Source of the DNA: Thermoplasmata archaeon
GTDB taxonomy: Archaea > Thermoplasmatota > Thermoplasmata > Lutacidiplasmatales > UBA184
Length of the DNA: 64,000 bases
Reading direction: 5' to 3'
Assembly (NCBI GenBank): GCA_035504395.1
Contig: DATJRX010000028.1
Coordinates: 20,717 to 84,716, forward strand
The notes beneath the pieces are model-generated. The model was given only the letters and a program-made list of their open reading frames with translations, was not told the DNA's origin and did no database searches. This document shows positions 1-64,000 of the stretch, piece after piece (the stretch's first letter is position 1; each line of letters starts with the position of its first letter). The position numbers were made by a program, and so were the translations under genes.

Positions 1-1
1 C

Positions 2-748
2 GTCCACCACTTCCTCCGGAAGGAGTACGACCTCGCCCAGCGGGCGTTCCTCGACGTCGTCCGGGAGCACCCGGCCGACGGGAGCGCGTGGTCGTACTAC
101 GGGATCTGCCTCGCCCACCTCGGGAATGCCCCCGAGGCGGAGGCGGCGCTCTCGCGCGCGGTCGGCCTCCAGCCCGGCAACCCGGAGACCTGGTTCCATC
201 TCGGCGTCGCCCGTTCGCTCCGCGAGGAGTGGGCCGATGCCGCCCTCGCCTACCGCCGCGCGGTCGCGCTCGCGCCGGCCGACCTCGTCGCCTGGCACCG
301 GCTCGGCGTCGCGCTCGCGGAGTCGGGCGACGAGACCGGGGCCGCGGCCGCGTTCGAACGGGCGCTGGTCCTCTCGCGCGAGGAGCCCGGCGTCGACGAC
401 GCCCCGCGCTCGATCGCGCGAGCCTCGGGCGACGACCACCTGGACGAGACCGGCCCCCGCGAGGGATCGCGCGAGGCGAAGAGCTGGCTCGAGCTCGCGC
501 TCTCCCTGCTCACGCTCGGGGAGGAGGAGGAGGCGATCGCCGCCTACGACCGCGCCTACACCCTCGACCCCGACCGGGCCGCCCGCTCGCTCTTCCGCCC
601 GATGCTGAAGCTCCTCAGCGCCGTCCAGGGCGTCGGCGGACCCGAGACCGGCGGGGCCGTCGCGCTCCCCGGCCGCCCCCAGGGCCCGGGCCTTCGGCGA
701 CCCGAGCCGGGCGCTCCGCCCGAGCTCGCGCCCCCCAGCGTCGGGTGA
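2..748 (+). CDS. TPR-repeat protein, 5' end lies outside the window
   Basis: Frame 2 is open from the window edge to TGA 746-748. It is absent from the ORF track because no start codon lies in the window. Translation reads ...SAWSYYGICLAHLGNAPEAEAALSRAVGLQPGNPETWFHLGVARSLREEWADAALAYRRAVALAPADLVAWHRLGVALAESGDETGAAAAFERAL..., a 34-residue TPR-like periodicity. Confidence 0.6.
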   Translation, partial: VHHFLRKEYDLAQRAFLDVVREHPADGSAWSYYGICLAHLGNAPEAEAALSRAVGLQPGNPETWFHLGVARSLREEWADAALAYRRAVALAPADLVAWHRLGVALAESGDETGAAAAFERALVLSREEPGVDDAPRSIARASGDDHLDETGPREGSREAKSWLELALSLLTLGEEEEAIAAYDRAYTLDPDRAARSLFRPMLKLLSAVQGVGGPETGGAVALPGRPQGPGLRRPEPGAPPELAPPSVG

Positions 749-755
749 GTCCCCG

Positions 756-1904
756 TCAGAGGGGCTTCGGCGCTTCGGTGACGATCACCGACTCGGCCCA
801 GTCCTTCGCCTTCTCGCGCGCGGCCGCGTGGCGCTCGTAGAACCCGTGGACCCGCTCGATCAGCTGGCCCTTGCAGTCCCCGCAGAGGAGCTCGCCGGAC
901 CGGCAGGTCCGGGTGATCTCGGCGAACTCGCGCTCCGACTCCGCGAACCGCGACCGCCAGAGCGCCCAGACCGAGCAGATCTCGGGGGTCGCCCCGAGGC
1001 GCCGCTGCTCCTCGACCGTCGCCCGGCCGCCGGTGAACGCCGAGCGCAGCTTCCGCTCGACGGTCGCCGGAGGGTCGTTCAAGAACAGCGCGTCGTCGGC
1101 CCGGTTGCCCGAGGTCGACATCGCCCCCTCGCCCAGGAGGCCGGGGACCATCTTCGAGTGCAGGAGCGCCGGCTTCGGGTAGCCCAGGCCCTCCGCGATG
1201 TCGCGGGTGAGCCGGAAGTGCGGGTCCTGGTCGATGCCGCACGGGATGAGGCACGGCACGCTCCGGCCCTCGGCCCACGACGGCCAGAAGCAGGGGACCG
1301 ACTGGAGCGCCGTGTAGAAGATCAGCCCGATGTTCGCGCTCGGGGCGAACCCGAACACCGCCTTCACGTTCGAGTACGAGATGCGGCGGGCGACCCGGAT
1401 CGCGAGCGGGTAGAGGGCGCCGATCGACCGGGAGTCGAAGAAGACGTGCGTCCGCTTCGGGTCGAAGCCGAGCGCGAGGATGTCGTAGAGGTTCTCGAGC
1501 CCCCAGTGCGCGGTCTCCTCGCGGGTGAGACCGGCGCGGGCCCAGAACTTCTCGTCGTCCGTGATCTGGATGTACATCGGGAGGCCGAGGCGCTTCTGCA
1601 GCCAGACGCAGAGGTCGAACGGGACCAGGTGCGACGTGTGGAGCGGCCCCGACGGGCCGCGGCCGGAGTAGAGGAAGAACGGCTGGCCGTGGGCGTAGCC
1701 GTCGAGAAGGGGCCCCAGGTCCCGGTGCGAGTAGTAGATGCCGCGCGTGAGCAGCGGCGGCAGGTCGCCACCCGCGAGATGGTGGAGGCGCGCGAGGAGC
1801 TCGGGCGTGAGCTCCTGCGTCCCGAACTGCTCGCGCAGGCGGTCGTAGTCGATCTTGCCCTTGACCTCGTACGGCGTGACGACGAACTCCTCGGGGTCGG
1901 GCAT
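756..1904 (-). CDS. trpS: Tryptophanyl-tRNA synthetase (archaeal/eukaryal type)
   Basis: 382-aa ORF with ATG verified at 1904. Class I signatures are HIGH-like PLHTSHLVP and KMSKS-like KMVPG...AMSTS. The YSGRGPSG...QITDDEKFW context is typical of TrpRS. Confidence 0.9.
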   Translation of the reverse strand: MPDPEEFVVTPYEVKGKIDYDRLREQFGTQELTPELLARLHHLAGGDLPPLLTRGIYYSHRDLGPLLDGYAHGQPFFLYSGRGPSGPLHTSHLVPFDLCVWLQKRLGLPMYIQITDDEKFWARAGLTREETAHWGLENLYDILALGFDPKRTHVFFDSRSIGALYPLAIRVARRISYSNVKAVFGFAPSANIGLIFYTALQSVPCFWPSWAEGRSVPCLIPCGIDQDPHFRLTRDIAEGLGYPKPALLHSKMVPGLLGEGAMSTSGNRADDALFLNDPPATVERKLRSAFTGGRATVEEQRRLGATPEICSVWALWRSRFAESEREFAEITRTCRSGELLCGDCKGQLIERVHGFYERHAAAREKAKDWAESVIVTEAPKPL

Positions 1905-1914
1905 GCGGCCGGGC

Positions 1915-2223
1915 TCAGCCTTCGGGGAACGTGATCTTCGCGAGGATCGACTCCCGCTCGCTGAGGGGGACGCCGGCGGCGCTCAGCGCCTCCGCCACGC
2001 AGGAACGGGAGTGCTCGTGATGGATGCTGTGCCCGCACGACGGGCAGGTTGCCCACCCTTCGATCAGCCGGCGCAGCCCCTCCCGCGAGGACGACGAGTC
2101 GCGGCGCGCGAACCGCTCGACCAGGATCGCACCGCCGGCCTGGTTCTCGAGGTTCGAGAGAGGGACCCGCACCGGCTGGTTGCAGACCGGGCACCGGGCG
2201 GGATTGCGGCAGGTGCACGTCAT
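1915..2223 (-). CDS. Small Cys-rich (zinc-ribbon-like) protein, immediately upstream of trpS
   Basis: 102-aa ORF with ATG at 2223. It carries CxC...CPVC near the N-terminus and CPSCGH later. Its stop lies 11 nt before the trpS start, so co-transcription is likely. No family recognised. Confidence 0.45.
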   Translation of the reverse strand: MTCTCRNPARCPVCNQPVRVPLSNLENQAGGAILVERFARRDSSSSREGLRRLIEGWATCPSCGHSIHHEHSRSCVAEALSAAGVPLSERESILAKITFPEG

Positions 2224-2297
2224 GCCAGGCAGGTACCGGACGCCCCGGGCTAAAAGGGCGCCGCCGCACGGCTGCCGGCCCCCCGTGGGATATCCTC

Positions 2298-2663
2298 ATG
2301 AGGGCCGGGCGCCCCTTTCGGCCCGTGTCCGACCCCACGGCCGAAGAGCGCGCCCGGGAGCTCCATCTCGAACTGGTCGAGATGCTGAAGCTGCTCAACC
2401 GCGTGGAAGAGGAGCACGAGGGGGTCGACGGACTCGAGCGCGAGGAGCTGGTCCACCTCCTGCCGAAGGCCGGGTTCCCCAACGCGACGCTCGAGGACGT
2501 CGAGCGGACCCTGGGCGTGCTGCTCGCCAACGGCTACGCGCGGGAGATCGGGACCCCCGAGTACGCCTGGGACCGGGCGCGGACGGTCGGATCTCGCTTC
2601 ACGATCACGACGGAAGGCAAGCAGCTGCTGCTCAAGGAGATCGAGCGGACCGGCCGGGTCTGA
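2298..2663 (+). CDS. Small winged-helix-like protein (paralog 1 of a tandem pair)
   Basis: Internal ATG at 2298 of track ORF 2049-2663; the upstream part is Arg/Gly shadow-like. The C-terminal ...LGVLLANGYAREIG...RFTITTEGKQLLLKEI resembles the recognition helix and wing of wHTH proteins. Paralogous to 2762-3112. Confidence 0.5.
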   Translation: MRAGRPFRPVSDPTAEERARELHLELVEMLKLLNRVEEEHEGVDGLEREELVHLLPKAGFPNATLEDVERTLGVLLANGYAREIGTPEYAWDRARTVGSRFTITTEGKQLLLKEIERTGRV

Positions 2664-2761
2664 GCCCAAGTCCCGGGCCCCGGGCTCGGCGTGGGCGGGC
2701 GTCGGTGGGGGGTCCGCGTCGGCTCTGATTTATGTAGAGGAAGCCCGCGTTATCGTCGAGC

Positions 2762-3112
2762 ATGCCGTCGCGCGAGGGCCCGGACCCGGTCCGGGCGACG
2801 CTCGTCGCGATCCTCCAGCAGCTCAACCGGGCGGAGTCCCAGAACGAGGGGAAGACCCGGGAGCAGGCGCTCGAGCTCTCCGATCTCGAGCGGATCCTCT
2901 CCGACTTCTGGGCGGTCAGCAAGGACTCGGTCAAGGTGCCGCTCGTGCTCGGGCTGCTCGTTCGGAACGGGATGGTCGAAGCCCAGACCGCCGGGAACTT
3001 CCCGGCCACCAAGGGAGGCTCCCGACCCGCGCCCCGGGCGCGCTACCACATCACCGCCGCGGGGAAGCAGTTCCTCGTGGACATCCAGCAGCAGAGCGAT
3101 CGGATCCCCTAG
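2762..3112 (+). CDS. Small winged-helix-like protein (paralog 2 of a tandem pair)
   Basis: 116-aa ORF. It aligns by eye with 2298-2663 (LQQLNRAESQNEG / LKLLNRVEEEHEG; LGLLVRNGMVE / LGVLLANGYARE; RYHITAAGKQFLVDI / RFTITTEGKQLLLKEI). A TATA-like tttatgta lies about 25-35 nt upstream. Confidence 0.5.
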   Translation: MPSREGPDPVRATLVAILQQLNRAESQNEGKTREQALELSDLERILSDFWAVSKDSVKVPLVLGLLVRNGMVEAQTAGNFPATKGGSRPAPRARYHITAAGKQFLVDIQQQSDRIP

Positions 3113-3203
3113 CCGCGGGCGGTCCGCGCCCCGGCCGTACCGCGGCCGAACGGGGGGCCGGGACCCGCCCGATCGCTGCCGTCCGGGCGGCCGTTCCCGC
3201 GCC

Positions 3204-3222
3204 CGATAGAATCGTTAAGTAG
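3204..3222 (+). promoter_or_regulatory. TATA-like promoter box upstream of rps15
   Basis: cgatagaatcgttaagtag is the only AT-rich patch in the GC-rich spacer. It sits about 25-40 nt upstream of ATG 3247, which suggests a leaderless or short-leader transcript. The cgTTAA core recurs at 25126 and 40815. Confidence 0.4.
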
Positions 3223-3246
3223 CCACCGTCAGTGGGCGGTCCCCCC

Positions 3247-3702
3247 ATGTCGAGGATCCACTCTGGGAATCGGGGCCGCGCCGGGTCGCACCGGCCGTAC
3301 CCGATGACGAAGCCCGAGTGGGTGACCGCGACGCCCGACGAGGTCGCGAAGCAGGCGGTGCAGCTCGCGAAGAGCGGCGCCGGTCCGGCGCTGGTCGGTC
3401 AGACCCTCCGCGACTCGTACGGGGTCCCGATGACGCGGCTCGTCTCGGGCAAGCGGCTCACCGTCGTCCTCCGCGAGAACGGGGTGACGAGCGACCTCCC
3501 CGACGACCTTCAGGCGCTCCTCAAGCGCGTCGTCCACCTCCAGCGGCACCTGCAAACCCACCCGAAGGACCTCTCGAACCGCCGGGGGCTCAGCCTGATG
3601 GAGTCGAGGATCCGACGCCTGGCGCGCTACTACCGCCGCCGTCACCGCCTTCCCGAGAACTGGCGGTACTCGGCGGCCGGCGCGGCGCTCCAGGTGGAGT
3701 GA
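3247..3702 (+). CDS. rps15: 30S ribosomal protein S15 (uS15)
   Basis: MSRIHSGNRGRAGSHRP...LQRHLQTHPKDLSNRRGLSLMESRIRRLARYYRR is the typical archaeal S15 / eukaryal S13 pattern. I preferred ATG 3247 over the track's GTG 3232 because of the TATA spacing. Confidence 0.9.
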   Translation: MSRIHSGNRGRAGSHRPYPMTKPEWVTATPDEVAKQAVQLAKSGAGPALVGQTLRDSYGVPMTRLVSGKRLTVVLRENGVTSDLPDDLQALLKRVVHLQRHLQTHPKDLSNRRGLSLMESRIRRLARYYRRRHRLPENWRYSAAGAALQVE

Positions 3703-5093
3703 TGCCCTCGGGCCCCGACGGATTCGTTTCCGACCCCCAGTACCGCTCCGAGTTCGAGCGGGCCCGCGCCGTCGTGCTCGGCCATCCGGGCCGCTGGCGG
3801 GTCATCTACCACTACGACGCGGACGGGATCGCGAGCGCCTCCTCGGCGCTGCGGGCGTTCGCGCGGCTCGGCTACCCGGCCCAGGCGACCGCGCTCGCGG
3901 GGGTCGAGCGCGAGCGCATGGCCGAGCTGTTGAACTCGGCCCCGGGCCCGACGCTGATCGTCGACACCGGGTTCAGCTGGATCGACCTCTATCCCGCGCA
4001 CCCGGCCCCGGTCGTCGTCCTCGACCACCACCAGTATCCCGGCGTGCCGCATCCGCCGGACCTCCCCGACCACGTCGCGCTCGTGAACCCGCTCGACTGG
4101 GGCGTGGACGGGATGTCGGAGATGTGCGCCGCGACCCTGACCTGGCTGTTCACGATCTTCCTCGACCCGAAGAACTGGGACAACGCGCCCTGGGGGCTCT
4201 CGGGGGCGATCGGCGACCGACAGCATGTGGGCGGGTTCCGCGGGCTGAACGGGCGGCTCGTCGAGGAGGCGATCCACCGTTCGCTCGTCGTCGAGCGAGC
4301 GGGACTCCCGCTGTTCGGCCCGACGCTCGGGGCCGCGCTCACCGGCAGCATCGACCCGTTCGTCCGACGCCTCTCCGGCCGCCCCGAGGAGGTCGGCCGC
4401 TTCCTCGACGGGCTCGGGCTCGCGGCGGCCCGACCTCCGTCGTCCCTGACGGCGGACGAGCATCGCCGCCTCGCCGAGGAGCTGCGGGCCCGCCTGCTCG
4501 CCGCGCACGCGGCGCCCGACGCCTTCAAGATCCTGGACCAGCCGCGCTGGTTCCTCCCCGGTCTCGGCCTGGACGCGGAGGAGGTGTCGAACCTCCAGAG
4601 CTCGGCCGGCCGGGCGAAGCGCCCGGGCGAGGGGGTCGCGTTCGCCCTCGGGGACCCCCGGGCGGCGGAGCGCCTCCGGTCGTCCGAGGAGCAGTGGCGG
4701 CAGGGCATCCTGAAGGGGCTCCTGCGCATCGAGAACGAGGGTGTAAATTCGATGAGCCACCTGCAGTGGTTCGAGAGCCCCGACTCCACGCTCGCGGGCA
4801 CGCAGGCCGGCATGGCGGTCCTCTACCTCCTCGATACGAATCGCCCCGTCTTCGTCTTCTCCGACGGCGACGCGGGACCGATCAAGGTCAGCTCGCGCGC
4901 CACGCGGGAACTGGTCGAGCGGGGCCTCGACCTCTCGGCCGCGTGCCGCGACGCCGCCCGCGAGGTCGGCGGGGAGGGCGGCGGCCACCGGATCGCGAGC
5001 GGCGCCACGATCCCGGCCGGGTCCCGTGATCGCTTCCTCGCCAGCGCGGACGCCCTCATCGCGCGCCAGCTCGTCGCCCCCGAGGCCGCATGA
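3702..5093 (+). CDS. RecJ/Cdc45-like DHH-DHHA1 phosphoesterase
   Basis: ATG 3702 shares one nucleotide with the S15 stop (TGATG). DHH motifs are present: [10 protein letters not shown] (DxD), [15 protein letters not shown] (DHH) and the DHHA1 motif [13 protein letters not shown] (GGGH). Confidence 0.8.
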
Positions 5094-7741
5094 GCGAGAC
5101 CCCCGAGGCGGCGCCGCCGGCCCCGGTCGACCGCGTGCACGACCGCCCGCTCGAGCGGGAGATGCACACGTCGTACATCGACTACGCCATGAGCGTCATC
5201 GTCGGGCGCGCCCTGCCCGACGGACGGAACGGCCTGAAGCCGGTCCAGCGCCGGATCCTCTGGTCGATGTGGGAGAGCGGGGCGACCCACGAACGCGCCT
5301 ACCGCAAGAGCGCCCGCACCGTCGGAGAGGTGCTCGGGAAGTACCACCCGCACGGGGACCTCGCCGTGTACGACGCGCTGGTCCGGATGGCCCAGCCGTT
5401 CAGCCTGCGCTATCCGCTGATCGACGGGCAGGGGAACTTCGGCTCCATCGACGGCGACGCGCCCGCCGCGATGCGGTACACCGAGGCCCGGCTCTCCGCG
5501 TTCGCCGAGGAGCTCCTCACGGACATCGAGAAGGAGACCGTCGAGTGGACGGACAACTTCGACGCGACCCTGCGCGAGCCGCTCGACGTCCCGTCGAAGG
5601 CGCCGAATCTGCTCCTGAACGGGTCCGCGGGGATCGCGGTCGGCATGGCGACCAACATGCCGCCCCACAACCTGGGCGAGGTCGTCGACGCGCTCCTCCT
5701 CCTGCTCGGAAGCCCCGACGCGGGGGTCGACGAGATCATGAAGGTCCTGCCGGGGCCGGACTTTCCCACCGGCGGCTACCTCGCGACGGACGGGATCCGC
5801 GAGGCGTACGCGACCGGCCGCGGCACGCTCCACCTCCGCGGGACGACCGAGATCCGGGAGCGGGACGGGCGCGACGAGATCGTGATCACGGACATCCCCT
5901 ACGAGGTGAACAAGACCGCGCTCCTCGAGCTCATCGCCGACCTCGTCAAGTCGAAGCGGATCGACGGGGTCACCGACCTGCGCGACGAGTCGGACCGGCA
6001 CGGGACGAGCGTCGTCCTCGAGCTTCGGCGGGACGCGCCCGCCGAGATCGTCCTGAACCGGCTCTACGAGCACACGCCGCTCGAGACCAGCTTCGGCGTG
6101 ATCAACCTCTGCCTGGTCGAGGGCCGGCCCCGCATCCTCCCGCTCAAGGACCTGCTCCAACTCCACCTCGACCACCGGCGGGTGATCCTCACCCGGCGGA
6201 CGACGTTCGACCTGAGGAAGACCGAGGAGCGGCTCCACCTCCTCGAGGGATTCCTCACCGCGATCGACCACATCGACGAGGTGATCCGGATCATCCGGCG
6301 GTCGCGCGACCCGGCCGCGGCCGAGACCGGGCTCATGGGGAAGTTCCTGCTCTCGAGCGAGCAGGCGAAGGCGATCCTCGACATGCGGCTGGCGCGCCTG
6401 ACCGCGCTCGAGCGCGAGTCGGTCGAGCAGGAGAAGGCGGAGAAGGAGGCCCTCGCGAAGTCGCTCCGCGAGATCCTCGGGGACCCGAAGAAGCTCGACC
6501 AGCTCATCGTCGACGAGCTCACGGACCTGAAGGCCCGCCTCGGCGACCCGCGCCGCACGACGATCGTGCCGGCGTTCACCGAGCGGACGCTCGAGGACCT
6601 CATCCCGGACACGGACGTGGTCGTCCTCGTCACGCGCGGCGGCTACATCAAGCGCCTGCCGCTCGAGCAGTACCGCCGCCAGCGCCGCGGCGGCCGCGGC
6701 CTCTCCCGCATCGAGACGAAGGAGGAGGACTACGTCATCCGGACCTTCGCGACCCGCACGCACGACAATGTCCTGTTCCTGACCAACCTGGGCCGCGTCT
6801 ACCAGCTGATGGCCTACGAGCTCCCCGAGGGGAGCCGACAGTCGAAGGGGAAGGCGATAATCAACCTCCTGCCGCGGCTCAAGGAGGGGGAGCGCGTCCA
6901 GACGCTCCTCCCGATCCACGACCTCGCCGCCGCGGGGTCGCTGTTCTTCGCCACCCGGCGGGGGCTCGTGAAGCGGACCACGCTCGACCAGTTCCAGAAC
7001 ATCCGCGTGAGCGGCATCCAGGCGATCCTCCTCGAGGACGGCGACGAGCTCATCGGGGTCGCCCATCTGACCGACGAGGCGACCGAGATCCTGCTCGCGA
7101 CGCGGGCCGGCCAGCTGGTCCGGTTCCCCGTGTCGGAGGTCCGCGCGATGGGGCGCTCGACCTACGGGGTGATCGGGGTCCGGCTCTCGGACGGGAAGGA
7201 CGACCAGGTCGTCGCGATGGCGCCGGTGAGCCCCCGCTACCCGACGCTCCTCTCGCTCACTTCGACCGGCTTCGGCAAGCGCAGCCCGACCGAGTCGTAC
7301 CGCCAGACCCGCCGCGGGGCGAAGGGGGTCCGGACGATCAAGACCGGGGGGCGGAACGGCGCGGTGGTGACGGTCCTCCCGACGACCGACCTCTCGGAGC
7401 TCCTCGTGACGACCAAGAACGGCATCACGATCCGCATGGCCGTGAAGGGGATCCGCGCCCAGGGCCGCGACACCCTCGGCGTCCGGGTGATCCGGCTCGA
7501 TGACGGGGACGAGGTGAAGGACGCGCTGATCCTCGAGGAGCGCGAGGACGGGAACGGCGGGGAGGCTCCCGGCGCCCCGACCGAGGCCGAGATCCCGACC
7601 CCCGACGACCTGCCCGAGGGCCCGGCGCCCGGCGACGAACCCCCGGACGACCCGCCCGACGACGACGAGGACGACGGGGACGATGACGGCCCCGGCCTCG
7701 ACGAGGAGGGCGATGCCCCGCCCCGGGACGAAGCCGCGTAA
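5090..7741 (+). CDS. gyrA: DNA gyrase subunit A
   Basis: 883 aa. Motifs are [29 protein letters not shown], the active-site region [10 protein letters not shown], and C-terminal beta-pinwheel repeats. It ends in an acidic [14 protein letters not shown] tail. ATGA overlap with the upstream gene at 5090-5093. Confidence 0.95.
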
Positions 7742-7895
7742 GCGGATCCTCCGCTGCCCGAACTGCGGCTCCGTCCACGTGCAGATGGTCGCCGGTCAGA
7801 TCACGGGGCAGGTCTACCACTGCCTCGACTGCAACTACCAGGGTTCGCTGATCCTCGAGGTCGAGGTGGCGGACGACGGGACGGTCCTGCCGTAG
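7713..7895 (+). CDS. Small zinc-ribbon protein (CPNC...CLDC)
   Basis: Internal ATG 7713 of track ORF 7683-7895. The 60-aa product [20 protein letters not shown]...[10 protein letters not shown] has two CxxC knuckles. It overlaps the acidic tail codons of gyrA by 29 nt. Confidence 0.4.
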
Positions 7896-7904
7896 GCGGG
7901 CCGG

Positions 7905-9197
7905 CTACTCGTCCGGGGCGTCGGACGCGAGCGCGGACGGGGTCGCCGGGGGCCGGACGGCCTGGCGCTCCACGGCCGCGACGACGGCGAGCGCCCGGAC
8001 CGTCGCCCCGACCTCGTGCGCCCGCACGAGCGCGGCGCCCCGCTCCGCGGCGATCACCGCGGCCGCGAGGCCGGCCTCGGCCCGGTCCCCTGCCGACCCG
8101 GTCGGGAGGAGGGCGCCGAGGAACGACTTGCGGGAGGCCCCTATGACGACCGGGTAGCCGAGGCTTCTCAGCTCGCCGGCGTGCGCGAGGAGCTCGAGGC
8201 TCTGCTCCCCGGACTTCCCGAACCCGAGCCCGGGGTCGACGAGCAGCCGCTCGGACGGGATCCCGTCCGCGACCGCGCGGTCCGTCGCATCGGCCAGGGC
8301 CCGGAACACCTCGCCCCGCAGGTCGGCGTACCCGAGGTCCGCCTGCATCGTCGCGGGCGTCCCGCGCATGTGCATCACCACCGCGGCCGCGCCCGTCCGC
8401 GCGACGGTCCGGCGCATCTCCTCCGACCGGAGCCCCTCCACGTCGTTCACCAGGTCCGCCCCCGCGTCGACCGCTTTCGCGGCGACCTCGGCGTGCCGGG
8501 TGTCGATCGAGATCGGGACCTCGAGCCGGCCCGCGAGCGCGCCGAGGACCGGACCGACGCGGGCCCACTCCGCCTCGGGGGTGACCGGGGTCGCGCCGGG
8601 GCGCGTCGACTCGCCGCCGACGTCGATCACGCTCGCACCCTCGGCGGCGAGCCGGAGGGCGTGGTCGATCGCCGCGACCGGCTCGAGGAACTTCCCGCCG
8701 TCGGAGAACGAGTCCGGGGTCACGTTCACGACCCCCATGACGCGCGGTCGGTCGCCGAGCAGAAGGGGACGGTGGGGACCGTGGATCGTCCGCGGACCGT
8801 GGGCGATGTACGCCCGCAGGGCCCGGTCGACCTCGTCGGCGAGCTCCGCGAGCCGGAACGGCTGCCGCCGGAGCTTGGGCAGGAGACGGCGGTACTGGCC
8901 CCAGGTCGCCAGGAGGAGGACCGGGCCGGACGCGATCGAGTGGTCCGCGATCCCGCGGGCGTGCGCGGCGTCGCCCCCGACCGACAGCACCTCCTGCTTC
9001 AGCAGGGGCGACGCCTTCAACGAGACGCCGTCCAGCCAGACCGGGAACACCCGGCCCTTGCGGGTCATGATCCCGACCCCCTCGGGGTCGCTCTCGGTCC
9101 GCTCGATCTCGCGCGCGATCTCGTCCAGCCGATCGAGCTCGAGGACGCGCGCCGCGAAGCGATGGGCCCGCGGCTCCGGTCCCGACCCCACGCTCAC
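7905..9197 (-). CDS. folP: Dihydropteroate synthase with a ~150-aa N-terminal extra domain
   Basis: The C-terminal ~280 aa carry the pterin-binding signatures MGVVNVTPDSFSDGG, DVGGESTRPG, ISIDT and DPGLGFGK. The track ORF (to 9902) is Arg-rich shadow upstream. I chose GTG 9197, but GTG 9230 is also in frame, so the start is uncertain. Confidence 0.8.
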   Translation of the reverse strand: MSVGSGPEPRAHRFAARVLELDRLDEIAREIERTESDPEGVGIMTRKGRVFPVWLDGVSLKASPLLKQEVLSVGGDAAHARGIADHSIASGPVLLLATWGQYRRLLPKLRRQPFRLAELADEVDRALRAYIAHGPRTIHGPHRPLLLGDRPRVMGVVNVTPDSFSDGGKFLEPVAAIDHALRLAAEGASVIDVGGESTRPGATPVTPEAEWARVGPVLGALAGRLEVPISIDTRHAEVAAKAVDAGADLVNDVEGLRSEEMRRTVARTGAAAVVMHMRGTPATMQADLGYADLRGEVFRALADATDRAVADGIPSERLLVDPGLGFGKSGEQSLELLAHAGELRSLGYPVVIGASRKSFLGALLPTGSAGDRAEAGLAAAVIAAERGAALVRAHEVGATVRALAVVAAVERQAVRPPATPSALASDAPDE

Positions 9198-9280
9198 GGC
9201 GCGGACAACCGGGCGCGGGTAATAGCGCACCGGCCGGCGGGAACCGTCTTGGCCCGGCGTCCCTCGCACCGGGCTGGACC

Positions 9281-10105
9281 ATGCCGGCCGCGTCCCGACC
9301 GACCGCCCCGATCGTGGCCGTGGAGGGCCTCTCGGGGTCGGGCAAGTCGACCGTCTCGCGTCGCTTCGCGCGCGCCCGGCGGGCGCTCTGGATCCCCGAG
9401 GCGTACCGCCGGCTCGGACCGGCCGCGAGCCTCGACTTCCGGAACCCCCGCGAACTGCTCGCGCTCGAGCAGCGCCTGCTGCGGGAGGACGCCGCGCGGT
9501 TCGTCGAGGCCCGCCGCATCGCAGCGACCGGCCGCGAGGTGGTCGTCGACACGGGGTTCGCGGGGACCCTGACCTACTCGCACGCGCTCGCGCGTCTCGG
9601 CCTCGCCCCGCGCTCGGTCGCGCGCCGCCTGGGAGCGGAGGCCCGCCGCCGGTGGGGCCGCTCCGGCTGGGGGGTGCCCGACCTCGTCGTCTGGATCGAG
9701 ACGAACGCGTCGACCCGGGCGGCCCGGATCGCCGGGGATCCGACCGGCCACCCGCCCGCGTGGGCCGCGCGGCACGAGGCGGTCGGGCGCATCGAGCGGG
9801 CGCTCTACCTCGGCCCGATCGCGCGTCGGTACGGGGCCCGCTTCGTGACGGTCTCGGGCGAGGGGTCGCCCGAGGCCGTGGCTCGGCGCATCGTGCGGGC
9901 ACGGGCCCGGGCGCCGCCGGGTCCGATCGGGGCCGAGCTGGCCGGCGACCTCCTCGGCTGGCTCGCCTTCGAGGAACCGGCGCCTCGGCCGGGACCCGGT
10001 CGAACGGCCGCTCGGAACCGCCGGCGCGCGGACCGGGCGGCCCCGCGAGCGTCCGCGGCTCGTCCCGGGAGACGGTCGACCGGCGGTCGCGCGGGGCAAG
10101 CTTAA
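9281..10105 (+). CDS. P-loop kinase-like protein (dNK/thymidylate-kinase-like fold), divergent from folP
   Basis: ATG 9281. The Walker A motif VEGLSGSGKST sits at the N-terminus, and a later DLVVWIE is Walker-B-like. The C-terminal third is Arg/Ala/Pro-rich. TAA 10103-10105 lies inside the LSm TATA-like box. Confidence 0.5.
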   Translation: MPAASRPTAPIVAVEGLSGSGKSTVSRRFARARRALWIPEAYRRLGPAASLDFRNPRELLALEQRLLREDAARFVEARRIAATGREVVVDTGFAGTLTYSHALARLGLAPRSVARRLGAEARRRWGRSGWGVPDLVVWIETNASTRAARIAGDPTGHPPAWAARHEAVGRIERALYLGPIARRYGARFVTVSGEGSPEAVARRIVRARARAPPGPIGAELAGDLLGWLAFEEPAPRPGPGRTAARNRRRADRAAPRASAARPGRRSTGGRAGQA

Positions 10106-10134
10106 AAGAGGGGCCCGGTGTCGCCGGCCTCCCG

Positions 10135-10347
10135 ATGCGCCCCCTCGACGTCCTTCAGCAGAGCCTGCACCAGCGCGTGCTGGTCGAGATGCGCGGCGGA
10201 CGCTCGTACCGGGGCGTGCTCGACGCGTTCGACCAGCACCTCAACCTGGTGCTCTCCTCGGCCGAGGAGGTCGTGAACGACGCCGTCACGGCCCACCCGG
10301 GGCTCACGCTCGTCCGCGGCGACTCGATCATCTACATCTCGCCGTAG
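10135..10347 (+). CDS. Sm-like archaeal protein (LSm/SmAP)
   Basis: 70 aa: MRPLDVLQQSLHQRVLVEMRGGRSYRGVLDAFDQHLNLVLSSAEEV...LVRGDSIIYISP, with Sm1 and Sm2 motifs. A TATA-like cttaaaag lies about 30 nt upstream. It is followed by L37e, the classic archaeal pairing. Confidence 0.85.
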   Translation: MRPLDVLQQSLHQRVLVEMRGGRSYRGVLDAFDQHLNLVLSSAEEVVNDAVTAHPGLTLVRGDSIIYISP

Positions 10348-10361
10348 GGGGAAGGGAACGC

Positions 10362-10529
10362 ATGACGAAGGGAACCGCATCCAGCCGCGGCGGAAAGATC
10401 GTCCACGTCATCTGCCGGCGCTGCGGACGGCACTCCTACCACCGCCAGAAGCGGGTCTGCTCGTCCTGCGGCTTCGGCGCGACGGCGCGCCGCCGCGGGT
10501 ACGACTGGGCGAAGCTGCGCCGCCGGTAG
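10362..10529 (+). CDS. rpl37e: 50S ribosomal protein L37e
   Basis: Not in the ORF track because it is under 60 aa. My translation is MTKGTASSRGGKIVHVICRRCGRHSYHRQKRVCSSCGFGATARRRGYDWAKLRRR, with the C4 zinc ribbon typical of L37e and TAG at 10527-10529. Confidence 0.85.
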   Translation: MTKGTASSRGGKIVHVICRRCGRHSYHRQKRVCSSCGFGATARRRGYDWAKLRRR

Positions 10530-11109
10530 ACGCCCGCCACCGCGACACCGCGGGATTGCCGAGGATCCAGTAGCGGAGCTCCCGTCGCGCCGCGCGCCGG
10601 ATCCCGACGCGCGGCCCGCGACCGATCGGGAACGCGCCCGGGGTCGCCGCGCGGACGCCGCACCGATCGCCCGTGACCGCGTCGGCGCCGTCGTCCTCGA
10701 GGCGCAGACCCAGCGCGCGGCAGAGCCGGCCCGGCCCGCGGCCCGCCTCGATCGGGGCCCCGTCCACCTCCGCCGCCCTCAGGAGCACGGCCTCGGCGCG
10801 GCGCGTGACGAGGTTCGCGCAGACGACCTGGTGGATCCGGAAGACGTACAGGGTCCCGGGCCGCGCGAACATCGATCGGTTGCGGCGCGTCGGGCCCCGG
10901 TACGTATGGCTCGCCGGATCGCCTCGCAGGTAGGCCTCGGTCTCGACGAGCCGGGCGGTGCGGATCCCTCCGGGGCCGCGCACCCAGAACGTCGCGCCCA
11001 GGAGGTCTCGGGCGACGCGGCCCGCGGGCCGATCGAAGAACGACCGTCCGAGCCGGCGCCCCGCGCGAGGCTCAGAGGATCTTGCCCCGGTCCACGAGCG
11101 GGTGGCCAT
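10408..11109 (-). CDS. mpg: 3-methyladenine DNA glycosylase (Mpg/AAG family)
   Basis: FFDRPAGRVARDLLGATF...ARLVETEAYLRGDPASHTYRGPTRRNRSMFARPGTLYVFRIHQVVCANLV...PGRLCRALGL matches the AAG-family core. ATG 11109 is the only start candidate. The frame stays open past the expected C-terminus (...ILGNPAVS) and overlaps L37e on the other strand. Confidence 0.7.
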   Translation of the reverse strand: MATRSWTGARSSEPRAGRRLGRSFFDRPAGRVARDLLGATFWVRGPGGIRTARLVETEAYLRGDPASHTYRGPTRRNRSMFARPGTLYVFRIHQVVCANLVTRRAEAVLLRAAEVDGAPIEAGRGPGRLCRALGLRLEDDGADAVTGDRCGVRAATPGAFPIGRGPRVGIRRAARRELRYWILGNPAVSRWRASTGGAASPSRTRGGAPSRRSRRTSRPASGGGRSAVRSAGR

Positions 11110-12181
11110 CGACCGCGACCGTCGCCTCCCCGACGGTGATCCACGAGAGGTAGCGGCAGCGGTTCCGTCCCCCGTAGAGGTGGTTCCCGCCGATCGCGAC
11201 GGTGACGGCCCCGGCCGCCGTGTCCTCGGCCTGGGGCACCGACGGGCCGACCGCCTCGTTGAGACCGAGCGCGAACAGGCCCACGACCTCGCGCCCGCGC
11301 GGCGCGCTAGCGAAGTCGGCCTCGAACGCCTCCCCCCCCTCGCTGTACCAGTAGTTCCGCAGCCGACCGCCCTCGACCTCCCACTGCGCCCCCTCGACCC
11401 GGCCGGCGCCGAGGTAGCTCGGGCGGTCCCCGACGATCGTCCCCTGCGTCGCGCGCTCGTCGACCGCCACCACCACCGACCCGCCGGGCGCCGTCGCCAT
11501 CGCCCGGCCGACCCGCCGGTCCTCGGCGTCCACCACGCCGTCGTCGACCCACGGTCGCCGACCCCGAAGCTGAAGCGAGAGGTCCGTGCCCTCGCCCGAG
11601 GTGAGCCGCAGCGTCCGACCGGTACGGAGCCGCTCGGCGACCGAGCGACCGACGCGCACCATCCCACCGTAGTCGGCGTCCGCGATCCCGCGGATCATCT
11701 GGCTCCGCCACGTCGCCGCGGGGACGCCCCACCGCTCGGCGTTCGCGTCCGAAGCGTAGCCGAGCAGGCAGCGCACGCCCCGGGCCCCCGCCCGCCGCGT
11801 CCGCCGAAGCCAGGCATCGTCCGCCCCGACGAACGGGGAGAGCTGGGCCGGCGGGAGCGCGTGCAGCCGAACCCGGTCGGCGGGTCCGGGGAAGTAGACG
11901 AGGGCATCGCTGCGGGCGATCGCCGCGGCGACCGGGCGCGGCGGATCCGCCCAGCGCCGGGTCGCGGGGGCGAGGTCGACGCTGCGCCAGAACGCCGACT
12001 CGTCCTCGAGGAGGAGGAACGGGAGGGCGCCGAGCCGGCGCGCCTCCGCGACGCAGGCGGCGGCCCAGGGCAGGGTGTGGCTCCACGTGGCGATCGCGAC
12101 GTGCTCGCCGCGCCGGAGGCGGAGCGTGCTCCCGAGGAGCGCCCGGGCGACCGCCGGGGGGCTCGCCTCGCCCGCGGGCAT
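11072..12181 (-). CDS. Aminopeptidase-like protein (M29/AmpS-like fold), tentative
   Basis: 369 aa from internal ATG 12181 of track ORF 11072-13303. The general pattern resembles thermophilic metalloprotease (aminopeptidase T/S)-like proteins. The assignment is from memory only. A TATA-like ctttaatc (minus strand) lies about 25-30 nt upstream. Confidence 0.45.
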   Translation of the reverse strand: MPAGEASPPAVARALLGSTLRLRRGEHVAIATWSHTLPWAAACVAEARRLGALPFLLLEDESAFWRSVDLAPATRRWADPPRPVAAAIARSDALVYFPGPADRVRLHALPPAQLSPFVGADDAWLRRTRRAGARGVRCLLGYASDANAERWGVPAATWRSQMIRGIADADYGGMVRVGRSVAERLRTGRTLRLTSGEGTDLSLQLRGRRPWVDDGVVDAEDRRVGRAMATAPGGSVVVAVDERATQGTIVGDRPSYLGAGRVEGAQWEVEGGRLRNYWYSEGGEAFEADFASAPRGREVVGLFALGLNEAVGPSVPQAEDTAAGAVTVAIGGNHLYGGRNRCRYLSWITVGEATVAVDGHPLVDRGKIL

Positions 12182-12204
12182 GCGCGCGCGAGAGGGCCCC
12201 GCGA

Positions 12205-13521
12205 TTAAAGAGGGTCCCCCGCGCGGGCCCGGGCGACGATCTCGGGGGCCGTGCGCGGCGCCCGCCCGAGCGCGCGCGCGACGCGCACGAGGAGACGGCC
12301 GGCGTCGTCGTACGGCGCCCGGAACCCCCCCGTCCTCAGGCGGCGCGGGAAGCGCGCCCAACCGCCCTCCCGGCCGGTGGCCCGTCGCACGACGGCCCGG
12401 ACGCGGCGGCCCCGCCCGAAGTCCGCGAGGTCCCGGACCAGGTCCGCCGGGGCGCCGTTCTCCCGGAGGAGCGCGAGCAGTTCCATGAGCTTCTCGGGGC
12501 GGTGGCGTCGGCGCGCCGGTCCTTCCCCGAGCACGCCGTTGAAGTAGAGGAACGGTCCGCCGACCTCGATCGCCTCGAGCAGGGTCCGGCTCCCGGTCAC
12601 GATCCGCACCTCGGCGTCCCGGAACCGTCGGCGCCAGCGGGACGCGGCGACCGCGCCCCCGACCCGCGCGACGCCGCGCGGAAGCTCGGTCCCCCGCCAC
12701 GGGCGGTCGGTCCGCACGATCAGCCGCGGGGGATCCGGCCGGGTCGCCAGGCCAAGCGCCACGTCCGACAGGATCCGCTCGGCGCTCGCGGGGCTTGCGT
12801 ACCAGACCCACTCGCGACGCGGCCGACGGGCGCCGTTCGCGAACGCGCGCGACCACAGCGGTCCGGTTTGGACCGCCGCCGGGAACGCCCGCGCGAACGC
12901 CGGCCGGGGGCGGAACGAGGCGAACACGTGGAGGACGTTCGGCCGGTCGAAGGCGCGGAACCGGTAGAACGCTATTCCGAGCGCAGCCCGCTCGCCGGCC
13001 GCGCGCGACGCGCGCAGCCGGTGACCGAGCTGTCGATGGCGGACCCCGCCCTCCCGAAGGCGCTCGCGGTCCTCCTCCGCCGGGGTGAGCGTGCGGGCGA
13101 ACTCCTCGAGGCTCACGTGGAGGGTCGAGCGCTCGCCGTAGACGCGCTCGAGCTCCGCCGCCTCCTCGGCCCACGGTCCCGGGCGGCCGAGCGCCCCGGG
13201 GGAACCGGGAGCCGCGCTGAGGCCCCAGGCGGGCGTGATCGAGATCGCCGCCGGCGCGCGCCGGAGCGGCCGGTCGGAGCGCACGAGCCGGGGCCAGTCC
13301 CACGGCCCGTCCACGGACCGGGGGAGCGGATGCACCGGGCGACGGAACAGCTGTACCGGGAATCCAGCGCGGGCGAGCTCGCGTCCGGCCGCGAGGACCT
13401 CCTCGATGTCCCCGAGGCCGCCGCCGACGACCGCCGGGAACAGGTAGACGTCGACCCGCGGGGCGTTCGCCCGCGTCCGCCTACGCGACGGTCCGGTAGA
13501 GCGTCCAGACCGAGATGGCAT
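12205..13521 (-). CDS. Uncharacterized GT-B-like protein with EarP-like N- and C-terminal motifs
   Basis: 438-aa ORF with ATG verified at 13521; it overlaps the upstream gene's end by 41 nt. The N-terminal VDVYLFPAVVGGGLGDIEEVLAAGRELARAGFPVQLF and C-terminal VRIVTGSRTLLEAIEVGGPFLYFNG...HRPEKLMELL resemble glycosyltransferase GT-B signatures. See findings. Confidence 0.5.
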   Translation of the reverse strand: MPSRSGRSTGPSRRRTRANAPRVDVYLFPAVVGGGLGDIEEVLAAGRELARAGFPVQLFRRPVHPLPRSVDGPWDWPRLVRSDRPLRRAPAAISITPAWGLSAAPGSPGALGRPGPWAEEAAELERVYGERSTLHVSLEEFARTLTPAEEDRERLREGGVRHRQLGHRLRASRAAGERAALGIAFYRFRAFDRPNVLHVFASFRPRPAFARAFPAAVQTGPLWSRAFANGARRPRREWVWYASPASAERILSDVALGLATRPDPPRLIVRTDRPWRGTELPRGVARVGGAVAASRWRRRFRDAEVRIVTGSRTLLEAIEVGGPFLYFNGVLGEGPARRRHRPEKLMELLALLRENGAPADLVRDLADFGRGRRVRAVVRRATGREGGWARFPRRLRTGGFRAPYDDAGRLLVRVARALGRAPRTAPEIVARARAGDPL

Positions 13522-14413
13522 CGCGGAACCCTCCCGCCTCGAGCGCGGCCTTGCCGCGCCCGTTGAGGACCGCGACCTGGGCCATCGTGCGCTGGGCGCC
13601 CCGGGCCTCGCACCAGGCGAGCGCCGTGGCGACGAGCGCGGCCGCGTCCGCGGGCGCCACGCTCGCCGCGACCACGGGGGCCGAGAGGTTCGCCGCGTCC
13701 GTCGCGGGCGAGCGGGTCGCCTGGACGAACGCCTCCGGCCCGCGGCCGCGGTCGATCACCCACGCGGCCGTCTCGCTCGCGAGAGCCCGGTCGATCGCCC
13801 CGCCGGTCCGGAAGTACGCCTCGGTGACGGGGAGCACCTCCTCGACCTCGGGCGACGACGCTTGGCGGGCGATCTCGGTGAGAGGGCCGGCGTCCTTCTT
13901 GTTGAACGCCCGGAGCCCCGTCGGCGGGGTCGACGGCCGGGGGGTCCCCGCCGTATAGACCATGATCCGGTTCTCGCGGAGCGGTCGGTATCCGATGCGA
14001 TCGTAGAGGGCGCGGGCCGGGGCGTTCTTGTCCAGCACGTCGAGCGCGATGTACTTCCGCCCGGCGCGCTGGGCGGTGCCCCGGGCCTCCTCGAGCATCG
14101 CCCGGGCCAGGCCGCGGCGGCGGTACGCGGGGTCGACCGCGACGCTGCTCACGTACCCCGCCCGGGGCGGGAGCGTGACGAGCGTGGTCGCGACGACCTT
14201 CCCGTCCTCCTCGACCACGAGGAAGCGGAACACCCGCCGGCCGAAGAGCGCCATCAGCCCGAGGATGAGCCGAAAGTCCCACCGGAAGACCCGCGCGACG
14301 ACCTTGAGGAAGCCGTCGGGGCGGAACCCCATGATCGCCTGCTCCTCGGGAAAGTACTCGCTCAGGAAGGTGAAGAGCGCCGGGGCGTCCGACCTCCGCA
14401 CGTCCCGGATCAT
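13481..14413 (-). CDS. GNAT-family N-acetyltransferase (two GNAT-like halves)
   Basis: Internal ATG 14413 forms an ATGA overlap with the HEAT gene stop. The acetyl-CoA motif is VAVDPAYRRRGLARAMLEEA. The C-terminal half ends with a second GNAT-like segment, ...ALAWCEARGAQRTMAQVAVLNGRGKAALEAGGF. Confidence 0.75.
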   Translation of the reverse strand: MIRDVRRSDAPALFTFLSEYFPEEQAIMGFRPDGFLKVVARVFRWDFRLILGLMALFGRRVFRFLVVEEDGKVVATTLVTLPPRAGYVSSVAVDPAYRRRGLARAMLEEARGTAQRAGRKYIALDVLDKNAPARALYDRIGYRPLRENRIMVYTAGTPRPSTPPTGLRAFNKKDAGPLTEIARQASSPEVEEVLPVTEAYFRTGGAIDRALASETAAWVIDRGRGPEAFVQATRSPATDAANLSAPVVAASVAPADAAALVATALAWCEARGAQRTMAQVAVLNGRGKAALEAGGFRDAISVWTLYRTVA

Positions 14414-15900
14414 CCGTTCTCCTCGTCGTCGGTGGCCCCCGGGATCGCGCTCTCGAACAGGGCGCGCAGGGTCGGCGGGGTGCCGTCCGACCGCAGCTCG
14501 GGGAGGGGGAGCCGGGCGAGGCGGTCGAGCTCCTCCTCGCTCAGGCGCTCCCGCACGTCGAGGAGGGCCCGGTGGACGAACGGGTCGGACGTCCCGTGCG
14601 CGAGCCGGCCGAGGGCCTGCACCACCGAGTCGAACAGCCGGGTCTCGGCATCGGAGACGAGCGGGCTCGACTCCGCATCGGGGGGTCCGGCGATCGGGTC
14701 CTCGATCGGGCGGACCCCGTACAGGAGCCGGACGAGCTCCTCGCGGGCGCCGTCGTCCGAGAGCCGGCCGAGCGCCCAGATCGCCGCGAGTTTCACCTCG
14801 GCCGCGGGGTCCGCGAGCTCCTCGCGGATCCGCGGGGCGGCCTCGTTGAGACCCAGGCGGCCGATCGCGTAGATGGCGCCGCGGCGGGGCCAGGGGTGCT
14901 CGTCCCGCAGGAGCTCGAGCAGGACCGGGAGGTCCTCCGCGCCCCCGGCGTTGCCGAGCGCGATCGCCGCGGCGCCGCGCACCGACCAGGCCGGGTCGTT
15001 CGCGTGCACGAGGGCGGCCGTCCGTGCGGCCGGGACCGCCATCTCGCCGAGGGCGTGGAGGGCGCAGACGCGGACCCACGGCCGCTCGTGCTCGCAGGCC
15101 CCAACGAGGGCGGGGATCGCCTCCGCCGCGCCGATGCGGCCCAGCGCGACGAGCACGGACGGCTTCTCCCAGGTCTCGGGTGCGGCCACGCGCTCGAGCA
15201 ACATCGGGACGCTCTCGCGATCGCGGTGGCGGCCGAGGACCACGGCGGCCGCGGCCCGCACCCGCGGCGCGGGATCGCGGAGGAACGGACGCACGGTCCG
15301 GACGACCGACGGCTCGGTGCCGCGGCCGAGGCCGAGCACGGCCTCGCGGCGGACCCGGTCGACCGGATCGGTGAGCAGCTGACCGAGCACGGCGACGGCC
15401 TCGGGCGAGGGGATCGTGCCCAGGGCGCCGGCGACCGCCTGGCGGACCTCGGCGGACTCGTCGGCGACGTGTTCCGCCAGGGCCGGCACCGATGCGGGGT
15501 CGGCGAGCAGGCGGAGCGCCCCCGCCGCGCGGGCGCGCACGTGCGCGTCGGGGTCCTCGAGCGTGCGCTCGAGAGGCTCGCGGCTCTCGCGCCGGCCGAT
15601 CGCGCCCAGCGCCTCGGCGGCGCTGGCCCGGACCCCGACGTCCGGGTCGCTCAGCGCGGTCGCGAGCGTGCTGCTCGCGCGCGGATCCTTCAGGATGCCG
15701 AGCGCGATCGCGGCCGTCTGCCGGAGGCCGGCCGTCGGGTCGCTCAGCGCCACCAGGAGGGGCGTGAGGTCCTCGATGCGCCCGCGCGAGACGCTCGCGC
15801 GGATCGCGGCGGCCCGACGGGCCGGCGACGCCGGGGTCCGGGTCCGGGAGGTCCGACGCGGCCGGGCCGGCCGGCGCTTCGCCCGAGCGCGCACGCTCAC
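14410..15900 (-). CDS. HEAT-repeat (PBS-lyase-like) protein
   Basis: About 13 repeats of the form L..aL.D.d..VR..Aa.ALG.ig (for example DPDVGVRASAAEALGAIG, DPDAHVRARAAGALRLL, DESAEVRQAVAGALGTI). GTG start at 15900. The Arg-rich first ~35 aa may not be translated. Confidence 0.75.
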   Translation of the reverse strand: MSVRARAKRRPARPRRTSRTRTPASPARRAAAIRASVSRGRIEDLTPLLVALSDPTAGLRQTAAIALGILKDPRASSTLATALSDPDVGVRASAAEALGAIGRRESREPLERTLEDPDAHVRARAAGALRLLADPASVPALAEHVADESAEVRQAVAGALGTIPSPEAVAVLGQLLTDPVDRVRREAVLGLGRGTEPSVVRTVRPFLRDPAPRVRAAAAVVLGRHRDRESVPMLLERVAAPETWEKPSVLVALGRIGAAEAIPALVGACEHERPWVRVCALHALGEMAVPAARTAALVHANDPAWSVRGAAAIALGNAGGAEDLPVLLELLRDEHPWPRRGAIYAIGRLGLNEAAPRIREELADPAAEVKLAAIWALGRLSDDGAREELVRLLYGVRPIEDPIAGPPDAESSPLVSDAETRLFDSVVQALGRLAHGTSDPFVHRALLDVRERLSEEELDRLARLPLPELRSDGTPPTLRALFESAIPGATDDEENG

Positions 15901-16123
15901 GCGCGGTCGACGCGGGACGGGGCTAAGAGCCTGACGCGGAGCCGCCGGCGGCCCGGCGGAGCCGGTGCGACGGCGCGGGGATCCGCCGGGTACGCGCCAG
16001 GCGTCGACCCGCGTCGGGGTCGCCCGAGCTCCCGCCCCGCCGGCCGTCTCCCCGGGATCCCCGGGTCCCGTTCCGTCGGGTCCTCGGGCTGTTCGTGAGG
16101 GGCGGCGAGGGACCGGGATCGGA

Positions 16124-18424
16124 TCAGAACGACGTCTGCGCGAGGCTCTCGGGCGAACGGTACGGGGCCCGCTCCGGCGGCGGCGCGACCCCCCAGCGCG
16201 CGAGGAGCGCGTCGTGGTCGACCCCGAGCGGGGCGAGCAGCGTCTCGGCCGTCCGCGCGAGGAGCTCGAGGTAGGCGCCGGCGTCGTACCGCTCGTCCCC
16301 CCGCAGGAGCTCGGCGGCCCGGACCCGTTCGCGGAACGAGCGGCTGCGCCGGTCCAGGATCACGAAGCGGACCATCTCCCCGGCGACCCGGCCGACCCCG
16401 GCCGCGGCGAGCTGGCGGACGGCGGCGACCGAGTCGGTGAACGTGACGAAGTCGCCGGGCTCCTGGCCCAGGCGGTGCGTGAGGACGAGCTCGTCGACCG
16501 GCCACGCGCCCACCGCGACCCGCTCGGCGAACAGGTCGGCCCGCGCGAGCGCGCGCGGCAGGAGCGCGCGGACCCCGTCCGCGTCGCGCGCCCCGCGGAA
16601 CAGCGTCAGCACCTCGCCCTCGAAGCGCCGCAGGAGCGCCGGGGTGTCGTGGCGGCGCGAGCCGATCCCCCGGAGCTTGAACTCGCCGTGCTCGTAGAGC
16701 CCGTAGTACCGGTTCGGGACGCCGAGCCCGTGCGTGGTCGCGGGGAGGAACAGGATCCATCGGTACCGGCCCTCGTAGCCGAGCGGGAGGTCGTAGCGCT
16801 CGCTCATCGCCCGGGCGAACGCCTCGGGATCCGGCGGGCGGCCGGGGTCGATCGGCCGGAGCCAGAGCGAGTCGACGATCCCGTGGACGACCCGGTACCC
16901 CGCGGCCTCCGCGGTCGGGACGAGGTCGGCGAGGAGCGCGCGCGCGTAGGCGTTGATCGCCTCGTGGCACTCGATCCGCCCGAACCGCGCGTTGCGGTAC
17001 CCCTGGTAGCCGAACGCCGTGACGAGGATCCACTTCAGCATCTTCACGCGCCGCTTGAACGCGAGCGCCTCCTCGGGCGGGATCCCGGGCCGCTTCGCCG
17101 CCGCCTTGTAGGCGGCCCGGCGCGCGAGGAGCGGGGCGAGCGTCCGCGGGATGAGCCCGACGCGCTGGACGCAGGAGCGGTAGCCGAGCCCCGGCGTCCG
17201 GATCGGGCTGTGGGGGCAGCACCGGCACTCGAGCGTCTCCGCCGAGAGGTTCTTCCGGACCATGATCGACGGGTAGAGGCTCGCGAAGTCGAACTCGTCC
17301 AGGAGGTCGTGCACGCCGACCGGCGGCAGGAAGATCACCCCGCCACGGTCGGCGGCGACCAGATGGTCGCCGCGCCGGAACGACTCGGGCCGGTTCTTCT
17401 TCCACGGGACGTGCGCCCCGAGCGCGCGCGCGTGCGCCATCTCCATCGCGGTGAAGCAGGTCCCCGGCGACTGGCGGGCGACCGTGGTCATCGAGAGCCG
17501 CGAGAGCCGCGCCGCGTCGACGAGCCCGGGGATCTCCGCGTCCCCCAGGAGGAACGAGTTCTCCCGGTCGAGGTGGAAGCGCCCCGGCGGGTTGTACGCC
17601 GCGTCCCGGTGGCGGACGACGCCGTACGTCTCGTAGGTGAGCGCCGGCTTCGCCGGCCGCACGCCGGCCCGCTCCCGTCCGAGCTCGAAGGCGCCGGCGC
17701 CGAGCCCGATCGCGGCCGCGCGGCGGTAGAGCCACGGGAAGTCGAACCCGTCCCCCCCGCAGGTCAGGAGGACGTCCGGGTCCGTGCGCGCGAGCTCGTC
17801 GACCAGCGCGCGCAGGACGTCCTCCTCCGTCCCCTCGAGCGTCGCGTCCCCGATCCGGACCGCGCTGATGCGCCCGTCCGGCGGCGGGATCCGCCCCCGC
17901 CGCTCCCCGGCGACCGTCACCTCGAGCCGGGCGGTGCGGAGCGGCGGCGTCGGGTAGTGGATCGTCTCCGCCGGCTCGGTCGCTGTGAGGTCGGCGCCGC
18001 GGCCCGCGACGGGGGCGAACGGGTAGAGGCGGTGCGCGAGGTGGTAGAGCTGGGGCGGCGAGAGGTCGACGTCGTAGAACCGGAACCGCTCGAACCCGCC
18101 GATCCGGTCGATCTCACGGGCGAGCGCACGCCGCGCCGGGTTGCGGCGCGGGGTGACCGCGAGCACCCCGTGCGGCCGCCGGTCGTAGAGGCTCGGCGCG
18201 AGGACGCGGCGCTCGACCGAGGCGACCGTCGGGAGGTCCCGGAGCCGGCGCGCGAGGCCCGGGAGCTCGGTCGCGGGACCGTCGACGAGGAACGGCGGCC
18301 GGAACTCGACCGCGGTCCGCGAGACGCGGCCGGTCGTTCGCTCCTTCCGCCAGAGGACGACCGAGCGGCCGTCGTCGCTCTCGGTGATGTCGAGGAGCCA
18401 GCCGTCGGCGCTCCCGGCGTCCAC
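16124..18424 (-). CDS. polB: Family-B DNA polymerase, divergent (non-canonical Exo I, motif B and motif C)
   Basis: 766 aa with GTG start verified at 18424. The PolB N-terminal and exonuclease fold pattern includes WLLDITE...FRPPFLV, FYDVDL and GDGFDFPWLYRRA. Motif A is DFASLYPS. Motif B reads KWILVTAFGYQGY, motif C reads VVHGIVDS, and Exo I reads ARLEVTV. Confidence 0.85.
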   Translation of the reverse strand: MDAGSADGWLLDITESDDGRSVVLWRKERTTGRVSRTAVEFRPPFLVDGPATELPGLARRLRDLPTVASVERRVLAPSLYDRRPHGVLAVTPRRNPARRALAREIDRIGGFERFRFYDVDLSPPQLYHLAHRLYPFAPVAGRGADLTATEPAETIHYPTPPLRTARLEVTVAGERRGRIPPPDGRISAVRIGDATLEGTEEDVLRALVDELARTDPDVLLTCGGDGFDFPWLYRRAAAIGLGAGAFELGRERAGVRPAKPALTYETYGVVRHRDAAYNPPGRFHLDRENSFLLGDAEIPGLVDAARLSRLSMTTVARQSPGTCFTAMEMAHARALGAHVPWKKNRPESFRRGDHLVAADRGGVIFLPPVGVHDLLDEFDFASLYPSIMVRKNLSAETLECRCCPHSPIRTPGLGYRSCVQRVGLIPRTLAPLLARRAAYKAAAKRPGIPPEEALAFKRRVKMLKWILVTAFGYQGYRNARFGRIECHEAINAYARALLADLVPTAEAAGYRVVHGIVDSLWLRPIDPGRPPDPEAFARAMSERYDLPLGYEGRYRWILFLPATTHGLGVPNRYYGLYEHGEFKLRGIGSRRHDTPALLRRFEGEVLTLFRGARDADGVRALLPRALARADLFAERVAVGAWPVDELVLTHRLGQEPGDFVTFTDSVAAVRQLAAAGVGRVAGEMVRFVILDRRSRSFRERVRAAELLRGDERYDAGAYLELLARTAETLLAPLGVDHDALLARWGVAPPPERAPYRSPESLAQTSF

Positions 18425-18426
18425 GG

Positions 18427-18681
18427 TCAGCGCGCGGCCGCCCGGGACGGGGGCTCGGCGGGGAGCCGCCGGGCGAGGTCGAGGAGCACGCTGAGGAGGA
18501 TCGACTCGAGGAGATCCGGGCTCCCGACGTACGTCGCCTGGGCCGCGTAGCGGCGGGCCCCGGTGCGGAGCGTCTCGAACGCCGCGCGCTCCTCGGGGGT
18601 CGTGAGGAGCCGCGCGAACTCGTCCCAGCGCTTCATCCGTTCCTCGAGCGCCTGGCGGTACGTCGGGGCGGTGCGGCCCAT
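18427..18681 (-). CDS. Small helical protein between the RecA-like gene and polB
   Basis: 84 aa from ATG 18681, or 69 aa from ATG 18636, which makes an ATGA overlap with the upstream stop. The stop TGA 18427-18429 lies 2 nt before the polB GTG. No family recognised. Confidence 0.45.
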   Translation of the reverse strand: MGRTAPTYRQALEERMKRWDEFARLLTTPEERAAFETLRTGARRYAAQATYVGSPDLLESILLSVLLDLARRLPAEPPSRAAAR

Positions 18682-19520
18682 GCGATCACCTCCTCGGCGG
18701 CGGAGCCGCCGCCGAACTCCTCGATCCCGTGCTGGCCGGCGGGACGGGGGACGAGCGCGAGACGGGCGTCGTCCCTCAGCGCGCGGACCTTGAGCGTCCC
18801 CGGCGCGCGGACGAAGGAGAGGTAGTCGCACCAGCGCGGTCCCTCGTCGGCGAGGCCGGGGAACCGCTCGAGCCCGTCCGGCGCGAGCGTGACGAGCAGC
18901 GGGACGCGGACCGCGTCGGTGACGGTGCGCAGGGTCCGGGCGACGTGGCGCAGGAGCGCCGCGCGCTCGTCGTCGGGGATCTCGTCCGCGGCGAACAGCG
19001 CGGGGAGGTCGTGCGCGACCAGGAGCGTCGGCGGGTGGCGTCGCACCTCGGCGGCCCAGCCGTCCACGAGCGCGACCATCTGGTAGGCGGTGAACGCGCG
19101 GGCGAGGCGGATGCGGTGGAGCGTCTCGGTCGCGTCGACCCCGAGCGAGCGGCCGAGCTCGCCGACCCGGTACGGATGGAACCGGTTCGCCCCCTCGAGC
19201 AGCGAGACCTGCCCGCGGGCGCGCGCGCTCCCCGCGTAGAGGAGCTCCAGGATCGGCTCGACCGCGACGTGCGCGCCGGTCCACAGGGTCGCCTCGCCCG
19301 GGGCGAAGCGGCGCGCGAGCCACGGGAACAGCGCGGGCTCGGGCGGAAGGACCGGGCGGGCGCGGACGCGCGGTCGGGTCCGCGGCGCGAGCCGAAGGCG
19401 CGGAACCGGACCGTCCGGCGCGCCCGACGGCGCCGCCGGGCGCGAGGACGGTTCGAACGGCTCGGCCTCCCCGGGCAGGAGGAGCGGCTCGATCTCGAAC
19501 GGGTGGGCCATCGCGGGCAT
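18633..19520 (-). CDS. RecA-fold (RadB/KaiC-like) protein lacking a Walker A P-loop
   Basis: Starts at internal ATG 19520 (or 19511) of track ORF 18633-19631. The core VSLLEGANRFHPYRVGELGRSLGVDATETLHRIRLARAFTAYQMVALVD...PTLLVAHDLPALF follows the RadA/RadB pattern with a Walker-B-like LLVAHD. No GxxxxGK[ST] is present. The N-terminal ~70 aa are Pro-rich. Confidence 0.55.
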   Translation of the reverse strand: MPAMAHPFEIEPLLLPGEAEPFEPSSRPAAPSGAPDGPVPRLRLAPRTRPRVRARPVLPPEPALFPWLARRFAPGEATLWTGAHVAVEPILELLYAGSARARGQVSLLEGANRFHPYRVGELGRSLGVDATETLHRIRLARAFTAYQMVALVDGWAAEVRRHPPTLLVAHDLPALFAADEIPDDERAALLRHVARTLRTVTDAVRVPLLVTLAPDGLERFPGLADEGPRWCDYLSFVRAPGTLKVRALRDDARLALVPRPAGQHGIEEFGGGSAAEEVIAWAAPPRRTARRSRNG

Positions 19521-19548
19521 CGGCCCCCCGTTCAGGGGCTGGACCGCT

Positions 19549-20289
19549 CTAAAGCGACCGTTCGGGGCGGGTTGAAACGGGCTCGGGAACGAGGCGTTCC
19601 CCTCGGTCTCGAACGCCGACCGGCGATGCATCGGCGGCCCGCTCGAGGTAGGCGAGGACCTCGTTCGCGTGCCGGTCGGGCGGGAACACCGGGTAGAACA
19701 CCTTCTCGATCCGTCCCCGGTCGGCGACGAACGTCAGGCGTCGCACGAGGGTTCGCCCCTGCAGCGGGAAGGAGGAGGTTCTCCCTTCGAAGGCGACCGT
19801 CGGGTTCCGGAGCGATGCGACGAACGTCGGGAGCCGGAGCGCCCGGACGAGCTCGAACCGCGAGTCATTGAGCAGCTCGTACGGCAGGTGCAACCGCTCC
19901 GCCAGTTCGACCTGTTCGGCCCAGCCCTGGGCGGGGTCCTCCTGACCTTGACCGCTCACCCCGAACACCTCGCATCCCGTGTCGCGGATCGCAGCGTACG
20001 CGTCGCGGAAGCCGCAGTTCTCGAGGGTACAGCCCCGGGCCCCCGGGATCTCGCTCCACTCGCCGGGGATCGGGATCCCCGGGGCGACGGTCGCGGGGTA
20101 CAGGAAGAACACCGTCCGGTGCTCCGCGGCCCCGGCGACGTCGACGACCCGTCCGCGGGTCGACCGAAGCCGGACCGACGGGACCGGGGCCCCGGTCAGG
20201 TGGGTCGCCGCACCGTCGTCGGTCGGCGCCGGCAGGCCTCCCGGAAGGACGAAGAGGTTGACGTCGGTCGGGATTTCGTCCCAGCCCAT
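19549..20289 (-). CDS. Peroxiredoxin, Bcp/AhpC-TSA family, with N- and C-terminal extensions
   Basis: ATG verified at 20289. PGARGCTLENCGFRD is the Bcp-type CxxxxC peroxidatic/resolving motif. The thioredoxin-fold context FGVSGQ...LPYELLND follows. Confidence 0.7.
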   Translation of the reverse strand: MGWDEIPTDVNLFVLPGGLPAPTDDGAATHLTGAPVPSVRLRSTRGRVVDVAGAAEHRTVFFLYPATVAPGIPIPGEWSEIPGARGCTLENCGFRDAYAAIRDTGCEVFGVSGQGQEDPAQGWAEQVELAERLHLPYELLNDSRFELVRALRLPTFVASLRNPTVAFEGRTSSFPLQGRTLVRRLTFVADRGRIEKVFYPVFPPDRHANEVLAYLERAADASPVGVRDRGERLVPEPVSTRPERSL

Positions 20290-20304
20290 CCCGTCGTCCG
20301 CTCC

Positions 20305-21591
20305 CTAGAAGATGTAGGCGTGGCCGGCCGAGGTATCGGCCCCGACGCTCTCATAGCCGGCGCCGACCACGATGCACGCGGCGTCGGCCGCCACCGCGCT
20401 CCCGAACCCCCCGTTGGTCTGAAAGTTCGGGCTCGTGAGGGTGGTCAGGATCGCACCGGTCGTGGCGTTGAACACGGTGGCGTTGCCGGCGCCGGGGGCA
20501 CCGAACGCAGCGTCGTTCGGGGCTCCCACGACGACGTCGAGGCCGCTCACGGCGACACTGTACCCGAATTCTCCGCCGTACTGGGGGCTGGGGTTGATCA
20601 GCTGAGCCGTGAGGATGCCGGTGCTACTGTTGTAGAGGTAGGCGTTCCCGGCGTCGAACATGCCCGACACGTTCTCGGACCGGGCACCGACCACCAATAC
20701 CGTCCCTCCGACCGCGAGGGACACCCCGTAGGCCCCGTAGCCCGACTGGGCGTTCGGGCTCGCGAGAACGTACGTGGTCCGGCCGGCCGGCGCGCTCGTC
20801 GCCTTCAGCACCAGGTAGACGTGACCGCCGCTCCCCTCGCCCGGGGCGCCGATGTAGGCGGTCGTGCCGCTGAGGGCGACCGAGTAGCCGAAGACCCCGC
20901 CCGCGACGGGATTCGACGTGGTCAGCGACGCGATGGAGCTGCAGCTCGTGGAGAAGATGTACGCATTGCCCCCCTCGTCCAATCCGCCGGAGGTCTCGCC
21001 CGGTGCGCCGACGAGCACGTCCGTGCCGCTGATCGCCACGGACCAGCCGAACGCGCCGCCGATCGAGGTCGAGGTTCCGGCGACGGGAGCGGGGTCGACG
21101 AGCGTGCACTTGTAGGTGACCGTGGAGCCGCTGATCGTGTACACGTAGGCGTTCCCCGCGTTCAGGACCGCCCCGGCGGTCTCGTTGGGCGCTCCCACCA
21201 CGAGCGTGGTCCCGCTCATCGCGACCGAGTTGCCGAACCAGCCGTTGAGCTTGGGATGCGGGCTCGCGATCGTGGCGACGAGATGGCCGGTCCCCGAATT
21301 GTAGACGTACACGTTACCGCCCTGAACGGACCCGGCATCGGTCTCGAACGGCGCGCCGACGGCCGCCTTCCCGTTGGCGACGGCCGAGCTCGTGCCGAAC
21401 CCCCCGTTCGTTTGGGGCGAGCCGCTCGAGAGCTCGATCGCGGCGTGCAACACGATCGGCGCGGGCGGCGCCACCACGAGGGGGGTGACCGATCCCGCCG
21501 CCGCGGCCAATCCCACGAGCAGTCCGAGTACGGCCGCGGCTCCGAGTACGGACACCAGCGCGATGCGTGCCTTGCGGGCGATAGCTCTCAT
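20305..21591 (-). CDS. Secreted or anchored FG-GAP repeat (beta-propeller) protein
   Basis: N-terminal hydrophobic anchor ARIALVSVLGAAAVLGLLVGLAAAAG. About seven repeats follow, of the form FG.SVA.SG..vvVGAP.e...g.aGnAYvy. This stretch is visibly less GC-rich than its neighbours. Confidence 0.75.
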   Translation of the reverse strand: MRAIARKARIALVSVLGAAAVLGLLVGLAAAAGSVTPLVVAPPAPIVLHAAIELSSGSPQTNGGFGTSSAVANGKAAVGAPFETDAGSVQGGNVYVYNSGTGHLVATIASPHPKLNGWFGNSVAMSGTTLVVGAPNETAGAVLNAGNAYVYTISGSTVTYKCTLVDPAPVAGTSTSIGGAFGWSVAISGTDVLVGAPGETSGGLDEGGNAYIFSTSCSSIASLTTSNPVAGGVFGYSVALSGTTAYIGAPGEGSGGHVYLVLKATSAPAGRTTYVLASPNAQSGYGAYGVSLAVGGTVLVVGARSENVSGMFDAGNAYLYNSSTGILTAQLINPSPQYGGEFGYSVAVSGLDVVVGAPNDAAFGAPGAGNATVFNATTGAILTTLTSPNFQTNGGFGSAVAADAACIVVGAGYESVGADTSAGHAYIF

Positions 21592-21720
21592 TGTCGTTCG
21601 CTTCCCGGGAACCGAGGTCCCCCGGCGCGGACCGGGGTCTAGGTAGATAAACCACCGACGCGACGCCTCGCCCGCGCGGCGGGCGGACCGTGCGCCGACG
21701 GCCGGGTCCGGCGGCCCGGT

Positions 21721-22503
21721 TCAGCGCGGATCTCCGAGCGACTCGAGCCGCGACGCCCCCGGCGGGGGAGGCAGTCCGAGGGCCTCCGCGAGGGTCTGCC
21801 CGTTCGTCGCCGCGTCGCCCCGGAAATGGTTGTTGAAGAAGCCGTAGACGGTAGTCGCATTCTCGGCGAGGGTACGGACCCGGGGGACCCACGCGGCGAG
21901 CTCCGCGGGGGAGTAGGTGTAGTCGTACCACGTCGGGTTCCCGTGCCCGTGCCAGCGCACGTAGGCGAACGGTGCCGTCACGCGGAGGTCGATGGGGAGG
22001 TGCGGCCCGTCGAGCACGACGTAGGCGAGACGGAACTCCTCGAGGAGCGCATACGACTCGGGGACGAGCCAGGACCGTTCGCGGAACTCCACGGCGACCC
22101 TAAGATCGTCCGGGAGCGAGGCGTAGAACGCGCGGACGGTCGGCGCGTCGAACGGCAGCGACGGCGGGAGCTGCAGCAACGCGGCCGCGAACTTGCCGGC
22201 GTCGCGGAGCGGCTTCAAGACCGCGAGGAACCGCGCGAGCTCTTCGTCGGCCCCGACGAGCCGGAGGGCGTGCGTGATCGTCTGCGGGAACTTCGCGGCG
22301 AACGTGAATCCCGGCGGCGTGCGACGCGCCCACGACGCCGCGACGGACGGCGCGGGCAGGCGGTAGAACGTGGAGTTGACCTCGACGATCGGGAACAGGC
22401 CGGCGTAGTAGCGCAGCCGGTCCGCGACGTCGTGGGGCGGATAGACGCGGCCGACCCACTCCGCGTAGTCCCATCCGCTGGTGCCGAGCAGGATCGAGCC
22501 CAC
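21721..22503 (-). CDS. DUF72 (YecE-like) family protein
   Basis: GTG start at 22503. LLGTSGWDYAEWVGRVYP...VEVNSTFYRLP...FAAKFPQTITH...VEFRERSW...YVRWHG is the characteristic DUF72 signature string. Confidence 0.8.
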   Translation of the reverse strand: MGSILLGTSGWDYAEWVGRVYPPHDVADRLRYYAGLFPIVEVNSTFYRLPAPSVAASWARRTPPGFTFAAKFPQTITHALRLVGADEELARFLAVLKPLRDAGKFAAALLQLPPSLPFDAPTVRAFYASLPDDLRVAVEFRERSWLVPESYALLEEFRLAYVVLDGPHLPIDLRVTAPFAYVRWHGHGNPTWYDYTYSPAELAAWVPRVRTLAENATTVYGFFNNHFRGDAATNGQTLAEALGLPPPPGASRLESLGDPR

Positions 22504-22575
22504 GGACGCCCCGTCTCGGGGAGGCCGCCCGGTGCGATAACCGCTCTTCCGGCGGCGGAACGCGGGCCGGCGCCG

Positions 22576-23934
22576 CTAGGGACCTTCGGGACCCTCGGGC
22601 ACCGCCCGGCTCGGCCCTCCGCCCGAGCGGACCGGCACCGGCCCGGCGGGCGGCGTCGGCCCGGACGGCGCCCAGAACGTGAGGAGCCCGTAGATCGAGG
22701 TCGCGAGGAGCACCGCCGTGCCGAGCGCGCCGAAGGCGACGGTGCGCAGGCGCCGCCGGGGCTCGATCCCCTTCGCCACGGTCCCGAGGAACGTGCCCGT
22801 ACCGGCGAGGCCGAAGACCAGCTGGAGGTCGCGCACCGGTGCGACCCAGTCGGAGCGGACGTGCATTCCCGGCGCGGGGGTCGCGACGCCGTAGAGCGCG
22901 TGCGCGATCGGATCGAGCACGGAGTGCGTCACCAGGCCGACCTCCATCGGTCCGCGGGCGATCGCGAGCGCGACCACGACGATCGGCAGCGCGTAGGTCC
23001 CGCCGAGCTCGAGGCGATAGAACAGCCCGGGATGGTCCGGTCCCGCGCCCCGCAGGTACCGACCGAGCCGGATCCAGCTCGACCGGGACCAGCGGACGTT
23101 CTGCCGGACGAACGCCCCGACGCTCCCCTTCGGGGAGGTCACGACCCGGATGTCGTACGCCTTCACCGTCGCGAGCCCGAGCGACAGCACGTGGTCCGTC
23201 AGCAGCCAGTCGTCGCCGAGCGACGAGGCGCGGCCGGCGACCGAGAGGCGCTGGAACTCCTCGGAGAGGATGTACGAACGGACCTGCTCGGTCCGGAACA
23301 TCATGCACGCGCCGTCGAGGTAGAGCACGTTCCCCCGGGAGGACATCGCCCGCAGGACGACCTCGCGGGCCCGCTCGACGAACTCCGCGGCGGCGGCGAC
23401 CCCGGTGCCGGTATCGCGTACCGAAAGGTTCGCCCCGACCCCGCCCACCCCCGGGGAGAAGTAGGCGGCGAGCCCGCTCGCCGCGCCCGCCGGGAGCACG
23501 GTGTCGGCGTCCACGAACAGCACGTACGGGGTCGCGACGCGCCGGATCCCCTCGGCGAGCGCCGCCTTCTTCCCGCCGGGTTCGGACCTCCGAACGAACG
23601 CTCCGCCGGCGCCCTCGACGATCGCCCGGTAGGGCGCGTCGACCCCGTCCCCGACGACGATGAACCGGGCGCCCTGCGTCGCCACCGAGCGGACGCACTC
23701 CGCGAACAGGGCCGGAGGCTCGTGGTGGACCGGGACCACGATCGTCACCTGGGCCGGATCCACCGGAGCGCCCCGCTGGGCGCGCGCTCGGCGCCGGGAG
23801 AGGAGGACGTTCGTCAGCAGGTAGCAGGTCGGAAGGAACGCGATCGCGAGGAGGACGAGCGGAACCAGCCAGACCCCCAACGCGATCCTTCCCGCGCGAG
23901 ACCGGCCGGCCGGGCTCAAATCGTTGTGTCCCAC
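22576..23934 (-). CDS. Membrane-embedded family-2 glycosyltransferase (processive, QxxRW type)
   Basis: GTG start at 23934. It has an N-terminal TM helix and the GT-A core VTIVVPVHHEP...LFVDADTVLP...GACMMFR...QNVRWSRS, followed by C-terminal TM helices. Confidence 0.8.
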   Translation of the reverse strand: MGHNDLSPAGRSRAGRIALGVWLVPLVLLAIAFLPTCYLLTNVLLSRRRARAQRGAPVDPAQVTIVVPVHHEPPALFAECVRSVATQGARFIVVGDGVDAPYRAIVEGAGGAFVRRSEPGGKKAALAEGIRRVATPYVLFVDADTVLPAGAASGLAAYFSPGVGGVGANLSVRDTGTGVAAAAEFVERAREVVLRAMSSRGNVLYLDGACMMFRTEQVRSYILSEEFQRLSVAGRASSLGDDWLLTDHVLSLGLATVKAYDIRVVTSPKGSVGAFVRQNVRWSRSSWIRLGRYLRGAGPDHPGLFYRLELGGTYALPIVVVALAIARGPMEVGLVTHSVLDPIAHALYGVATPAPGMHVRSDWVAPVRDLQLVFGLAGTGTFLGTVAKGIEPRRRLRTVAFGALGTAVLLATSIYGLLTFWAPSGPTPPAGPVPVRSGGGPSRAVPEGPEGP

Positions 23935-23963
23935 CGCGCGCCCGCGCAGGCCCTCGTGTGCCT

Positions 23964-23978
23964 GAAAAATCTAATAGG
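23964..23978 (+). promoter_or_regulatory. TATA-like box upstream of the ferredoxin gene
   Basis: gaaaaatctaatagg is an isolated AT-rich element about 35-45 nt upstream of GTG 24012. It lies inside the longer track ORF that begins at GTG 23958, which argues for the shorter CDS. Confidence 0.4.
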
Positions 23979-24011
23979 ACGGACCGCCCCCCCGCGGGGG
24001 AGGCAGCGCCG

Positions 24012-24290
24012 GTGGTCCAGGTCGACATCGACATCGCGAAGTGCACGGGCTGCTCCCACTGCAAGGACGTCTGTCCGGTCAACGTCTTCGAGCTGCGGCC
24101 CCGCGACCAGGTCCCGGACGTGGTCGACGACCCGAACGTCGCCGCGAAGTTCCAGTTCCGCGGCGAGAAGTCGCTCGCCGTGCTGGGCCCCGAGTGCATC
24201 GTCTGCGAGGCCTGCCTCTTCGAGTGCGAGGGCGAGTGCATCCTCATCACCGACGAGGAAGGCCACGTCCACTACTCGACCTACAAGTGA
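24012..24290 (+). CDS. 2x[4Fe-4S]-type ferredoxin-like protein
   Basis: It carries CTGCSHCKDVCP and CIVCEACLFECEGEC cluster motifs. I preferred GTG 24012 over GTG 23958 because of the TATA-like box. Confidence 0.7.
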   Translation: MVQVDIDIAKCTGCSHCKDVCPVNVFELRPRDQVPDVVDDPNVAAKFQFRGEKSLAVLGPECIVCEACLFECEGECILITDEEGHVHYSTYK

Positions 24291-24354
24291 GCCGGAACGG
24301 CGCGGACGGCCCGCGGGGACCGCGACGGCCCTCGCAGGACGACCCGGAGGACGC

Positions 24355-25026
24355 TCACCCCGGCGCCCGGGGTGTCCGCCGGCTCGGGCGCTCCGCCTCG
24401 GGGAGGAACGTGAACAGCCTCCCGCGGAGATCGAGGTTCCGGGGGGATCCCGTGAACCGGTGCGCCCCGGCGCTCATGGTGGAGTTCGGGATCGCCACGA
24501 ACGCGATCTCGTCGAACCCGGCCGCCCGGAACCACCCGCGGATCGTCGGGGTGAGGTCCGGCTCGAACCGGCCGCGCGTCCAGACCACGGCCGCGCCCGG
24601 CGCGCACAGCTCGGGCAGGCGATCGACGAAATGGTGCAGGTCGTCGTCGGCGATGTTCCCGAAGATCCCGCAGGCGACCACGAGGTCCGCCGGGACCGCC
24701 CCTTCGACGGCGTCCGGCGCCCCGGCGTCCGCGAGCCGGAACTCGACGCCCCCGAACCCCGAACGGGCGATCCGCTCGCGCCCCGCGGCCACCAGGGTCG
24801 GGTCGGCGTCCACGAGCCGGGCGGTCACGTCGGGTCCGCGCGGATGCGACGCGAGCACCTCGAGGAGGTCCCGGCCGTCCCCGGCGCACAGACTGATCGC
24901 CCGGATCGGTCCGGCCGGTCGGGCGGCGAGCTCGCGGCGGATCAGTTCGCGGACGGTCTCGAGGCGACGCACGAGCCCCGGCTCCCGCTCGTAGCGCCGA
25001 TGCCAGGCCACCCACTCGGTCTCCAT
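24355..25026 (-). CDS. Class I SAM-dependent methyltransferase
   Basis: Motif I-like AISLCAGDGRDLL, a later LVDADP acidic loop, and VVACGIFGNI (motif IV-like). Substrate unknown. Confidence 0.65.
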   Translation of the reverse strand: METEWVAWHRRYEREPGLVRRLETVRELIRRELAARPAGPIRAISLCAGDGRDLLEVLASHPRGPDVTARLVDADPTLVAAGRERIARSGFGGVEFRLADAGAPDAVEGAVPADLVVACGIFGNIADDDLHHFVDRLPELCAPGAAVVWTRGRFEPDLTPTIRGWFRAAGFDEIAFVAIPNSTMSAGAHRFTGSPRNLDLRGRLFTFLPEAERPSRRTPRAPG

Positions 25027-25125
25027 CGCCGCGACGAACGGGAGCGCCCGGGGCTACAAGCGGTACGTCCGGGACCGCGGTTCCCACCCCGTTCCGGCGC
25101 GCGATCCTCGCCGGCCCCGGGAGCC

Positions 25126-25135
25126 GTTAAATAGG
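25126..25135 (+). promoter_or_regulatory. TATA-like box for the atpFABD-HI operon
   Basis: gttaaatagg lies 23-32 nt upstream of the atpF GTG at 25158. Confidence 0.45.
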
Positions 25136-25157
25136 CACTCACCCCGCCGATGGAGCC

Positions 25158-25496
25158 GTGCCGCAAGCGCCGGTCGAGGGGGGCCGCACCGTCGTGCTGG
25201 GCGAGCGCGAGCTCGCCATCGGGTTCCGCTTGATCGGCCTCAAGGACGTGGTCGAAGTGACCCCGGAGGACGCGGTCGAGCAGTTCCTCAAGGTCATGGG
25301 CGATCCGACGTTCAACCTCGTGATCGCGAGCCAGTCCATCCGCGGACGGCTCTCCGAGTCCCAACGGGCGCACGCGGACGCATCGCTCACCCCGCTGGTC
25401 GTGTTCGTCCCGACCCCGACCGGCGATTTCGAGGTCGAGAGCATCAACGCGCTCGCGAAGCGCGTCCTCGGTGTCACGCTCGCTGCCGCCAGCTAG
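25158..25496 (+). CDS. atpF: A-type ATP synthase subunit F
   Basis: 112 aa. VVLGERELAIGFRLIGL...NLVIASQSI...TPLVVFVP is the typical V/A-ATPase F subunit pattern. It sits directly upstream of atpA. Confidence 0.85.
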   Translation: MPQAPVEGGRTVVLGERELAIGFRLIGLKDVVEVTPEDAVEQFLKVMGDPTFNLVIASQSIRGRLSESQRAHADASLTPLVVFVPTPTGDFEVESINALAKRVLGVTLAAAS

Positions 25497-25511
25497 CGCG
25501 GAGGTACTTCG

Positions 25512-28500
25512 ATGGGAGTGGTCGGGAGGGTCAGCGGTCCGGTCGTCATCGCCGAAGGTCTCGAGGGCGCGAAGATGTTCGACGTCGTTCGCGTCGGAGC
25601 CCAGGGGCTCGTCGGCGAGATCATCCGTCTCGTCGGGGGGAACGCCACGGTCCAGGTGTACGAGGACACGACCGGCATCCGACCGGGCGACCCGGTCGAG
25701 AACACCGGCCAGGCGCTCTCGGTCGAGCTCGGCCCGGGGCTCCTCAAGTCGATCTACGATGGCGTCCAGCGCCCGCTCGACGTGATCCAGAAGAGCGTGG
25801 GCGACTTCATCACGCGCGGGTTCGTCGTGCCCCCGCTCGACGAGAAGGCGAAGTGGGAGTTCACCGCGACCGCGAAGGCCGGGGACGCGGTCAGCGCCGG
25901 GGCGGTCCTCGGGACGGTCCAGGAGACGCCGCTCATCCTCCACAAGATCCTCGTCCCACCCGGTGTCGAGGGCACGATCGGCAAGATCGCGAGCGGCACC
26001 TACACGATCCGCGACCCGATCGGATCGGTCAAGACCGCGAACGGCTCCGAGACGCTCTACCTGAGCCACAAGTGGGTCGTGCGCGTGCCGCGCCCGGTCA
26101 AGGAGAAGCTCGCCCCGGGCATCCCGCTCATCACCGGACAGCGGGTGGTGGACTCGTTCTTCCCCGTCGCGAAGGGCGGCACGGCCTGCGTGCCCGGACC
26201 GTTCGGCTCCGGGAAGTGCGTCGGCCGTGACACTCCGGTCCTCCTGGGCGACGGCACGATCGCCCCCATCGACGAGATCTTCGAGCGGTGCCGGTCCCTC
26301 GGCGACCTTCGGGTCGACGGGTCCGACGAGTGGCTCACGCTCCGCCAGCCCCTCGAGCTCCACTCGCTGGTCGGCGATCGCATCGTGAAGAGCCGGACGA
26401 CGACCCTCTACCACGGGAAGAGCGACTCGCTCGTCCGGATCCGGACGCGGAGCGGCCGCACCGTCCGCGTTACGCCGGTGCACCGGCTGTTCACCCTCGG
26501 GCCGGACGGCGCGCTCCGGGAGACGATGGCCCGGGACCTTCGGCCGGGCGAGTACGTCGCGTCCGTGCGGACGCTGCCGTCCCCCCGGGGGGAGACGCCC
26601 CTTTCGTTCCACCTCGACCTTCTCCCGGGCCGGGAGAGGCCGATCCGGGTTCCCGAACGCATGTCGCCCCTCCTCGCGGAGTTCCTCGGCCTGTTCGCCG
26701 CCGGGGGACGCCTTCGAGGGAAGGCCACGGTCGAGTTCTCCGCCGACGAGCCGGATCGGATCCCGCAGTTTCTCTCCCTCGCGTCCGCCCTCTTTGGGGT
26801 CGCGGGGAGCGTCGAGCGGCGATCCGCCCGGGCCCCGAGCGGGCGCATCCACAGCCGCCTCCTGGTGGACCTTCTGGACCAGATCGGTACCGGCCGGCGC
26901 GCGGAGGAGAAGCGCATCCCACCGGCGGTCCTCAGCTCGGGGAATGAGGTTCTCGGCGCCTTCCTCCGGGGCTACTACCTCGGCGGGGGAGGGATCGTGG
27001 GCGGGGAGATCGAGCTCGGCGCCGCGAGCCAGCGGCTCCAGATCGAACTCTCGTACGCGCTCGCGCGATTCGGCATCACGTCCTCCCTCGGTCGCCGCGT
27101 CGTGGACGCGAACGCGCCCTACCGGCTCCTCGTGCGCGGCCCGCTGAACCTGACCCGCCTGACCGGGGCCCTTCGTTCGGTCGCGCCCACGATCGCGCAG
27201 GACCGGCAGCCCATCGACGCGCCGCGGATGCCCTACCCTATGACCGACGTCCGGCCCCGGTCGCCGGGGCCCGTGGAAGGCTGGTACCGGGCCCCGACCG
27301 GCCCCTCCGCCGGGACGCCCGCGGGCTTCGAGGTCTCGGGCCCGATCGGCCATCCAGAGGGGATGGGCACGACCCCGTTCCTCCCCTCCCTGGCGGCGCC
27401 GCCGATGGACGATCCGCTCCAGACCCAGGATCCGACGGCGGCCCGTCGCGCCGTGCTCCTCGAGACCGTCTTCGGCGACGAGATCACGGAGGTCCGCGTC
27501 GAGCCCGACGGCCCGTTCGACGTCTACGACTTCGCCGTTCCGGACCACGGGCTCAACTTCGTCGGTGGGTTCGGAGGACTCCTCCTCCACAACACGGTCA
27601 TCCAGCAGCAGCTGGCGAAGTGGGCCGACTCGGACATCGTGGTGTACGTCGGCTGCGGCGAGCGCGGGAACGAGATGACGGAGATGCTCACCCTGTTCCC
27701 GACCCTCGTCGATCCGAAGAGCAAGCGCCCGCTGATGGAGCGCACCGTCATGATCGCCAACACATCGAACATGCCGGTCGCCGCCCGCGAGGCGAGCGTC
27801 TACACCGGCATCACGATCGCCGAGTACTACCGCGACATGGGCTACGACGTGGCCCTGATGGCCGACTCGACCAGCCGGTGGGCGGAGGCGATGCGCGAGA
27901 TCTCGGGCCGCCTCGAGGAGATGCCGGGCGAGGAAGGGTACCCGGCGTACCTCGGCCGCCGGATCGCCGAGTTCTACGAGCGCGCGGGCCGCGTGGTCGT
28001 GCTCGCGCCCGAGCCGCGCAACGGGTCGGTCACGGTCGTCGGCGCGGTGTCGCCGGCGGGCGGGGACACCTCCGAGCCCGTCAGCCAGAACACGCTGCGC
28101 GTGGCGCGCGTCTTCTGGGCGCTCGACGCATCGCTGGCGTCGCGCCGCCACTTCCCGTCGATCAACTGGCTGCAAAGCTACTCGCTCTACGTCAACGATC
28201 TCTCGCCGTGGTTCGCCCAGAACCTCTCGAAGGAGTTCTTCCCGCTCCGCCAGAAGGCGCTCGAAGTGCTCCAGAAGGAGGCCGAGCTCCAGGAGATCGT
28301 CCAGCTGGTCGGCGTCGACGCGCTCCCCGAGCGCGAGAAGGCGATCCTCGACGTGGCCCGCATGATCCGGGAGGACTACCTCCAGCAGAGCGCGTACGAC
28401 GACGTCGACACCTACTCCTCGATCCAGAAGCAGTACCGGATGCTCCGGGCGATCCTCCACTTCGGCGACCAGGAGCAGGAGGCGATCGGCAAGGGCGCGA

Positions 28501-28649
28501 CCGTCGCGCAGCTGCAGAAGCTGCCCGTGCGGACCAAGCTGTCCCGGATGAAGTGGATCCCCGAAGCCGAGCTTACGGCGCAGTTCGACGCGCTCGAGCT
28601 CGAGATGGGGCAGACCGTGGGCCAGCTGGCCGCGGCCGGAGGCGCGTGA
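25512..28649 (+). CDS. atpA: A-type ATP synthase catalytic subunit A, interrupted by an intein
   Basis: 1045 aa. The extein halves join as ...VPGPFGSGK|[30 protein letters not shown]..., giving a 586-aa A subunit. The Walker A motif is split by the intein. Confidence 0.95.
26217..27593 (+). mobile_element. Intein (459 aa) in the atpA P-loop, with a degenerate LAGLIDADG endonuclease domain
   Basis: It starts with Cys (TGC 26217-26219; [13 protein letters not shown], block A). Block B is RVTPVHRLF. It ends ...[12 protein letters not shown] (AAC 27591-27593) and is followed by Thr +1. The LAGLIDADG-like motifs are [12 protein letters not shown] (26673-26708) and [14 protein letters not shown] (26952-26993). 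Confidence 0.85.
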
Positions 28650-28650
28650 G

Positions 28651-30069
28651 ATGGCCGCGAAGGGAGCCCCGACCGCGTCCGACGTGCCGATCGACTACCG
28701 GACCGTCGACCGCGTGACGGGCCCGCTGCTGTTCGTGCGCGACGTCGCGAACGCGGCGTACGGCGAGATCGTGGAGATCAGCCTCCCGAGCGGCGAGCGC
28801 CGCCAGGGCCAGGTGCTCGACTCCCGGAAGGGGCTCGCGATCGTGCAGGTGTTCGGCCCCACGATGGGGATGAACATCGAGGCGACCAGCGTGAAGTTCC
28901 TCGGGGAGGTCGCGACCCTTCCGGTCTCGGACGAGCTGCTCGGCCGCGTGTTCAACGGGCTCGGGGAGCCGCGCGACGGGGGCCCGAAGATCGTCAGCGA
29001 GACCCAGCTCGAGATCGTCGGGAACGCGATGAACCCCTACTCGCGCGAGGAGCCGAGCGAGTTCATCCAGACGGGGATCTCCACCATCGACGCGATGAAC
29101 ACCCTCGTGCGGGGGCAGAAGCTCCCGATCTTCTCGGGGGCGGGGCTGCCGCACAACCAGATCGCGGCGCAGATCGTGCGGCAGGCGAAGCTGCGGAACT
29201 CCGACGAGCAGTTCGCGGTCGTCTTCGCCGCGATGGGGATCACGAGCGAGGAGGCGAACTACTTCCTCAAGGAGTTCGAGTCGACCGGGGCGCTCGAGCG
29301 CGCCGTCGTCTTCCTCAACCTCTCCTCGGACCCCTCGATGGAGCGGGTCGTGACGCCGCGGATGGCGCTCACGGCCGCGGAGTTCCTCGCATACGAGCGG
29401 GACTACCACGTGCTGGTCGTGCTGACCGACATGACGAACTACTGCGAGGCGCTCCGCGAGGTCTCGGCCGCGCGCGACGAGGTGCCCGGGCGCCGGGGGT
29501 ACCCCGGCTACATGTACACCGATCTCGCGACGATCTACGAGCGCGCGGGGAAGATCCACGGGCGCAAGGGGTCGATCACGCAGCTTCCGATCCTCACGAT
29601 GCCCGCGGACGACGTGACGCACCCGATCCCGGACCTGACCGGCTACATCACCGAGGGCCAGATCTACGTCAGCCGCGAGCTCCAGCGCCGCGGCGTCTAC
29701 CCGCCGATCGACGTGCTCCCCTCGCTCTCGCGGCTGATGAACCAGGGGATCGGGAAGACCCGGACGCGGGAGGACCACCGCGGGGTCGCCGACCAGCTGT
29801 TCGCGACGTACGCCACCGGGAAGGACCAGCGCGCGCTATCGGCGATCGTCGGCGAGGAGTCGCTCTCCCCCGTCGACCGGCTCTACCTGCGGGCGGCGGA
29901 CCGGTTCGAGACGGAGTTCACGAACCAGCGCCCCGACGAGGACCGCACGATCGACCAGAGCCTGTCGATCGGCTGGGAGATCCTCTCCGACCTTCCGGAC
30001 GGCGAGCTGAAGCGGATCAAGCCCGAGTTCATCCAGAAGTACCGCACCCACCCGAGCGCGATCCAGTAG
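28651..30069 (+). CDS. atpB: A-type ATP synthase subunit B
   Basis: 472 aa. Conserved strings are GPLLFV...[38 protein letters not shown] and [11 protein letters not shown]. Confidence 0.95.
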
Positions 30070-30092
30070 GCCGGGGGACCAGGGAGGCGAAC

Positions 30093-30740
30093 GTGCCCGC
30101 GGAAACCGTCCGCCCGACGCGGCTCGAGCTGCTGCGGACCCGCCGCCGCATCGTGGTCGCGCGGAAGGGGCTCAACCTGCTGAAGCTCAAGCGCACGGCG
30201 CTCATCGTCGAGTTCTTCGCGATCTCGAAGGAGGCGATGCGCCTGAGGGGCGACCTCCAGAAGCGGATCGCGCACGGATACGAGTCGATCCGGATGGCCG
30301 AGATGATGGAGGGGCCGACGCGCCTCGAGAACATCTCCATGCTGCTGCCGGACGTGCTGCCGGTCCGCGTCGCGACCAAGAACGTGATGGGCGTCCGCAC
30401 GCCGCGCGTCGACCGCAGCGCCTACGCCCCGGTCGCCGCGCCCGCGCTCCTCGACCTCTCGACCTCGGTCAATGAGTCGATCCGCCACTTCCAGGGGATC
30501 TACGCGGTCGTCCTCGACATCGCCGAGAAGGAGAACGCGCTCCGTCGGCTCCTGAAGGAGATCGAGAAGACCAAGCGCCGGGCCAGCGCGATCGAGAACG
30601 TGCTGATCCCGCGCCTGCAGGGGACCGTGCGCTACATCAAGTTCCGGTTCGACGAGCTCGAGCGCGACTCCTTCAGCATGCTGAAGGCGGTCAAGCGCAA
30701 GATCGAGCAGGAGGAGGCGAATGCCGTCAGCGCCGCCTAA
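30093..30740 (+). CDS. atpD: A-type ATP synthase subunit D
   Basis: GTG 30093 is preceded by a GGGAGG purine tract. VRPTRLELLRTRRRIVVARKGLNLLKLKR... and a C-terminal coiled coil are typical of subunit D. Confidence 0.9.
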   Translation: MPAETVRPTRLELLRTRRRIVVARKGLNLLKLKRTALIVEFFAISKEAMRLRGDLQKRIAHGYESIRMAEMMEGPTRLENISMLLPDVLPVRVATKNVMGVRTPRVDRSAYAPVAAPALLDLSTSVNESIRHFQGIYAVVLDIAEKENALRRLLKEIEKTKRRASAIENVLIPRLQGTVRYIKFRFDELERDSFSMLKAVKRKIEQEEANAVSAA

Positions 30741-30849
30741 TGCGATGGTGCGGCGGTTCGCCGCGATCCAGGCCGTGAGCCTGGCGGTCAAGATCGCGGC
30801 CGTCGCCCTCCTCGCCGTGCTCGTCGTCCGCTACGTGGGAGGGTTCTGA
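30721..30849 (+). CDS. Possible 34-42 aa single-TM micro-protein between atpD and atpH
   Basis: Not in the track because it is under 60 aa. My translation is MPSAPPNAMVRRFAAIQAVSLAVKIAAVALLAVLVVRYVGGF. ATG 30721 overlaps the atpD end; ATG 30745 would start after it. The stop lies 2 nt before the atpH GTG. It could be a chance ORF. Confidence 0.25.
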   Translation: MPSAPPNAMVRRFAAIQAVSLAVKIAAVALLAVLVVRYVGGF

Positions 30850-30851
30850 GC

Positions 30852-31220
30852 GTGAGCGCAAGTTCCAGCACGACCGCCGCCGCCGACAGCCCCGGGTCGA
30901 TCGAGGCGCTGAAGCGCGTCCGGGCGACCGAGATCGATTGGGAGCAGCGTCTTCAGGCGGCCCAGCAGCAGGCGGCCGCCGAGATCGCCCGCCTCCGCGC
31001 CGAGGCCGACGCGGCGATCAAGGCCGCGCAGTCCGAGGCGGACCAGGAGCGCGCCCGGAAGGTCCAGGCCGCGCGCGCGGACGCCGACCGCGAGGCGGCC
31101 GGGATCCTGGCCGACGGCGAGCGGGCGGCGAACGACGCCGCGAAGGGGGAGGGCCGCCGACCCGTCGACCGGGCGGACGCGATCCGAGCGGCGGTCCTCG
31201 CCGGGTTCCTCGGCGACTGA
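30852..31220 (+). CDS. atpH: A-type ATP synthase subunit H (V-type G-like peripheral stalk)
   Basis: 122-aa Ala/Glu/Arg/Gln-rich coiled coil (IEALKRVRATEIDWEQRLQAAQQQAAAEIARLRAEADAAIKAAQ...). Its position immediately before atpI supports the call. Confidence 0.65.
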   Translation: MSASSSTTAAADSPGSIEALKRVRATEIDWEQRLQAAQQQAAAEIARLRAEADAAIKAAQSEADQERARKVQAARADADREAAGILADGERAANDAAKGEGRRPVDRADAIRAAVLAGFLGD

Positions 31221-31231
31221 CGGAGACGGAC

Positions 31232-33259
31232 GTGGGAGTGCTGCGCCCGGCCCGGATGGTCAAGATCGGCCTTCTCGGCCTGCGGGACGACGAGGGCCGC
31301 ATCCTCAGCCTCCTCCACGACCTGCGCCTGGCCCAGATCGAGCCGCTCTCCCCCGCGGCGCTCGCCGAGCTCGTGCCCGAGCGGGGCACCGAGACCCAGC
31401 GGTCGATCGGCGACGAGGCGCTCCGGTTCCGGGGCCTGAAGAGCGCGCTCCCGCGCGTGCCGGACGGCGCCCCGACCCGCCTCGACTCGATCGAGCAGAT
31501 CCTCGCGGCCGCCCGGGCCGTCCCGATCGACGCGGAGGTCGGCGACCTCAAGCGCGAGGACGACCGGCTGACGAGCGAGGAGAAGACGCTCGACGAGCGG
31601 ACCGCGCTCCTCGAGCAGCTCGCGTTCTACCGCGACCGCCTCGAGTTCCTCCACGCGAAGAGCTTCGTCTCCTTCCTCGGCACCGGCGAGCCCGAGGCGC
31701 GTCTGGCCGTCGCGAGCGCGCTCCCCCGGGAGGCCGACGCCCAGTTCCTCGACGACCCGACCCGGCCGGGCCGGTTCATCGTCTCCCTGCGGACCCACCT
31801 CGCGGACGCCCTCACGCGGGCCGCCCAGGCGAGCGGGGTGCGCCTGGTCGCGGTCCCCGTCCTCTCGGGCACCCCGGCGGAGGAGATCGCGCTCGCCCGC
31901 GAGGCGCGCGCCCGGGTCGTCGCCCGCCGGGCCGAGATCGCGCGCCGGCTCGCCGAGATCAGCGTCCGGTGGTACGGCACGGTCGCGGCGATCGACGAGG
32001 CGCTGCAGATCGAGGCCCGGAAGATCGAGGTCCTCTCCAAGGTCGGCGCCGGCCGGACGACGTTCGCCCTCGAGGCGTGGGTGCCCGAGCGGGACCTGGC
32101 CCGGCTCGAGGGCCTGATCCGCGACGTGAGCGCGGGCCGGACCTACGTCTACCGCGTCCCGACCGAGGAGGAGCCGCCGACGCTCATGGACAACCCGCGG
32201 GGGATCCGCCGGTTCGAGTTCTTCATCAAGTTCTACTCGCTGCCGCAGGCGACCGAGTGGGACCCGACCCTCGTCTTCGCGCTCGTCTTCCCGCTGTTCT
32301 TCGGGCTCATGCTCGGCGACTGGGGCTACGGGCTCACGATCCTCCTGATCTGCCTGTGGATGATCGCGGGCTTTCCCGGCGCCGCCGGGCTCCCGAAGTT
32401 CGGGAAGAACTTCGTCAAGCGGATCATGAGCCCCTCGGGCATGCAGTCGCTCGCCTACACGCTCCTCCCCGGCTGCGTGCTGGCGATCGGGCTTGGCCTG
32501 TACTGGGACGAGTTCTTCGGCTACCCGCTCTTCCTCCACTGGTTCGGCTACCACGCCCCGAGCGACCTCCACTCGAACCCCGGCTTCGTCGGCGTCCTCC
32601 TCCTGTTCGCCGGGTTCATCGGCCTCGGGATGGTCACGCTCGGGTTCCTGTTCGGCCTCCTCAAGGAGCACTTCCACCACCACCCCCGCGGGGTCCTCGG
32701 GAAGTTCGGCGGGATCCTGTTCGCGTGGGGGATCGCGTTCTTCGGCCTGTCGCTCCTGAAGCCGAAGACGCTCGGCGCGCTCACGTCGGCCGGGTTCTCG
32801 TTCTCGAGCCCGCTGTTCCTGACCTATCTGGGGCTGATGGTCCTCGGCCTGCTGCTGCTGTTGGGCGCCGAGGGCGTGATGCAGGGCGCGATGTCGATCA
32901 TCGAGGTCCTGAGCCACATCCTGTCGTACACGCGGCTCGTCGGGATCCTGCTCGCGAGCATCATCCTCGCGCTCGTGATCAACACGATCGGCGGCGGCCT
33001 CCTCTACGGGGGGACCGCGGTGACGCTGATCGCCGGCCTCGTCATCATCGTGATCGGCCAGTCGTTCAACGTGATCCTCGGCGTCTTCGAGCCCGGCATC
33101 CAGGGCGCGCGGCTGATCTTCGTCGAGTACTTCTCGAAGTTCTACTCCGGGAACGGGCGTCCGTTCCGCCCGTTCGGCGCGGAGCGCCGGCACACGGTCT
33201 CGACCGTCGGGCCCGACGGCCTCGCCTCGGGGCCGCTGGTGCAGAGCCCGACCGAGTGA
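31232..33259 (+). CDS. atpI: A-type ATP synthase subunit I (a-subunit, stator/proton channel)
   Basis: In-frame GTG 31232; GTG 31238 and ATG 31256 are alternatives. VGVLRPARMVKIGLLG is typical of the N-terminus. The soluble coiled-coil half is followed by about 7 TM helices, including ...LSHILSYTRLVGILLAS with the essential Arg. Confidence 0.85.
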   Translation: MGVLRPARMVKIGLLGLRDDEGRILSLLHDLRLAQIEPLSPAALAELVPERGTETQRSIGDEALRFRGLKSALPRVPDGAPTRLDSIEQILAAARAVPIDAEVGDLKREDDRLTSEEKTLDERTALLEQLAFYRDRLEFLHAKSFVSFLGTGEPEARLAVASALPREADAQFLDDPTRPGRFIVSLRTHLADALTRAAQASGVRLVAVPVLSGTPAEEIALAREARARVVARRAEIARRLAEISVRWYGTVAAIDEALQIEARKIEVLSKVGAGRTTFALEAWVPERDLARLEGLIRDVSAGRTYVYRVPTEEEPPTLMDNPRGIRRFEFFIKFYSLPQATEWDPTLVFALVFPLFFGLMLGDWGYGLTILLICLWMIAGFPGAAGLPKFGKNFVKRIMSPSGMQSLAYTLLPGCVLAIGLGLYWDEFFGYPLFLHWFGYHAPSDLHSNPGFVGVLLLFAGFIGLGMVTLGFLFGLLKEHFHHHPRGVLGKFGGILFAWGIAFFGLSLLKPKTLGALTSAGFSFSSPLFLTYLGLMVLGLLLLLGAEGVMQGAMSIIEVLSHILSYTRLVGILLASIILALVINTIGGGLLYGGTAVTLIAGLVIIVIGQSFNVILGVFEPGIQGARLIFVEYFSKFYSGNGRPFRPFGAERRHTVSTVGPDGLASGPLVQSPTE

Positions 33260-33263
33260 GCGC

Positions 33264-34340
33264 CTAGAGGCGCGGCGCCACGAGCATCGGCTCGAGACGC
33301 TCGTTCGGGACCGCGTACATCTTGCCGAAGGCGATGCGCCGCAGGTCGGCCCGCTCGAGCTCCGCGAGCAGGAGGAACGTGAAGATGACGCTCAGCGAGA
33401 GCGGGTAGGTCTTGAGTCGCTTGAGCTCCGCGACGGCGCGGTCGCGCGTCGCCGCGACCTCGAAGCCCGTGAGGCTCGCGTCCTCCCGGAAGAGATCGTT
33501 CCCCTCCCCGATGGTCGGGAAGTGGTCGGCGAGCCGCTCCGCGAGCTCGGGCACGCCCCGGGCCCCGTAGAGGTCGGGCGCCTGCGTCGCCGCGATCGTC
33601 CCGCCCTCGATCCACCGGGCGAGCACCTCCTCGAGCGGAAGGTCGACCGCTTTCCCCTTGAGCAGCAGGAGCGCGTTCCGCACGTCGATCTCGCTCGCGA
33701 GCAGCTGGCGGACGACCCACTCGTCGCCCTGGAAGAACTTCGCGGTCTCGCGGACCTGCGCGTAGTACTCGCGGTCGAGCGCGAGCAGGACCGGGAAGAT
33801 GTCGTGGCTGCGCTCGAACTGCTCCAGCAGCGGAAGGAGCGTGCCTCCGTAGCCGAACTTGACGAGCTGGGCGACCGTCGCCTCCAGCGACGGCTGGGCG
33901 AGGAGGCTGCGGTAGTCGTCGAGGGTGAGGACCCCGGCGTACAGGCCCGCGGGGATGTCGCGGCTCGAGATCAGGTGCTCCTCGGTCTCGGAGATCGGCC
34001 GGCCCTGGGCCTTCGCCGAGAGGATCAGCTCGATGTTCTGCCGGTCGTAGCGCGTGAGGTAGGCGCCGACGACGGCCCGCCCGGCGAACGGGGTCGCCTC
34101 GAACGCGTGGCGGTTGCGCCGCACGAAGGTCCGGTTCGTCGCGATCTCGATCAGGGCGATCCCCTGGAAGGCGGCCCGGGCCTGCTGGACATCCGCGCCG
34201 TACGGCGTCGCCTCGAGCACCTTCGCGAGCTCGCCGACGTCCCGGGCCCCGACGAGCTGGGCGTACGTCTCCCGGCCGAGGAACGCGGTGAACTCGGGCT
34301 TGAGGCGCCCGAGCGCGCTCGCGTACGCCGAGGACGCCAC
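33264..34340 (-). CDS. atpC: A-type ATP synthase subunit C (V-type d-like)
   Basis: 358 aa, all-helical, with GTG start at 34340. The pattern LEATPYG...IEIATNRTF...LTRYDRQNIELIL is typical. Its stop lies 4 nt from the atpI stop on the other strand. Confidence 0.85.
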   Translation of the reverse strand: MASSAYASALGRLKPEFTAFLGRETYAQLVGARDVGELAKVLEATPYGADVQQARAAFQGIALIEIATNRTFVRRNRHAFEATPFAGRAVVGAYLTRYDRQNIELILSAKAQGRPISETEEHLISSRDIPAGLYAGVLTLDDYRSLLAQPSLEATVAQLVKFGYGGTLLPLLEQFERSHDIFPVLLALDREYYAQVRETAKFFQGDEWVVRQLLASEIDVRNALLLLKGKAVDLPLEEVLARWIEGGTIAATQAPDLYGARGVPELAERLADHFPTIGEGNDLFREDASLTGFEVAATRDRAVAELKRLKTYPLSLSVIFTFLLLAELERADLRRIAFGKMYAVPNERLEPMLVAPRL

Positions 34341-34350
34341 GCGTACCCCC

Positions 34351-34902
34351 TTACGCGAGGATCGCGCGGACCCGGTCCTCGCGCAGGCGCAGGAGCTCGT
34401 CGAACGAGAGGTTCAGCCGGCGGCTGCCGTCGGCGCTCTCCGCGACGATCCCGCCGAGGATCGGCTGCGGCGTCGGGTCGAACGACTTCCCGGCGGCCTT
34501 CTGCAGGCGGGCCGCGTCCTCGGTCCGTCCCATGACCTTGATCTGGCGACCGAGCTCGTCGTTCGCGACCTGGACCATGCGCTTGAGCACGTTCGGGTAC
34601 TCCGGCCGGTCGGTGAACGACGCGAGGAGGTCGCGGGTCTCGCGGAGCGCCCCCTCAAGGCGCTGCTCGCGGGCCTCGTAGAGCCGCTTGCGCGCCTGGA
34701 GCTTCGCGGCGGCGATCCGCTGCACCCGCTCCCGCGCGATCTCGGCGTCCGTGGCGCGGGCGGAGGTCGCCCGGATCTCCGCGATCGCCCGATCCCGCTC
34801 GTCGACGATCTTCGCGGCCTGCGCCCGTTCGGCGGCCTGAAGGGCCGCCATCTCGGCCTGGGCGCGGGTGCGGATCTCCTCGATGAGCGTGTCGAGGGTC
34901 AT
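34351..34902 (-). CDS. atpE: A-type ATP synthase subunit E
   Basis: 183 aa with an N-terminal long coiled coil (LIEEIRTRAQAEMAALQAAERAQAAKIVDE...) and a C-terminal globular domain ...GGIVAESADGSRRLNLSFDELL. Confidence 0.8.
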   Translation of the reverse strand: MTLDTLIEEIRTRAQAEMAALQAAERAQAAKIVDERDRAIAEIRATSARATDAEIARERVQRIAAAKLQARKRLYEAREQRLEGALRETRDLLASFTDRPEYPNVLKRMVQVANDELGRQIKVMGRTEDAARLQKAAGKSFDPTPQPILGGIVAESADGSRRLNLSFDELLRLREDRVRAILA

Positions 34903-34918
34903 GGGCCGTCGCCCAGCG

Positions 34919-35149
34919 CTAGATGACGCCGAGCAGGAGGATGATCCCCAGCACGAACCCGATGATCCAGAGCGTCTCGGGGATCACGAAGAAGAACAGG
35001 ACCTGGCCGAACTTCTCCGGCTTCTCGGCGATGATCCCCATGCCCGCGGCGCCGATCCCGGACTGGGCCATGCCCGTACCGATCAGCCCCCCCGCGATCG
35101 CGATCCCGGCGGCAATTGCCTCGGCCGCGGTGACGGTGTCACTGACCAT
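34919..35149 (-). CDS. atpK: A-type ATP synthase proteolipid subunit K (c-subunit)
   Basis: 76-aa helical hairpin with a Gly-rich helix 1 (AIAAGIAIAGGLIGTGMAQSGIGAAG) and the ion-binding Glu in VIPETLWIIG. Confidence 0.9.
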   Translation of the reverse strand: MVSDTVTAAEAIAAGIAIAGGLIGTGMAQSGIGAAGMGIIAEKPEKFGQVLFFFVIPETLWIIGFVLGIILLLGVI

Positions 35150-35180
35150 GTGCGAACCCCGGCGCCCGAAAAAGGTGGGG

Positions 35181-35186
35181 TATATA
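35181..35186 (-). promoter_or_regulatory. TATA box for the atpKEC operon
   Basis: A perfect tatata sits in an otherwise GC-rich spacer, 32-37 nt upstream of the atpK ATG at 35149. An A-rich tract (ccgaaaaagg on the plus strand) lies between the box and the ATG. Confidence 0.5.
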
Positions 35187-35263
35187 GCCCCGACCCTGCG
35201 GTCCCCGGCGGGCGGCTGGATTTCTGACGGAGGAGCGCGGTCCGGAGGGCCCCGGAAACCGCC

Positions 35264-35743
35264 TCAGGCGGCCGCGTCTGCGGGCACCACGTCTGGCGGG
35301 GCGCGCTGGGCCGCGACCATGCGGCGGACGAGGAGGAGTGCACCGATCCACGCGAGGATCCCGAAGCAGTACGCCGACGCGCAGACGGGGCAGAGCGCCC
35401 CGATCCGGAACACCTCGACGTAGAGCAGGTACATCGAAAGTCCGACGCCCGCGGTCGTGAGGCCCAGGAGGCCGTAGGCGTAGCGCAGGTCGCGACGGTG
35501 GCGCTCGGCGAGCGCGGCCGAGATCAGGATCCCGACGAACCCCGCGATCCCCCATATCCAGTCCTGGACCCCGAGGGTCGTGGTCAGGCCGCTCTTGTCG
35601 ACCGTGGCGCAGTTGATCGTGGTGTTGGGGGAGCAGATCGCCGTCAGCGCGACGTCGAAGAACTCCGCCGCGGCGAACAGGGCAACGATGAGCCCGAGAC
35701 CCGCGGAGAAGTAGATCAGGGTCCTCAGGGAGCGGATCCGCAC
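35264..35743 (-). CDS. Vitamin K epoxide reductase (VKOR) family membrane protein
   Basis: 159 aa with four predicted TM helices. It has a loop cysteine pair (CSPNTTINC) and a CxxC (CPVC) at the start of the last helix, the VKOR arrangement. Confidence 0.75.
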   Translation of the reverse strand: MRIRSLRTLIYFSAGLGLIVALFAAAEFFDVALTAICSPNTTINCATVDKSGLTTTLGVQDWIWGIAGFVGILISAALAERHRRDLRYAYGLLGLTTAGVGLSMYLLYVEVFRIGALCPVCASAYCFGILAWIGALLLVRRMVAAQRAPPDVVPADAAA

Positions 35744-35753
35744 GGCGCCCGCC

Positions 35754-36977
35754 TCACGAGATCGCCGACATCTGCTGCCCGACCAGCGTCTGCATCCCCG
35801 AGGTCCACTGGTAGTCCGAGGGGTTGTGCAGCCCCGGGTTCGCGGTGAGGAAGGCGGAGACCGACCCGTAGCCGTCGCTCTTGAGGATGAACGCGCAGAT
35901 CAGGGCGGACTGGGCCTGCTCGACCGACCACGGGGTGCCGGTCTCGGTCAGCACGTCCTGAGCGACCGTGCTCACCCCGGTCCCCGCGTAGCTCGACAGG
36001 TCGTTCGGGTCGATCAGCGAACTCCCGCCGTGGACGTACTGTCCGTTGATCACGACGAACGGGATCGAGCTGCCGGAGTAGGCCGTGACGTACGCCTGCT
36101 GCACGCAGTTCGAGGTCCCCGGGAAGGTACCGGCGGTGCCGGTGCTCTGGGTCCAGTAGTACTCGGACACCTGGAACGACACGACCGGAGAGCTCACCGC
36201 AGCGGAAGCGAGGACGACCTCGGGAGTATTCGGATAGACGTCGGACGGATTGGAGTAGTAGAATTGGGTCCCGGGAATCCCCGTGGTCTGACCGTTGAAA
36301 CCGGACTGGAACTCGGTGAGGGCCTTCCAGAGCGCCCAGCTGCTCGCGGAGCAGTACGGACACCATGTGGCGCCGTAGAAGTAGAAGACCGGGTGGCCGT
36401 TGTCCTGCCAGGGGGTCATCGACCCGGACGCCCAGCCCTGGGGCTGCGCGGTCAGCGAGGTGGCCGGCGGAAGGTACGGGCAGCCGAACGCAAGGTAGCC
36501 GGTGAGCCCGATGATCCCGCTCACCACGAACCCGAGCACGACCGCCCCGATGAGCGTGGTCCGGAGGACCGGCGTCCATCGGCGGCCCGGGGTCCGGAGC
36601 AGGCCGTAGATGAGGACGAACGCCGCCCCCGCGAGGCCGAGGCCCAGCCACGGGATCGCCGGCACGAGGATGCCGACCGGCGACGGGGCGACGTACGCGA
36701 GGACCATCCAGATCCCGAGGATCGGGGTGAGGAGCATCCCGACGCGCGCGAAGGTCCAACGGCGTTCCTCGGCCGCCCGATCGACCTTCTTCGGCCGATC
36801 CTCCACGACCTCCCGTCGGCCGCCGCGCCGCTGCTGCCGGTGGTAGAGCGCCCGGAGCGCCCGGCCGGGCTCCGTGACCGAGGCCTCGGGGTGGAAGCCG
36901 ACGTCCTCGTCGTCCGCGATCCGGTCCCAGCCCCAGCCCTTACCGCGGAGCTCCTCGACCCGGTCCCAGTCGACCAT
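35754..36977 (-). CDS. Membrane-anchored thioredoxin-like protein with a WCPYC motif (DUF929-like)
   Basis: 407 aa with a cytoplasmic basic N-terminus and 3-4 TM helices. A Ser/Thr/Tyr/Gly-rich external domain follows, containing FYFYGATWCPYCSASSWALWKAL. The DUF929 name is recalled from memory. It lies directly upstream of VKOR on the same strand. Confidence 0.65.
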   Translation of the reverse strand: MVDWDRVEELRGKGWGWDRIADDEDVGFHPEASVTEPGRALRALYHRQQRRGGRREVVEDRPKKVDRAAEERRWTFARVGMLLTPILGIWMVLAYVAPSPVGILVPAIPWLGLGLAGAAFVLIYGLLRTPGRRWTPVLRTTLIGAVVLGFVVSGIIGLTGYLAFGCPYLPPATSLTAQPQGWASGSMTPWQDNGHPVFYFYGATWCPYCSASSWALWKALTEFQSGFNGQTTGIPGTQFYYSNPSDVYPNTPEVVLASAAVSSPVVSFQVSEYYWTQSTGTAGTFPGTSNCVQQAYVTAYSGSSIPFVVINGQYVHGGSSLIDPNDLSSYAGTGVSTVAQDVLTETGTPWSVEQAQSALICAFILKSDGYGSVSAFLTANPGLHNPSDYQWTSGMQTLVGQQMSAIS

Positions 36978-37088
36978 CCGCGAATCCTAGCCGGGGGCCC
37001 CTTTTCCTCTTTGCCGTCCCTCGCCCGGACCCCCTCGCGCGTCCCGGACCCCCACGGCCTTTTACCCGGGCGCCGCTGGCGGTGGGCC

Positions 37089-37991
37089 ATGCGGATCACC
37101 TTCCTCGGGACCGCGGGCTCCTGGCCCACGAAGGAACGCTCGGCCAGCGCGATCGCCCTCGACCTCGACCGGGAGCTGATCCTCCTCGACTGCGGCGAGG
37201 GCACCCAGCGGCAGTTCTTCCAGTCGCCCGCCTCGTTCATGCGGGTGCGGCGCATCTTCCTCACCCACTTCCACGGCGACCACTTCCTCGGGCTCCCCGG
37301 GCTCATCCAGAGCATGAACCTGAACAACCGGACCGAGGCGCTCGACATCTACGGCCCACCCGACGCGAAGGAGATGGTCGCCCGGGCGCTCTCGATGGGC
37401 TACTTCACCCAGCGGTTCCCGATCGCGGTGCACGCGCTCGACCCCGGCACGACGGTCGAGCTCGACGGCTACTCGGTCTCGACCTCGCACGCGGAGCACC
37501 CGGTTCCGGCGATGGCGTACCGGGTCGAGGAGGGGCCCAAGCGCGGCCGGTTCGACGGGGCGCTCGCCCGGTCGCTCGGCATCGAGGGGGCCGACTTCCG
37601 CCGCCTCGAGGCGGGGGAGAGCGTGCGGGTCGGGGATCGGGTCGTCCATCCGGACGACGTGATGGGCCCGCCGCGGTCGGGCCGGTCGATCGTCTACTCG
37701 GGCGACTCCGCCCCGTGCGACGACGTTCGGCGGCTCGCGCACCGGGCGACGGTCCTCATCCACGAGTCGACCGCCGCGCACGATCTCGAGGCGGAGGCGA
37801 ACGCCTGGGGCCACTCGTCCGCCCGACAGGCCGCGGAGCTCGCGCGCGCGGCCGAGGTCGGCGCGCTGTTCCTCACGCACTTCTCCTCTCGCTACAAGGA
37901 GCTCGAGCCGCTCGAGGACGAGGCCCGGGTCGTCTTCCCCGGGTCGCGGGCGGCGCGGGACCTGCTCGACCACCTCGTCCACCAACCATGA
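37089..37991 (+). CDS. rnz: Ribonuclease Z (tRNA 3' endonuclease)
   Basis: MRITFLGTAGSWPT...LLDCGEGTQRQ...IFLTHFHGDHFLGLPGL...GDS...HEST...GHSS...LTHFSSRY are metallo-beta-lactamase/RNase Z motifs, including HxHxDH. Confidence 0.9.
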   Translation: MRITFLGTAGSWPTKERSASAIALDLDRELILLDCGEGTQRQFFQSPASFMRVRRIFLTHFHGDHFLGLPGLIQSMNLNNRTEALDIYGPPDAKEMVARALSMGYFTQRFPIAVHALDPGTTVELDGYSVSTSHAEHPVPAMAYRVEEGPKRGRFDGALARSLGIEGADFRRLEAGESVRVGDRVVHPDDVMGPPRSGRSIVYSGDSAPCDDVRRLAHRATVLIHESTAAHDLEAEANAWGHSSARQAAELARAAEVGALFLTHFSSRYKELEPLEDEARVVFPGSRAARDLLDHLVHQP

Positions 37992-39253
37992 TCCGGGCCG
38001 ACCTCCTCGTCACCGAGGTCGCCGAGGTCGCCACGCTCGCCACGGGCCCGGTCCCCCGAATCGGGCCGGCGATGGGCGAGCTCTCGGTCGTCCGCGACGC
38101 GACGATCGCGGTCGCCGGCGGCCGGATCGCCTGGATCGGCCCCGCGCGGCGGCGCGCCCGGGAGGTCCGGCTCGCCCCGGGCGGGCGGACCCGATCGGCC
38201 GAGGGCGGGACGGTCGTGCCGGGGTTCGTCGATCCCCACACCCATGTGCTGTTCGCGGGCGATCGCGCGTTCGAGCTCCCGTTCCGGGCGACCGGGGCGG
38301 GCTACGCCGAGATCGCCCGACGCGGGGGCGGCATCTTCGCGACCGTGCGCGCGACGCGGGCCGCGTCGGACGCGACGCTGCTGCGGGAGACCGCCGCGCG
38401 CCTCCGTCGGATGGCCCGCTTCGGCTCGGCCGCGGTCGAGGTGAAGAGCGGCTACGCGCTCGACGTCGCCGGCGAGCTGAGGCTCCTCCGGCTCGTCCCG
38501 CGCCTTGCGCGGGCGACGGGCCTCCCGCTGGTCCCGACGTTCCTCGGCGCCCATGCCGTTCCGCCCGAGTACGCGGGCCGGGCCGATGCGTACATCGACC
38601 GCCTCGTCCGCCTCGCGCTGCCGACGATCGCCCGGGAGCGGCTCGCGCGGTACTGCGACGTCTTCTGCGAGCCCGGATTCTTTACGCCGGCGCAGTCGGA
38701 GCGGCTGCTCCGGGCCGCGGCCGGCCTCGGGCTCGGCGTGAAGGTGCACGCGGACGAGTTCGTCCTCTCCGGCGGGGCCCGGCTCGCCGCCCGCCTCGGC
38801 GCCGCGAGCGCGGACCACCTCCTCGCGGCGACCGCGGGCGACCGCCGCGCGCTCGCCCGGGCCGGGGTCACGGCGGTCCTCCTGCCGCTCACGGCGCTCG
38901 CGGCGGCGCCCACCGGCCGGATCCCCGGCCGCGAGATGATCGACGCGGGCGTGGCGGTGGCGCTCGGCACCGACTGCTCGCCGAACACCTGGGTCGAGTC
39001 GATGCCGCTCGTGCTCGCCCACGCGGTCCACCGCGGCCGGCTCTCGCCGGCGGAAGCGCTCTCGGCGGCGACCGTGAACGCCGCGCACGCGATCGGCCTC
39101 GCCGACCGGGGCCGGCTCGTCCCCGGCGCCCCGGCCGATTTCTCGGTGTTCGCCTTCTCGTCCGTCGAGCAGCTCGGGTACCGGTTCGACGCGGATCCGG
39201 CCGCGATTTACCGTCAGGGAAACCCCGTTTTCTCGGCGGTACTCCGAGAGTAA
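37988..39253 (+). CDS. hutI: Imidazolonepropionase-like amidohydrolase
   Basis: ATGA overlap with the rnz stop. Motifs are GFVDPHTHVLFAG, GGGIFATVRATR, EVKSGYAL, TFLGAHAVPPEY, CDVFCEPGFF, KVHADE and ALGTDCSPN. Confidence 0.8.
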   Translation: MIRADLLVTEVAEVATLATGPVPRIGPAMGELSVVRDATIAVAGGRIAWIGPARRRAREVRLAPGGRTRSAEGGTVVPGFVDPHTHVLFAGDRAFELPFRATGAGYAEIARRGGGIFATVRATRAASDATLLRETAARLRRMARFGSAAVEVKSGYALDVAGELRLLRLVPRLARATGLPLVPTFLGAHAVPPEYAGRADAYIDRLVRLALPTIARERLARYCDVFCEPGFFTPAQSERLLRAAAGLGLGVKVHADEFVLSGGARLAARLGAASADHLLAATAGDRRALARAGVTAVLLPLTALAAAPTGRIPGREMIDAGVAVALGTDCSPNTWVESMPLVLAHAVHRGRLSPAEALSAATVNAAHAIGLADRGRLVPGAPADFSVFAFSSVEQLGYRFDADPAAIYRQGNPVFSAVLRE

Positions 39254-39264
39254 ATTCAAATAGG
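39251..39264 (+). promoter_or_regulatory. TATA-like box for the small basic protein gene
   Basis: taaattcaaatagg lies 35-48 nt upstream of ATG 39299. Confidence 0.45.
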
Positions 39265-39298
39265 ACCCCCAACTCTCTCGCCGGTCGAGGTCGCCACA

Positions 39299-39514
39299 AT
39301 GGCGGAGAAAGTCGGCAAGGAGCAGATCAAGCGCGAGAAGGGATACCTGTACTACCTCGGGAAGGACGGGTACCTGTGGAAGACGCCCACGAAGCTCAAC
39401 AAGTCGGGCAAGAAGGGACGCGTCGGGACCGAGAAGATCACCCGCCAGGACGGCTACATGTACTTCCTGGACAAGAAGGGGTTCGTCTCCCGCGCCAAGA
39501 TGAAGAACGCCTGA
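39299..39514 (+). CDS. Small Lys-rich protein with an internal tandem repeat (candidate nucleic-acid-binding protein)
   Basis: 71 aa: MAEKVGKEQIKREKGYLYYLGKDGYLWKTPTKLNKSGKKGRVGTEKITRQDGYMYFLDKKGFVSRAKMKNA. Codon usage is clearly less GC-biased than its neighbours. It has its own TATA-like box and its own terminator. Confidence 0.6.
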   Translation: MAEKVGKEQIKREKGYLYYLGKDGYLWKTPTKLNKSGKKGRVGTEKITRQDGYMYFLDKKGFVSRAKMKNA

Positions 39515-39534
39515 ACGGCGCCCACTCTTTCCAC

Positions 39535-39574
39535 GGGAACCTCCCCTCGGGGAGGTTCCCTCCCACGTTTTTTT
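39535..39574 (+). terminator. Hairpin plus T7 tract (terminator-like)
   Basis: gggaacctcc(cc tc gg)ggaggttccc forms a perfect 10-12 bp stem at 39535-39560. It is followed by ttttttt at 39568-39574, about 20 nt after the stop of the small basic protein gene. Confidence 0.5.
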
Positions 39575-39639
39575 CCCGGTTCGGCTGCGCCGGAGCCTCA
39601 AAATACCCGAGCTCGGTTCGCCAGCCGGAGCCCGCACCG

Positions 39640-39798
39640 GTGACCTGCCGCAACGACCCCGACGACCCCCGCAAGTGCGAGCGGTGCGGCGCGTTCCTCT
39701 GGGTCGCGGACGAGGGGCTGTACTGCGGCGACTGCGGGAGCCTCATGCCCTGCACGATGCGCGTGCTGCCGCCCCCGCCGGTTCCGCGGCGGGCGTGA
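39640..39798 (+). CDS. Possible small zinc-ribbon protein
   Basis: In-frame GTG 39640 within track ORF 39376-39798. The product is VTCRNDPDDPRKCERCGAFLWVADEGLYCGDCGSLMPC.... An aaaata patch lies about 35 nt upstream. Start and reality are uncertain. Confidence 0.3.
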   Translation: MTCRNDPDDPRKCERCGAFLWVADEGLYCGDCGSLMPCTMRVLPPPPVPRRA

Positions 39799-39823
39799 CG
39801 CGCGGTCGACCCCGGGAGGTCGC

Positions 39824-40498
39824 ATGGCCGACCCGGCGGTGCGGGACGCGTGGGAGGCGGAGTACCGTGCCGGCCGGTACCGGGACGAACCCCCGCTCGC
39901 CTTCGTCCAGGACCTGATCGCGGCGGCGCGCGCCCACGGGATCGACCGAGGGCTCTACGTGGGGTGCGGCAACGGACGCAACTTCGTCCCGCTCGTCGAG
40001 GCCGGTCTGGACCTGGATGGACTCGACGTCGCGCCCACCGCGATCGCGCAGCTCGCCGAGCGCCTTCCCTCGAGCGCCCCTCGGCTCCGGGTAGGCGATC
40101 TCGCCTCCCTCCCCGAGGGCGCGCGGTACCCGATGGTGCTCGGACTGCAGGTCTTTCAGCATGGCGACCGGGCCGCGTGCCACGCGCACGTCGCGGCAGC
40201 CGCGCGCGCGGTCGCGCCGGGCGGCCTCCTCGGACTCAGCGTCAACGCGGTCGGAACCGACCTCGCGTACGCGGCGACGGTGACGGAACGCGGGCCGGAC
40301 TCGGGGTTTACCGTCCGGTATCGGGCAGGACCGAAGCGCGGACTGCTCGTCCACTTCTTCGATGCGGTCGAGCTCACCCGTGCGATCCCGGAAGGATTCT
40401 CGCCGGTGCTCGGCCCGCGCCTCGTCCGCCACCCCCGCGATCCACCGTCCTCGGGCGTCTGGTGTCAATGGGAGGGGATCTGGGTCCGTGCACAGTAG
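39824..40498 (+). CDS. Class I SAM-dependent methyltransferase
   Basis: Motif I is LYVGCGNGRNFVPL, followed by the acidic loop LDGLDVAP and later GLQVFQHGDR and APGGLLGLSV. Confidence 0.7.
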   Translation: MADPAVRDAWEAEYRAGRYRDEPPLAFVQDLIAAARAHGIDRGLYVGCGNGRNFVPLVEAGLDLDGLDVAPTAIAQLAERLPSSAPRLRVGDLASLPEGARYPMVLGLQVFQHGDRAACHAHVAAAARAVAPGGLLGLSVNAVGTDLAYAATVTERGPDSGFTVRYRAGPKRGLLVHFFDAVELTRAIPEGFSPVLGPRLVRHPRDPPSSGVWCQWEGIWVRAQ

Positions 40499-40814
40499 TT
40501 TCGCCCGATCCGGACCGCGGATCGATCCCCGCGCTCCAGCCCCGGACGGCGCCCGTGCTCGGCCGCGCTCCGGGCGGACGGTTCCGTTCTTCCGGAGGAA
40601 CGGGTTGTGCGCTTCGAGCGACGCGCGCCGGCGGTAGTTGCGCACTTCTCCGACCATCTTGGCTTATACCAAAACGGTCTTGGCGCCACCCGGAGGTTTT
40701 CGACGGGTGTCCCGAGCGGCACCGGTGGCGTCTTCGCCCCTTTCCTCCGCCCCGGAACGGCTCTCTCTCGAGGCGTTCCACGGCGGGCGACGAGGGGATA
40801 GGCTGCGCCGGTAT

Positions 40815-40824
40815 CGTTAATACT
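40815..40824 (+). promoter_or_regulatory. Proximal TATA-like box upstream of nrdJ
   Basis: cgttaatact lies about 40 nt upstream of ATG 40863. It has the same cgTTAA core as the boxes at 3213 and 25126. Confidence 0.4.
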
Positions 40825-40862
40825 CCGGCACACCCCCGTCGCCCCCTCCTGGAGAACCATCC

Positions 40863-43661
40863 ATGGCCGTTGCAAGAAAGCGCCCCGCGCCCTCGCCCGA
40901 GGAACCGCCCGCCCGACCGGTAGGGCGGATCGGTCGAGAACCGATTCCGGTCCCGCGCCTGGTGCCGCGCGGCAAGACCGCATTCGACACCGTCGCCTGG
41001 CGCACCCACGACGCCGTGATCAAGAACGCCGAGGGCTCGGTGATCTTCGAGCAGAAGGGGATCCGCGCTCCCGACACCTGGTCCGAGACGAGCGTCAACA
41101 TCGCCGCGTCGAAGTACTTCCGCATCATCCAGGGTCGTCGGGAGAACTCGATCGACGGGATGATCCGGCGCGTCTGCCACTGGATCGCGTCGAAGGGCGT
41201 CGAGCTCGGCTACCTCGACACCGCCGACGAGGCGACGATCCTCGAGGAGAGCCTCGCCTACCTCATGGTGCAGCAGATGGCGGCGTTCAACAGCCCCGTC
41301 TGGTTCAACGTCGGGGTCCGCGAGCCGCCGCAGTGCTCGGCGTGCTTCATCCAGTCGATCCAGGACGACATGGACTCGATCCTCGCGCTCGCCACCAGCG
41401 AGGGCCGCCTGTTCAAGGGCGGCAGCGGGACCGGCTCCAACCTCTCGGCGCTCCGCGGGTCGCACGAGCGCCTCGCGGGGGGCGGGATCGCCTCGGGGCC
41501 CGTCTCGTTCATGCGCGCGTTCGACGCGCTCGCCGGCGTGATCAAGAGCGGCGGGACGACGCGCCGCGCGGCGAAGATGGTGATCCTCAACATGGACCAC
41601 CCCGACATCGTCGACTTCATCGACTGCAAGGTCCGCGAGGAGGACAAGGCGCTCGCGCTGATCCGCGAGGGCTACTCCGCGAACTTCGACGGCACCGATC
41701 CCGACTCTGCCTACGCGTCGATCGCCTACCAGAACGCGAACCACTCGGTCCGCATCCCCGACGCGTTCATGGACGCGGTCATCCGGGACGGCGAGTGGAA
41801 GACGTACAACCGGACCGACCACGCGGTCGCGGGCACGTTCCCGGCGCGGGAGCTCTGGCGCAAGCTCGCCTACGCGGCGTGGCGGTGCGGGGACCCCGGC
41901 GTCCAGTTCGACGACATCACCAACGACTGGCACACGAGCCCGAACTCGGGGCGGATCAACGCCTCGAACCCGTGCTCCGAGTACCTGTTCCTCGACGACA
42001 CGGCCTGCAACCTCGCGTCGATCAACCTGATGAAGTTCCTGGACGCGAAGGGGCAGTTCGACGTCGAGCTGTTCCGCCAGTCGGTGCGCACGATGATCCT
42101 CGCCATGGAGATCGTCGTCGACGCGTCGAGCTATCCGACCGCGCCGATCACCCAGAACTCGCACGACTTCCGGCCGCTCGGGCTCGGCTACGCGAACCTG
42201 GGCTCGCTGCTGATGCACTACGGCCTCGCGTACGACTCGGACGCCGGCCGCACGCTGGCCGCGGGGATCTCCGCCCTCCTCTCGGGGGAGGGGTACCACA
42301 TGTCGAGCGAGATCGCGAAGCGGACCGGCCCGTTCGCGGGCTTCGAGAAGAACCGCTCCCCGATGCTCCGAGTGATGGGCAAGCACGCGAAGGCGTCCGA
42401 GCTGATCGCGCTCAACGACCCGCGCCTCACGCCGATCGTCCAGGCCGCGGTCGACCGCTGGCACGACACGGTCAAGGCCGGCGAGCTGTGGGGGTACCGC
42501 AACGCCCAGATCTCCGTCATCGCCCCGACCGGCACGATCGGGCTCCTGATGGGCTGTGACACGCTCGGCCTCGAGCCCGAGCTCTCGCTGGTCAAGGTGA
42601 AGAACCTGGTCGGCGGCGGGATCCTCCGGATGACGAACCGGACCGTCCCCGACGGGTTGTCGAGCCTCGGCTACTCCCCCGAGGAGATCCGCGAGATCAC
42701 CTCCCACCTCGAGAAGACCGGCACGATCGAGGGCGCCCCCGGGCTCGCCCCGGAGGACCTCCCGGTCTTCGACTGCGCGCTCGCGCCGGCGGGCGGGTCG
42801 CGGACGATCGGCCCGATGGGCCACCTCCTGATGCTCGCCGCCGTCCAGCCGTTCCTCTCGGGCGGCGCGTCGAAGACGATCAACCTCCCGAACGACGCGA
42901 CGGTCGAGGACATCGAGAAGATCTACCTCGAGGCGTGGCGCCACGGCATCAAGTCGGTCGCGCTCTACCGCGACGGATGCAAGGCGAGCCAGCCGTTCGA
43001 GACCGGCAAGGGACGCGCCGGCGCCCCGGGCGGACCGCGCGGTCCGACCCGCGAGCGGCTGCCCGATGAGCGGGACGCGATCACCCACCACTTCTCCGTG
43101 GGCGGGCACGACGGGTACGTGACCGTCGGCCTCTATCCCGACGGGCGGCCGGGCGAGATCTTCTTCCGTGTCACGAAGGAGGGCTCGACCGTGAACGGCC
43201 TGATGGACTCGCTCGGGATCTCGATGTCGATGGCGCTCCAGCACGGGGTGCCGCTGAAGGACCTCGTGCGGAAGCTCGCCCACCTCCGGTTCGAGCCCGC
43301 CGGCGCGACCAACAACCCGAAGATCCGCTTCGCGAAGTCGATCCCCGACTACGTCGCCCGGTGGCTGGCGCTCGAGTTCCTGACGGAGGACGAGCGCCGC
43401 GCGATCGGGCTTGAGGGACCGGCGGCCGAGTCGAACGGCACCGGGAACGGAACCGCGGCTCCCGCGGCCCCGAAGGCGAGCGCCCCGGGCCAGACCGTGA
43501 AGTTCGAGACGCGCGTCCTGGACGCGTTCGGCGCCGACCCCGCGCCCGCGGGCGGCGTCAGCGAGGACGCCCCGTCGTGCGCGGTGTGCGGCGGGATCAT
43601 GGTCCGGTCGGGCACGTGCTACGCGTGCACGGTCTGCGGCTCCACGAGCGGCTGCTCGTAG
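40863..43661 (+). CDS. nrdJ: Adenosylcobalamin-dependent (class II) ribonucleotide reductase
   Basis: 932 aa. Motifs are NSPVWFNVG, CSACFIQS, FKGGSGTGSNLSALR, SGGTTRRAAKM, the thiyl-radical loop NASNPCSEY, SKTINLP, and a C-terminal CxxC...CxxC zinc ribbon (CAVCGG...CTVCGS). Confidence 0.9.
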   Translation: MAVARKRPAPSPEEPPARPVGRIGREPIPVPRLVPRGKTAFDTVAWRTHDAVIKNAEGSVIFEQKGIRAPDTWSETSVNIAASKYFRIIQGRRENSIDGMIRRVCHWIASKGVELGYLDTADEATILEESLAYLMVQQMAAFNSPVWFNVGVREPPQCSACFIQSIQDDMDSILALATSEGRLFKGGSGTGSNLSALRGSHERLAGGGIASGPVSFMRAFDALAGVIKSGGTTRRAAKMVILNMDHPDIVDFIDCKVREEDKALALIREGYSANFDGTDPDSAYASIAYQNANHSVRIPDAFMDAVIRDGEWKTYNRTDHAVAGTFPARELWRKLAYAAWRCGDPGVQFDDITNDWHTSPNSGRINASNPCSEYLFLDDTACNLASINLMKFLDAKGQFDVELFRQSVRTMILAMEIVVDASSYPTAPITQNSHDFRPLGLGYANLGSLLMHYGLAYDSDAGRTLAAGISALLSGEGYHMSSEIAKRTGPFAGFEKNRSPMLRVMGKHAKASELIALNDPRLTPIVQAAVDRWHDTVKAGELWGYRNAQISVIAPTGTIGLLMGCDTLGLEPELSLVKVKNLVGGGILRMTNRTVPDGLSSLGYSPEEIREITSHLEKTGTIEGAPGLAPEDLPVFDCALAPAGGSRTIGPMGHLLMLAAVQPFLSGGASKTINLPNDATVEDIEKIYLEAWRHGIKSVALYRDGCKASQPFETGKGRAGAPGGPRGPTRERLPDERDAITHHFSVGGHDGYVTVGLYPDGRPGEIFFRVTKEGSTVNGLMDSLGISMSMALQHGVPLKDLVRKLAHLRFEPAGATNNPKIRFAKSIPDYVARWLALEFLTEDERRAIGLEGPAAESNGTGNGTAAPAAPKASAPGQTVKFETRVLDAFGADPAPAGGVSEDAPSCAVCGGIMVRSGTCYACTVCGSTSGCS

Positions 43662-43680
43662 GCGCGGGGCAAGCCGCGCC
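43661..43680. terminator. GC hairpin filling the gap between the convergent nrdJ and MFS genes
   Basis: ggcgcgg-ggcaag-ccgcgcc is a 7-bp perfect stem. It occupies the 19 nt between TAG 43659-43661 and the minus-strand stop at 43681-43683, with its first base shared with the TAG. There is no T-tract, so termination function is uncertain. Confidence 0.3.
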
Positions 43681-45255
43681 CTACGGCCGGCTGGCGGCGG
43701 TGATCGTCGGGGCCGGTTCCTCGGCGACCGCCGTGTGGCCGGCCTGCCCGCTGCGCGTCCCGTCCGCCAGGAACCGGAAGTTCCTCAGGCCGAGCGAGAG
43801 GACCGCGCCGACGAGCCCGATCGCGGCGGTGACCCCGAAGACGATGAGGTAGCCCGCGACGTGGTAGTTCAGGAACGAGTAGCCCGGATAGAGGACCTGG
43901 GAGAACGCGTAGCTCGCGAGGATCGACGTGACCAGGACCGGGCCGATCGCGCTCCCGAGGTTCCGGAACGTCTGGTTCATCCCCGTCTGGACCCCCATCG
44001 TCTTCGGATCGACCGACAGCACGATCACGTTCGACATCGAGATCAGCACCGCGACGTTCCCGACCATGATCGGGATCGCGAGCGCGCCGATCTGCACCGT
44101 GGTCGCGTGGAAGCCGATCAGGCCGAGCGCCCCGACGAAGATCAGGACGAACCCGAACACCATCACCGGCTTCGGGCCGTAGCGGCTGATCGCGCGGCCG
44201 AGGAACGGCCCGGTGACCATCATGCTGAGCACCGCCGGGATGAAGATGAGCGCGGCATCGAGCTCGGAGAGGCCGAACCCGGGGCTCGGGTACTCCCCGA
44301 AGATGATCAGGACCGTGAACAGGAGGAACATCGTCATGCCGACGATGACCCCGTTGAGGTTCGAGATCGCGATGTTGCGCTCCTTGAGCGCGGAGAACTG
44401 GACGACGGGGCTGGGGGCTCGCGGCTCCCACCAGAGGAACACCCCGAACCCGACGAGCGCGAGCAGGAAGAACTGCGGGACGCCCCACGGGATCCCGCCG
44501 AACGACTGGGCCGAGAGGCTCGTCCACCCCCAGTAGGCGCCCTCGGTGATGCCGAGCATCAGCATCGTGAGGCCGAAGCCGAGGCTCGTGACGCCGGGGA
44601 TGTCGATCTTCCGCGCGAGGCGGATCGTCGACTCGCGGACGAAGACGAGGGCGAGGACGAAGACGAGGATCGCGATCGGGATGACCGTGTGGTACGTGAG
44701 CTGCCAGCCGTAGGTCTGGGCGATCCACCCGCCGCCCACGAGGCCGGCGGCCGCGCCGGTCGCGAACATCCCCGAGAGGAGGCCCTGCGCCTGGCCCACG
44801 CGGGCCGGCGGGAAGATCTCGGGCAGCATCGCGAACCCGAGCGGGAACATCGCCATGCCGACGCCCTGGACCGCGCGGACGAGGATCAGGACGTAGATCT
44901 GGTTCGGCCGGGAGAGGCCGAACGCCGCCCCGATGTTCGGGGAGAACCCCGCGACCGTGACCGCGACGGCGTAGACGCCCATCGCGACCAGGAGGATCTT
45001 CTTCTTGCCGTAGATGTCGCCGAGCTTGCCGAAGATCGGCGTGACGACGACGCCCACGAGCAGGTAGGCGGAGAGGATCCACGCGATCGTGCTCGCGTCG
45101 GAGACCTGGAAGAACGACTCGAAGTTCGAGAACGCGGGCAGGACCATCGTCTCGACGTAGGTGACCATGATCGCCATGCCGGCGAGGATGAGCAGGACCC
45201 GCCACGCATACTTGTCGTCGTAGGTGCGGGTCGCGGGCGCGGCGGGGGCGCTCAT
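43681..45255 (-). CDS. MFS transporter (14-TMS DHA2/EmrB-like)
   Basis: Internal ATG 45255 forms an ATGA overlap with the marR stop. MFS motif A is GKLGDIYGKKKILL. About 14 hydrophobic segments are visible. Confidence 0.85.
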   Translation of the reverse strand: MSAPAAPATRTYDDKYAWRVLLILAGMAIMVTYVETMVLPAFSNFESFFQVSDASTIAWILSAYLLVGVVVTPIFGKLGDIYGKKKILLVAMGVYAVAVTVAGFSPNIGAAFGLSRPNQIYVLILVRAVQGVGMAMFPLGFAMLPEIFPPARVGQAQGLLSGMFATGAAAGLVGGGWIAQTYGWQLTYHTVIPIAILVFVLALVFVRESTIRLARKIDIPGVTSLGFGLTMLMLGITEGAYWGWTSLSAQSFGGIPWGVPQFFLLALVGFGVFLWWEPRAPSPVVQFSALKERNIAISNLNGVIVGMTMFLLFTVLIIFGEYPSPGFGLSELDAALIFIPAVLSMMVTGPFLGRAISRYGPKPVMVFGFVLIFVGALGLIGFHATTVQIGALAIPIMVGNVAVLISMSNVIVLSVDPKTMGVQTGMNQTFRNLGSAIGPVLVTSILASYAFSQVLYPGYSFLNYHVAGYLIVFGVTAAIGLVGAVLSLGLRNFRFLADGTRSGQAGHTAVAEEPAPTITAASRP

Positions 45256-45716
45256 GGGCGCTCTCCGAGCCGCGACGAGATCGTCGCCAGCGTCGCGGCG
45301 GTCGTGCGGAGGTCCTCGGGCCGGATGCCGTCCGCCGCGTCGCCGAGCGCGCGTCCGATGTCCCGCCGGACGGCCGCCTCGGCGCGCCGGCCGTGGGCGG
45401 TCGGCACGAGTTCGACCACGCGCCGGTCCTTCTCGGACCGTCGCCGGGCGATGAGGCCCGCGTCCTCGAGCCCGTCGAGGGCCCCGCACGCGGCCGGCCC
45501 GCTGACCGCCAGGTGGCGGGAGACGCGGGTGAGGGTCGGGGAGTCGAGCGTCGAGATCAGGTGCAGCATCCAGAACCGGCCCATCGTGAGGCCCTCGCGC
45601 TCGAGCGTCGGCTGCAGCTCGTGGAGGACGCCGCGCATGAGCCCGTGGATCGACTCGGCCAGGGCCGCCTCGACCTCCTCGGGCGCCGCGCGCGGCGCTC
45701 GCATCGCGATGGCCAT
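45252..45716 (-). CDS. MarR-family transcriptional regulator
   Basis: 154 aa. The wHTH is LTMGRFWMLHLIS...PTLTRVSRHLAVSGPAACGALDGLEDAGLIARRRSEKDRRVVELVPT, with the DRR wing motif. Confidence 0.85.
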   Translation of the reverse strand: MAIAMRAPRAAPEEVEAALAESIHGLMRGVLHELQPTLEREGLTMGRFWMLHLISTLDSPTLTRVSRHLAVSGPAACGALDGLEDAGLIARRRSEKDRRVVELVPTAHGRRAEAAVRRDIGRALGDAADGIRPEDLRTTAATLATISSRLGERP

Positions 45717-45740
45717 TCGGACCCCTACCTATTCCGACCG

Positions 45741-45766
45741 CTAATAATTAGGGATTATAACTATTC
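45741..45766 (-). promoter_or_regulatory. AT-rich promoter/operator region of the marR-MFS operon
   Basis: The sequence is ctaataattagggattataactattc. CTAAT-a-ATTAG (45741-45751) is a perfect 5+5 palindrome 25-35 nt upstream of the marR ATG at 45716. The minus-strand ttataat lies about 40 nt upstream. Confidence 0.4.
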
Positions 45767-45772
45767 GGGGGC

Positions 45773-46180
45773 CTACGCGAGGGCGTAGCGCGCCAGCCCG
45801 ACCAGGTCCTCGAGGCGGGGGGTCGAGTCGGTGGGGACCTCGATCGCGCCCCACACCGCGTGGATCGACCCCGACGGGAAGGCGGGGTCGCGGCCGGCGT
45901 CCCGGGCCCCGATCGCGCGGGGGAGCCCGCGCCGGTCGATCTCCAGGATCAGGGCCAGCGCCCCGACCGGGCCCGAGTCCGACGCGACCGCGTACCGGGC
46001 GCCAGAACCCCATGCCTCGACCCGGGCCTCCTCGTCGTTCAAGTGCGCGATGCGCGCCCGCCGGCCCCTCGGGCGCTTCGGCGCCGCCGGAGCCGCGCGC
46101 CAGGCGATCTTCCCGCCCGCTTCGCGGAACCGGGCCAGGAGTCCCGCGTCGATCCGGGGCCCGGACGCCCCGTCGCTCAC
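45773..46180 (-). CDS. Hypothetical 135-aa protein translationally coupled to the DUF2400 gene
   Basis: In-frame GTG 46180 forms a GTGA overlap with the upstream stop. The product is VSDGASGPRIDAGLLARFREAGGKIAWR...IAHLNDEEARVEAWGSGARYAVASDSGPVGALALILEID.... No family recognised. Confidence 0.4.
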   Translation of the reverse strand: MSDGASGPRIDAGLLARFREAGGKIAWRAAPAAPKRPRGRRARIAHLNDEEARVEAWGSGARYAVASDSGPVGALALILEIDRRGLPRAIGARDAGRDPAFPSGSIHAVWGAIEVPTDSTPRLEDLVGLARYALA

Positions 46181-47064
46181 GCGGCGACCTCCCGTCCCCT
46201 CCAGAGCCGGCAGTCGGGCCGCACCGAGCACGGCCCGCAGACCGCGAGGTCCCGGTGCTTGGGACAGTCGCCCGAGATCCCCGTGTGGCACAGCACGAAG
46301 TCGTAGCGCACGGGATCGAGGGGATCGATCCGGCGGAGCGCCTCGCTGACCTCCTCGACGGCCGCCCACGAGCGCGTCTTGCGCCCGGTGAGGCCGAGAT
46401 GGTAGGCGATCCAGTGCACGTGCTGGTCGAGCGGGACCTTGAGCTCGCCGGTCGGGACGCGGGTCCAGCACCCGAGGTCCGGGTACCGGTCCCGCACCAT
46501 CCACCGGACGAACAACGTCAGCCGCTTGCAGGCGCTCGTCGGCGCGCGCACGGGGCTCGGGAACAACGCCCGGTAGCCGCGGGGGGCGCGCCCGACGCGC
46601 GGGCCCAGCCCGTCCCCGCGCAGGACGCGCGAGAGCCGGTCCAGGCCGTGGGCAAAGCCTCCCTCCCCCAGCCCGGCGAGAAAGGCGTCCTCGAGCGCGG
46701 GGGCGGTCGCGTAGTAGGCCGTGAGGACCCGGAAGAGATGCTCGATCTGGTCGCCGCGGATCCATCGGTGGCGGAATCCCGTGAGGCGACGCGCGCGCTC
46801 CCGGGCGAACCGCGGATCGACCAGGCGACCCACGTCGCCGTCCGCGACGGCGGCGACGCGCTGGATCGCGCCCCGGATCGCCGTCGTGTTGCCGACCGCG
46901 AGCGTCGCCCCGACGATCCCGGCGATCTCGCCCGTCCGGCGGTCGTGCACGAGCGGACGGATCTCCGAGATCGGATCGTCGGCGAACGAACGATCGAACG
47001 GGAACTGCCGGTAGAGCCGCTCGAGATGCGCCGGGAGCTCGGGCGTCGGGCGGTGGGCGCGCAT
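46177..47064 (-). CDS. DUF2400/TIGR02757-like protein with an endonuclease III-like C-terminus
   Basis: Internal ATG 47064. It ends ...PLDQHVHWIAYHLGLTGRKTRSWAAVEEVSEAL...DFVLCHTGISGDCPKHRDLAVCGPCSVRPDC. This is an HhH-like segment followed by a C-x8-C-x2-C-x5-C cluster loop. The family name is from memory. Confidence 0.65.
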   Translation of the reverse strand: MRAHRPTPELPAHLERLYRQFPFDRSFADDPISEIRPLVHDRRTGEIAGIVGATLAVGNTTAIRGAIQRVAAVADGDVGRLVDPRFARERARRLTGFRHRWIRGDQIEHLFRVLTAYYATAPALEDAFLAGLGEGGFAHGLDRLSRVLRGDGLGPRVGRAPRGYRALFPSPVRAPTSACKRLTLFVRWMVRDRYPDLGCWTRVPTGELKVPLDQHVHWIAYHLGLTGRKTRSWAAVEEVSEALRRIDPLDPVRYDFVLCHTGISGDCPKHRDLAVCGPCSVRPDCRLWRGREVAA

Positions 47065-47119
47065 CCGGACGAAGGACCGCCCCGACGGATTTACGGTTGC
47101 CCGCCGGGAGCGACGGCGG

Positions 47120-47686
47120 TCACCCGACCAGCGCGGCCCGGAGCGCGTCGAAGTCGTAGCGCCCCGTGACGAGCCGCCCGTTGGCGAAGAACGTCGGCGT
47201 CGCGGCGACGCCGGCCCGGCGGGCCCCCTCGACGTCCTCCGCCACGCGGCGCGCGGCCGCCCCCGAGCGGAGGTCGCGGTTGAAGACCACGAGATCGACC
47301 GGGAGCTCGCGCGCGAGGCGCTGGTAGAGCGCCGGCGACAGCTCCGTCTGGTGCTCGAAGAGCCGGTCGTGCATGAGCCAGAACTTCGCCTGCATGTCCG
47401 CCGCCTCGGCCGCCTCGGCGGCCCCGACCGCGTTCGGGTGGATGTCGGACTGCGGGAAGTTCCGGAAGACGTAGCAGAGATCGTCGCCGAGGTCCCGGAG
47501 CAGCTCGTGGACCGCCTCGACCCCGTCGAGGCAGTTCGGGCACTCGTAGTCCCCGTACTCGACCAGCGAGTACTTCGCATCGCGGGCGTGGAGGCAGTGG
47601 TCGCGCTCGTCGATCGGGAGCACCAGTTCGGGCAGCCGGGCCGCGTCCTCGGGCCCGGGCGTGCGTGCGGTTCGGGGGTGAGCCAT
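47120..47686 (-). CDS. DsbA-like thioredoxin-fold protein (CPNC), no signal peptide
   Basis: Internal ATG 47686. VEYGDYECPNCLDG...FRNFPQSDIHPNAVGAAEAAEAADMQAKFWLMHDRLF...ATPTFFANG is the typical DsbA-family pattern. Confidence 0.7.
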   Translation of the reverse strand: MAHPRTARTPGPEDAARLPELVLPIDERDHCLHARDAKYSLVEYGDYECPNCLDGVEAVHELLRDLGDDLCYVFRNFPQSDIHPNAVGAAEAAEAADMQAKFWLMHDRLFEHQTELSPALYQRLARELPVDLVVFNRDLRSGAAARRVAEDVEGARRAGVAATPTFFANGRLVTGRYDFDALRAALVG

Positions 47687-47782
47687 CGGTGGATCGCCGC
47701 CGGAGGAGGAGGCGCCGGGGCACTTAGGCTCGGCGTCCCACGCCCCAACGGCTAAGGCGGGAATCCCCCGTGCCCTGGCGCG

Positions 47783-49447
47783 ATGGCGACGAACGCGGAG
47801 GCCGCCGAGGCGTTCCGGGACATCGCCGACCTCCTCGACGTCCTCGGCGAGCGGTTCAAGCCCGAGGCGTACCGCCGGGCGTCCCGCTCGCTCGAGAGCC
47901 TCACCGAGGATCTGCGGGCCATCGCGGGCCGGGGCGAGCTCCGCTCGATCCCGGGGGTCGGCGAGGCGATCGCCGAGAAGATCGAGGAGTTCCTTCGGAC
48001 CGGGCACATCGAGTACTACGAGCGGCTGAAGAAGGAGGTCCCGGCCGGCCTCCTGGACATCCTTCGGCTCCCCGGGCTCGGACCGAAGACGGCGCGCCGG
48101 TTCTGGCTCGAGCTCGGCGTGGAGGGCCCCGCCGAGCTGACGGCCGCGATCGACGCCGGGCGCCTCAACGGCGTCAAGGGGTTCGGCCCGAAGAAGATCG
48201 AGCAGATCCGCGCCGCGCTCGCCGCCGCGAAGAGCGCCCCGGCCTCGGGCCGGGTGCCCCTCGAGGAGGCGTACCCGATCGCGCACCGGCTCCTCGACGG
48301 CCTCCGGGCGGCCGGCGGGGTCGAGCAGCTGGAGATCGCGGGCAGCTTCCGGCGGTGCCGGGAGACGGTCGGCGACCTCGACCTCCTCGCGACCTCCGCC
48401 GAGCCCGAGAAGGTGTTCGACGCGTTCACCCATCTCCCCGAGATCCGCGAGGTGCGGCTCCGGGGCGGGACGAAGGAGACTGTCCTACTGACGAACGGCC
48501 TCCAGGTCGATCTCCGCGTGGTCGAGCCCGTCGAGTTCGGGGCGGCCCTGCTCTACTTCACCGGTTCGAAGGACCACAACGTCCACCTCCGCTCGCTCGC
48601 GCGGGACCGGGGGCTCAAGATCAACGAGTACGGGATCTTCCGGGGGGAGGAACGGGTCGGGGGCCGGACCGAGGCGGAGGTCTACTCCGCCCTCGCGCTC
48701 GACTGGGTGCCGCCCGAGATCCGCGAGGACCGCGGCGAGGTCGACCTCGCGGCCCGGCACGCCCTTCCGCGGCTCGTCGAGGCGGCAGATCTGACGGGCG
48801 AGCTCCACGTCCACCTGCCCGATGACGCCGGGGCCCCCGAGGTCGATCGGCTCCTCGCGCACGCCCGTTCGGCCCACCTCGCGTACCTGGCGGTCGTCGT
48901 CGGCGGCGTGCGCGAGGACGGCTCGGAGTTCGCCCTGCCCGCGCGGACCGTCGAGAGGCTCGGAGGGGCCGGTGCGCGAGGCCTACGGGTCGGGCGGGCC
49001 TGGGAGCACGACGCGGAGGGACGCTCCTCCCGCGCGCGGGCGCACGAGGTCGATCTCGAGATCGTCCGCCCGACGCGGGACCAGCGTGGGCCACCCACCG
49101 CACCTCCCCTACGCGGCACGTCGATCGCGGTCGCGCACGTGGGCGGAGGGGAGGCGGCGGCCCCCTGGATCGCATGGCTGCGGGGCACGGCCGGGTCGAT
49201 CGAGATCGGCCCCGGGCCCGAGCGCATCGACTCGGTCGCCGGCCGGGCGGCCCTCGAAGCGGGCGTCGGGCTCCGCGTCGTCACCCCCGTCGGGCGCGAC
49301 CCCCACGACCCGACCGCTCCGATCTCGCTTGGCTTCGCCCGCCGGGCCGGCGCGGAGAAGAAGGACGTGAGGAACGCGGCCGCGGCGGCGACCGTCACCC
49401 GGTCTTGGTCGGCGGGACGGACGGGGCAAAGCCCGACCGCGGGCTGA
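47783..49447 (+). CDS. polX: Family-X DNA polymerase (Pol beta-like core plus degenerate PHP domain)
   Basis: ATG 47783. It has an 8-kDa domain and HhH motifs (IPGVGEAIAEKI, LPGLGPKTARRF, GVKGFGPKKIEQI). The catalytic palm is GSFRRCRETVGDLDLL...DLRVV, followed by YFTGSKDHNV. The C-terminal ~220 aa keep only part of the PHP metal-ligand pattern. Confidence 0.85.
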   Translation: MATNAEAAEAFRDIADLLDVLGERFKPEAYRRASRSLESLTEDLRAIAGRGELRSIPGVGEAIAEKIEEFLRTGHIEYYERLKKEVPAGLLDILRLPGLGPKTARRFWLELGVEGPAELTAAIDAGRLNGVKGFGPKKIEQIRAALAAAKSAPASGRVPLEEAYPIAHRLLDGLRAAGGVEQLEIAGSFRRCRETVGDLDLLATSAEPEKVFDAFTHLPEIREVRLRGGTKETVLLTNGLQVDLRVVEPVEFGAALLYFTGSKDHNVHLRSLARDRGLKINEYGIFRGEERVGGRTEAEVYSALALDWVPPEIREDRGEVDLAARHALPRLVEAADLTGELHVHLPDDAGAPEVDRLLAHARSAHLAYLAVVVGGVREDGSEFALPARTVERLGGAGARGLRVGRAWEHDAEGRSSRARAHEVDLEIVRPTRDQRGPPTAPPLRGTSIAVAHVGGGEAAAPWIAWLRGTAGSIEIGPGPERIDSVAGRAALEAGVGLRVVTPVGRDPHDPTAPISLGFARRAGAEKKDVRNAAAAATVTRSWSAGRTGQSPTAG

Positions 49448-49820
49448 CCACGCGACCGCCCGAGACCGCGGCGGCGCTCGTGGCGGCCGCGAGGCAGCTC
49501 GTGCAGCGGTGCGCGGACGGCTCGATGCCGTGACGCCAGTAGCAGTCGAGGCAGAGCGCCCGACCGCAGCCCCAGCAACGGGGGGTCGATCCCCCGTAGC
49601 GCAGCGGGGCCGCGCAGCTCACGCACGCGCGCGGGACCGTGAGGGGATTCGAGCGGAACGCCGGCGGCTCGGGGAGTCGAGCCCGGGGGCCCGGTCGGGG
49701 GCTCGTGGCGGGGTTCGGAGGTGCCGGCCTGGGTCCCGGGACCTCCGCCGCTCCCGGGCGGCGGCGGCTGTCAGGCACGGGGACGACCACCACCCGGGGG
49801 TTCTTAGAGCCTCGTCTCAC
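49395..49820 (-). CDS. Possible Cys8 (4x CxxC) zinc-binding protein
   Basis: ACVSCAAPLRYGGSTPRCWGCGRALCLDCYWRHGIEPSAHRCTSC holds four CxxC pairs within 45 aa, which is unlikely by chance in this composition. The N-terminal half is Pro/Arg-rich and the start (GTG 49820) is uncertain. The 3' end overlaps the polX 3' end by 53 nt. Confidence 0.4.
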   Translation of the reverse strand: MRRGSKNPRVVVVPVPDSRRRPGAAEVPGPRPAPPNPATSPRPGPRARLPEPPAFRSNPLTVPRACVSCAAPLRYGGSTPRCWGCGRALCLDCYWRHGIEPSAHRCTSCLAAATSAAAVSGGRVVSPRSGFAPSVPPTKTG

Positions 49821-49879
49821 GATCGGTCCGTTCCTGTGGACGTTCGGGTTGAAGTAGGAGGCCGGCGCGCGCCCCCGGT

Positions 49880-50221
49880 GTGAGCGGAGGCCCCCCTCTC
49901 CCTCCGTCGCGCCGCCGGCGGAGGCCGCCCGAGGCGCCGCGGTCGAACGCGGCGATCCCGGTTGCCGTCGTCATGGTGGCGATCGGGCTCTATCTCGGAA
50001 CCTACACGATTCTGATCACCGCCCTCCTCGGGCTCGTGCTCCTCGTCTCGGCGGGCTCGCTGCTGTCGACGCGGCTCAACCCGCTCAGCGCGGGCTACTA
50101 CCTCACCCGGAAGCCGTCGTTCGCCGCCATCGGGATCGTCTTCCTGGGCGCGCTCGTGCTGTTCGGGGGCGCCTACCTGATCTGGACGCAGCACGCCGGT
50201 CCGGTCGTCCCGCACTTCTAG
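49880..50221 (+). CDS. Small membrane protein (3 TM helices)
   Basis: GTG start. A basic N-terminus is followed by IPVAVVMVAIGLYLGTYTILITALLGLVLLVSAGSLL and FAAIGIVFLGALVLFGGAYLIW. GC drops locally in the TM-coding part. Confidence 0.5.
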   Translation: MSGGPPLPPSRRRRRPPEAPRSNAAIPVAVVMVAIGLYLGTYTILITALLGLVLLVSAGSLLSTRLNPLSAGYYLTRKPSFAAIGIVFLGALVLFGGAYLIWTQHAGPVVPHF

Positions 50222-50230
50222 GGCGCGGGC

Positions 50231-51136
<906 letters not shown>

Positions 51137-51155
51137 GGCCCCTCCCGGGAGCGTT

Positions 51156-52049
51156 CTAGGAACGCGGCCGACTTAAGCGGGCGGGGCGGACCTCGAGATG
51201 GAACGGCAGCGCCGCGGCCGAATGGGTGAGCGACCCCAGGCTGACCGCGTCCGCCCCGACGCGACGGTACCGCCCGACGTTCTCGGGGGTGATCCCGCCG
51301 GAGAGCTCGATCCACCGGCCGCGGCGGAGCCCCGCGGCCCCGAGCGCGCGGACGATCGCCCGGGCCCGCGCCGGCGGCGCGTTGTCGATCAGCAGGGCGT
51401 CGGCGCCGGCCCGCGCGGCCCGGACCGCCTCCCGGGCGGTGCGGACCTCGACCTCGATGCGCTCGGCCCCGCGCCGCGCGGACCGGGCGCGCGCGACCGC
51501 CACCGGGAGCGGCGCGAAAGCGAGGTGGTTCGATTTCACGAGGATCCCGTCCGAGAGATCGCGGCGGTGCGGGCGGCCGCCGCCGTCGACGACCGCGGCC
51601 TTCTCCAGGTCGCGGAGGCCGGGGAGCGTCTTCCGCGTCGCCCAGACCTCGAGCCTCGGGCGCGCGCCGCGCACCGCCCGCACCGCGCGGTCGGTCGCGG
51701 TCGCCACGCCGCTCGCGTGCATCACGACGTTGAGGATGGTTCGCTCCGCCGCGAGCAGCGACCGGGCCGGTCCCGAGACCGAGAGGACCGCGTCGCCCGG
51801 CCGCACGCGCGCGCCGTCGGGGACCCGGCGGCGGACCCGAAGGCCCGCGGCGCGTGCGACGGCCGCACCGACCGCCCCGCCCGAGAGCACGCCGGCGGCC
51901 TGCGCCACCACGCGACCCTCCGCCCGCGCCGTCGCCGGGACGACCGCGCGGCCGGTCCGGTCGGCCCGGTAGCGGTCCTCGCGGAGGGCACGACGGGCGA
52001 GCTCGGCGGACCCCGCCGGCGCCCGGGGACGGTCACCCCGACGCGGCAC
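51156..52049 (-). CDS. nadC: Nicotinate-nucleotide pyrophosphorylase (quinolinate phosphoribosyltransferase)
   Basis: Motifs are LAAERTILNVVMHASGVAT, ATRKTLPGLRDLEKAAVVDGGG..HR..L.D.ILVKSNH, LLIDN and LSGGIT. The GTG 52049 start is uncertain and overlaps the upstream gene by 17 nt. Confidence 0.85.
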   Translation of the reverse strand: MPRRGDRPRAPAGSAELARRALREDRYRADRTGRAVVPATARAEGRVVAQAAGVLSGGAVGAAVARAAGLRVRRRVPDGARVRPGDAVLSVSGPARSLLAAERTILNVVMHASGVATATDRAVRAVRGARPRLEVWATRKTLPGLRDLEKAAVVDGGGRPHRRDLSDGILVKSNHLAFAPLPVAVARARSARRGAERIEVEVRTAREAVRAARAGADALLIDNAPPARARAIVRALGAAGLRRGRWIELSGGITPENVGRYRRVGADAVSLGSLTHSAAALPFHLEVRPARLSRPRS

Positions 52050-54438
52050 GCTCCGCGGGCTCCTTCGCCTCGACCGCGCTCTTCAGCCGGTGGAAGTCGG
52101 CGGCGATGTCGGGGCGCAGCTGGGGGAGGTTCTGCCGCTCGAGCTCGGCGACCCGGCGCCGGGCGCTCGCCCGGTCGCCCCGGGCGTAGGAGAGCTGGGC
52201 GAGCCGCAGGACCACGTCGACCTCGTCGGCCGGCGCCTTCAGCTCGCGGACGAGCCGGTAGGCGTCGAGCAGGTCCGCCTCCGCGCGGTCGTACTCGCCG
52301 CGGTCGAGCCCGATCTTGCCCTGGACGATGAGGGACTGCACGAGGCCGAAACGGTCGCCGATCCGCTCGAGGATCTCCCGGGACCGGACGTTGCGCTCGG
52401 ACGCCTCGTCGAGCCGTCCGGTCTCGCGCAGGATGTCGGCGACGTTGAACAGCGCCCAGCCGACGCGGCGGACGTCGTGGGCCTTCTCGGCGAGCCGGAT
52501 CGCCTCCTGGAACTCGGCGATCGACTCCGCGTAGCGCGGCGAGACCGCCCCGGACCCCGCGATGAGGACGCCGAGGAACAGGTGCGCATGGGCCGCCTCC
52601 CGCGCGTCGCCGAGCCGCTCGAGCGTGCGCGCCGCCTCGCGCGCCTCCGCGAACGCCCCCTCGCTGCGGCCCATCATCGCGAGGACGTTGGCCCGCCAGA
52701 TGCGGGCCGAGGCGGTCGCGCGCTCGTCGCCCTGCTCTTCCGCGAGGCGGCGGAGCTCGTCGTTCTCCTTGAGCGCCTCGTCGTAGCGCCCCATGTAGTA
52801 CAGCGCCTCGCCGAGGAGGCGGCGCCCGTTCATCTGGGCGCGCGGATGGCCGGCGAGGTCGACCGAGTCGAGCACGGTGCGGGCGGTCCGCTCGGCGTCC
52901 CGCCACTCGCCCTGGTCGGTCAGGATGCGGGCGAGGTAGAGGTCGAGCAGCGCGAGGACGTGCGGCGAGAGGCGGCGGCGCAGGCCGCGGCGCGCCCGGT
53001 GCTCCCGCAGGAGCGCCTCGGCCTGCTTCAGCTCGCCCTGATGGTCGATCTGGCGCGCGAGCTCGATCACGATCTCGGTCTCGTCGTCCCAGCTATCCGG
53101 ATGGAGCCGACGCTGGCTCTCGAGCGCCCGCTCGAGGTGCGCGCGCGCGACCTCGGGGGAGAACGACTGGACCGCGATGTCCGCGGCCTCGCGATTGAAG
53201 GCGACCGACTTCTCGTCGACGCGGGCGAGGTAGTAGTGGCGCGCGAGCGCGTAGATCGTGAGGAGGTCGCGGCGCCCCTCCGCCTCGAGCGCCTCGGCGG
53301 CGTGGCGGTGGAGGAGCCGGCGGCGGCTCTCGCTCAGGTGGTCGTAGATCTCGGAGCGGCGGCGGTCGTCGGGGAACGCGAGGAGCTCGCCCGGCCGCTC
53401 GATGAGCCAGCCGCCCGCGACCAGCCGGTCGAGGGTCTCGGTGAGCGGTTCCTCCTCCTCGCCGCTCGCGCGCAGGAGGGCGCCGAAGCCGAACTCGGTG
53501 CCGAGCACCGCGGCGACCGACAGCGCGCGCTGCTCGTCGTCGGGGAGCTGGGCGAACTGCACGATCGTCGGCCCCGAGCTCGGGGGCAGCGCCTCGCGGG
53601 ACCCCGAGAGCCTCCGCTCGAGCTGCTCCAGGAGCAAGGGGTTCCCGCCGGTCTCCGAGTGGCGGCGCGCGACCTCCTCGGCCGAGAGCGTGCGGTCCGG
53701 TTCGTGCCGATGCAGGAACTCGGCGACCTCGCTCGACGTGAACGGGCGGACGACGATCCGTTGGGCGTGCGTCGTCGCCTCGACCGCCTCGAGCCGCGCG
53801 CGGCGGTCGTCGGGGAGGCTCGCGTACGGGCGCGCGGTGGCGAGGATCCAGAGGGGGCGGTCCTGCAGCTGGCGGGCGAGGTGCTCGACCGCCTCGAGCG
53901 ACGACTCGTCCGCCCGGTGGAGGTCCTCGAGCACGAGGACGGTCGGGCCGCGGCGCGTGAAGGCCAGGAACTGCTCCGCGATCCCGCTCCAGAGCGGGTC
54001 GCGGATCGCGTCCCCGCGCTCGTCGGCCTCCCCGAGCGCGTCGAGCAGGCGCTCCTCGATGCGGACCGGCGACCCCATCCCGCTGTCGTCGAGCCGCGGG
54101 GCGAACCCGATGAGGAACCCCTCCGGCCCGGCCCCGCCCGGGACCATCGGGCCGGACGGATCGTCGTACGAGCGGCCGCTCTCGAGCGCCGAGCGGATCA
54201 GCACGAACGGGGGCGGGGCGTCGAGCGGCGGCGCGCGGCCCTCGAGGACCCGGACGCCGCGGGCGCGGACGTCGCGGACGAGCTCCTGCACCAGGATCGT
54301 CTTCCCGACCCCCGTGTCGCCGAGGAGCAGGGTGACCCCCCCGTGGCCCGCGCGCGCGTCCTCGAACCGGCGGTGGAGCGCCTCCACCGCCTCCAGCCGG
54401 CCGACGAACGGTCGGTCGTTCCCGGCATCGACCGCCAT
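52033..54438 (-). CDS. STAND-type P-loop NTPase (AAA_16-like) fused to a long TPR array
   Basis: 801 aa. The N-terminus is FVGRLEAVEAL...VTLLLGDTGVGKTILV (Walker A), followed by VLVLEDLHRADESS (Walker B). The C-terminal ~400 aa are TPR-like (repeated A...Y/L..A.......G....A). No recognisable effector or DNA-binding domain. Confidence 0.75.
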   Translation of the reverse strand: MAVDAGNDRPFVGRLEAVEALHRRFEDARAGHGGVTLLLGDTGVGKTILVQELVRDVRARGVRVLEGRAPPLDAPPPFVLIRSALESGRSYDDPSGPMVPGGAGPEGFLIGFAPRLDDSGMGSPVRIEERLLDALGEADERGDAIRDPLWSGIAEQFLAFTRRGPTVLVLEDLHRADESSLEAVEHLARQLQDRPLWILATARPYASLPDDRRARLEAVEATTHAQRIVVRPFTSSEVAEFLHRHEPDRTLSAEEVARRHSETGGNPLLLEQLERRLSGSREALPPSSGPTIVQFAQLPDDEQRALSVAAVLGTEFGFGALLRASGEEEEPLTETLDRLVAGGWLIERPGELLAFPDDRRRSEIYDHLSESRRRLLHRHAAEALEAEGRRDLLTIYALARHYYLARVDEKSVAFNREAADIAVQSFSPEVARAHLERALESQRRLHPDSWDDETEIVIELARQIDHQGELKQAEALLREHRARRGLRRRLSPHVLALLDLYLARILTDQGEWRDAERTARTVLDSVDLAGHPRAQMNGRRLLGEALYYMGRYDEALKENDELRRLAEEQGDERATASARIWRANVLAMMGRSEGAFAEAREAARTLERLGDAREAAHAHLFLGVLIAGSGAVSPRYAESIAEFQEAIRLAEKAHDVRRVGWALFNVADILRETGRLDEASERNVRSREILERIGDRFGLVQSLIVQGKIGLDRGEYDRAEADLLDAYRLVRELKAPADEVDVVLRLAQLSYARGDRASARRRVAELERQNLPQLRPDIAADFHRLKSAVEAKEPAERAASG

Positions 54439-54468
54439 GACGGGACGCGTATGGGTCGGCCTGCCTAT

Positions 54469-55659
54469 TTACGGTCGCTTGCGCGGGGCGGCCACGAACG
54501 GGAGCGGCACGACGCGCGCCGGGACCTCGCGCCCCCGGATCTCGAGCGCCACCGCCGTGCCCGGGACCGCGAGCGCGCGGGGCAGGTACGCGAGCCCGAT
54601 CCCGTGCCCGAGCCCGGGCGAGACCCCGCCGCTGGTCAGCTCGGTCACGACCGCCCCGTCGACCCGGACCGGCGTGCCGTGCCGCGGGATCGCGCCGGGC
54701 GTCTCGACCGCGAGGCCGACCAGCCGCGCCGCGGGGCCGTCGGCGCGCTCCTTTTCCAGCGCGGGGCGTCCCACGAACGGGTGGTCGAACTCCACGAACT
54801 TCTCCTGCCCCGCCTCGAGCGGGGTCCGGTCCCGGTGGAACTCCTGGCCCGAGAGCAGGAACCCCTTCTCGAGCCGCAGCGTGTCGCGCGCGCCGAGGCC
54901 GCAGGGGACCGCGCCGGCCGCGACGATCTCCTCGGCCCAAGCGTCGGCGTCCGCGGCGGGGAGGAGGACCTCGTAGCCGAGCTCGCCCGTGTACCCCGTC
55001 CGGCTGACGAGCCGCTCGCGCTCGAGGTCCTCCGGGATCGCGCCGCCGATCCGGCCCGCGCGCTCGCCCTCCCCGGGCCGCTTCGGGTACCAGCGGGCGT
55101 GGTAGAACCCGAGCCCGCCGAGGTCCCAGCCGCACCGGCGCTCGAGGAGCTCGCGCGCGCCGGGCCCCTGGACCGCGAGGAGCGCGAGCCCGGGGTTCCA
55201 GCGACGGATCGTCGCGTCGGGGGGGCGGTGGTGCCGGAGGATCAGCTCGATCTCGTCCGCCCGTCCGGCGTTCGGGACCACGAAGAACGATCGCGCGGGC
55301 GCATCGCCGGCGTCGAGGCGGGCGATGAGGAGGTCGTCGACGATGCGGCCGCTCGCCTCGAGGAAGAACGTGTAGCGGACCTGGCCCGGCGCCTCCCGCT
55401 CGATGTTCGCGGTCGTCCGTCGCGCGAGGAGGGTCGCGGCGTGCGGGCCCACGACCGTGAGGAGGCCCATGTGGGAGACGTCGAACAGGCCGACCCCGGT
55501 GCGGACGGCCCGGTGCTCGGCGAGGATGCTCGTGTAGTAGAGGGGCATCTCCCAGCCCGAGAACGGGACCATGTGGCCGCCGTGGCGCACGTGGAAGTCG
55601 TAGAGGGCCGTGCGGCGGAGCTCCGTCGCCGCCGGCGCGGCCGGCGCGCTCGCGCTCAC
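54469..55659 (-). CDS. gcvT: Glycine cleavage system T protein (aminomethyltransferase)
   Basis: In-frame GTG 55659 forms a GTGA overlap with the purP stop. Motifs are RTALYDFHVRHGGHMVPFSGWEMPLYY, GLFDVSHMG, SRTGYTGELGYE and ARDTLRLE. Confidence 0.85.
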   Translation of the reverse strand: MSASAPAAPAATELRRTALYDFHVRHGGHMVPFSGWEMPLYYTSILAEHRAVRTGVGLFDVSHMGLLTVVGPHAATLLARRTTANIEREAPGQVRYTFFLEASGRIVDDLLIARLDAGDAPARSFFVVPNAGRADEIELILRHHRPPDATIRRWNPGLALLAVQGPGARELLERRCGWDLGGLGFYHARWYPKRPGEGERAGRIGGAIPEDLERERLVSRTGYTGELGYEVLLPAADADAWAEEIVAAGAVPCGLGARDTLRLEKGFLLSGQEFHRDRTPLEAGQEKFVEFDHPFVGRPALEKERADGPAARLVGLAVETPGAIPRHGTPVRVDGAVVTELTSGGVSPGLGHGIGLAYLPRALAVPGTAVALEIRGREVPARVVPLPFVAAPRKRP

Positions 55660-56813
55660 GAGACGATCTCCTTGAGCCGCCCGTCGGCGACCGCGCGGCG
55701 GATCTCGAGCGCGATGCGCCGCCCCGTGCTCATCGGCGTGCGGTAGAGCGCGTTGCCGTACGGGTGCCCGAGCCCGAGGTGGACGTTCGTTCCGCCCCCG
55801 ATGCGGGCCGCGACATCGAAGACGGTGGGACGGCCGTCCGCGTCGAGGCACGTCTGCAGGCAGAACGCACCGAGGATCCCGGGAGGGTAGCGCGCGCGGC
55901 TCGCGTCGACGAACTTCTCCCCCAGCCGGAACACTTCCTCGAGGATCGACTCGCGGACCGTGAGCGTCCCGTGTCCGACGACCGTGTACAGGGGCAGCCG
56001 GTCGGCCTCGCCGAGCGAGAGCTGCTGCGCGGCCGGGAGACGGACGAGCCCGTCCAGGTTGCTCTCGCGCCGCTCGTCGACGCCGAGGAGCTCGAGCCCG
56101 TCGGAGCGCGGCACCAGCGGCGAGAAGAAGAAGTTGAAGTTGAACACCGGGCCGAGGACGTACTCCTCGATCCGGGCGGCCGCGAGGTCGGACTCGGCGA
56201 TCGTGCCCCGCGCGAGGAGCGTCGCGCGCTTCTCGCGGAACTCCGCGGGGCTCGCGGCGGTGAAGAACCCGCGCTCGAGCCGCCGGGTCGCGTGCGGCAG
56301 CTTCACGATCGCGAGCCGGTCGATCGCATCGGGGCCCGAGAACGCCCGGGGGATCGGGATCCCCGCCGCCGCGCAGAGCGAGTAGTAGTTCTCCCGCTCG
56401 CTCCGCTCCTCGATCCGGAGCATCGCGCGCGAACCGACGATCGGCACCCGGAAGCTCTCCTCGATCGTCGCGAGCGGCACGTAGGAGCTGAGCGCGCGGT
56501 TCGGGACGAGGAGGACGTTGTTCGCCCTCAGGCGCTCCTGGGACTCCGGGGCGGCGAGGTCCGCGAACTTCGCGTACTCCCAGACCTCGTCCACGCAGCC
56601 GCGCGTGCGCCGTCCGTCGGGGCCGCGCACGGTGCGGAAGTAGCGGGAGTACGTCGCGTCGCGCCCGCGCTGGGCGAGGACGAGGCTCGCGAGCCCCTCG
56701 GTCACGGCCCCGTCGGCGACATCGAGCGCCGAGTGGGAGCCGACCGTGCCGACGACCGGCGGGGCTCCGTAGTCGGCGAGGAGCCGGTGGACCTCGCCGA
56801 GGTCGAGCGGCAT
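55656..56813 (-). CDS. purP: FAICAR synthetase, archaeal formate-dependent (PurP)
   Basis: ATG 56813; the track start at 56831 is TTG. GSHSALDV...YFRT...NRALSSYV...IVKLPHA...EEYVLG..FNFNFFFSP...LLGVDERRESNLDG is the ATP-grasp PurP pattern (DUF1246/DUF1297). Confidence 0.85.
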   Translation of the reverse strand: MPLDLGEVHRLLADYGAPPVVGTVGSHSALDVADGAVTEGLASLVLAQRGRDATYSRYFRTVRGPDGRRTRGCVDEVWEYAKFADLAAPESQERLRANNVLLVPNRALSSYVPLATIEESFRVPIVGSRAMLRIEERSERENYYSLCAAAGIPIPRAFSGPDAIDRLAIVKLPHATRRLERGFFTAASPAEFREKRATLLARGTIAESDLAAARIEEYVLGPVFNFNFFFSPLVPRSDGLELLGVDERRESNLDGLVRLPAAQQLSLGEADRLPLYTVVGHGTLTVRESILEEVFRLGEKFVDASRARYPPGILGAFCLQTCLDADGRPTVFDVAARIGGGTNVHLGLGHPYGNALYRTPMSTGRRIALEIRRAVADGRLKEIVS

Positions 56814-56827
56814 GGTCGGGGGCACCC

Positions 56828-59029
56828 TCAAAGGAGTTTAAGCGTCCGGGCCACGCGCTCCGGCGTCAGCGGCAGGTCGGTCACGTGCGCCCCCGAGGCC
56901 TCGCGGACCGCGGCGGCGATCGTCGCGGGGACCGGGATGATCGGCGGCTCGCCGAGCCCCTTCGCGCCGAACGGTCCGCCGCCGGGGAACCCTTCCACGA
57001 ACGTCACCTCGGGGACCGGAACCTCTCCGAGCGTCGGGATCCGGTAGTCGAGCAGGTGGGGGTTCGTGAGCCGACCGTCGTCCGACCAGATCGCCTCCTC
57101 GGTCAGGGCGATCCCGAGCCCCATGGCGATCCCGCCCTCGATCTGGGCCTGCGCCGTGCCCGGGTCGATCACCGTCCCCGCGTCGTGGAACGCGGCGTAG
57201 CGGAGGACCCGCACCGTGCCCGTGTCCGGATCGACCGCGACCTTCGCGACGTGCGCCGCGCCGGTGAAGTCGACGTAGGGGTAGAAGGTCCCGTCGAGGA
57301 CGAGCGACTCGTCGATCGTCCCCGCGCGACCGTAGTGCCGGCCAGCGGCCACGATCCCCCCGTCCGCCTCGCCCGGGCCGAGCAGCGCGCGCACCGGCGT
57401 GCGCTGGCCCATGCGCACGACCGCGAGCTCCGCCCCCTCGACCTCGATCCCGATCGGGCCGCGTCCGCCGACCCGCTCCCCGAGGGTCGTGCGGAGGGCG
57501 TCGGCGGCCTCGACGATCGCCCGACCGAGGGCGCCGACGGTCCGGCTCCCGAAGACACCGGAATCGAACGGGGCGCGCGACGTGTCGGAGTACTCGACGC
57601 GGACGCGCCCCGGCGGCATCTCGAGCGCCCGCTCGGCGACCGCCGCGAGCCCCCGGAGCACGCTGCCCGACCCGATCTCGCGCTCGCCCTGCTCCACGAC
57701 CAGCTCCGTCGGGCCGAGCCGCAGCCGGACCTCGCCGCCCGCGCCGGTGTTCGTCGACCAGAACCCCATCCCGACGCCGACGCCCTCCCCGGGAGCGGCC
57801 TCCGCGCGCCAGCGCCGCGCGACCTCGCGCGCCCGGGCGAGCGCCGTCGCCAGGCCGAACTCCCGCACCGGCTGACCGAGCGGGGTCGCGTCGCCTTCCT
57901 GCCACAGGTGCGCCGCCCGGAACTCGACCGGGTCGATCCCGGCCACGCGCGCGACCTCGTCGAGGTGCGACTCGACCGCGAACGCGCACTGCGGGGCGAA
58001 GGGGGCGCGGTGCGGCCCGAACGGGGGCTTGTTCGTGCGCACACCGTACCCCTCGATCTCGAAGACGGGCGTCCGATAGGGGCCGAGGAGGAACCCGATC
58101 GAGTAGCCGGTGGCGAAGTCCCGGCCCGGGAGCGACGCGCCGACGTCGAGCAGGAGCTGGACGCGGCGCGCGACGATCCGGCCCCCGGTGACCGCCGTGG
58201 CGAGCCGTACGACCGACGGGAGCGTCGTGCGGCCGATCTCGAACTCGCCCCGGTAGTCGAGCGCGAGCCGGACCGGCCGCCCGGCCGCCCGCGCCAGCAA
58301 GAGGGCGAACGGCTCGAGCAGGGAGGCGCCCTTCCCGCCGAACCCGCCCCCGACCCAGGTGCCGTCCACGACCACGGACGCTTCCGGGATCCCGAGCAGC
58401 GACGCGACGTCCTCGCGGACGCCGAACGGGCTCTGGGTCGAGGTCGCGACATGCCAGACCCCGTCCGCGACCTCCGCGACGCAGGCGTGCGGCTCGAGCG
58501 CGACCTGATGGACGCTCGCGGTGCGGTACGTTTCCTGGACCACATGCTCCGCGGAGCGGAACGCGGCGTCGACGTCCCCGCGCCGGGCCCGCACGTGCGC
58601 GATCACGTGCGGCGAACGAGTCGCCTCGGCGCCGGGCCACTCGGGAAAGATCGATTCGATGTCGACGACGGCGGGCGCCGCGTCGACCTCGATGCGGACG
58701 GCCGCCGCCGCCCGGCGCGCGAGCGCGAGCGAGGGGGCCGCGACCGCCGCGACCGGCTGATGGCGATAGGCGATCTCCTCGACCGGGAACAGCGGGCGGT
58801 CGGCCCCGAGCGCCCCGCCGGGGACGAGCGAGCGAAGCTCCTCGCGGCCGACCGCGACGACCCCGGGCATCGCGCGGGCCGGGGCGAGATCGACGCCGCG
58901 CAGCGTCCCGTGGGCGACCGGCGCCCCAACGAGGACGCCCCACAGCATCCCCGGGACGTCGAGGTCCATGCCGAACTGGGCCGCCCCCGCGAGCTTCGCC
59001 GCGGCGTCCGGGCGCCGGGCGGCGCTCAC
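56828..59029 (-). CDS. Molybdopterin-dependent hydroxylase, large (Mo-binding) subunit (XDH/CoxL family)
   Basis: In-frame GTG 59029 forms a GTGA overlap with the small-subunit stop. Motifs are AKLAGAAQFGMDL, HQVALEPHA, GGGFGGKG and GLGEPPIIPV. The active-site loop reads GPHRAPFAPQ, which is XDH-like rather than CODH-like. Confidence 0.85.
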   Translation of the reverse strand: MSAARRPDAAAKLAGAAQFGMDLDVPGMLWGVLVGAPVAHGTLRGVDLAPARAMPGVVAVGREELRSLVPGGALGADRPLFPVEEIAYRHQPVAAVAAPSLALARRAAAAVRIEVDAAPAVVDIESIFPEWPGAEATRSPHVIAHVRARRGDVDAAFRSAEHVVQETYRTASVHQVALEPHACVAEVADGVWHVATSTQSPFGVREDVASLLGIPEASVVVDGTWVGGGFGGKGASLLEPFALLLARAAGRPVRLALDYRGEFEIGRTTLPSVVRLATAVTGGRIVARRVQLLLDVGASLPGRDFATGYSIGFLLGPYRTPVFEIEGYGVRTNKPPFGPHRAPFAPQCAFAVESHLDEVARVAGIDPVEFRAAHLWQEGDATPLGQPVREFGLATALARAREVARRWRAEAAPGEGVGVGMGFWSTNTGAGGEVRLRLGPTELVVEQGEREIGSGSVLRGLAAVAERALEMPPGRVRVEYSDTSRAPFDSGVFGSRTVGALGRAIVEAADALRTTLGERVGGRGPIGIEVEGAELAVVRMGQRTPVRALLGPGEADGGIVAAGRHYGRAGTIDESLVLDGTFYPYVDFTGAAHVAKVAVDPDTGTVRVLRYAAFHDAGTVIDPGTAQAQIEGGIAMGLGIALTEEAIWSDDGRLTNPHLLDYRIPTLGEVPVPEVTFVEGFPGGGPFGAKGLGEPPIIPVPATIAAAVREASGAHVTDLPLTPERVARTLKLL

Positions 59030-59502
59030 CGGGGCACCTCGTGGAGCCGCTCGACGGCGCGGACGATCGCCGCGTATCCCGTGCATCGGCACAGGTTCCC
59101 CTGCAGGTCCTCGAGGAGCGCTTCGGGTGGCGCATCGAAGCCGCGCTCCTTGAGGAGGCCGGCCAGCGCAAGGACGAACCCGGGCGTGCAGTACCCGCAC
59201 TGGAGGGCTCCGGCCGCCTCGAACGCGCGCCGGGCGCGATCGATCTCGGGGTCCGGCTCCGACCCCTCGATGGTGCGCACCGATGCACCGGCCACGTCCT
59301 GGGCGAGCGTCAGACAGGAGAGCACGCTCCGGCCGTCGACGAGCACCGTGCAGGCGCCGCAGTCGCCGGTGCGGCAGCCCTCCTTCGTCCCCTTCAGTCC
59401 GAGGCGCCAGCGCAGGGTATCGAGGAGGCGCTCGTCGTCCGGGACGTCGCCGAGGGGGACGGGGGAGCCGTTGACCAGGATCCGCGCCCCCGGGTCGCTC
59501 AC
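59026..59502 (-). CDS. Mo-hydroxylase small subunit, 2x[2Fe-2S]
   Basis: In-frame GTG 59502 (GTGA overlap). Motifs are GCRTGDCGACTVLVDG..V.SC and QCGYCTPGF...LCRCTGY. Confidence 0.85.
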   Translation of the reverse strand: MSDPGARILVNGSPVPLGDVPDDERLLDTLRWRLGLKGTKEGCRTGDCGACTVLVDGRSVLSCLTLAQDVAGASVRTIEGSEPDPEIDRARRAFEAAGALQCGYCTPGFVLALAGLLKERGFDAPPEALLEDLQGNLCRCTGYAAIVRAVERLHEVPR

Positions 59503-60344
59503 GGATGGCCTCCCGGTGCCGCCGAGGCCACGGCCCGGCGGAGCAACGTGCCGACGAGGCTCCGGCGGTACTCCTCCGAGGCCCGGCGGTCCGCGACGAT
59601 CGCGACCTCGCGCGTCGCCCGCTCGGCGGCGCGCTCGATCTCCGTCGCACCGGGCGCGCCGCGGCCGAGGGCCGCCGCGACGTCCGGAAGGAGGCTCGGG
59701 CGCGGGGGGATCCCGCCGATCGCCACGCGCCAGCCCCCGTCCGCCGGACGGAGCGCGACCGCGATCGCGAGCTGCGAGATGTCGTTCGCCGGTCGGACCC
59801 GCTGCCAGCGGTACGCGGACACGGGCGCCTCGGGGATCCGCACGGATCGGATCAGCTCGTGCGGACCGAGCTCGGTGCGCCGCGACGCGCGCACGAACCG
59901 ATCGACCGACATCCGCCGCGGGCCGTCGGGGCCGACGAGGTCGACCTCCGCGTCGAGGGCGAGGAGGACCGGGATGAGGTCGGACGACGGCGCGGAACGT
60001 CCGAGGTTGCCACCGAGGGTGGCCCGGTGCCGCAGCGCGACCGACCCCACCGCCCGGACCGCCTGCCACAGCCCCGGGATCCGCCGCCGGACCTCGGGGT
60101 CGTTCTCGACGGCGCGCAGCGGCAGGGTGCTGCCGATCGAGAGCGATCCGTCGGCCCAGTCGAGGGTCTTCCAGGGCAGTCGTCGGAGCGAGACGACCCG
60201 TCGCGGCGCCGCTCGGCCGTCGTCGAGGTCGAGGAGCAGGTCGGTCCCGCCCGCGAGCACGCCGACCGCCCCGGGCTCCTCCGTCCGGAGCGCCGCGATC
60301 ACCCCGTCGACCGAGCTCGGCGCGACGAGCTCGAACGCGGCCAC
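59499..60344 (-). CDS. Mo-hydroxylase medium subunit, FAD-binding (CoxM/XdhB-like)
   Basis: GTG start at 60344. Motifs are LAGGTDLLLDL and ATLGGNLG, with a CO-dehydrogenase-flavoprotein-like C-terminal domain. Confidence 0.8.
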   Translation of the reverse strand: MAAFELVAPSSVDGVIAALRTEEPGAVGVLAGGTDLLLDLDDGRAAPRRVVSLRRLPWKTLDWADGSLSIGSTLPLRAVENDPEVRRRIPGLWQAVRAVGSVALRHRATLGGNLGRSAPSSDLIPVLLALDAEVDLVGPDGPRRMSVDRFVRASRRTELGPHELIRSVRIPEAPVSAYRWQRVRPANDISQLAIAVALRPADGGWRVAIGGIPPRPSLLPDVAAALGRGAPGATEIERAAERATREVAIVADRRASEEYRRSLVGTLLRRAVASAAPGGHP

Positions 60345-60447
60345 GGAGCGCGACCCCCACGCGGGCCCTTATCGGTTCTCCGGCCTCCCGGGCGCTCCCG
60401 GCAACCTGCCGGTTTATCTCTTGGGACGGTTTTGGCAGCGCGTCGGC

Positions 60448-61017
60448 ATGCCGTTCGAACTTTCGTTGCGTTACAGCACGCCGCTCACGCCGATCTCGGA
60501 CGTCGACGAAGTGCTTCGGGAGTTCCTCCGCCTGGTCGGGTACCTGCCCGAAGGCGAGGACGGCCGCGGGGCGGAAGGGCCGATCGCGTCGAGCCTCGCC
60601 TACCGCCTGGTCCGCGACTGCCTGCTGAAGGACCCCGCTCGGGCGTGGTACGTCGACGAGCTCACCGCGCTCCTTCGGACGTCGAAGCCGACGGTGTATC
60701 GCCACATCAACAAACTCAAGTCCCTCGATCTGCTCGAGGAGGTCGGAGGGGTCGCCGACGGCAAGGGCCGCAAGGGCTACCGGCTGCGCTACGGGAACCT
60801 CGCGCGCGCCTGGGACTTCACCGAGGCGAACGCCCAGAACGCCCTGCGCCGGTACCGCGAGACCGTGAACCACCTGCAGGAGCTGGTCGACAAGATGGCA
60901 CGTGAACCCATCCCGGCGCCCGCCGCTCCCGCGCCGCCCTCGTCGGTGCACGCGCACCCGTCCCGCTCCCTGACGCCCGTACGGGCCGCCGCCCGCGAGC
61001 GAGCGGGGGCTCGATGA
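60448..61017 (+). CDS. Winged-helix transcriptional regulator (ArsR/TrmB-like HTH)
   Basis: Internal ATG 60448 with a TATA-like gtttatctc about 30-38 nt upstream. The HTH is VDELTALLRTSKPTVYRHINKLKSLDLLEEV...GRKGYRLRY. It is divergent from the Mo-hydroxylase operon. Confidence 0.6.
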   Translation: MPFELSLRYSTPLTPISDVDEVLREFLRLVGYLPEGEDGRGAEGPIASSLAYRLVRDCLLKDPARAWYVDELTALLRTSKPTVYRHINKLKSLDLLEEVGGVADGKGRKGYRLRYGNLARAWDFTEANAQNALRRYRETVNHLQELVDKMAREPIPAPAAPAPPSSVHAHPSRSLTPVRAAARERAGAR

Positions 61018-61319
61018 GCGACAGCGGCGCGGCGGCGAAGCGCCCGCCGATCACGCTCACCCCCGGCTCGCGCGTACGGGTCCGCTCGGCGGGCGCCGAC
61101 GACACCGCGATCGTCTCGACCGGCCTGTTCCGCGGCCTTGTCTCGATCGGCGGCGACAACATCATGGCCCTCGAGCTCGACGGGTCGGACGGGGACGAGA
61201 AGGGACGCATCCGCCTGGTCCCGATCCCGGCGCTCCTCGCGATCGACATCCTCGAGATCGCCCGCGCGGAAGAGGAGAAGCGCTCCGAGCCGGCGCAGTC
61301 GCCGGGCTACTTCCGCTGA
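61014..61319 (+). CDS. Hypothetical 101-aa protein coupled to the wHTH gene
   Basis: ATGA overlap at 61014-61017. It looks beta-rich (RVRVRSAGADDTAIVSTGLFRGLVSIGGDNIMALEL). No family recognised. Confidence 0.4.
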   Translation: MSDSGAAAKRPPITLTPGSRVRVRSAGADDTAIVSTGLFRGLVSIGGDNIMALELDGSDGDEKGRIRLVPIPALLAIDILEIARAEEEKRSEPAQSPGYFR

Positions 61320-61333
61320 GCCGCGCGCGCGGG

Positions 61334-61431
61334 CGGGCTTGCTGGGAGTTTCGTCGCGATCGCGCGCGAATTCGAACCCAGGTCGTCGGCTTCGAAGGCC
61401 GACAGGATAGTCCAGACTACCCCACAAGCCC
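61334..61431 (-). tRNA. tRNA-Arg (anticodon UCG) with a 23-nt insertion in the T-arm
   Basis: Hand-folded on the minus strand. The acceptor is GGGCTTG/CAAGCCC (7 bp). U8, A14, G18G19, A21 and G26 are present. The anticodon stem is TCGGC/GCCGA with loop CT-TCG-AA. The T-stem CTGGG/CCCAG has loop TTCGAAT, but 23 nt (TCGCGCGCGATCGCGACGAAACT, 61347-61369) separate the loop from the 3' T-stem strand. The discriminator is G and CCA is not encoded. Without the insert it is 75 nt. Confidence 0.7.
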
Positions 61432-61454
61432 GCGGAGGATGGACGCGGTCGCCG

Positions 61455-61462
61455 GTATTTGG
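61455..61462 (-). promoter_or_regulatory. TATA-like box upstream of tRNA-Arg
   Basis: The minus strand reads ccaaatac, 24-31 nt upstream of tRNA position 1 (61431). It is the only AT-rich patch nearby. Confidence 0.4.
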
Positions 61463-61634
61463 ACGTTCCCCAGTCGGGGCGCGGGCGACGGGCGGGTGCA
61501 TCGTGCCGAACCGGCGCGCGCCTCGGTCCGCACCGGGCTTCGGGGATGGCGGGCTCGACCCCACCTTCGCTCCCGGTGGCCGAACTCCCCGGGCCCGGCG
61601 GCCCGATCCCGGACCTCCGGAACGCGGATCCCGC

Positions 61635-64000
61635 CTAGATGGAGCCCGCAGGGGGGGACCGGTCGGCTCCGCCGAACCGATCGAGCGTTGTCTGCTCCGT
61701 CGCGTTCGGGAACAGGGTCGCGATCGACGCGCCGAGGAGCTGGATGCGCTGCCGGACGTACGGCGTGATCCCCTCGATCTCGCTGAGCCGCTGGGAGAGG
61801 GGGAGGTACTTGCGGACCGACGCCTCGAAGACGGTGGAGCCGAGCGCTCCGTCGCACCGGCCGCCGCCCGGCCGCTCGGCGGCGCATCGGCCGTCGAGCG
61901 GCGGGCGCCGGTACGACGTGCCGCAGCTCTTGCAGCGGAACCGCTGCGTCGCGTAGCTCTTCAGGTTCCCCATCACGTCGCGCAGGAAGTGGCCGTTGAG
62001 GACGAGCGTGACGGCTTCGGCGACGTCGACCGCGCGGATCTGGCTCGTGAGCACGACCGACCGCTCGACCATGTCCTGCATCCCGCGCTGTCCGCGGTAG
62101 GCGGAGCGGACCGGCCCGGCCGCGATGTCGCGCGTGTCGTGCGAGAAGCCGTACCCCGAGAGCGCGCCGTCCGTCCCGAGGCGGCGGCCGACCGTGTCGA
62201 CGAGCGCGGCGACCTCCTTCGGCGACCGGCGGTCGGCCGCCGCCCGGTAGACCGCGAGCGGGTAGCCGCTCCCGACGTCGACGTTGAGCGCCTCCTTGTC
62301 GACCTCGACCGGGTCGAGGCGCGTCGTCAGCACGAGCGGCTTGTCCATCAGCGCGCCGCGGCTGTCGGGCAGATAGGCGCGCGAGAAGTTCACGAGGGCG
62401 TCGAGGAGCAGCGTCACGGAGTCCTCGTCGCCGTCGCAGTTCCGCCGCTTCGCCGCGTGCAGGAGCGGGTGGGCGAAGCAGGCCTCGGCCTCGGTGAAGC
62501 CGACGAGGCGGGCCGCGACCCCGCCCGACGTATGCGGCGCGAGCGCGACCACGATCTGGCCGACCAGGTCCGCCGGGCGATCGGCCCGGTAGAACGGAGG
62601 GAGGCCGTAGAGCCGGACGAGCTCGTCGTCGACGAACTGCGCGAGCCGGACCAGGTACTCGCCGCAGCTCCTCGACACGACGATGTCCTGGGGCTTGAGC
62701 TCCAGGAGCTGCTCCGCGTCGGCGAGAGGTGCCCCGCTCCAGTCGAGCGCGTAGCCGAGCGTGCGCAACCGCGCGAGGTCGGTCCCGATCTCGCGCGGCC
62801 GAACGTGCGTGAGCGGGAGGTCCGTGAGGTCGAATCGGGCCGTGCCGTCCTGGTACACGGAGATCGCGTGCGACGCACGCAGGATCCCCTTCTCGAGCGG
62901 CTCGGGGCACTTGCCGGGCGACGCGAGCCCCTTCACGCCCTTGACCGGCGGGACCTTCGCGAGCCCGAGGCGCCCGATTGCCTCGGTCCAGATGCGGGCG
63001 ACGGGGAGGTCCTGCGGGGCGACGCGGCCGGTCGGGTCCGTGTGCCGGCCGCACGCGCACCGCGCCCACACCGTGGTGCGGCCACAGCCGGGGCACGATC
63101 GGAGGCCGAGCTCGACCGAGGTCCCCTGGGCGATCGTCCGCCGCGCGGCCTCGGGGACCGAGCGGGCCGTGCCGCCGGCCGCGCCGACCGGGAACAGCGC
63201 GTGGACGTTCGGTTCCATCACCCGCTGGTAGGCCTTCTCCGGCCGACCGACGCGCGCGCCGATCCGGGACGGGGCGCGTGCCCGCAGCGGGACGCCGGCG
63301 AGCCGGCTCGCGTACGCGAGCGGGTCGAGGTCGATCGGCTCGAGCGGCGTGCGTCGCACCAGCGCGTTCCCGTCGGGCTCGAGCCCGAGCCCGCCGACCA
63401 GGGCCGCGCTCGGCTCGGGCTCGCCCCGCCGGCGATCGTCGTCCCGGCCGGAGAGGAACCCGACCCGCAGCAGGACCTCGCGCCAGGCGGGATCGTCGGG
63501 GAGCTCGAGGCCCACTTCGACCCAGCGCCCCTGCTGCTCGACGAACTCCGAGAGGGCGCGGATCTCGGCCGGGGTGAGATCGTGCCAGAACAGGCCGAAC
63601 CGCGGGTGGAGGGGCACGCCGTGGATGCGGGCGACCGCGACCGCCGCCGCGTAGTCGGGCGGATCGATCGCCTCGGGAGCGGCGACCCCCGCAGCCGCCA
63701 GCTCGCCCGCGTGCCAGTCGAGGCAGTAGGCGCCCGGCGCGAGCGGACGGTTGTTCTCGGCGAACTCGCCGAACGATACGAGGAGCTCGCCGAGGTCGAC
63801 GATCCGGCGGATGTACGGCCGCACGGCCCGGGCCCGCTCGACATCGTGGACCGCGGTCACGGTCCCGTCGACCAGCTCGACGATCGGTCCGTCGATCGTG
63901 TCGCAGATCCCGATCGCCGCGGCCTTGCCGGGGTACTCGAGCTTGACCTGGGTGCCGATCGCGACGAACTCCTGCAATACGACCATCGTCGCCGGGTTGA
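61635..64000 (-). CDS. DNA polymerase D large subunit (DP2), 5' end outside the window
   Basis: The frame stays open upstream of the track's ATG 63986 (...NPAT-MVVLQEFVAIGTQVKLEYPGKAA...). DP2 signatures are HPLLHAAKRRNCDGDEDSV and the zinc modules CPGCG...CACG and CKSCG...C...C. Confidence 0.9.
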   Translation of the reverse strand, partial: NPATMVVLQEFVAIGTQVKLEYPGKAAAIGICDTIDGPIVELVDGTVTAVHDVERARAVRPYIRRIVDLGELLVSFGEFAENNRPLAPGAYCLDWHAGELAAAGVAAPEAIDPPDYAAAVAVARIHGVPLHPRFGLFWHDLTPAEIRALSEFVEQQGRWVEVGLELPDDPAWREVLLRVGFLSGRDDDRRRGEPEPSAALVGGLGLEPDGNALVRRTPLEPIDLDPLAYASRLAGVPLRARAPSRIGARVGRPEKAYQRVMEPNVHALFPVGAAGGTARSVPEAARRTIAQGTSVELGLRSCPGCGRTTVWARCACGRHTDPTGRVAPQDLPVARIWTEAIGRLGLAKVPPVKGVKGLASPGKCPEPLEKGILRASHAISVYQDGTARFDLTDLPLTHVRPREIGTDLARLRTLGYALDWSGAPLADAEQLLELKPQDIVVSRSCGEYLVRLAQFVDDELVRLYGLPPFYRADRPADLVGQIVVALAPHTSGGVAARLVGFTEAEACFAHPLLHAAKRRNCDGDEDSVTLLLDALVNFSRAYLPDSRGALMDKPLVLTTRLDPVEVDKEALNVDVGSGYPLAVYRAAADRRSPKEVAALVDTVGRRLGTDGALSGYGFSHDTRDIAAGPVRSAYRGQRGMQDMVERSVVLTSQIRAVDVAEAVTLVLNGHFLRDVMGNLKSYATQRFRCKSCGTSYRRPPLDGRCAAERPGGGRCDGALGSTVFEASVRKYLPLSQRLSEIEGITPYVRQRIQLLGASIATLFPNATEQTTLDRFGGADRSPPAGSI

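Follow-up and report, generated by a model that had tools for sequence, protein, structure and literature searches.

A probable iRadA-PPB2-PolB2 operon in a high-GC Thermoplasmata archaeon, predicted to encode a translesion synthesis complex

Gene organization of the cassette

The window analyzed here, a stretch of 64,000 nucleotides from a Thermoplasmata archaeon (contig DATJRX010000028.1 of GenBank assembly GCA_035504395.1), contains three tightly packed minus-strand ORFs, the coordinates of which were confirmed (Table 1). These are genuine genes, with GC3 values of 0.92–0.94 (the codon bias of real genes, in a window of 73–77% GC) and homology far beyond chance; the GC content of the cassette is the same as that of its flanks.

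If translation of iRadA begins at the Met codon at 19520, its start lies 28 nt past the stop of an upstream peroxiredoxin-like gene. The longest iRadA ORF extends to 19631, but that form would overlap the upstream gene. The 5′ end of the PPB2 ORF overlaps the 3′ end of the iRadA ORF by 49 nt, while the PPB2 stop codon (18427–18429) is followed, 2 nt downstream, by the PolB2 GTG at 18424. For PPB2, the start at ATG 18636 that had been considered in the original prediction was rejected in favor of ATG 18681 (84 aa), which has the ribosome-binding site GGAGGTGAT just upstream and gives an N-terminus that is invariant in 28 homologues (G2, R3, T4, P6, T7, and Y8). The EEVIAW stretch is conserved in the iRadA tail because this Shine-Dalgarno sequence is embedded there. 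With the ribosome-binding site and start of PPB2 lying within the iRadA frame, and the PolB2 GTG so close to the PPB2 stop, the three genes are translationally linked.

Table 1 Coordinates of the cassette genes, their motifs and an associated gene in the window
Feature	Position	Strand	Description
iRadA	18633..19520	-	Inactive RadA/Rad51 homologue, 295 aa
PPB2 (arCOG07300 / PF26485 DUF8156)	18427..18681	-	84-aa three-helix subunit
PolB2	16124..18424	-	Family-B DNA polymerase, PolB2/Dpo2 group, 766 aa
DUF72 gene	21721..22503	-	Loosely associated neighbour, Pfam DUF72 E = 1.3e-66
Degenerate Walker A, iRadA	19254..19277	-	G82-A-H-V-A-V-E88-P89 replaces GxxxxGK[ST]
PCNA-interacting (PIP-box-like) motif, iRadA	18714..18734	-	Q263-H-G-I-E-E-F269
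Shine-Dalgarno GGAGGTGAT for PPB2	18685..18693	-	Read from sequence, inside iRadA codons E-E-V-I
Exo I remnant, PolB2	17912..17926	-	LEVTV (167-171) for FDIEV; catalytic DxE gone (alignment to PDB 5mdn)
FxxA/G element and D(K/R) motif, PolB2	17339..17380	-	F349-R-R-G352 ... D359-R360-G-G
Motif A, PolB2	17267..17290	-	DFASLYPS (379-386), Asp379 intact; aligns to DFSSMYPN of solved PolB
Motif B, PolB2	17009..17035	-	KWILVTAFG (464-472); PolB2-type K-W-x-L-V-x-x-F-G, not KxxxNSxYG
Motif C, PolB2	16868..16885	-	HGIVDS (514-519), signature HxxxD; Ile replaces first Asp of DxD

Assignment of the polymerase to the PolB2 group

The polymerase was placed by profile scores and signature motifs, the registers of which were taken from HMMER alignments to solved PolB structures and from family columns (114 aligned sequences, 113 relatives). 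It matched two NCBIfam models named 'type B DNA-directed DNA polymerase' over its full length (NF004418, E = 3.5e-115, 386 bits; NF004416, E = 1e-100, 338 bits), other PolB models scored it at ≤ 115 bits, and Pfam DNA_pol_B matched with E = 1.5e-15.

Both the intact motif A and the alterations in motif B, motif C and Exo I were confirmed by these alignments. The motif A Asp379 is present in 114/114 sequences; in motif B, K464 was found in 112, W465 in 106, and F471 and G472 each in 113 of the 114, and the corresponding figures for motif C are 110/114 (H514), 103/114 (I or L at 516), and 113/114 (D518). For Exo I, which had been read as RLEVT, the loss of the catalytic DxE stands, while the register has to be moved by one residue, so that D is replaced by E168 and E by T170, in columns that are unconserved across the family. 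The FxxA/G element (family consensus F-K-[TS]-A) is followed by D359 (114/114), R/K360 (112/114), and G361 (114/114). HxxxD, D[RK]GG, F-K-[TS]-A, KWxLVxxFG, and an intact motif A are common to the 113 representative relatives. The motifs regarded as non-canonical in the original prediction are no oddity, as they define the PolB2 group, for which the change from YxDTD to HxxxD in motif C is diagnostic (PMC8764526), and the suspected kinship to the PolB2/Dpo2 of Sulfolobales is upheld by HxxxD, the D(K/R) motif, and the loss of Exo residues.

A canonical replicative PolB3 whose odd motifs are an alignment artefact, the alternative named in the original prediction, would agree with the PolB3-like length of 766 aa and with the best solved-structure matches, which are PolB of Thermococcales and Pyrobaculum. 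We assign it a negligible probability, given that in the HMMER alignments HGIVDS falls opposite YGDTDS, LEVTV opposite FDIEV, and KWILVTAFG at the position of motif B, that the protein scores about 119 bits against the best solved PolB structures (PolB3/PolB1) versus 310–555 bits against representative PolB2-type relatives at 30–45% identity, and that the signature residues are family-wide. A shifted alignment was thus ruled out by structure alignments, scores, and family columns alike.

The possibility that the polymerase is catalytically dead, and that the three proteins form a non-enzymatic structural or regulatory complex (e.g., in stalled-fork sensing or origin use), is improbable in our judgment, though less so than the PolB3 assignment. 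Motif C has lost its first Asp and motif B its NSxYG, the Exo carboxylates are replaced as well, Makarova 2014 (PMC4104785) proposed inactivation together with a link to Orc genes, and orc1/cdc6 adjoins the operon in Haloarcula. However, the Sulfolobus Dpo2, with the same HxxxD, is roughly on a par with the replicase Dpo1 in nucleotide incorporation (PMC8764526), and the invariance or near-invariance of Asp379, Asp518, and Lys464 across 114 sequences argues for selection on catalysis. Inactivity of PolB2 was the prevailing view from 2008 to 2014.

The RadA-like protein and the small subunit

The expectation of a RecA-fold protein lacking a P-loop was confirmed for iRadA, which matches Pfam Rad51 (E = 7e-6, score above the gathering threshold) and whose AlphaFold2 model (pLDDT 77.8) retrieved Rad51/DMC1/RadA as top Foldseek matches (E about 1e-11, probability 1.00). 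Homologues were numerous (n = 440); among the matches listed, the gene calls are mostly 289–300 aa long at ~99% coverage. The sequence GAHVAVEP stands at the Walker A site, between strand 77–82 and helix 84–100 of the model, with G82 and P89 invariant and E88 nearly so in 38 homologues. The profile search gave no alignment to RadA in the P-loop region of iRadA; the residue-by-residue correspondence of GAHVAVEP to the P-loop was drawn by eye, against what we take to be the P. furiosus RadA sequence. The 'Walker-B-like hhhhD' noted earlier turned out to be shifted in register, as the profile alignment puts an invariant His170 at the position of the RadA Walker B Asp, and Asp171 comes next. It is predicted that iRadA can neither bind nor hydrolyse ATP and has a scaffold role.

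The PIP-like motif of iRadA has invariant Q263, G265, and G270 and a nearly invariant F269 within the clade, and Qxx[LIMV]xx[FYW] is found close to the C-terminal end of 40 out of 75 iRadA matches from other loci. It lies 26 residues short of the C-terminus here, not at the very end, and mostly ≤ ~4 residues from it in Methanomassiliicoccales; PIP motifs of iRadA have been described (PMC11791011).

PPB2 begins with MGRTAPTYR and so has the MGRT arm, including Arg3 and Arg9, that is diagnostic of these proteins (PMC11791011). Its homologues (n = 242) are mostly 84 aa long and all carry PF26485 (DUF8156), and [MVLI]GR[TS] was present in 61/76 PPB2 matches at other loci. The model consists of three helices (8–25, 29–48, and 55–72) and a free N-terminal arm.

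Genomic neighbourhood and linkage in other genomes

Conservation of the three-gene neighbourhood, suggested as a check in the original prediction, was found in 65 of 80 PolB2-anchored loci of other genomes, where iRadA, PPB2, and PolB2 follow in this order on one strand; the upstream flank is cut by a contig end in 8 of the 15 loci without the full order. The 65 loci belong to Thermoplasmata, Methanomassiliicoccales, Bathyarchaeia, Nitrososphaerota, Hadarchaeota, Halobacteriota, and several bacterial phyla. The DUF72 gene, for which enrichment near polB2 has been reported (PMC11791011), is the immediate upstream neighbour of iRadA in the closest relatives, has two genes inserted between it and iRadA in the window, and lies within 6 kb in 26/83 loci.

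Placement of the cassette in a mobile element (a casposon or a plasmid/virus-type protein-primed PolB), instead of a chromosomal repair module, might be suggested by the haloarchaeal copies, which are often found on plasmids or megaplasmids, with matches in 110 PLSDB records. This is very unlikely, as the cassette is surrounded in the window by genes of housekeeping type (A-type ATPase, GyrA, ribonucleotide reductase, as well as PolD and PolX, whose presence had been correctly noted; PolD DP2 at 61635–63998, PolX at 47756–49447), relatives, on contigs of 0.28 to 1.8 Mb, preserve the synteny from DUF72 to PolB2-HEAT-GNAT-M29 peptidase beside the ATPase operon, and the GC content does not depart from the flanks. 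A scan of the window neighbours yielded no gene for Cas1, an integrase, or a terminal protein. Likewise, neither orc1/cdc6 nor SRAP genes were seen among the scanned neighbours, and the window itself thus gives no hint of damage regulation.

Identity of the cassette and predicted function

With the sequence and fold membership of the proteins, their motifs, and the gene linkage all observed here, the cassette of this high-GC Thermoplasmata archaeon is very probably a standard iRadA-PPB2-PolB2 operon (a 'PolB2 mutasome'), acting as a predicted TLS complex. All of the sequence hallmarks that were checked were found in it. The original reading of a mutasome-like set, i.e., a degenerate RecA-family protein, a small adaptor, and a non-replicative, proofreading-deficient family-B polymerase, was essentially correct. 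Its claim of novelty fails: the cassette type is real and already known, as the PolB2/arCOG07300/inactivated-RadA operon was described in 2013–2014 (Makarova 2014, PMC4104785) and the PolB2-PPB2-iRadA 'mutasome' was analyzed in depth in 2025 (Timinskas 2025, PMC11791011).

Because it retains Asp379 and Asp518 but has lost the Exo carboxylates, PolB2 is predicted to polymerize DNA without proofreading. By homology to the Sulfolobus Dpo2, an active polymerase with undetectable exonuclease and an efficient mismatch and lesion extender (PMC8764526), its role would be to extend, in translesion synthesis, primer ends that are mismatched or paired with a lesion, and it would account for damage-induced mutagenesis; PMC7390963 gives Sulfolobus Dpo2 as damage-induced. 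The predicted complex would comprise one PolB2, one iRadA, and a PPB2 trimer, as in the AlphaFold-Multimer and AlphaFold3 models of 40 operons (PMC11791011). Models in the same study are the source of the roles predicted for F349...DRGG, an iRadA-binding beta-alpha motif and PPB2-arm contact: the FxxA/G and D(K/R) loop of PolB2 would dock iRadA in the manner of RadA-RadA subunit docking, while the MGRT arm of one PPB2 subunit would be inserted close to the DNA, between PolB2 and iRadA. The tether of the complex to PCNA is, in this lineage, most likely the conserved QHGIEEF motif of iRadA. We infer enzymatic activity, stoichiometry, PCNA binding, and damage induction from the literature, namely Sulfolobus biochemistry and published in silico models.

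Comparison with known systems

The same gene order and organism class are shared by the Thermoplasmata operons (e.g., archaeon M9B2D, PNX53385–PNX53387) given in the supplement of Timinskas, Timinskas and Venclovas (PMC11791011) as '1a (iRadA-PPB2-PolB2)', with DUF72 upstream, motif C HGIVDSLWV (IVD), and a PCNA-binding motif in iRadA that reads QSHLEAFG there and QHGIEEFG in the window. Unlike these, the iRadA of the window clade has a low-complexity N-terminal extension of ~57 residues, acidic then basic, and a C-terminal tail overlapping PPB2 (by the 49 nt given above), while DUF72 is two genes away and no SRAP gene was seen.

With the Dpo2, PPB2, and iRadA of Sulfolobus (Saccharolobus) islandicus and S. 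solfataricus, the cassette shares HxxxD (IID there, IVD here), the D(K/R) motif, the Exo motif loss, the three-gene association, and the predicted 1:1:3 complex. Among PolB2 enzymes, Dpo2 of Sulfolobus is the smallest, its Exo domain being strongly decayed, and it is experimentally characterised and damage-inducible, whereas the window PolB2 is full-length and has lost only the catalytic Exo residues.

The haloarchaeal operons consist of arCOG07763, arCOG07300, PolB2, and arORC2. On pNG600 of Haloarcula marismortui, iRadA, PPB2, and PolB2 lie on one strand as in the cassette, with MGRTNPTYR in PPB2 and DRGG, KWILVACFG, and HGIVDS in PolB2; the haloarchaeal copy differs in being plasmid-borne, in having orc1/cdc6 next to it, and in the additional 130-aa gene that intervenes between PPB2 and PolB2, features not seen in the window.

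The E. coli Pol V mutasome (UmuD'2C-RecA-ATP) offers a parallel, in that a TLS polymerase is held by a RecA-family protein via an oligomerisation-like motif, a small oligomeric subunit inserts an N-terminal arm, and a sliding clamp is used by both. It differs in having a Y-family rather than a B-family polymerase, RecA as an active recombinase with ATP rather than a dedicated inactive paralogue, and UmuD', which has no relation to PPB2 and forms a dimer instead of a trimer. The likeness to ImuA-ImuB-DnaE2 that had been proposed holds as an analogy, both being damage-tolerance cassettes that combine a degenerate RecA-like protein with an error-prone polymerase, and goes no further: DnaE2 is a C-family polymerase, whereas the one here belongs to family B, and the adaptor ImuB, an inactive polymerase of the Y family, has no counterpart in the cassette, where the small protein is helical. 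We know of no homology between the two beyond the RecA fold. The eukaryotic Pol zeta (Rev3-Rev7 and accessory subunits), although it has other accessory subunits and lacks a RecA-family partner, is likewise a B-family, exonuclease-inactive, multisubunit TLS 'extender'.

Gene organization

The three genes on the minus strand very probably form a PolB2 mutasome operon, in which an inactivated RadA (iRadA) is followed by a small helical subunit (PPB2) and a Dpo2-group family-B DNA polymerase (PolB2). The ORFs are present at the positions where they had been read from the raw sequence, and all three have a third-position GC of 0.92–0.94, the bias of real genes in this genome (GC content across the whole window is 69–78%). 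Two plus-strand ORFs that cover the cassette (15965–18550 and 18729–19871) were absent from the ORFs passing a codon-position GC filter, and were treated as high-GC antisense artefacts.

Features of the cassette and of its surroundings (window positions)
Feature	Position	Strand	Remarks
Gyrase subunit A	5030–7741	plus	
Non-coding spacer	15901–16123		between PolB2 stop and HEAT-repeat gene
PolB2	16124–18424	minus	766 aa, GTG start
PPB2	18427–18681	minus	84 aa, ATG start
iRadA	18633–19520	minus	likeliest start
iRadA/PPB2 overlap	18633–18681	minus	
iRadA, longest ORF	18633–19631	minus	332 aa at most
iRadA N-terminal extension	19350–19520	minus	residues 1–57
Peroxiredoxin-like (AhpC/TSA-like) gene	19549–20289	minus	inserted between DUF72 and iRadA; elsewhere only in one other genome's locus, L009 (83 loci)
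FG-GAP-repeat gene	20305–21591	minus	inserted between DUF72 and iRadA; absent from all 83 loci searched
TATA-like element	21644–21651	minus	
DUF72 gene	21721–22503	minus	upstream of the cassette; directly abuts iRadA in the closest relatives
A-type ATP synthase subunit A	25497–28649	plus	interrupted by an intein
Class II (B12-dependent) ribonucleotide reductase	40821–43661	plus	
PolX-family polymerase	47756–49447	plus	
PolD large subunit DP2	61635–63998	minus	cut off by the window end

The layout is translationally coupled: the polymerase GTG, read directly from the sequence, lies 2 nt downstream of the PPB2 stop, and the PPB2 ATG sits 49 nt inside the 3′ end of iRadA, with GGAGGTGAT ahead of it. 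This out-of-frame overlap is kept in the clade, as in the loci L001 (7822–7870) and L003 (7831–7879) of two other genomes. The PPB2 ribosome-binding site is spelled by the iRadA codons E-E-V-I. Since EEV corresponds to this site and the rest of the iRadA tail (EEVIAW…RRSRxG) overlaps the N-terminal MGRT arm of PPB2, the conservation of the tail looks to be mainly due to the overlap. A programmed −1 frameshift leading to an iRadA–PPB2 fusion was also considered, as fused versions are found elsewhere and PPB2 is read in the −1 frame with respect to iRadA. No X_XXY_YYZ slippery heptamer was found in our own reading of the 49-nt overlap, and internal initiation accounts for the layout, given the strong ribosome-binding site 7 nt before the PPB2 ATG.

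The likeliest start of iRadA is the Met at 19520, 28 nt past the stop (19549) of the upstream peroxiredoxin-like gene. The longer version (start at 19631) was rejected because of an 83-nt overlap with the upstream gene and because the gene calls listed for homologues (n = 120) are mostly 289–300 aa, with approximately 99% coverage of the 295-aa version.

An Rfam scan of positions 14000–24000 recovered no RNA families, and a scan of 15700–22800 for bacterial-type promoters and terminators, performed with a tool without an archaeal promoter model, returned nothing exceeding shuffled expectation. Three inter-gene stretches were inspected between the DUF72 and HEAT genes, and their sole obvious archaeal-promoter-like patch is a TATA-like AT-rich element (TTTATCTA) located approximately 55 nt ahead of the ATG of the FG-GAP gene, within the 129-nt gap that precedes this gene. 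As this is the only such patch found, iRadA–PPB2–PolB2 may be read through from it or from an unrecognised internal promoter. The spacer downstream of PolB2 is GC-rich, 223 nt long and has no Rfam match or terminator-like site. In L001 and L003, the distance between the PolB2 stop and the start of the HEAT gene is about 8 nt at most.

Family-B polymerase

The probable grouping of the polymerase with PolB2 is based on signature motifs and on profile bit scores, the latter strongly favouring PolB2-type models and relatives over PolB1 and PolB3. Besides a Pfam DNA_pol_B match (1.5e−15), the protein had full-length matches to the NCBIfam models ‘type B DNA-directed DNA polymerase’ (NF004418, 386 bits; NF004416, 338 bits), while NCBIfam models of other archaeal PolBs reached at most 115 bits and solved PolB structures (Thermococcales, Pyrobaculum) only about 119 bits. 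Among 1.84 billion cluster representatives, searched exhaustively with HMMER, 3166 relatives were found, the best 150 of which scored 310–555 bits at 29–53% identity (one at 81%); 113 of these 150 were aligned with the query (114 sequences) to obtain the family columns.

The HMMER alignment to solved PolBs placed DFASLYPS on motif A, KWILVTAFG on motif B, HGIVDS on YGDTDS (motif C) and LEVTV on FDIEV (Exo I). It confirmed the deviations in Exo I, motif B and motif C that the original prediction had recognized by eye, and the curated alignment did not restore intact motifs. A replicative PolB3, for which an intact Exo I DxE, motif B KxxxNSxYG and motif C YxDTDS would be expected, was rejected on the same ground, all three being altered. 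According to the 114-sequence alignment, these odd residues are family-wide. Motif C (H514-G-I-V-D518-S) has the HxxxD form, with the first Asp gone and the second retained (H514 in 110/114 sequences, I/L516 in 103/114, D518 in 113/114), and similar conservation was found for K464 (112/114), W465 (106/114), F471-G472 (113/114) and D379 (114/114). The D359-R360-G-G stretch (D359 and G361, each 114/114; R/K360, 112/114) is preceded in the window by F349-R-R-G352, which corresponds to F-K-[TS]-A in the family consensus and to FRRA in the relative L001. The Exo I DxE positions are occupied by E168 and T170, both in columns unconserved across the family, and the Pfam exo-domain match is sub-threshold (20.9 bits vs. 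a 23-bit cutoff). The polymerase keeps the catalytic Asp residues and Lys464 and is without the exonuclease residues.

In the literature, YxDTD ‘is mutated into HxxxD in PolB2’, with deletion or radical variation of the Exo motifs (PMC8764526); an invariant D(K/R) motif, located in a loop ahead of motif A, follows a beta–alpha region that mimics the RadA/Rad51 oligomerisation motif (PMC11791011). HxxxD, the Exo loss and D(K/R) with its FxxA-like element are therefore the published PolB2/Dpo2 signatures, in line with the proposed likeness to the Sulfolobales enzyme. A candidate PCNA motif at the PolB2 C-terminus (…SLAQTSF) was discarded, the last ~25 residues being unconserved even in relatives with 70–72% identity.

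Two side observations concern other PolB2 records. The L001 call (8076–10439, on a 1.8-Mb contig) departs from its relatives after approximately residue 680 and continues into a low-complexity Ser/Arg-rich tail, apparently owing to a frameshift or an assembly error in this record. The representatives P0245, P0246, P0265, P0266, P0290, P0293, P0305 and P0320 are about 1240–1310 aa long and match the query in two stretches, with the break at query residues 470–472 within motif B (KWILVTAF/G), which suggests inteins inserted at this site.

Small subunit PPB2

PPB2, formerly arCOG07300, is a small helical protein of about 85–90 aa whose defining mark is a conserved ‘MGRT’ arm at the N-terminus, in which positions 3 and 9 are Arg (PMC11791011). 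The protein in the window begins with M-G-R3-T-A-P-T-Y-R9, with no variation at G2, R3, T4, P6, T7 and Y8 among 28 homologues, which settles its start at 18681 and rules out the alternative ATG at 18636 that had been suggested for it. Its AlphaFold2 model has three helices and a free N-terminal arm, as PPB2 is described (PMC11791011). Searches of the 84-aa protein itself against local Pfam and NCBIfam profile libraries gave no match, and the label PF26485 (DUF8156) comes only through precomputed Pfam annotation of its 242 homologues, most of them 84 aa long and up to 98% identical. PPB2 is predicted to form a homotrimer; for the monomer model, Foldseek searches against PDB found nothing with an E-value below 1.

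RecA-like protein iRadA

The RecA-fold core proposed for the first gene was borne out by a Pfam Rad51 match (25.9 bits, exceeding the 22-bit cutoff), by a profile of 38 homologues searched against RadA structures (6e−9), and by an AlphaFold2 model (pLDDT 77.8, core above 90) whose best PDB matches in Foldseek were the ATPase cores of Rad51, DMC1 and RadA (E ~ 1e−11, probability 1.00, target-normalised TM up to 0.68). The P-loop is degenerate, as had been noted: the Walker A position, assigned from its place in the fold and our own by-eye alignment rather than by residue-level structural superposition, reads G82-AHVAV-E88-P89; in the 38 homologues, G82 and P89 do not vary and E88 hardly does. 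The Walker-B-like hhhhD reading did not hold, as the RadA Walker B Asp falls on the invariant His170 in the profile alignment and not on Asp171. The residues for ATP binding and hydrolysis (Walker A and B) are thus lost. No HhH N-terminal domain was found, with no HhH match in Pfam and no helices in residues 1–33 of the model. With its Rad51 fold, Walker loss and no HhH domain, the protein fits iRadA (arCOG07763/arCOG04294/arCOG08101) as defined in PMC4104785 and PMC11791011.

The first ~57 residues are a clade-specific low-complexity extension, in which an acidic, Pro-rich part (FEIEPLLLPGEAEPFEP) precedes an Arg-rich one (RLRLAPRTRPRVRARP). Its motif pattern is kept in the 38 homologues, and pLDDT is below 50 for residues 1–33 and approximately 76–79 for residues 41–60. 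In Methanomassiliicoccales the iRadA ORFs (~240–280 aa stop to stop) are too short to contain it. On a less likely reading, the extension could serve as an extra docking module, with RPA or PolD as possible partners, or could have a cis effect on the groove for RadA-type oligomerisation.

Near the C-terminus, where a clamp-binding motif is an optional feature of iRadA, there is a PIP-like motif, Q263-H-G-I-E-E-F269, which is conserved in the clade. Qxx[LIMV]xx[FYW] occurs in 40 of 75 iRadA matches from other loci, and in most Methanomassiliicoccales the motif is no more than about 4 residues away from the C-terminus (NQTTLDEF…). Judged from these motifs, PCNA is most likely recruited via iRadA in this lineage. 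That PCNA-binding motifs can be located on iRadA and not on PolB2 has already been published (PMC11791011). The location of the PCNA-binding-like motif on iRadA in Thermoplasmata as well as Methanomassiliicoccales is consistent with the published ‘shuttling clamp motif’ idea.

Conservation of the operon and its neighbourhood

One genome per GTDB species was scanned with a 47-sequence PolB2 alignment, which detected at least 585 relatives. In the 80 loci that were retained, PPB2 and iRadA were searched with iterated HMMs. The predicted linkage was recovered in other genomes, with iRadA, PPB2 and PolB2 in this order on one strand in 65 of the 80 PolB2-anchored loci; the upstream flank is cut off by a contig end in 8 of the remaining 15. 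The loci cover Thermoplasmata, Methanomassiliicoccales, Bathyarchaeia, Nitrososphaerota, Hadarchaeota and Halobacteriota, together with PolB2-bearing bacterial loci (Nitrospirota, Chloroflexota, Bacteroidota and Deltaproteobacteria), and this distribution and gene order agree with the published ones (PMC11791011). Five Nitrososphaerota loci (L051, L055, L061, L073 and L074) carry PPB2 in two tandem copies, placed between iRadA and PolB2, with the MGRT arm on the first only, a type of duplication described in PMC11791011.

In the closest relatives (Thermoplasmata MAGs, 70–82% identity) the order is DUF72-iRadA-PPB2-PolB2-HEAT-GNAT-unknown-M29 peptidase, beside an A-type ATPase operon, and the 49-nt iRadA/PPB2 overlap is present as well. 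Of 83 loci, 26 have DUF72 at a distance of at most 6 kb from polB2, among them loci of Bathyarchaeia and two bacterial ones. The polymerase of a casposon or of a protein-primed mobile element, for which association with Cas1, an integrase, a terminal protein or terminal repeats would be expected, was considered as an alternative. It was rejected because the cassette has housekeeping genes as neighbours and the ORFs scanned contained neither Cas1 nor integrase domains. The intein in the window's ATP synthase subunit A carries a LAGLIDADG homing-endonuclease domain, the subunit being 1050 aa long vs. 587 aa in L001 and L003.

Putative mode of action and significance

Sulfolobus Dpo2, the only enzyme of the group for which these properties are known, is an active polymerase without 3′–5′ exonuclease activity and an extender of mismatches and lesions (PMC8764526), and it is reported to be DNA-damage-inducible (PMC7390963). 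By analogy with PMC8764526, the PolB2 studied here would be an active, exonuclease-free polymerase with weak insertion opposite lesions and efficient extension of mismatched or lesion-paired ends. A PolB2:iRadA:PPB2(3) heteropentamer has been modelled (PMC11791011), and, if those models apply, PolB2 would dock iRadA through its FxxA-like motif while one PPB2 arm would insert near the active site; PCNA would be brought in by the PIP-like motif of iRadA in this lineage.

Mildly distinctive features are the clade-specific iRadA extension, the iRadA/PPB2 overlap, which is conserved, and the ancestrally contiguous position of DUF72. We consider it unlikely that these features make the operon of this high-GC Thermoplasmata clade a slightly elaborated variant of the known type. 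The 49-nt overlap resembles a transitional stage from separate genes to the iRadA–PPB2 fusions that have been published, and might set subunit stoichiometry. DUF72, a UVDE-like TIM-barrel protein ancestrally contiguous with iRadA, could be a fourth component that couples lesion incision to extension. The locus provides a cleanly annotated Thermoplasmata example, whose three products, where public sources give them a name, are called ‘hypothetical protein’ or just ‘Rad51’, and the PolB2 mutasome with its functional analogy could be recovered by a reader from the raw sequence alone. To our knowledge, there is no experimental structure of the PolB2 complex and no biochemistry outside Sulfolobales, and the full-length euryarchaeal-type enzyme could therefore be a useful reconstitution target.

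Comparison with known systems

Overall, the original prediction was right about function and wrong about novelty, as it regarded a cassette of this composition as undescribed in archaea. The operon is treated in PMC4104785 and PMC11791011, and the 2025 supplement of the latter lists Thermoplasmata type 1a operons with SRAP/DUF72 upstream, HGIVDSLWV and a PCNA motif in iRadA; the cassette is a further instance of this catalogued operon and is already known. The plasmid pNG600 of Haloarcula marismortui encodes iRadA, PPB2 (MGRTNPTYR), an extra ORF, PolB2 (DRGG, KWILVACFG, HGIVDS) and orc1/cdc6, a likeness that ties the proteins of the window to the haloarchaeal operons of Makarova 2014 (PMC4104785).

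The suggested resemblance to ImuA-ImuB-DnaE2 was correct as a mutasome-type reading and holds as an analogy only. The ImuA-ImuB-DnaE2 mutasome combines a C-family DnaE2 polymerase with a Y-family-derived ImuB, whereas the polymerase here belongs to family B and the middle gene encodes an 84-aa helical protein with no Y-family domain by Pfam. Pol V (UmuD′2C-RecA) is the closer published parallel (PMC11791011).
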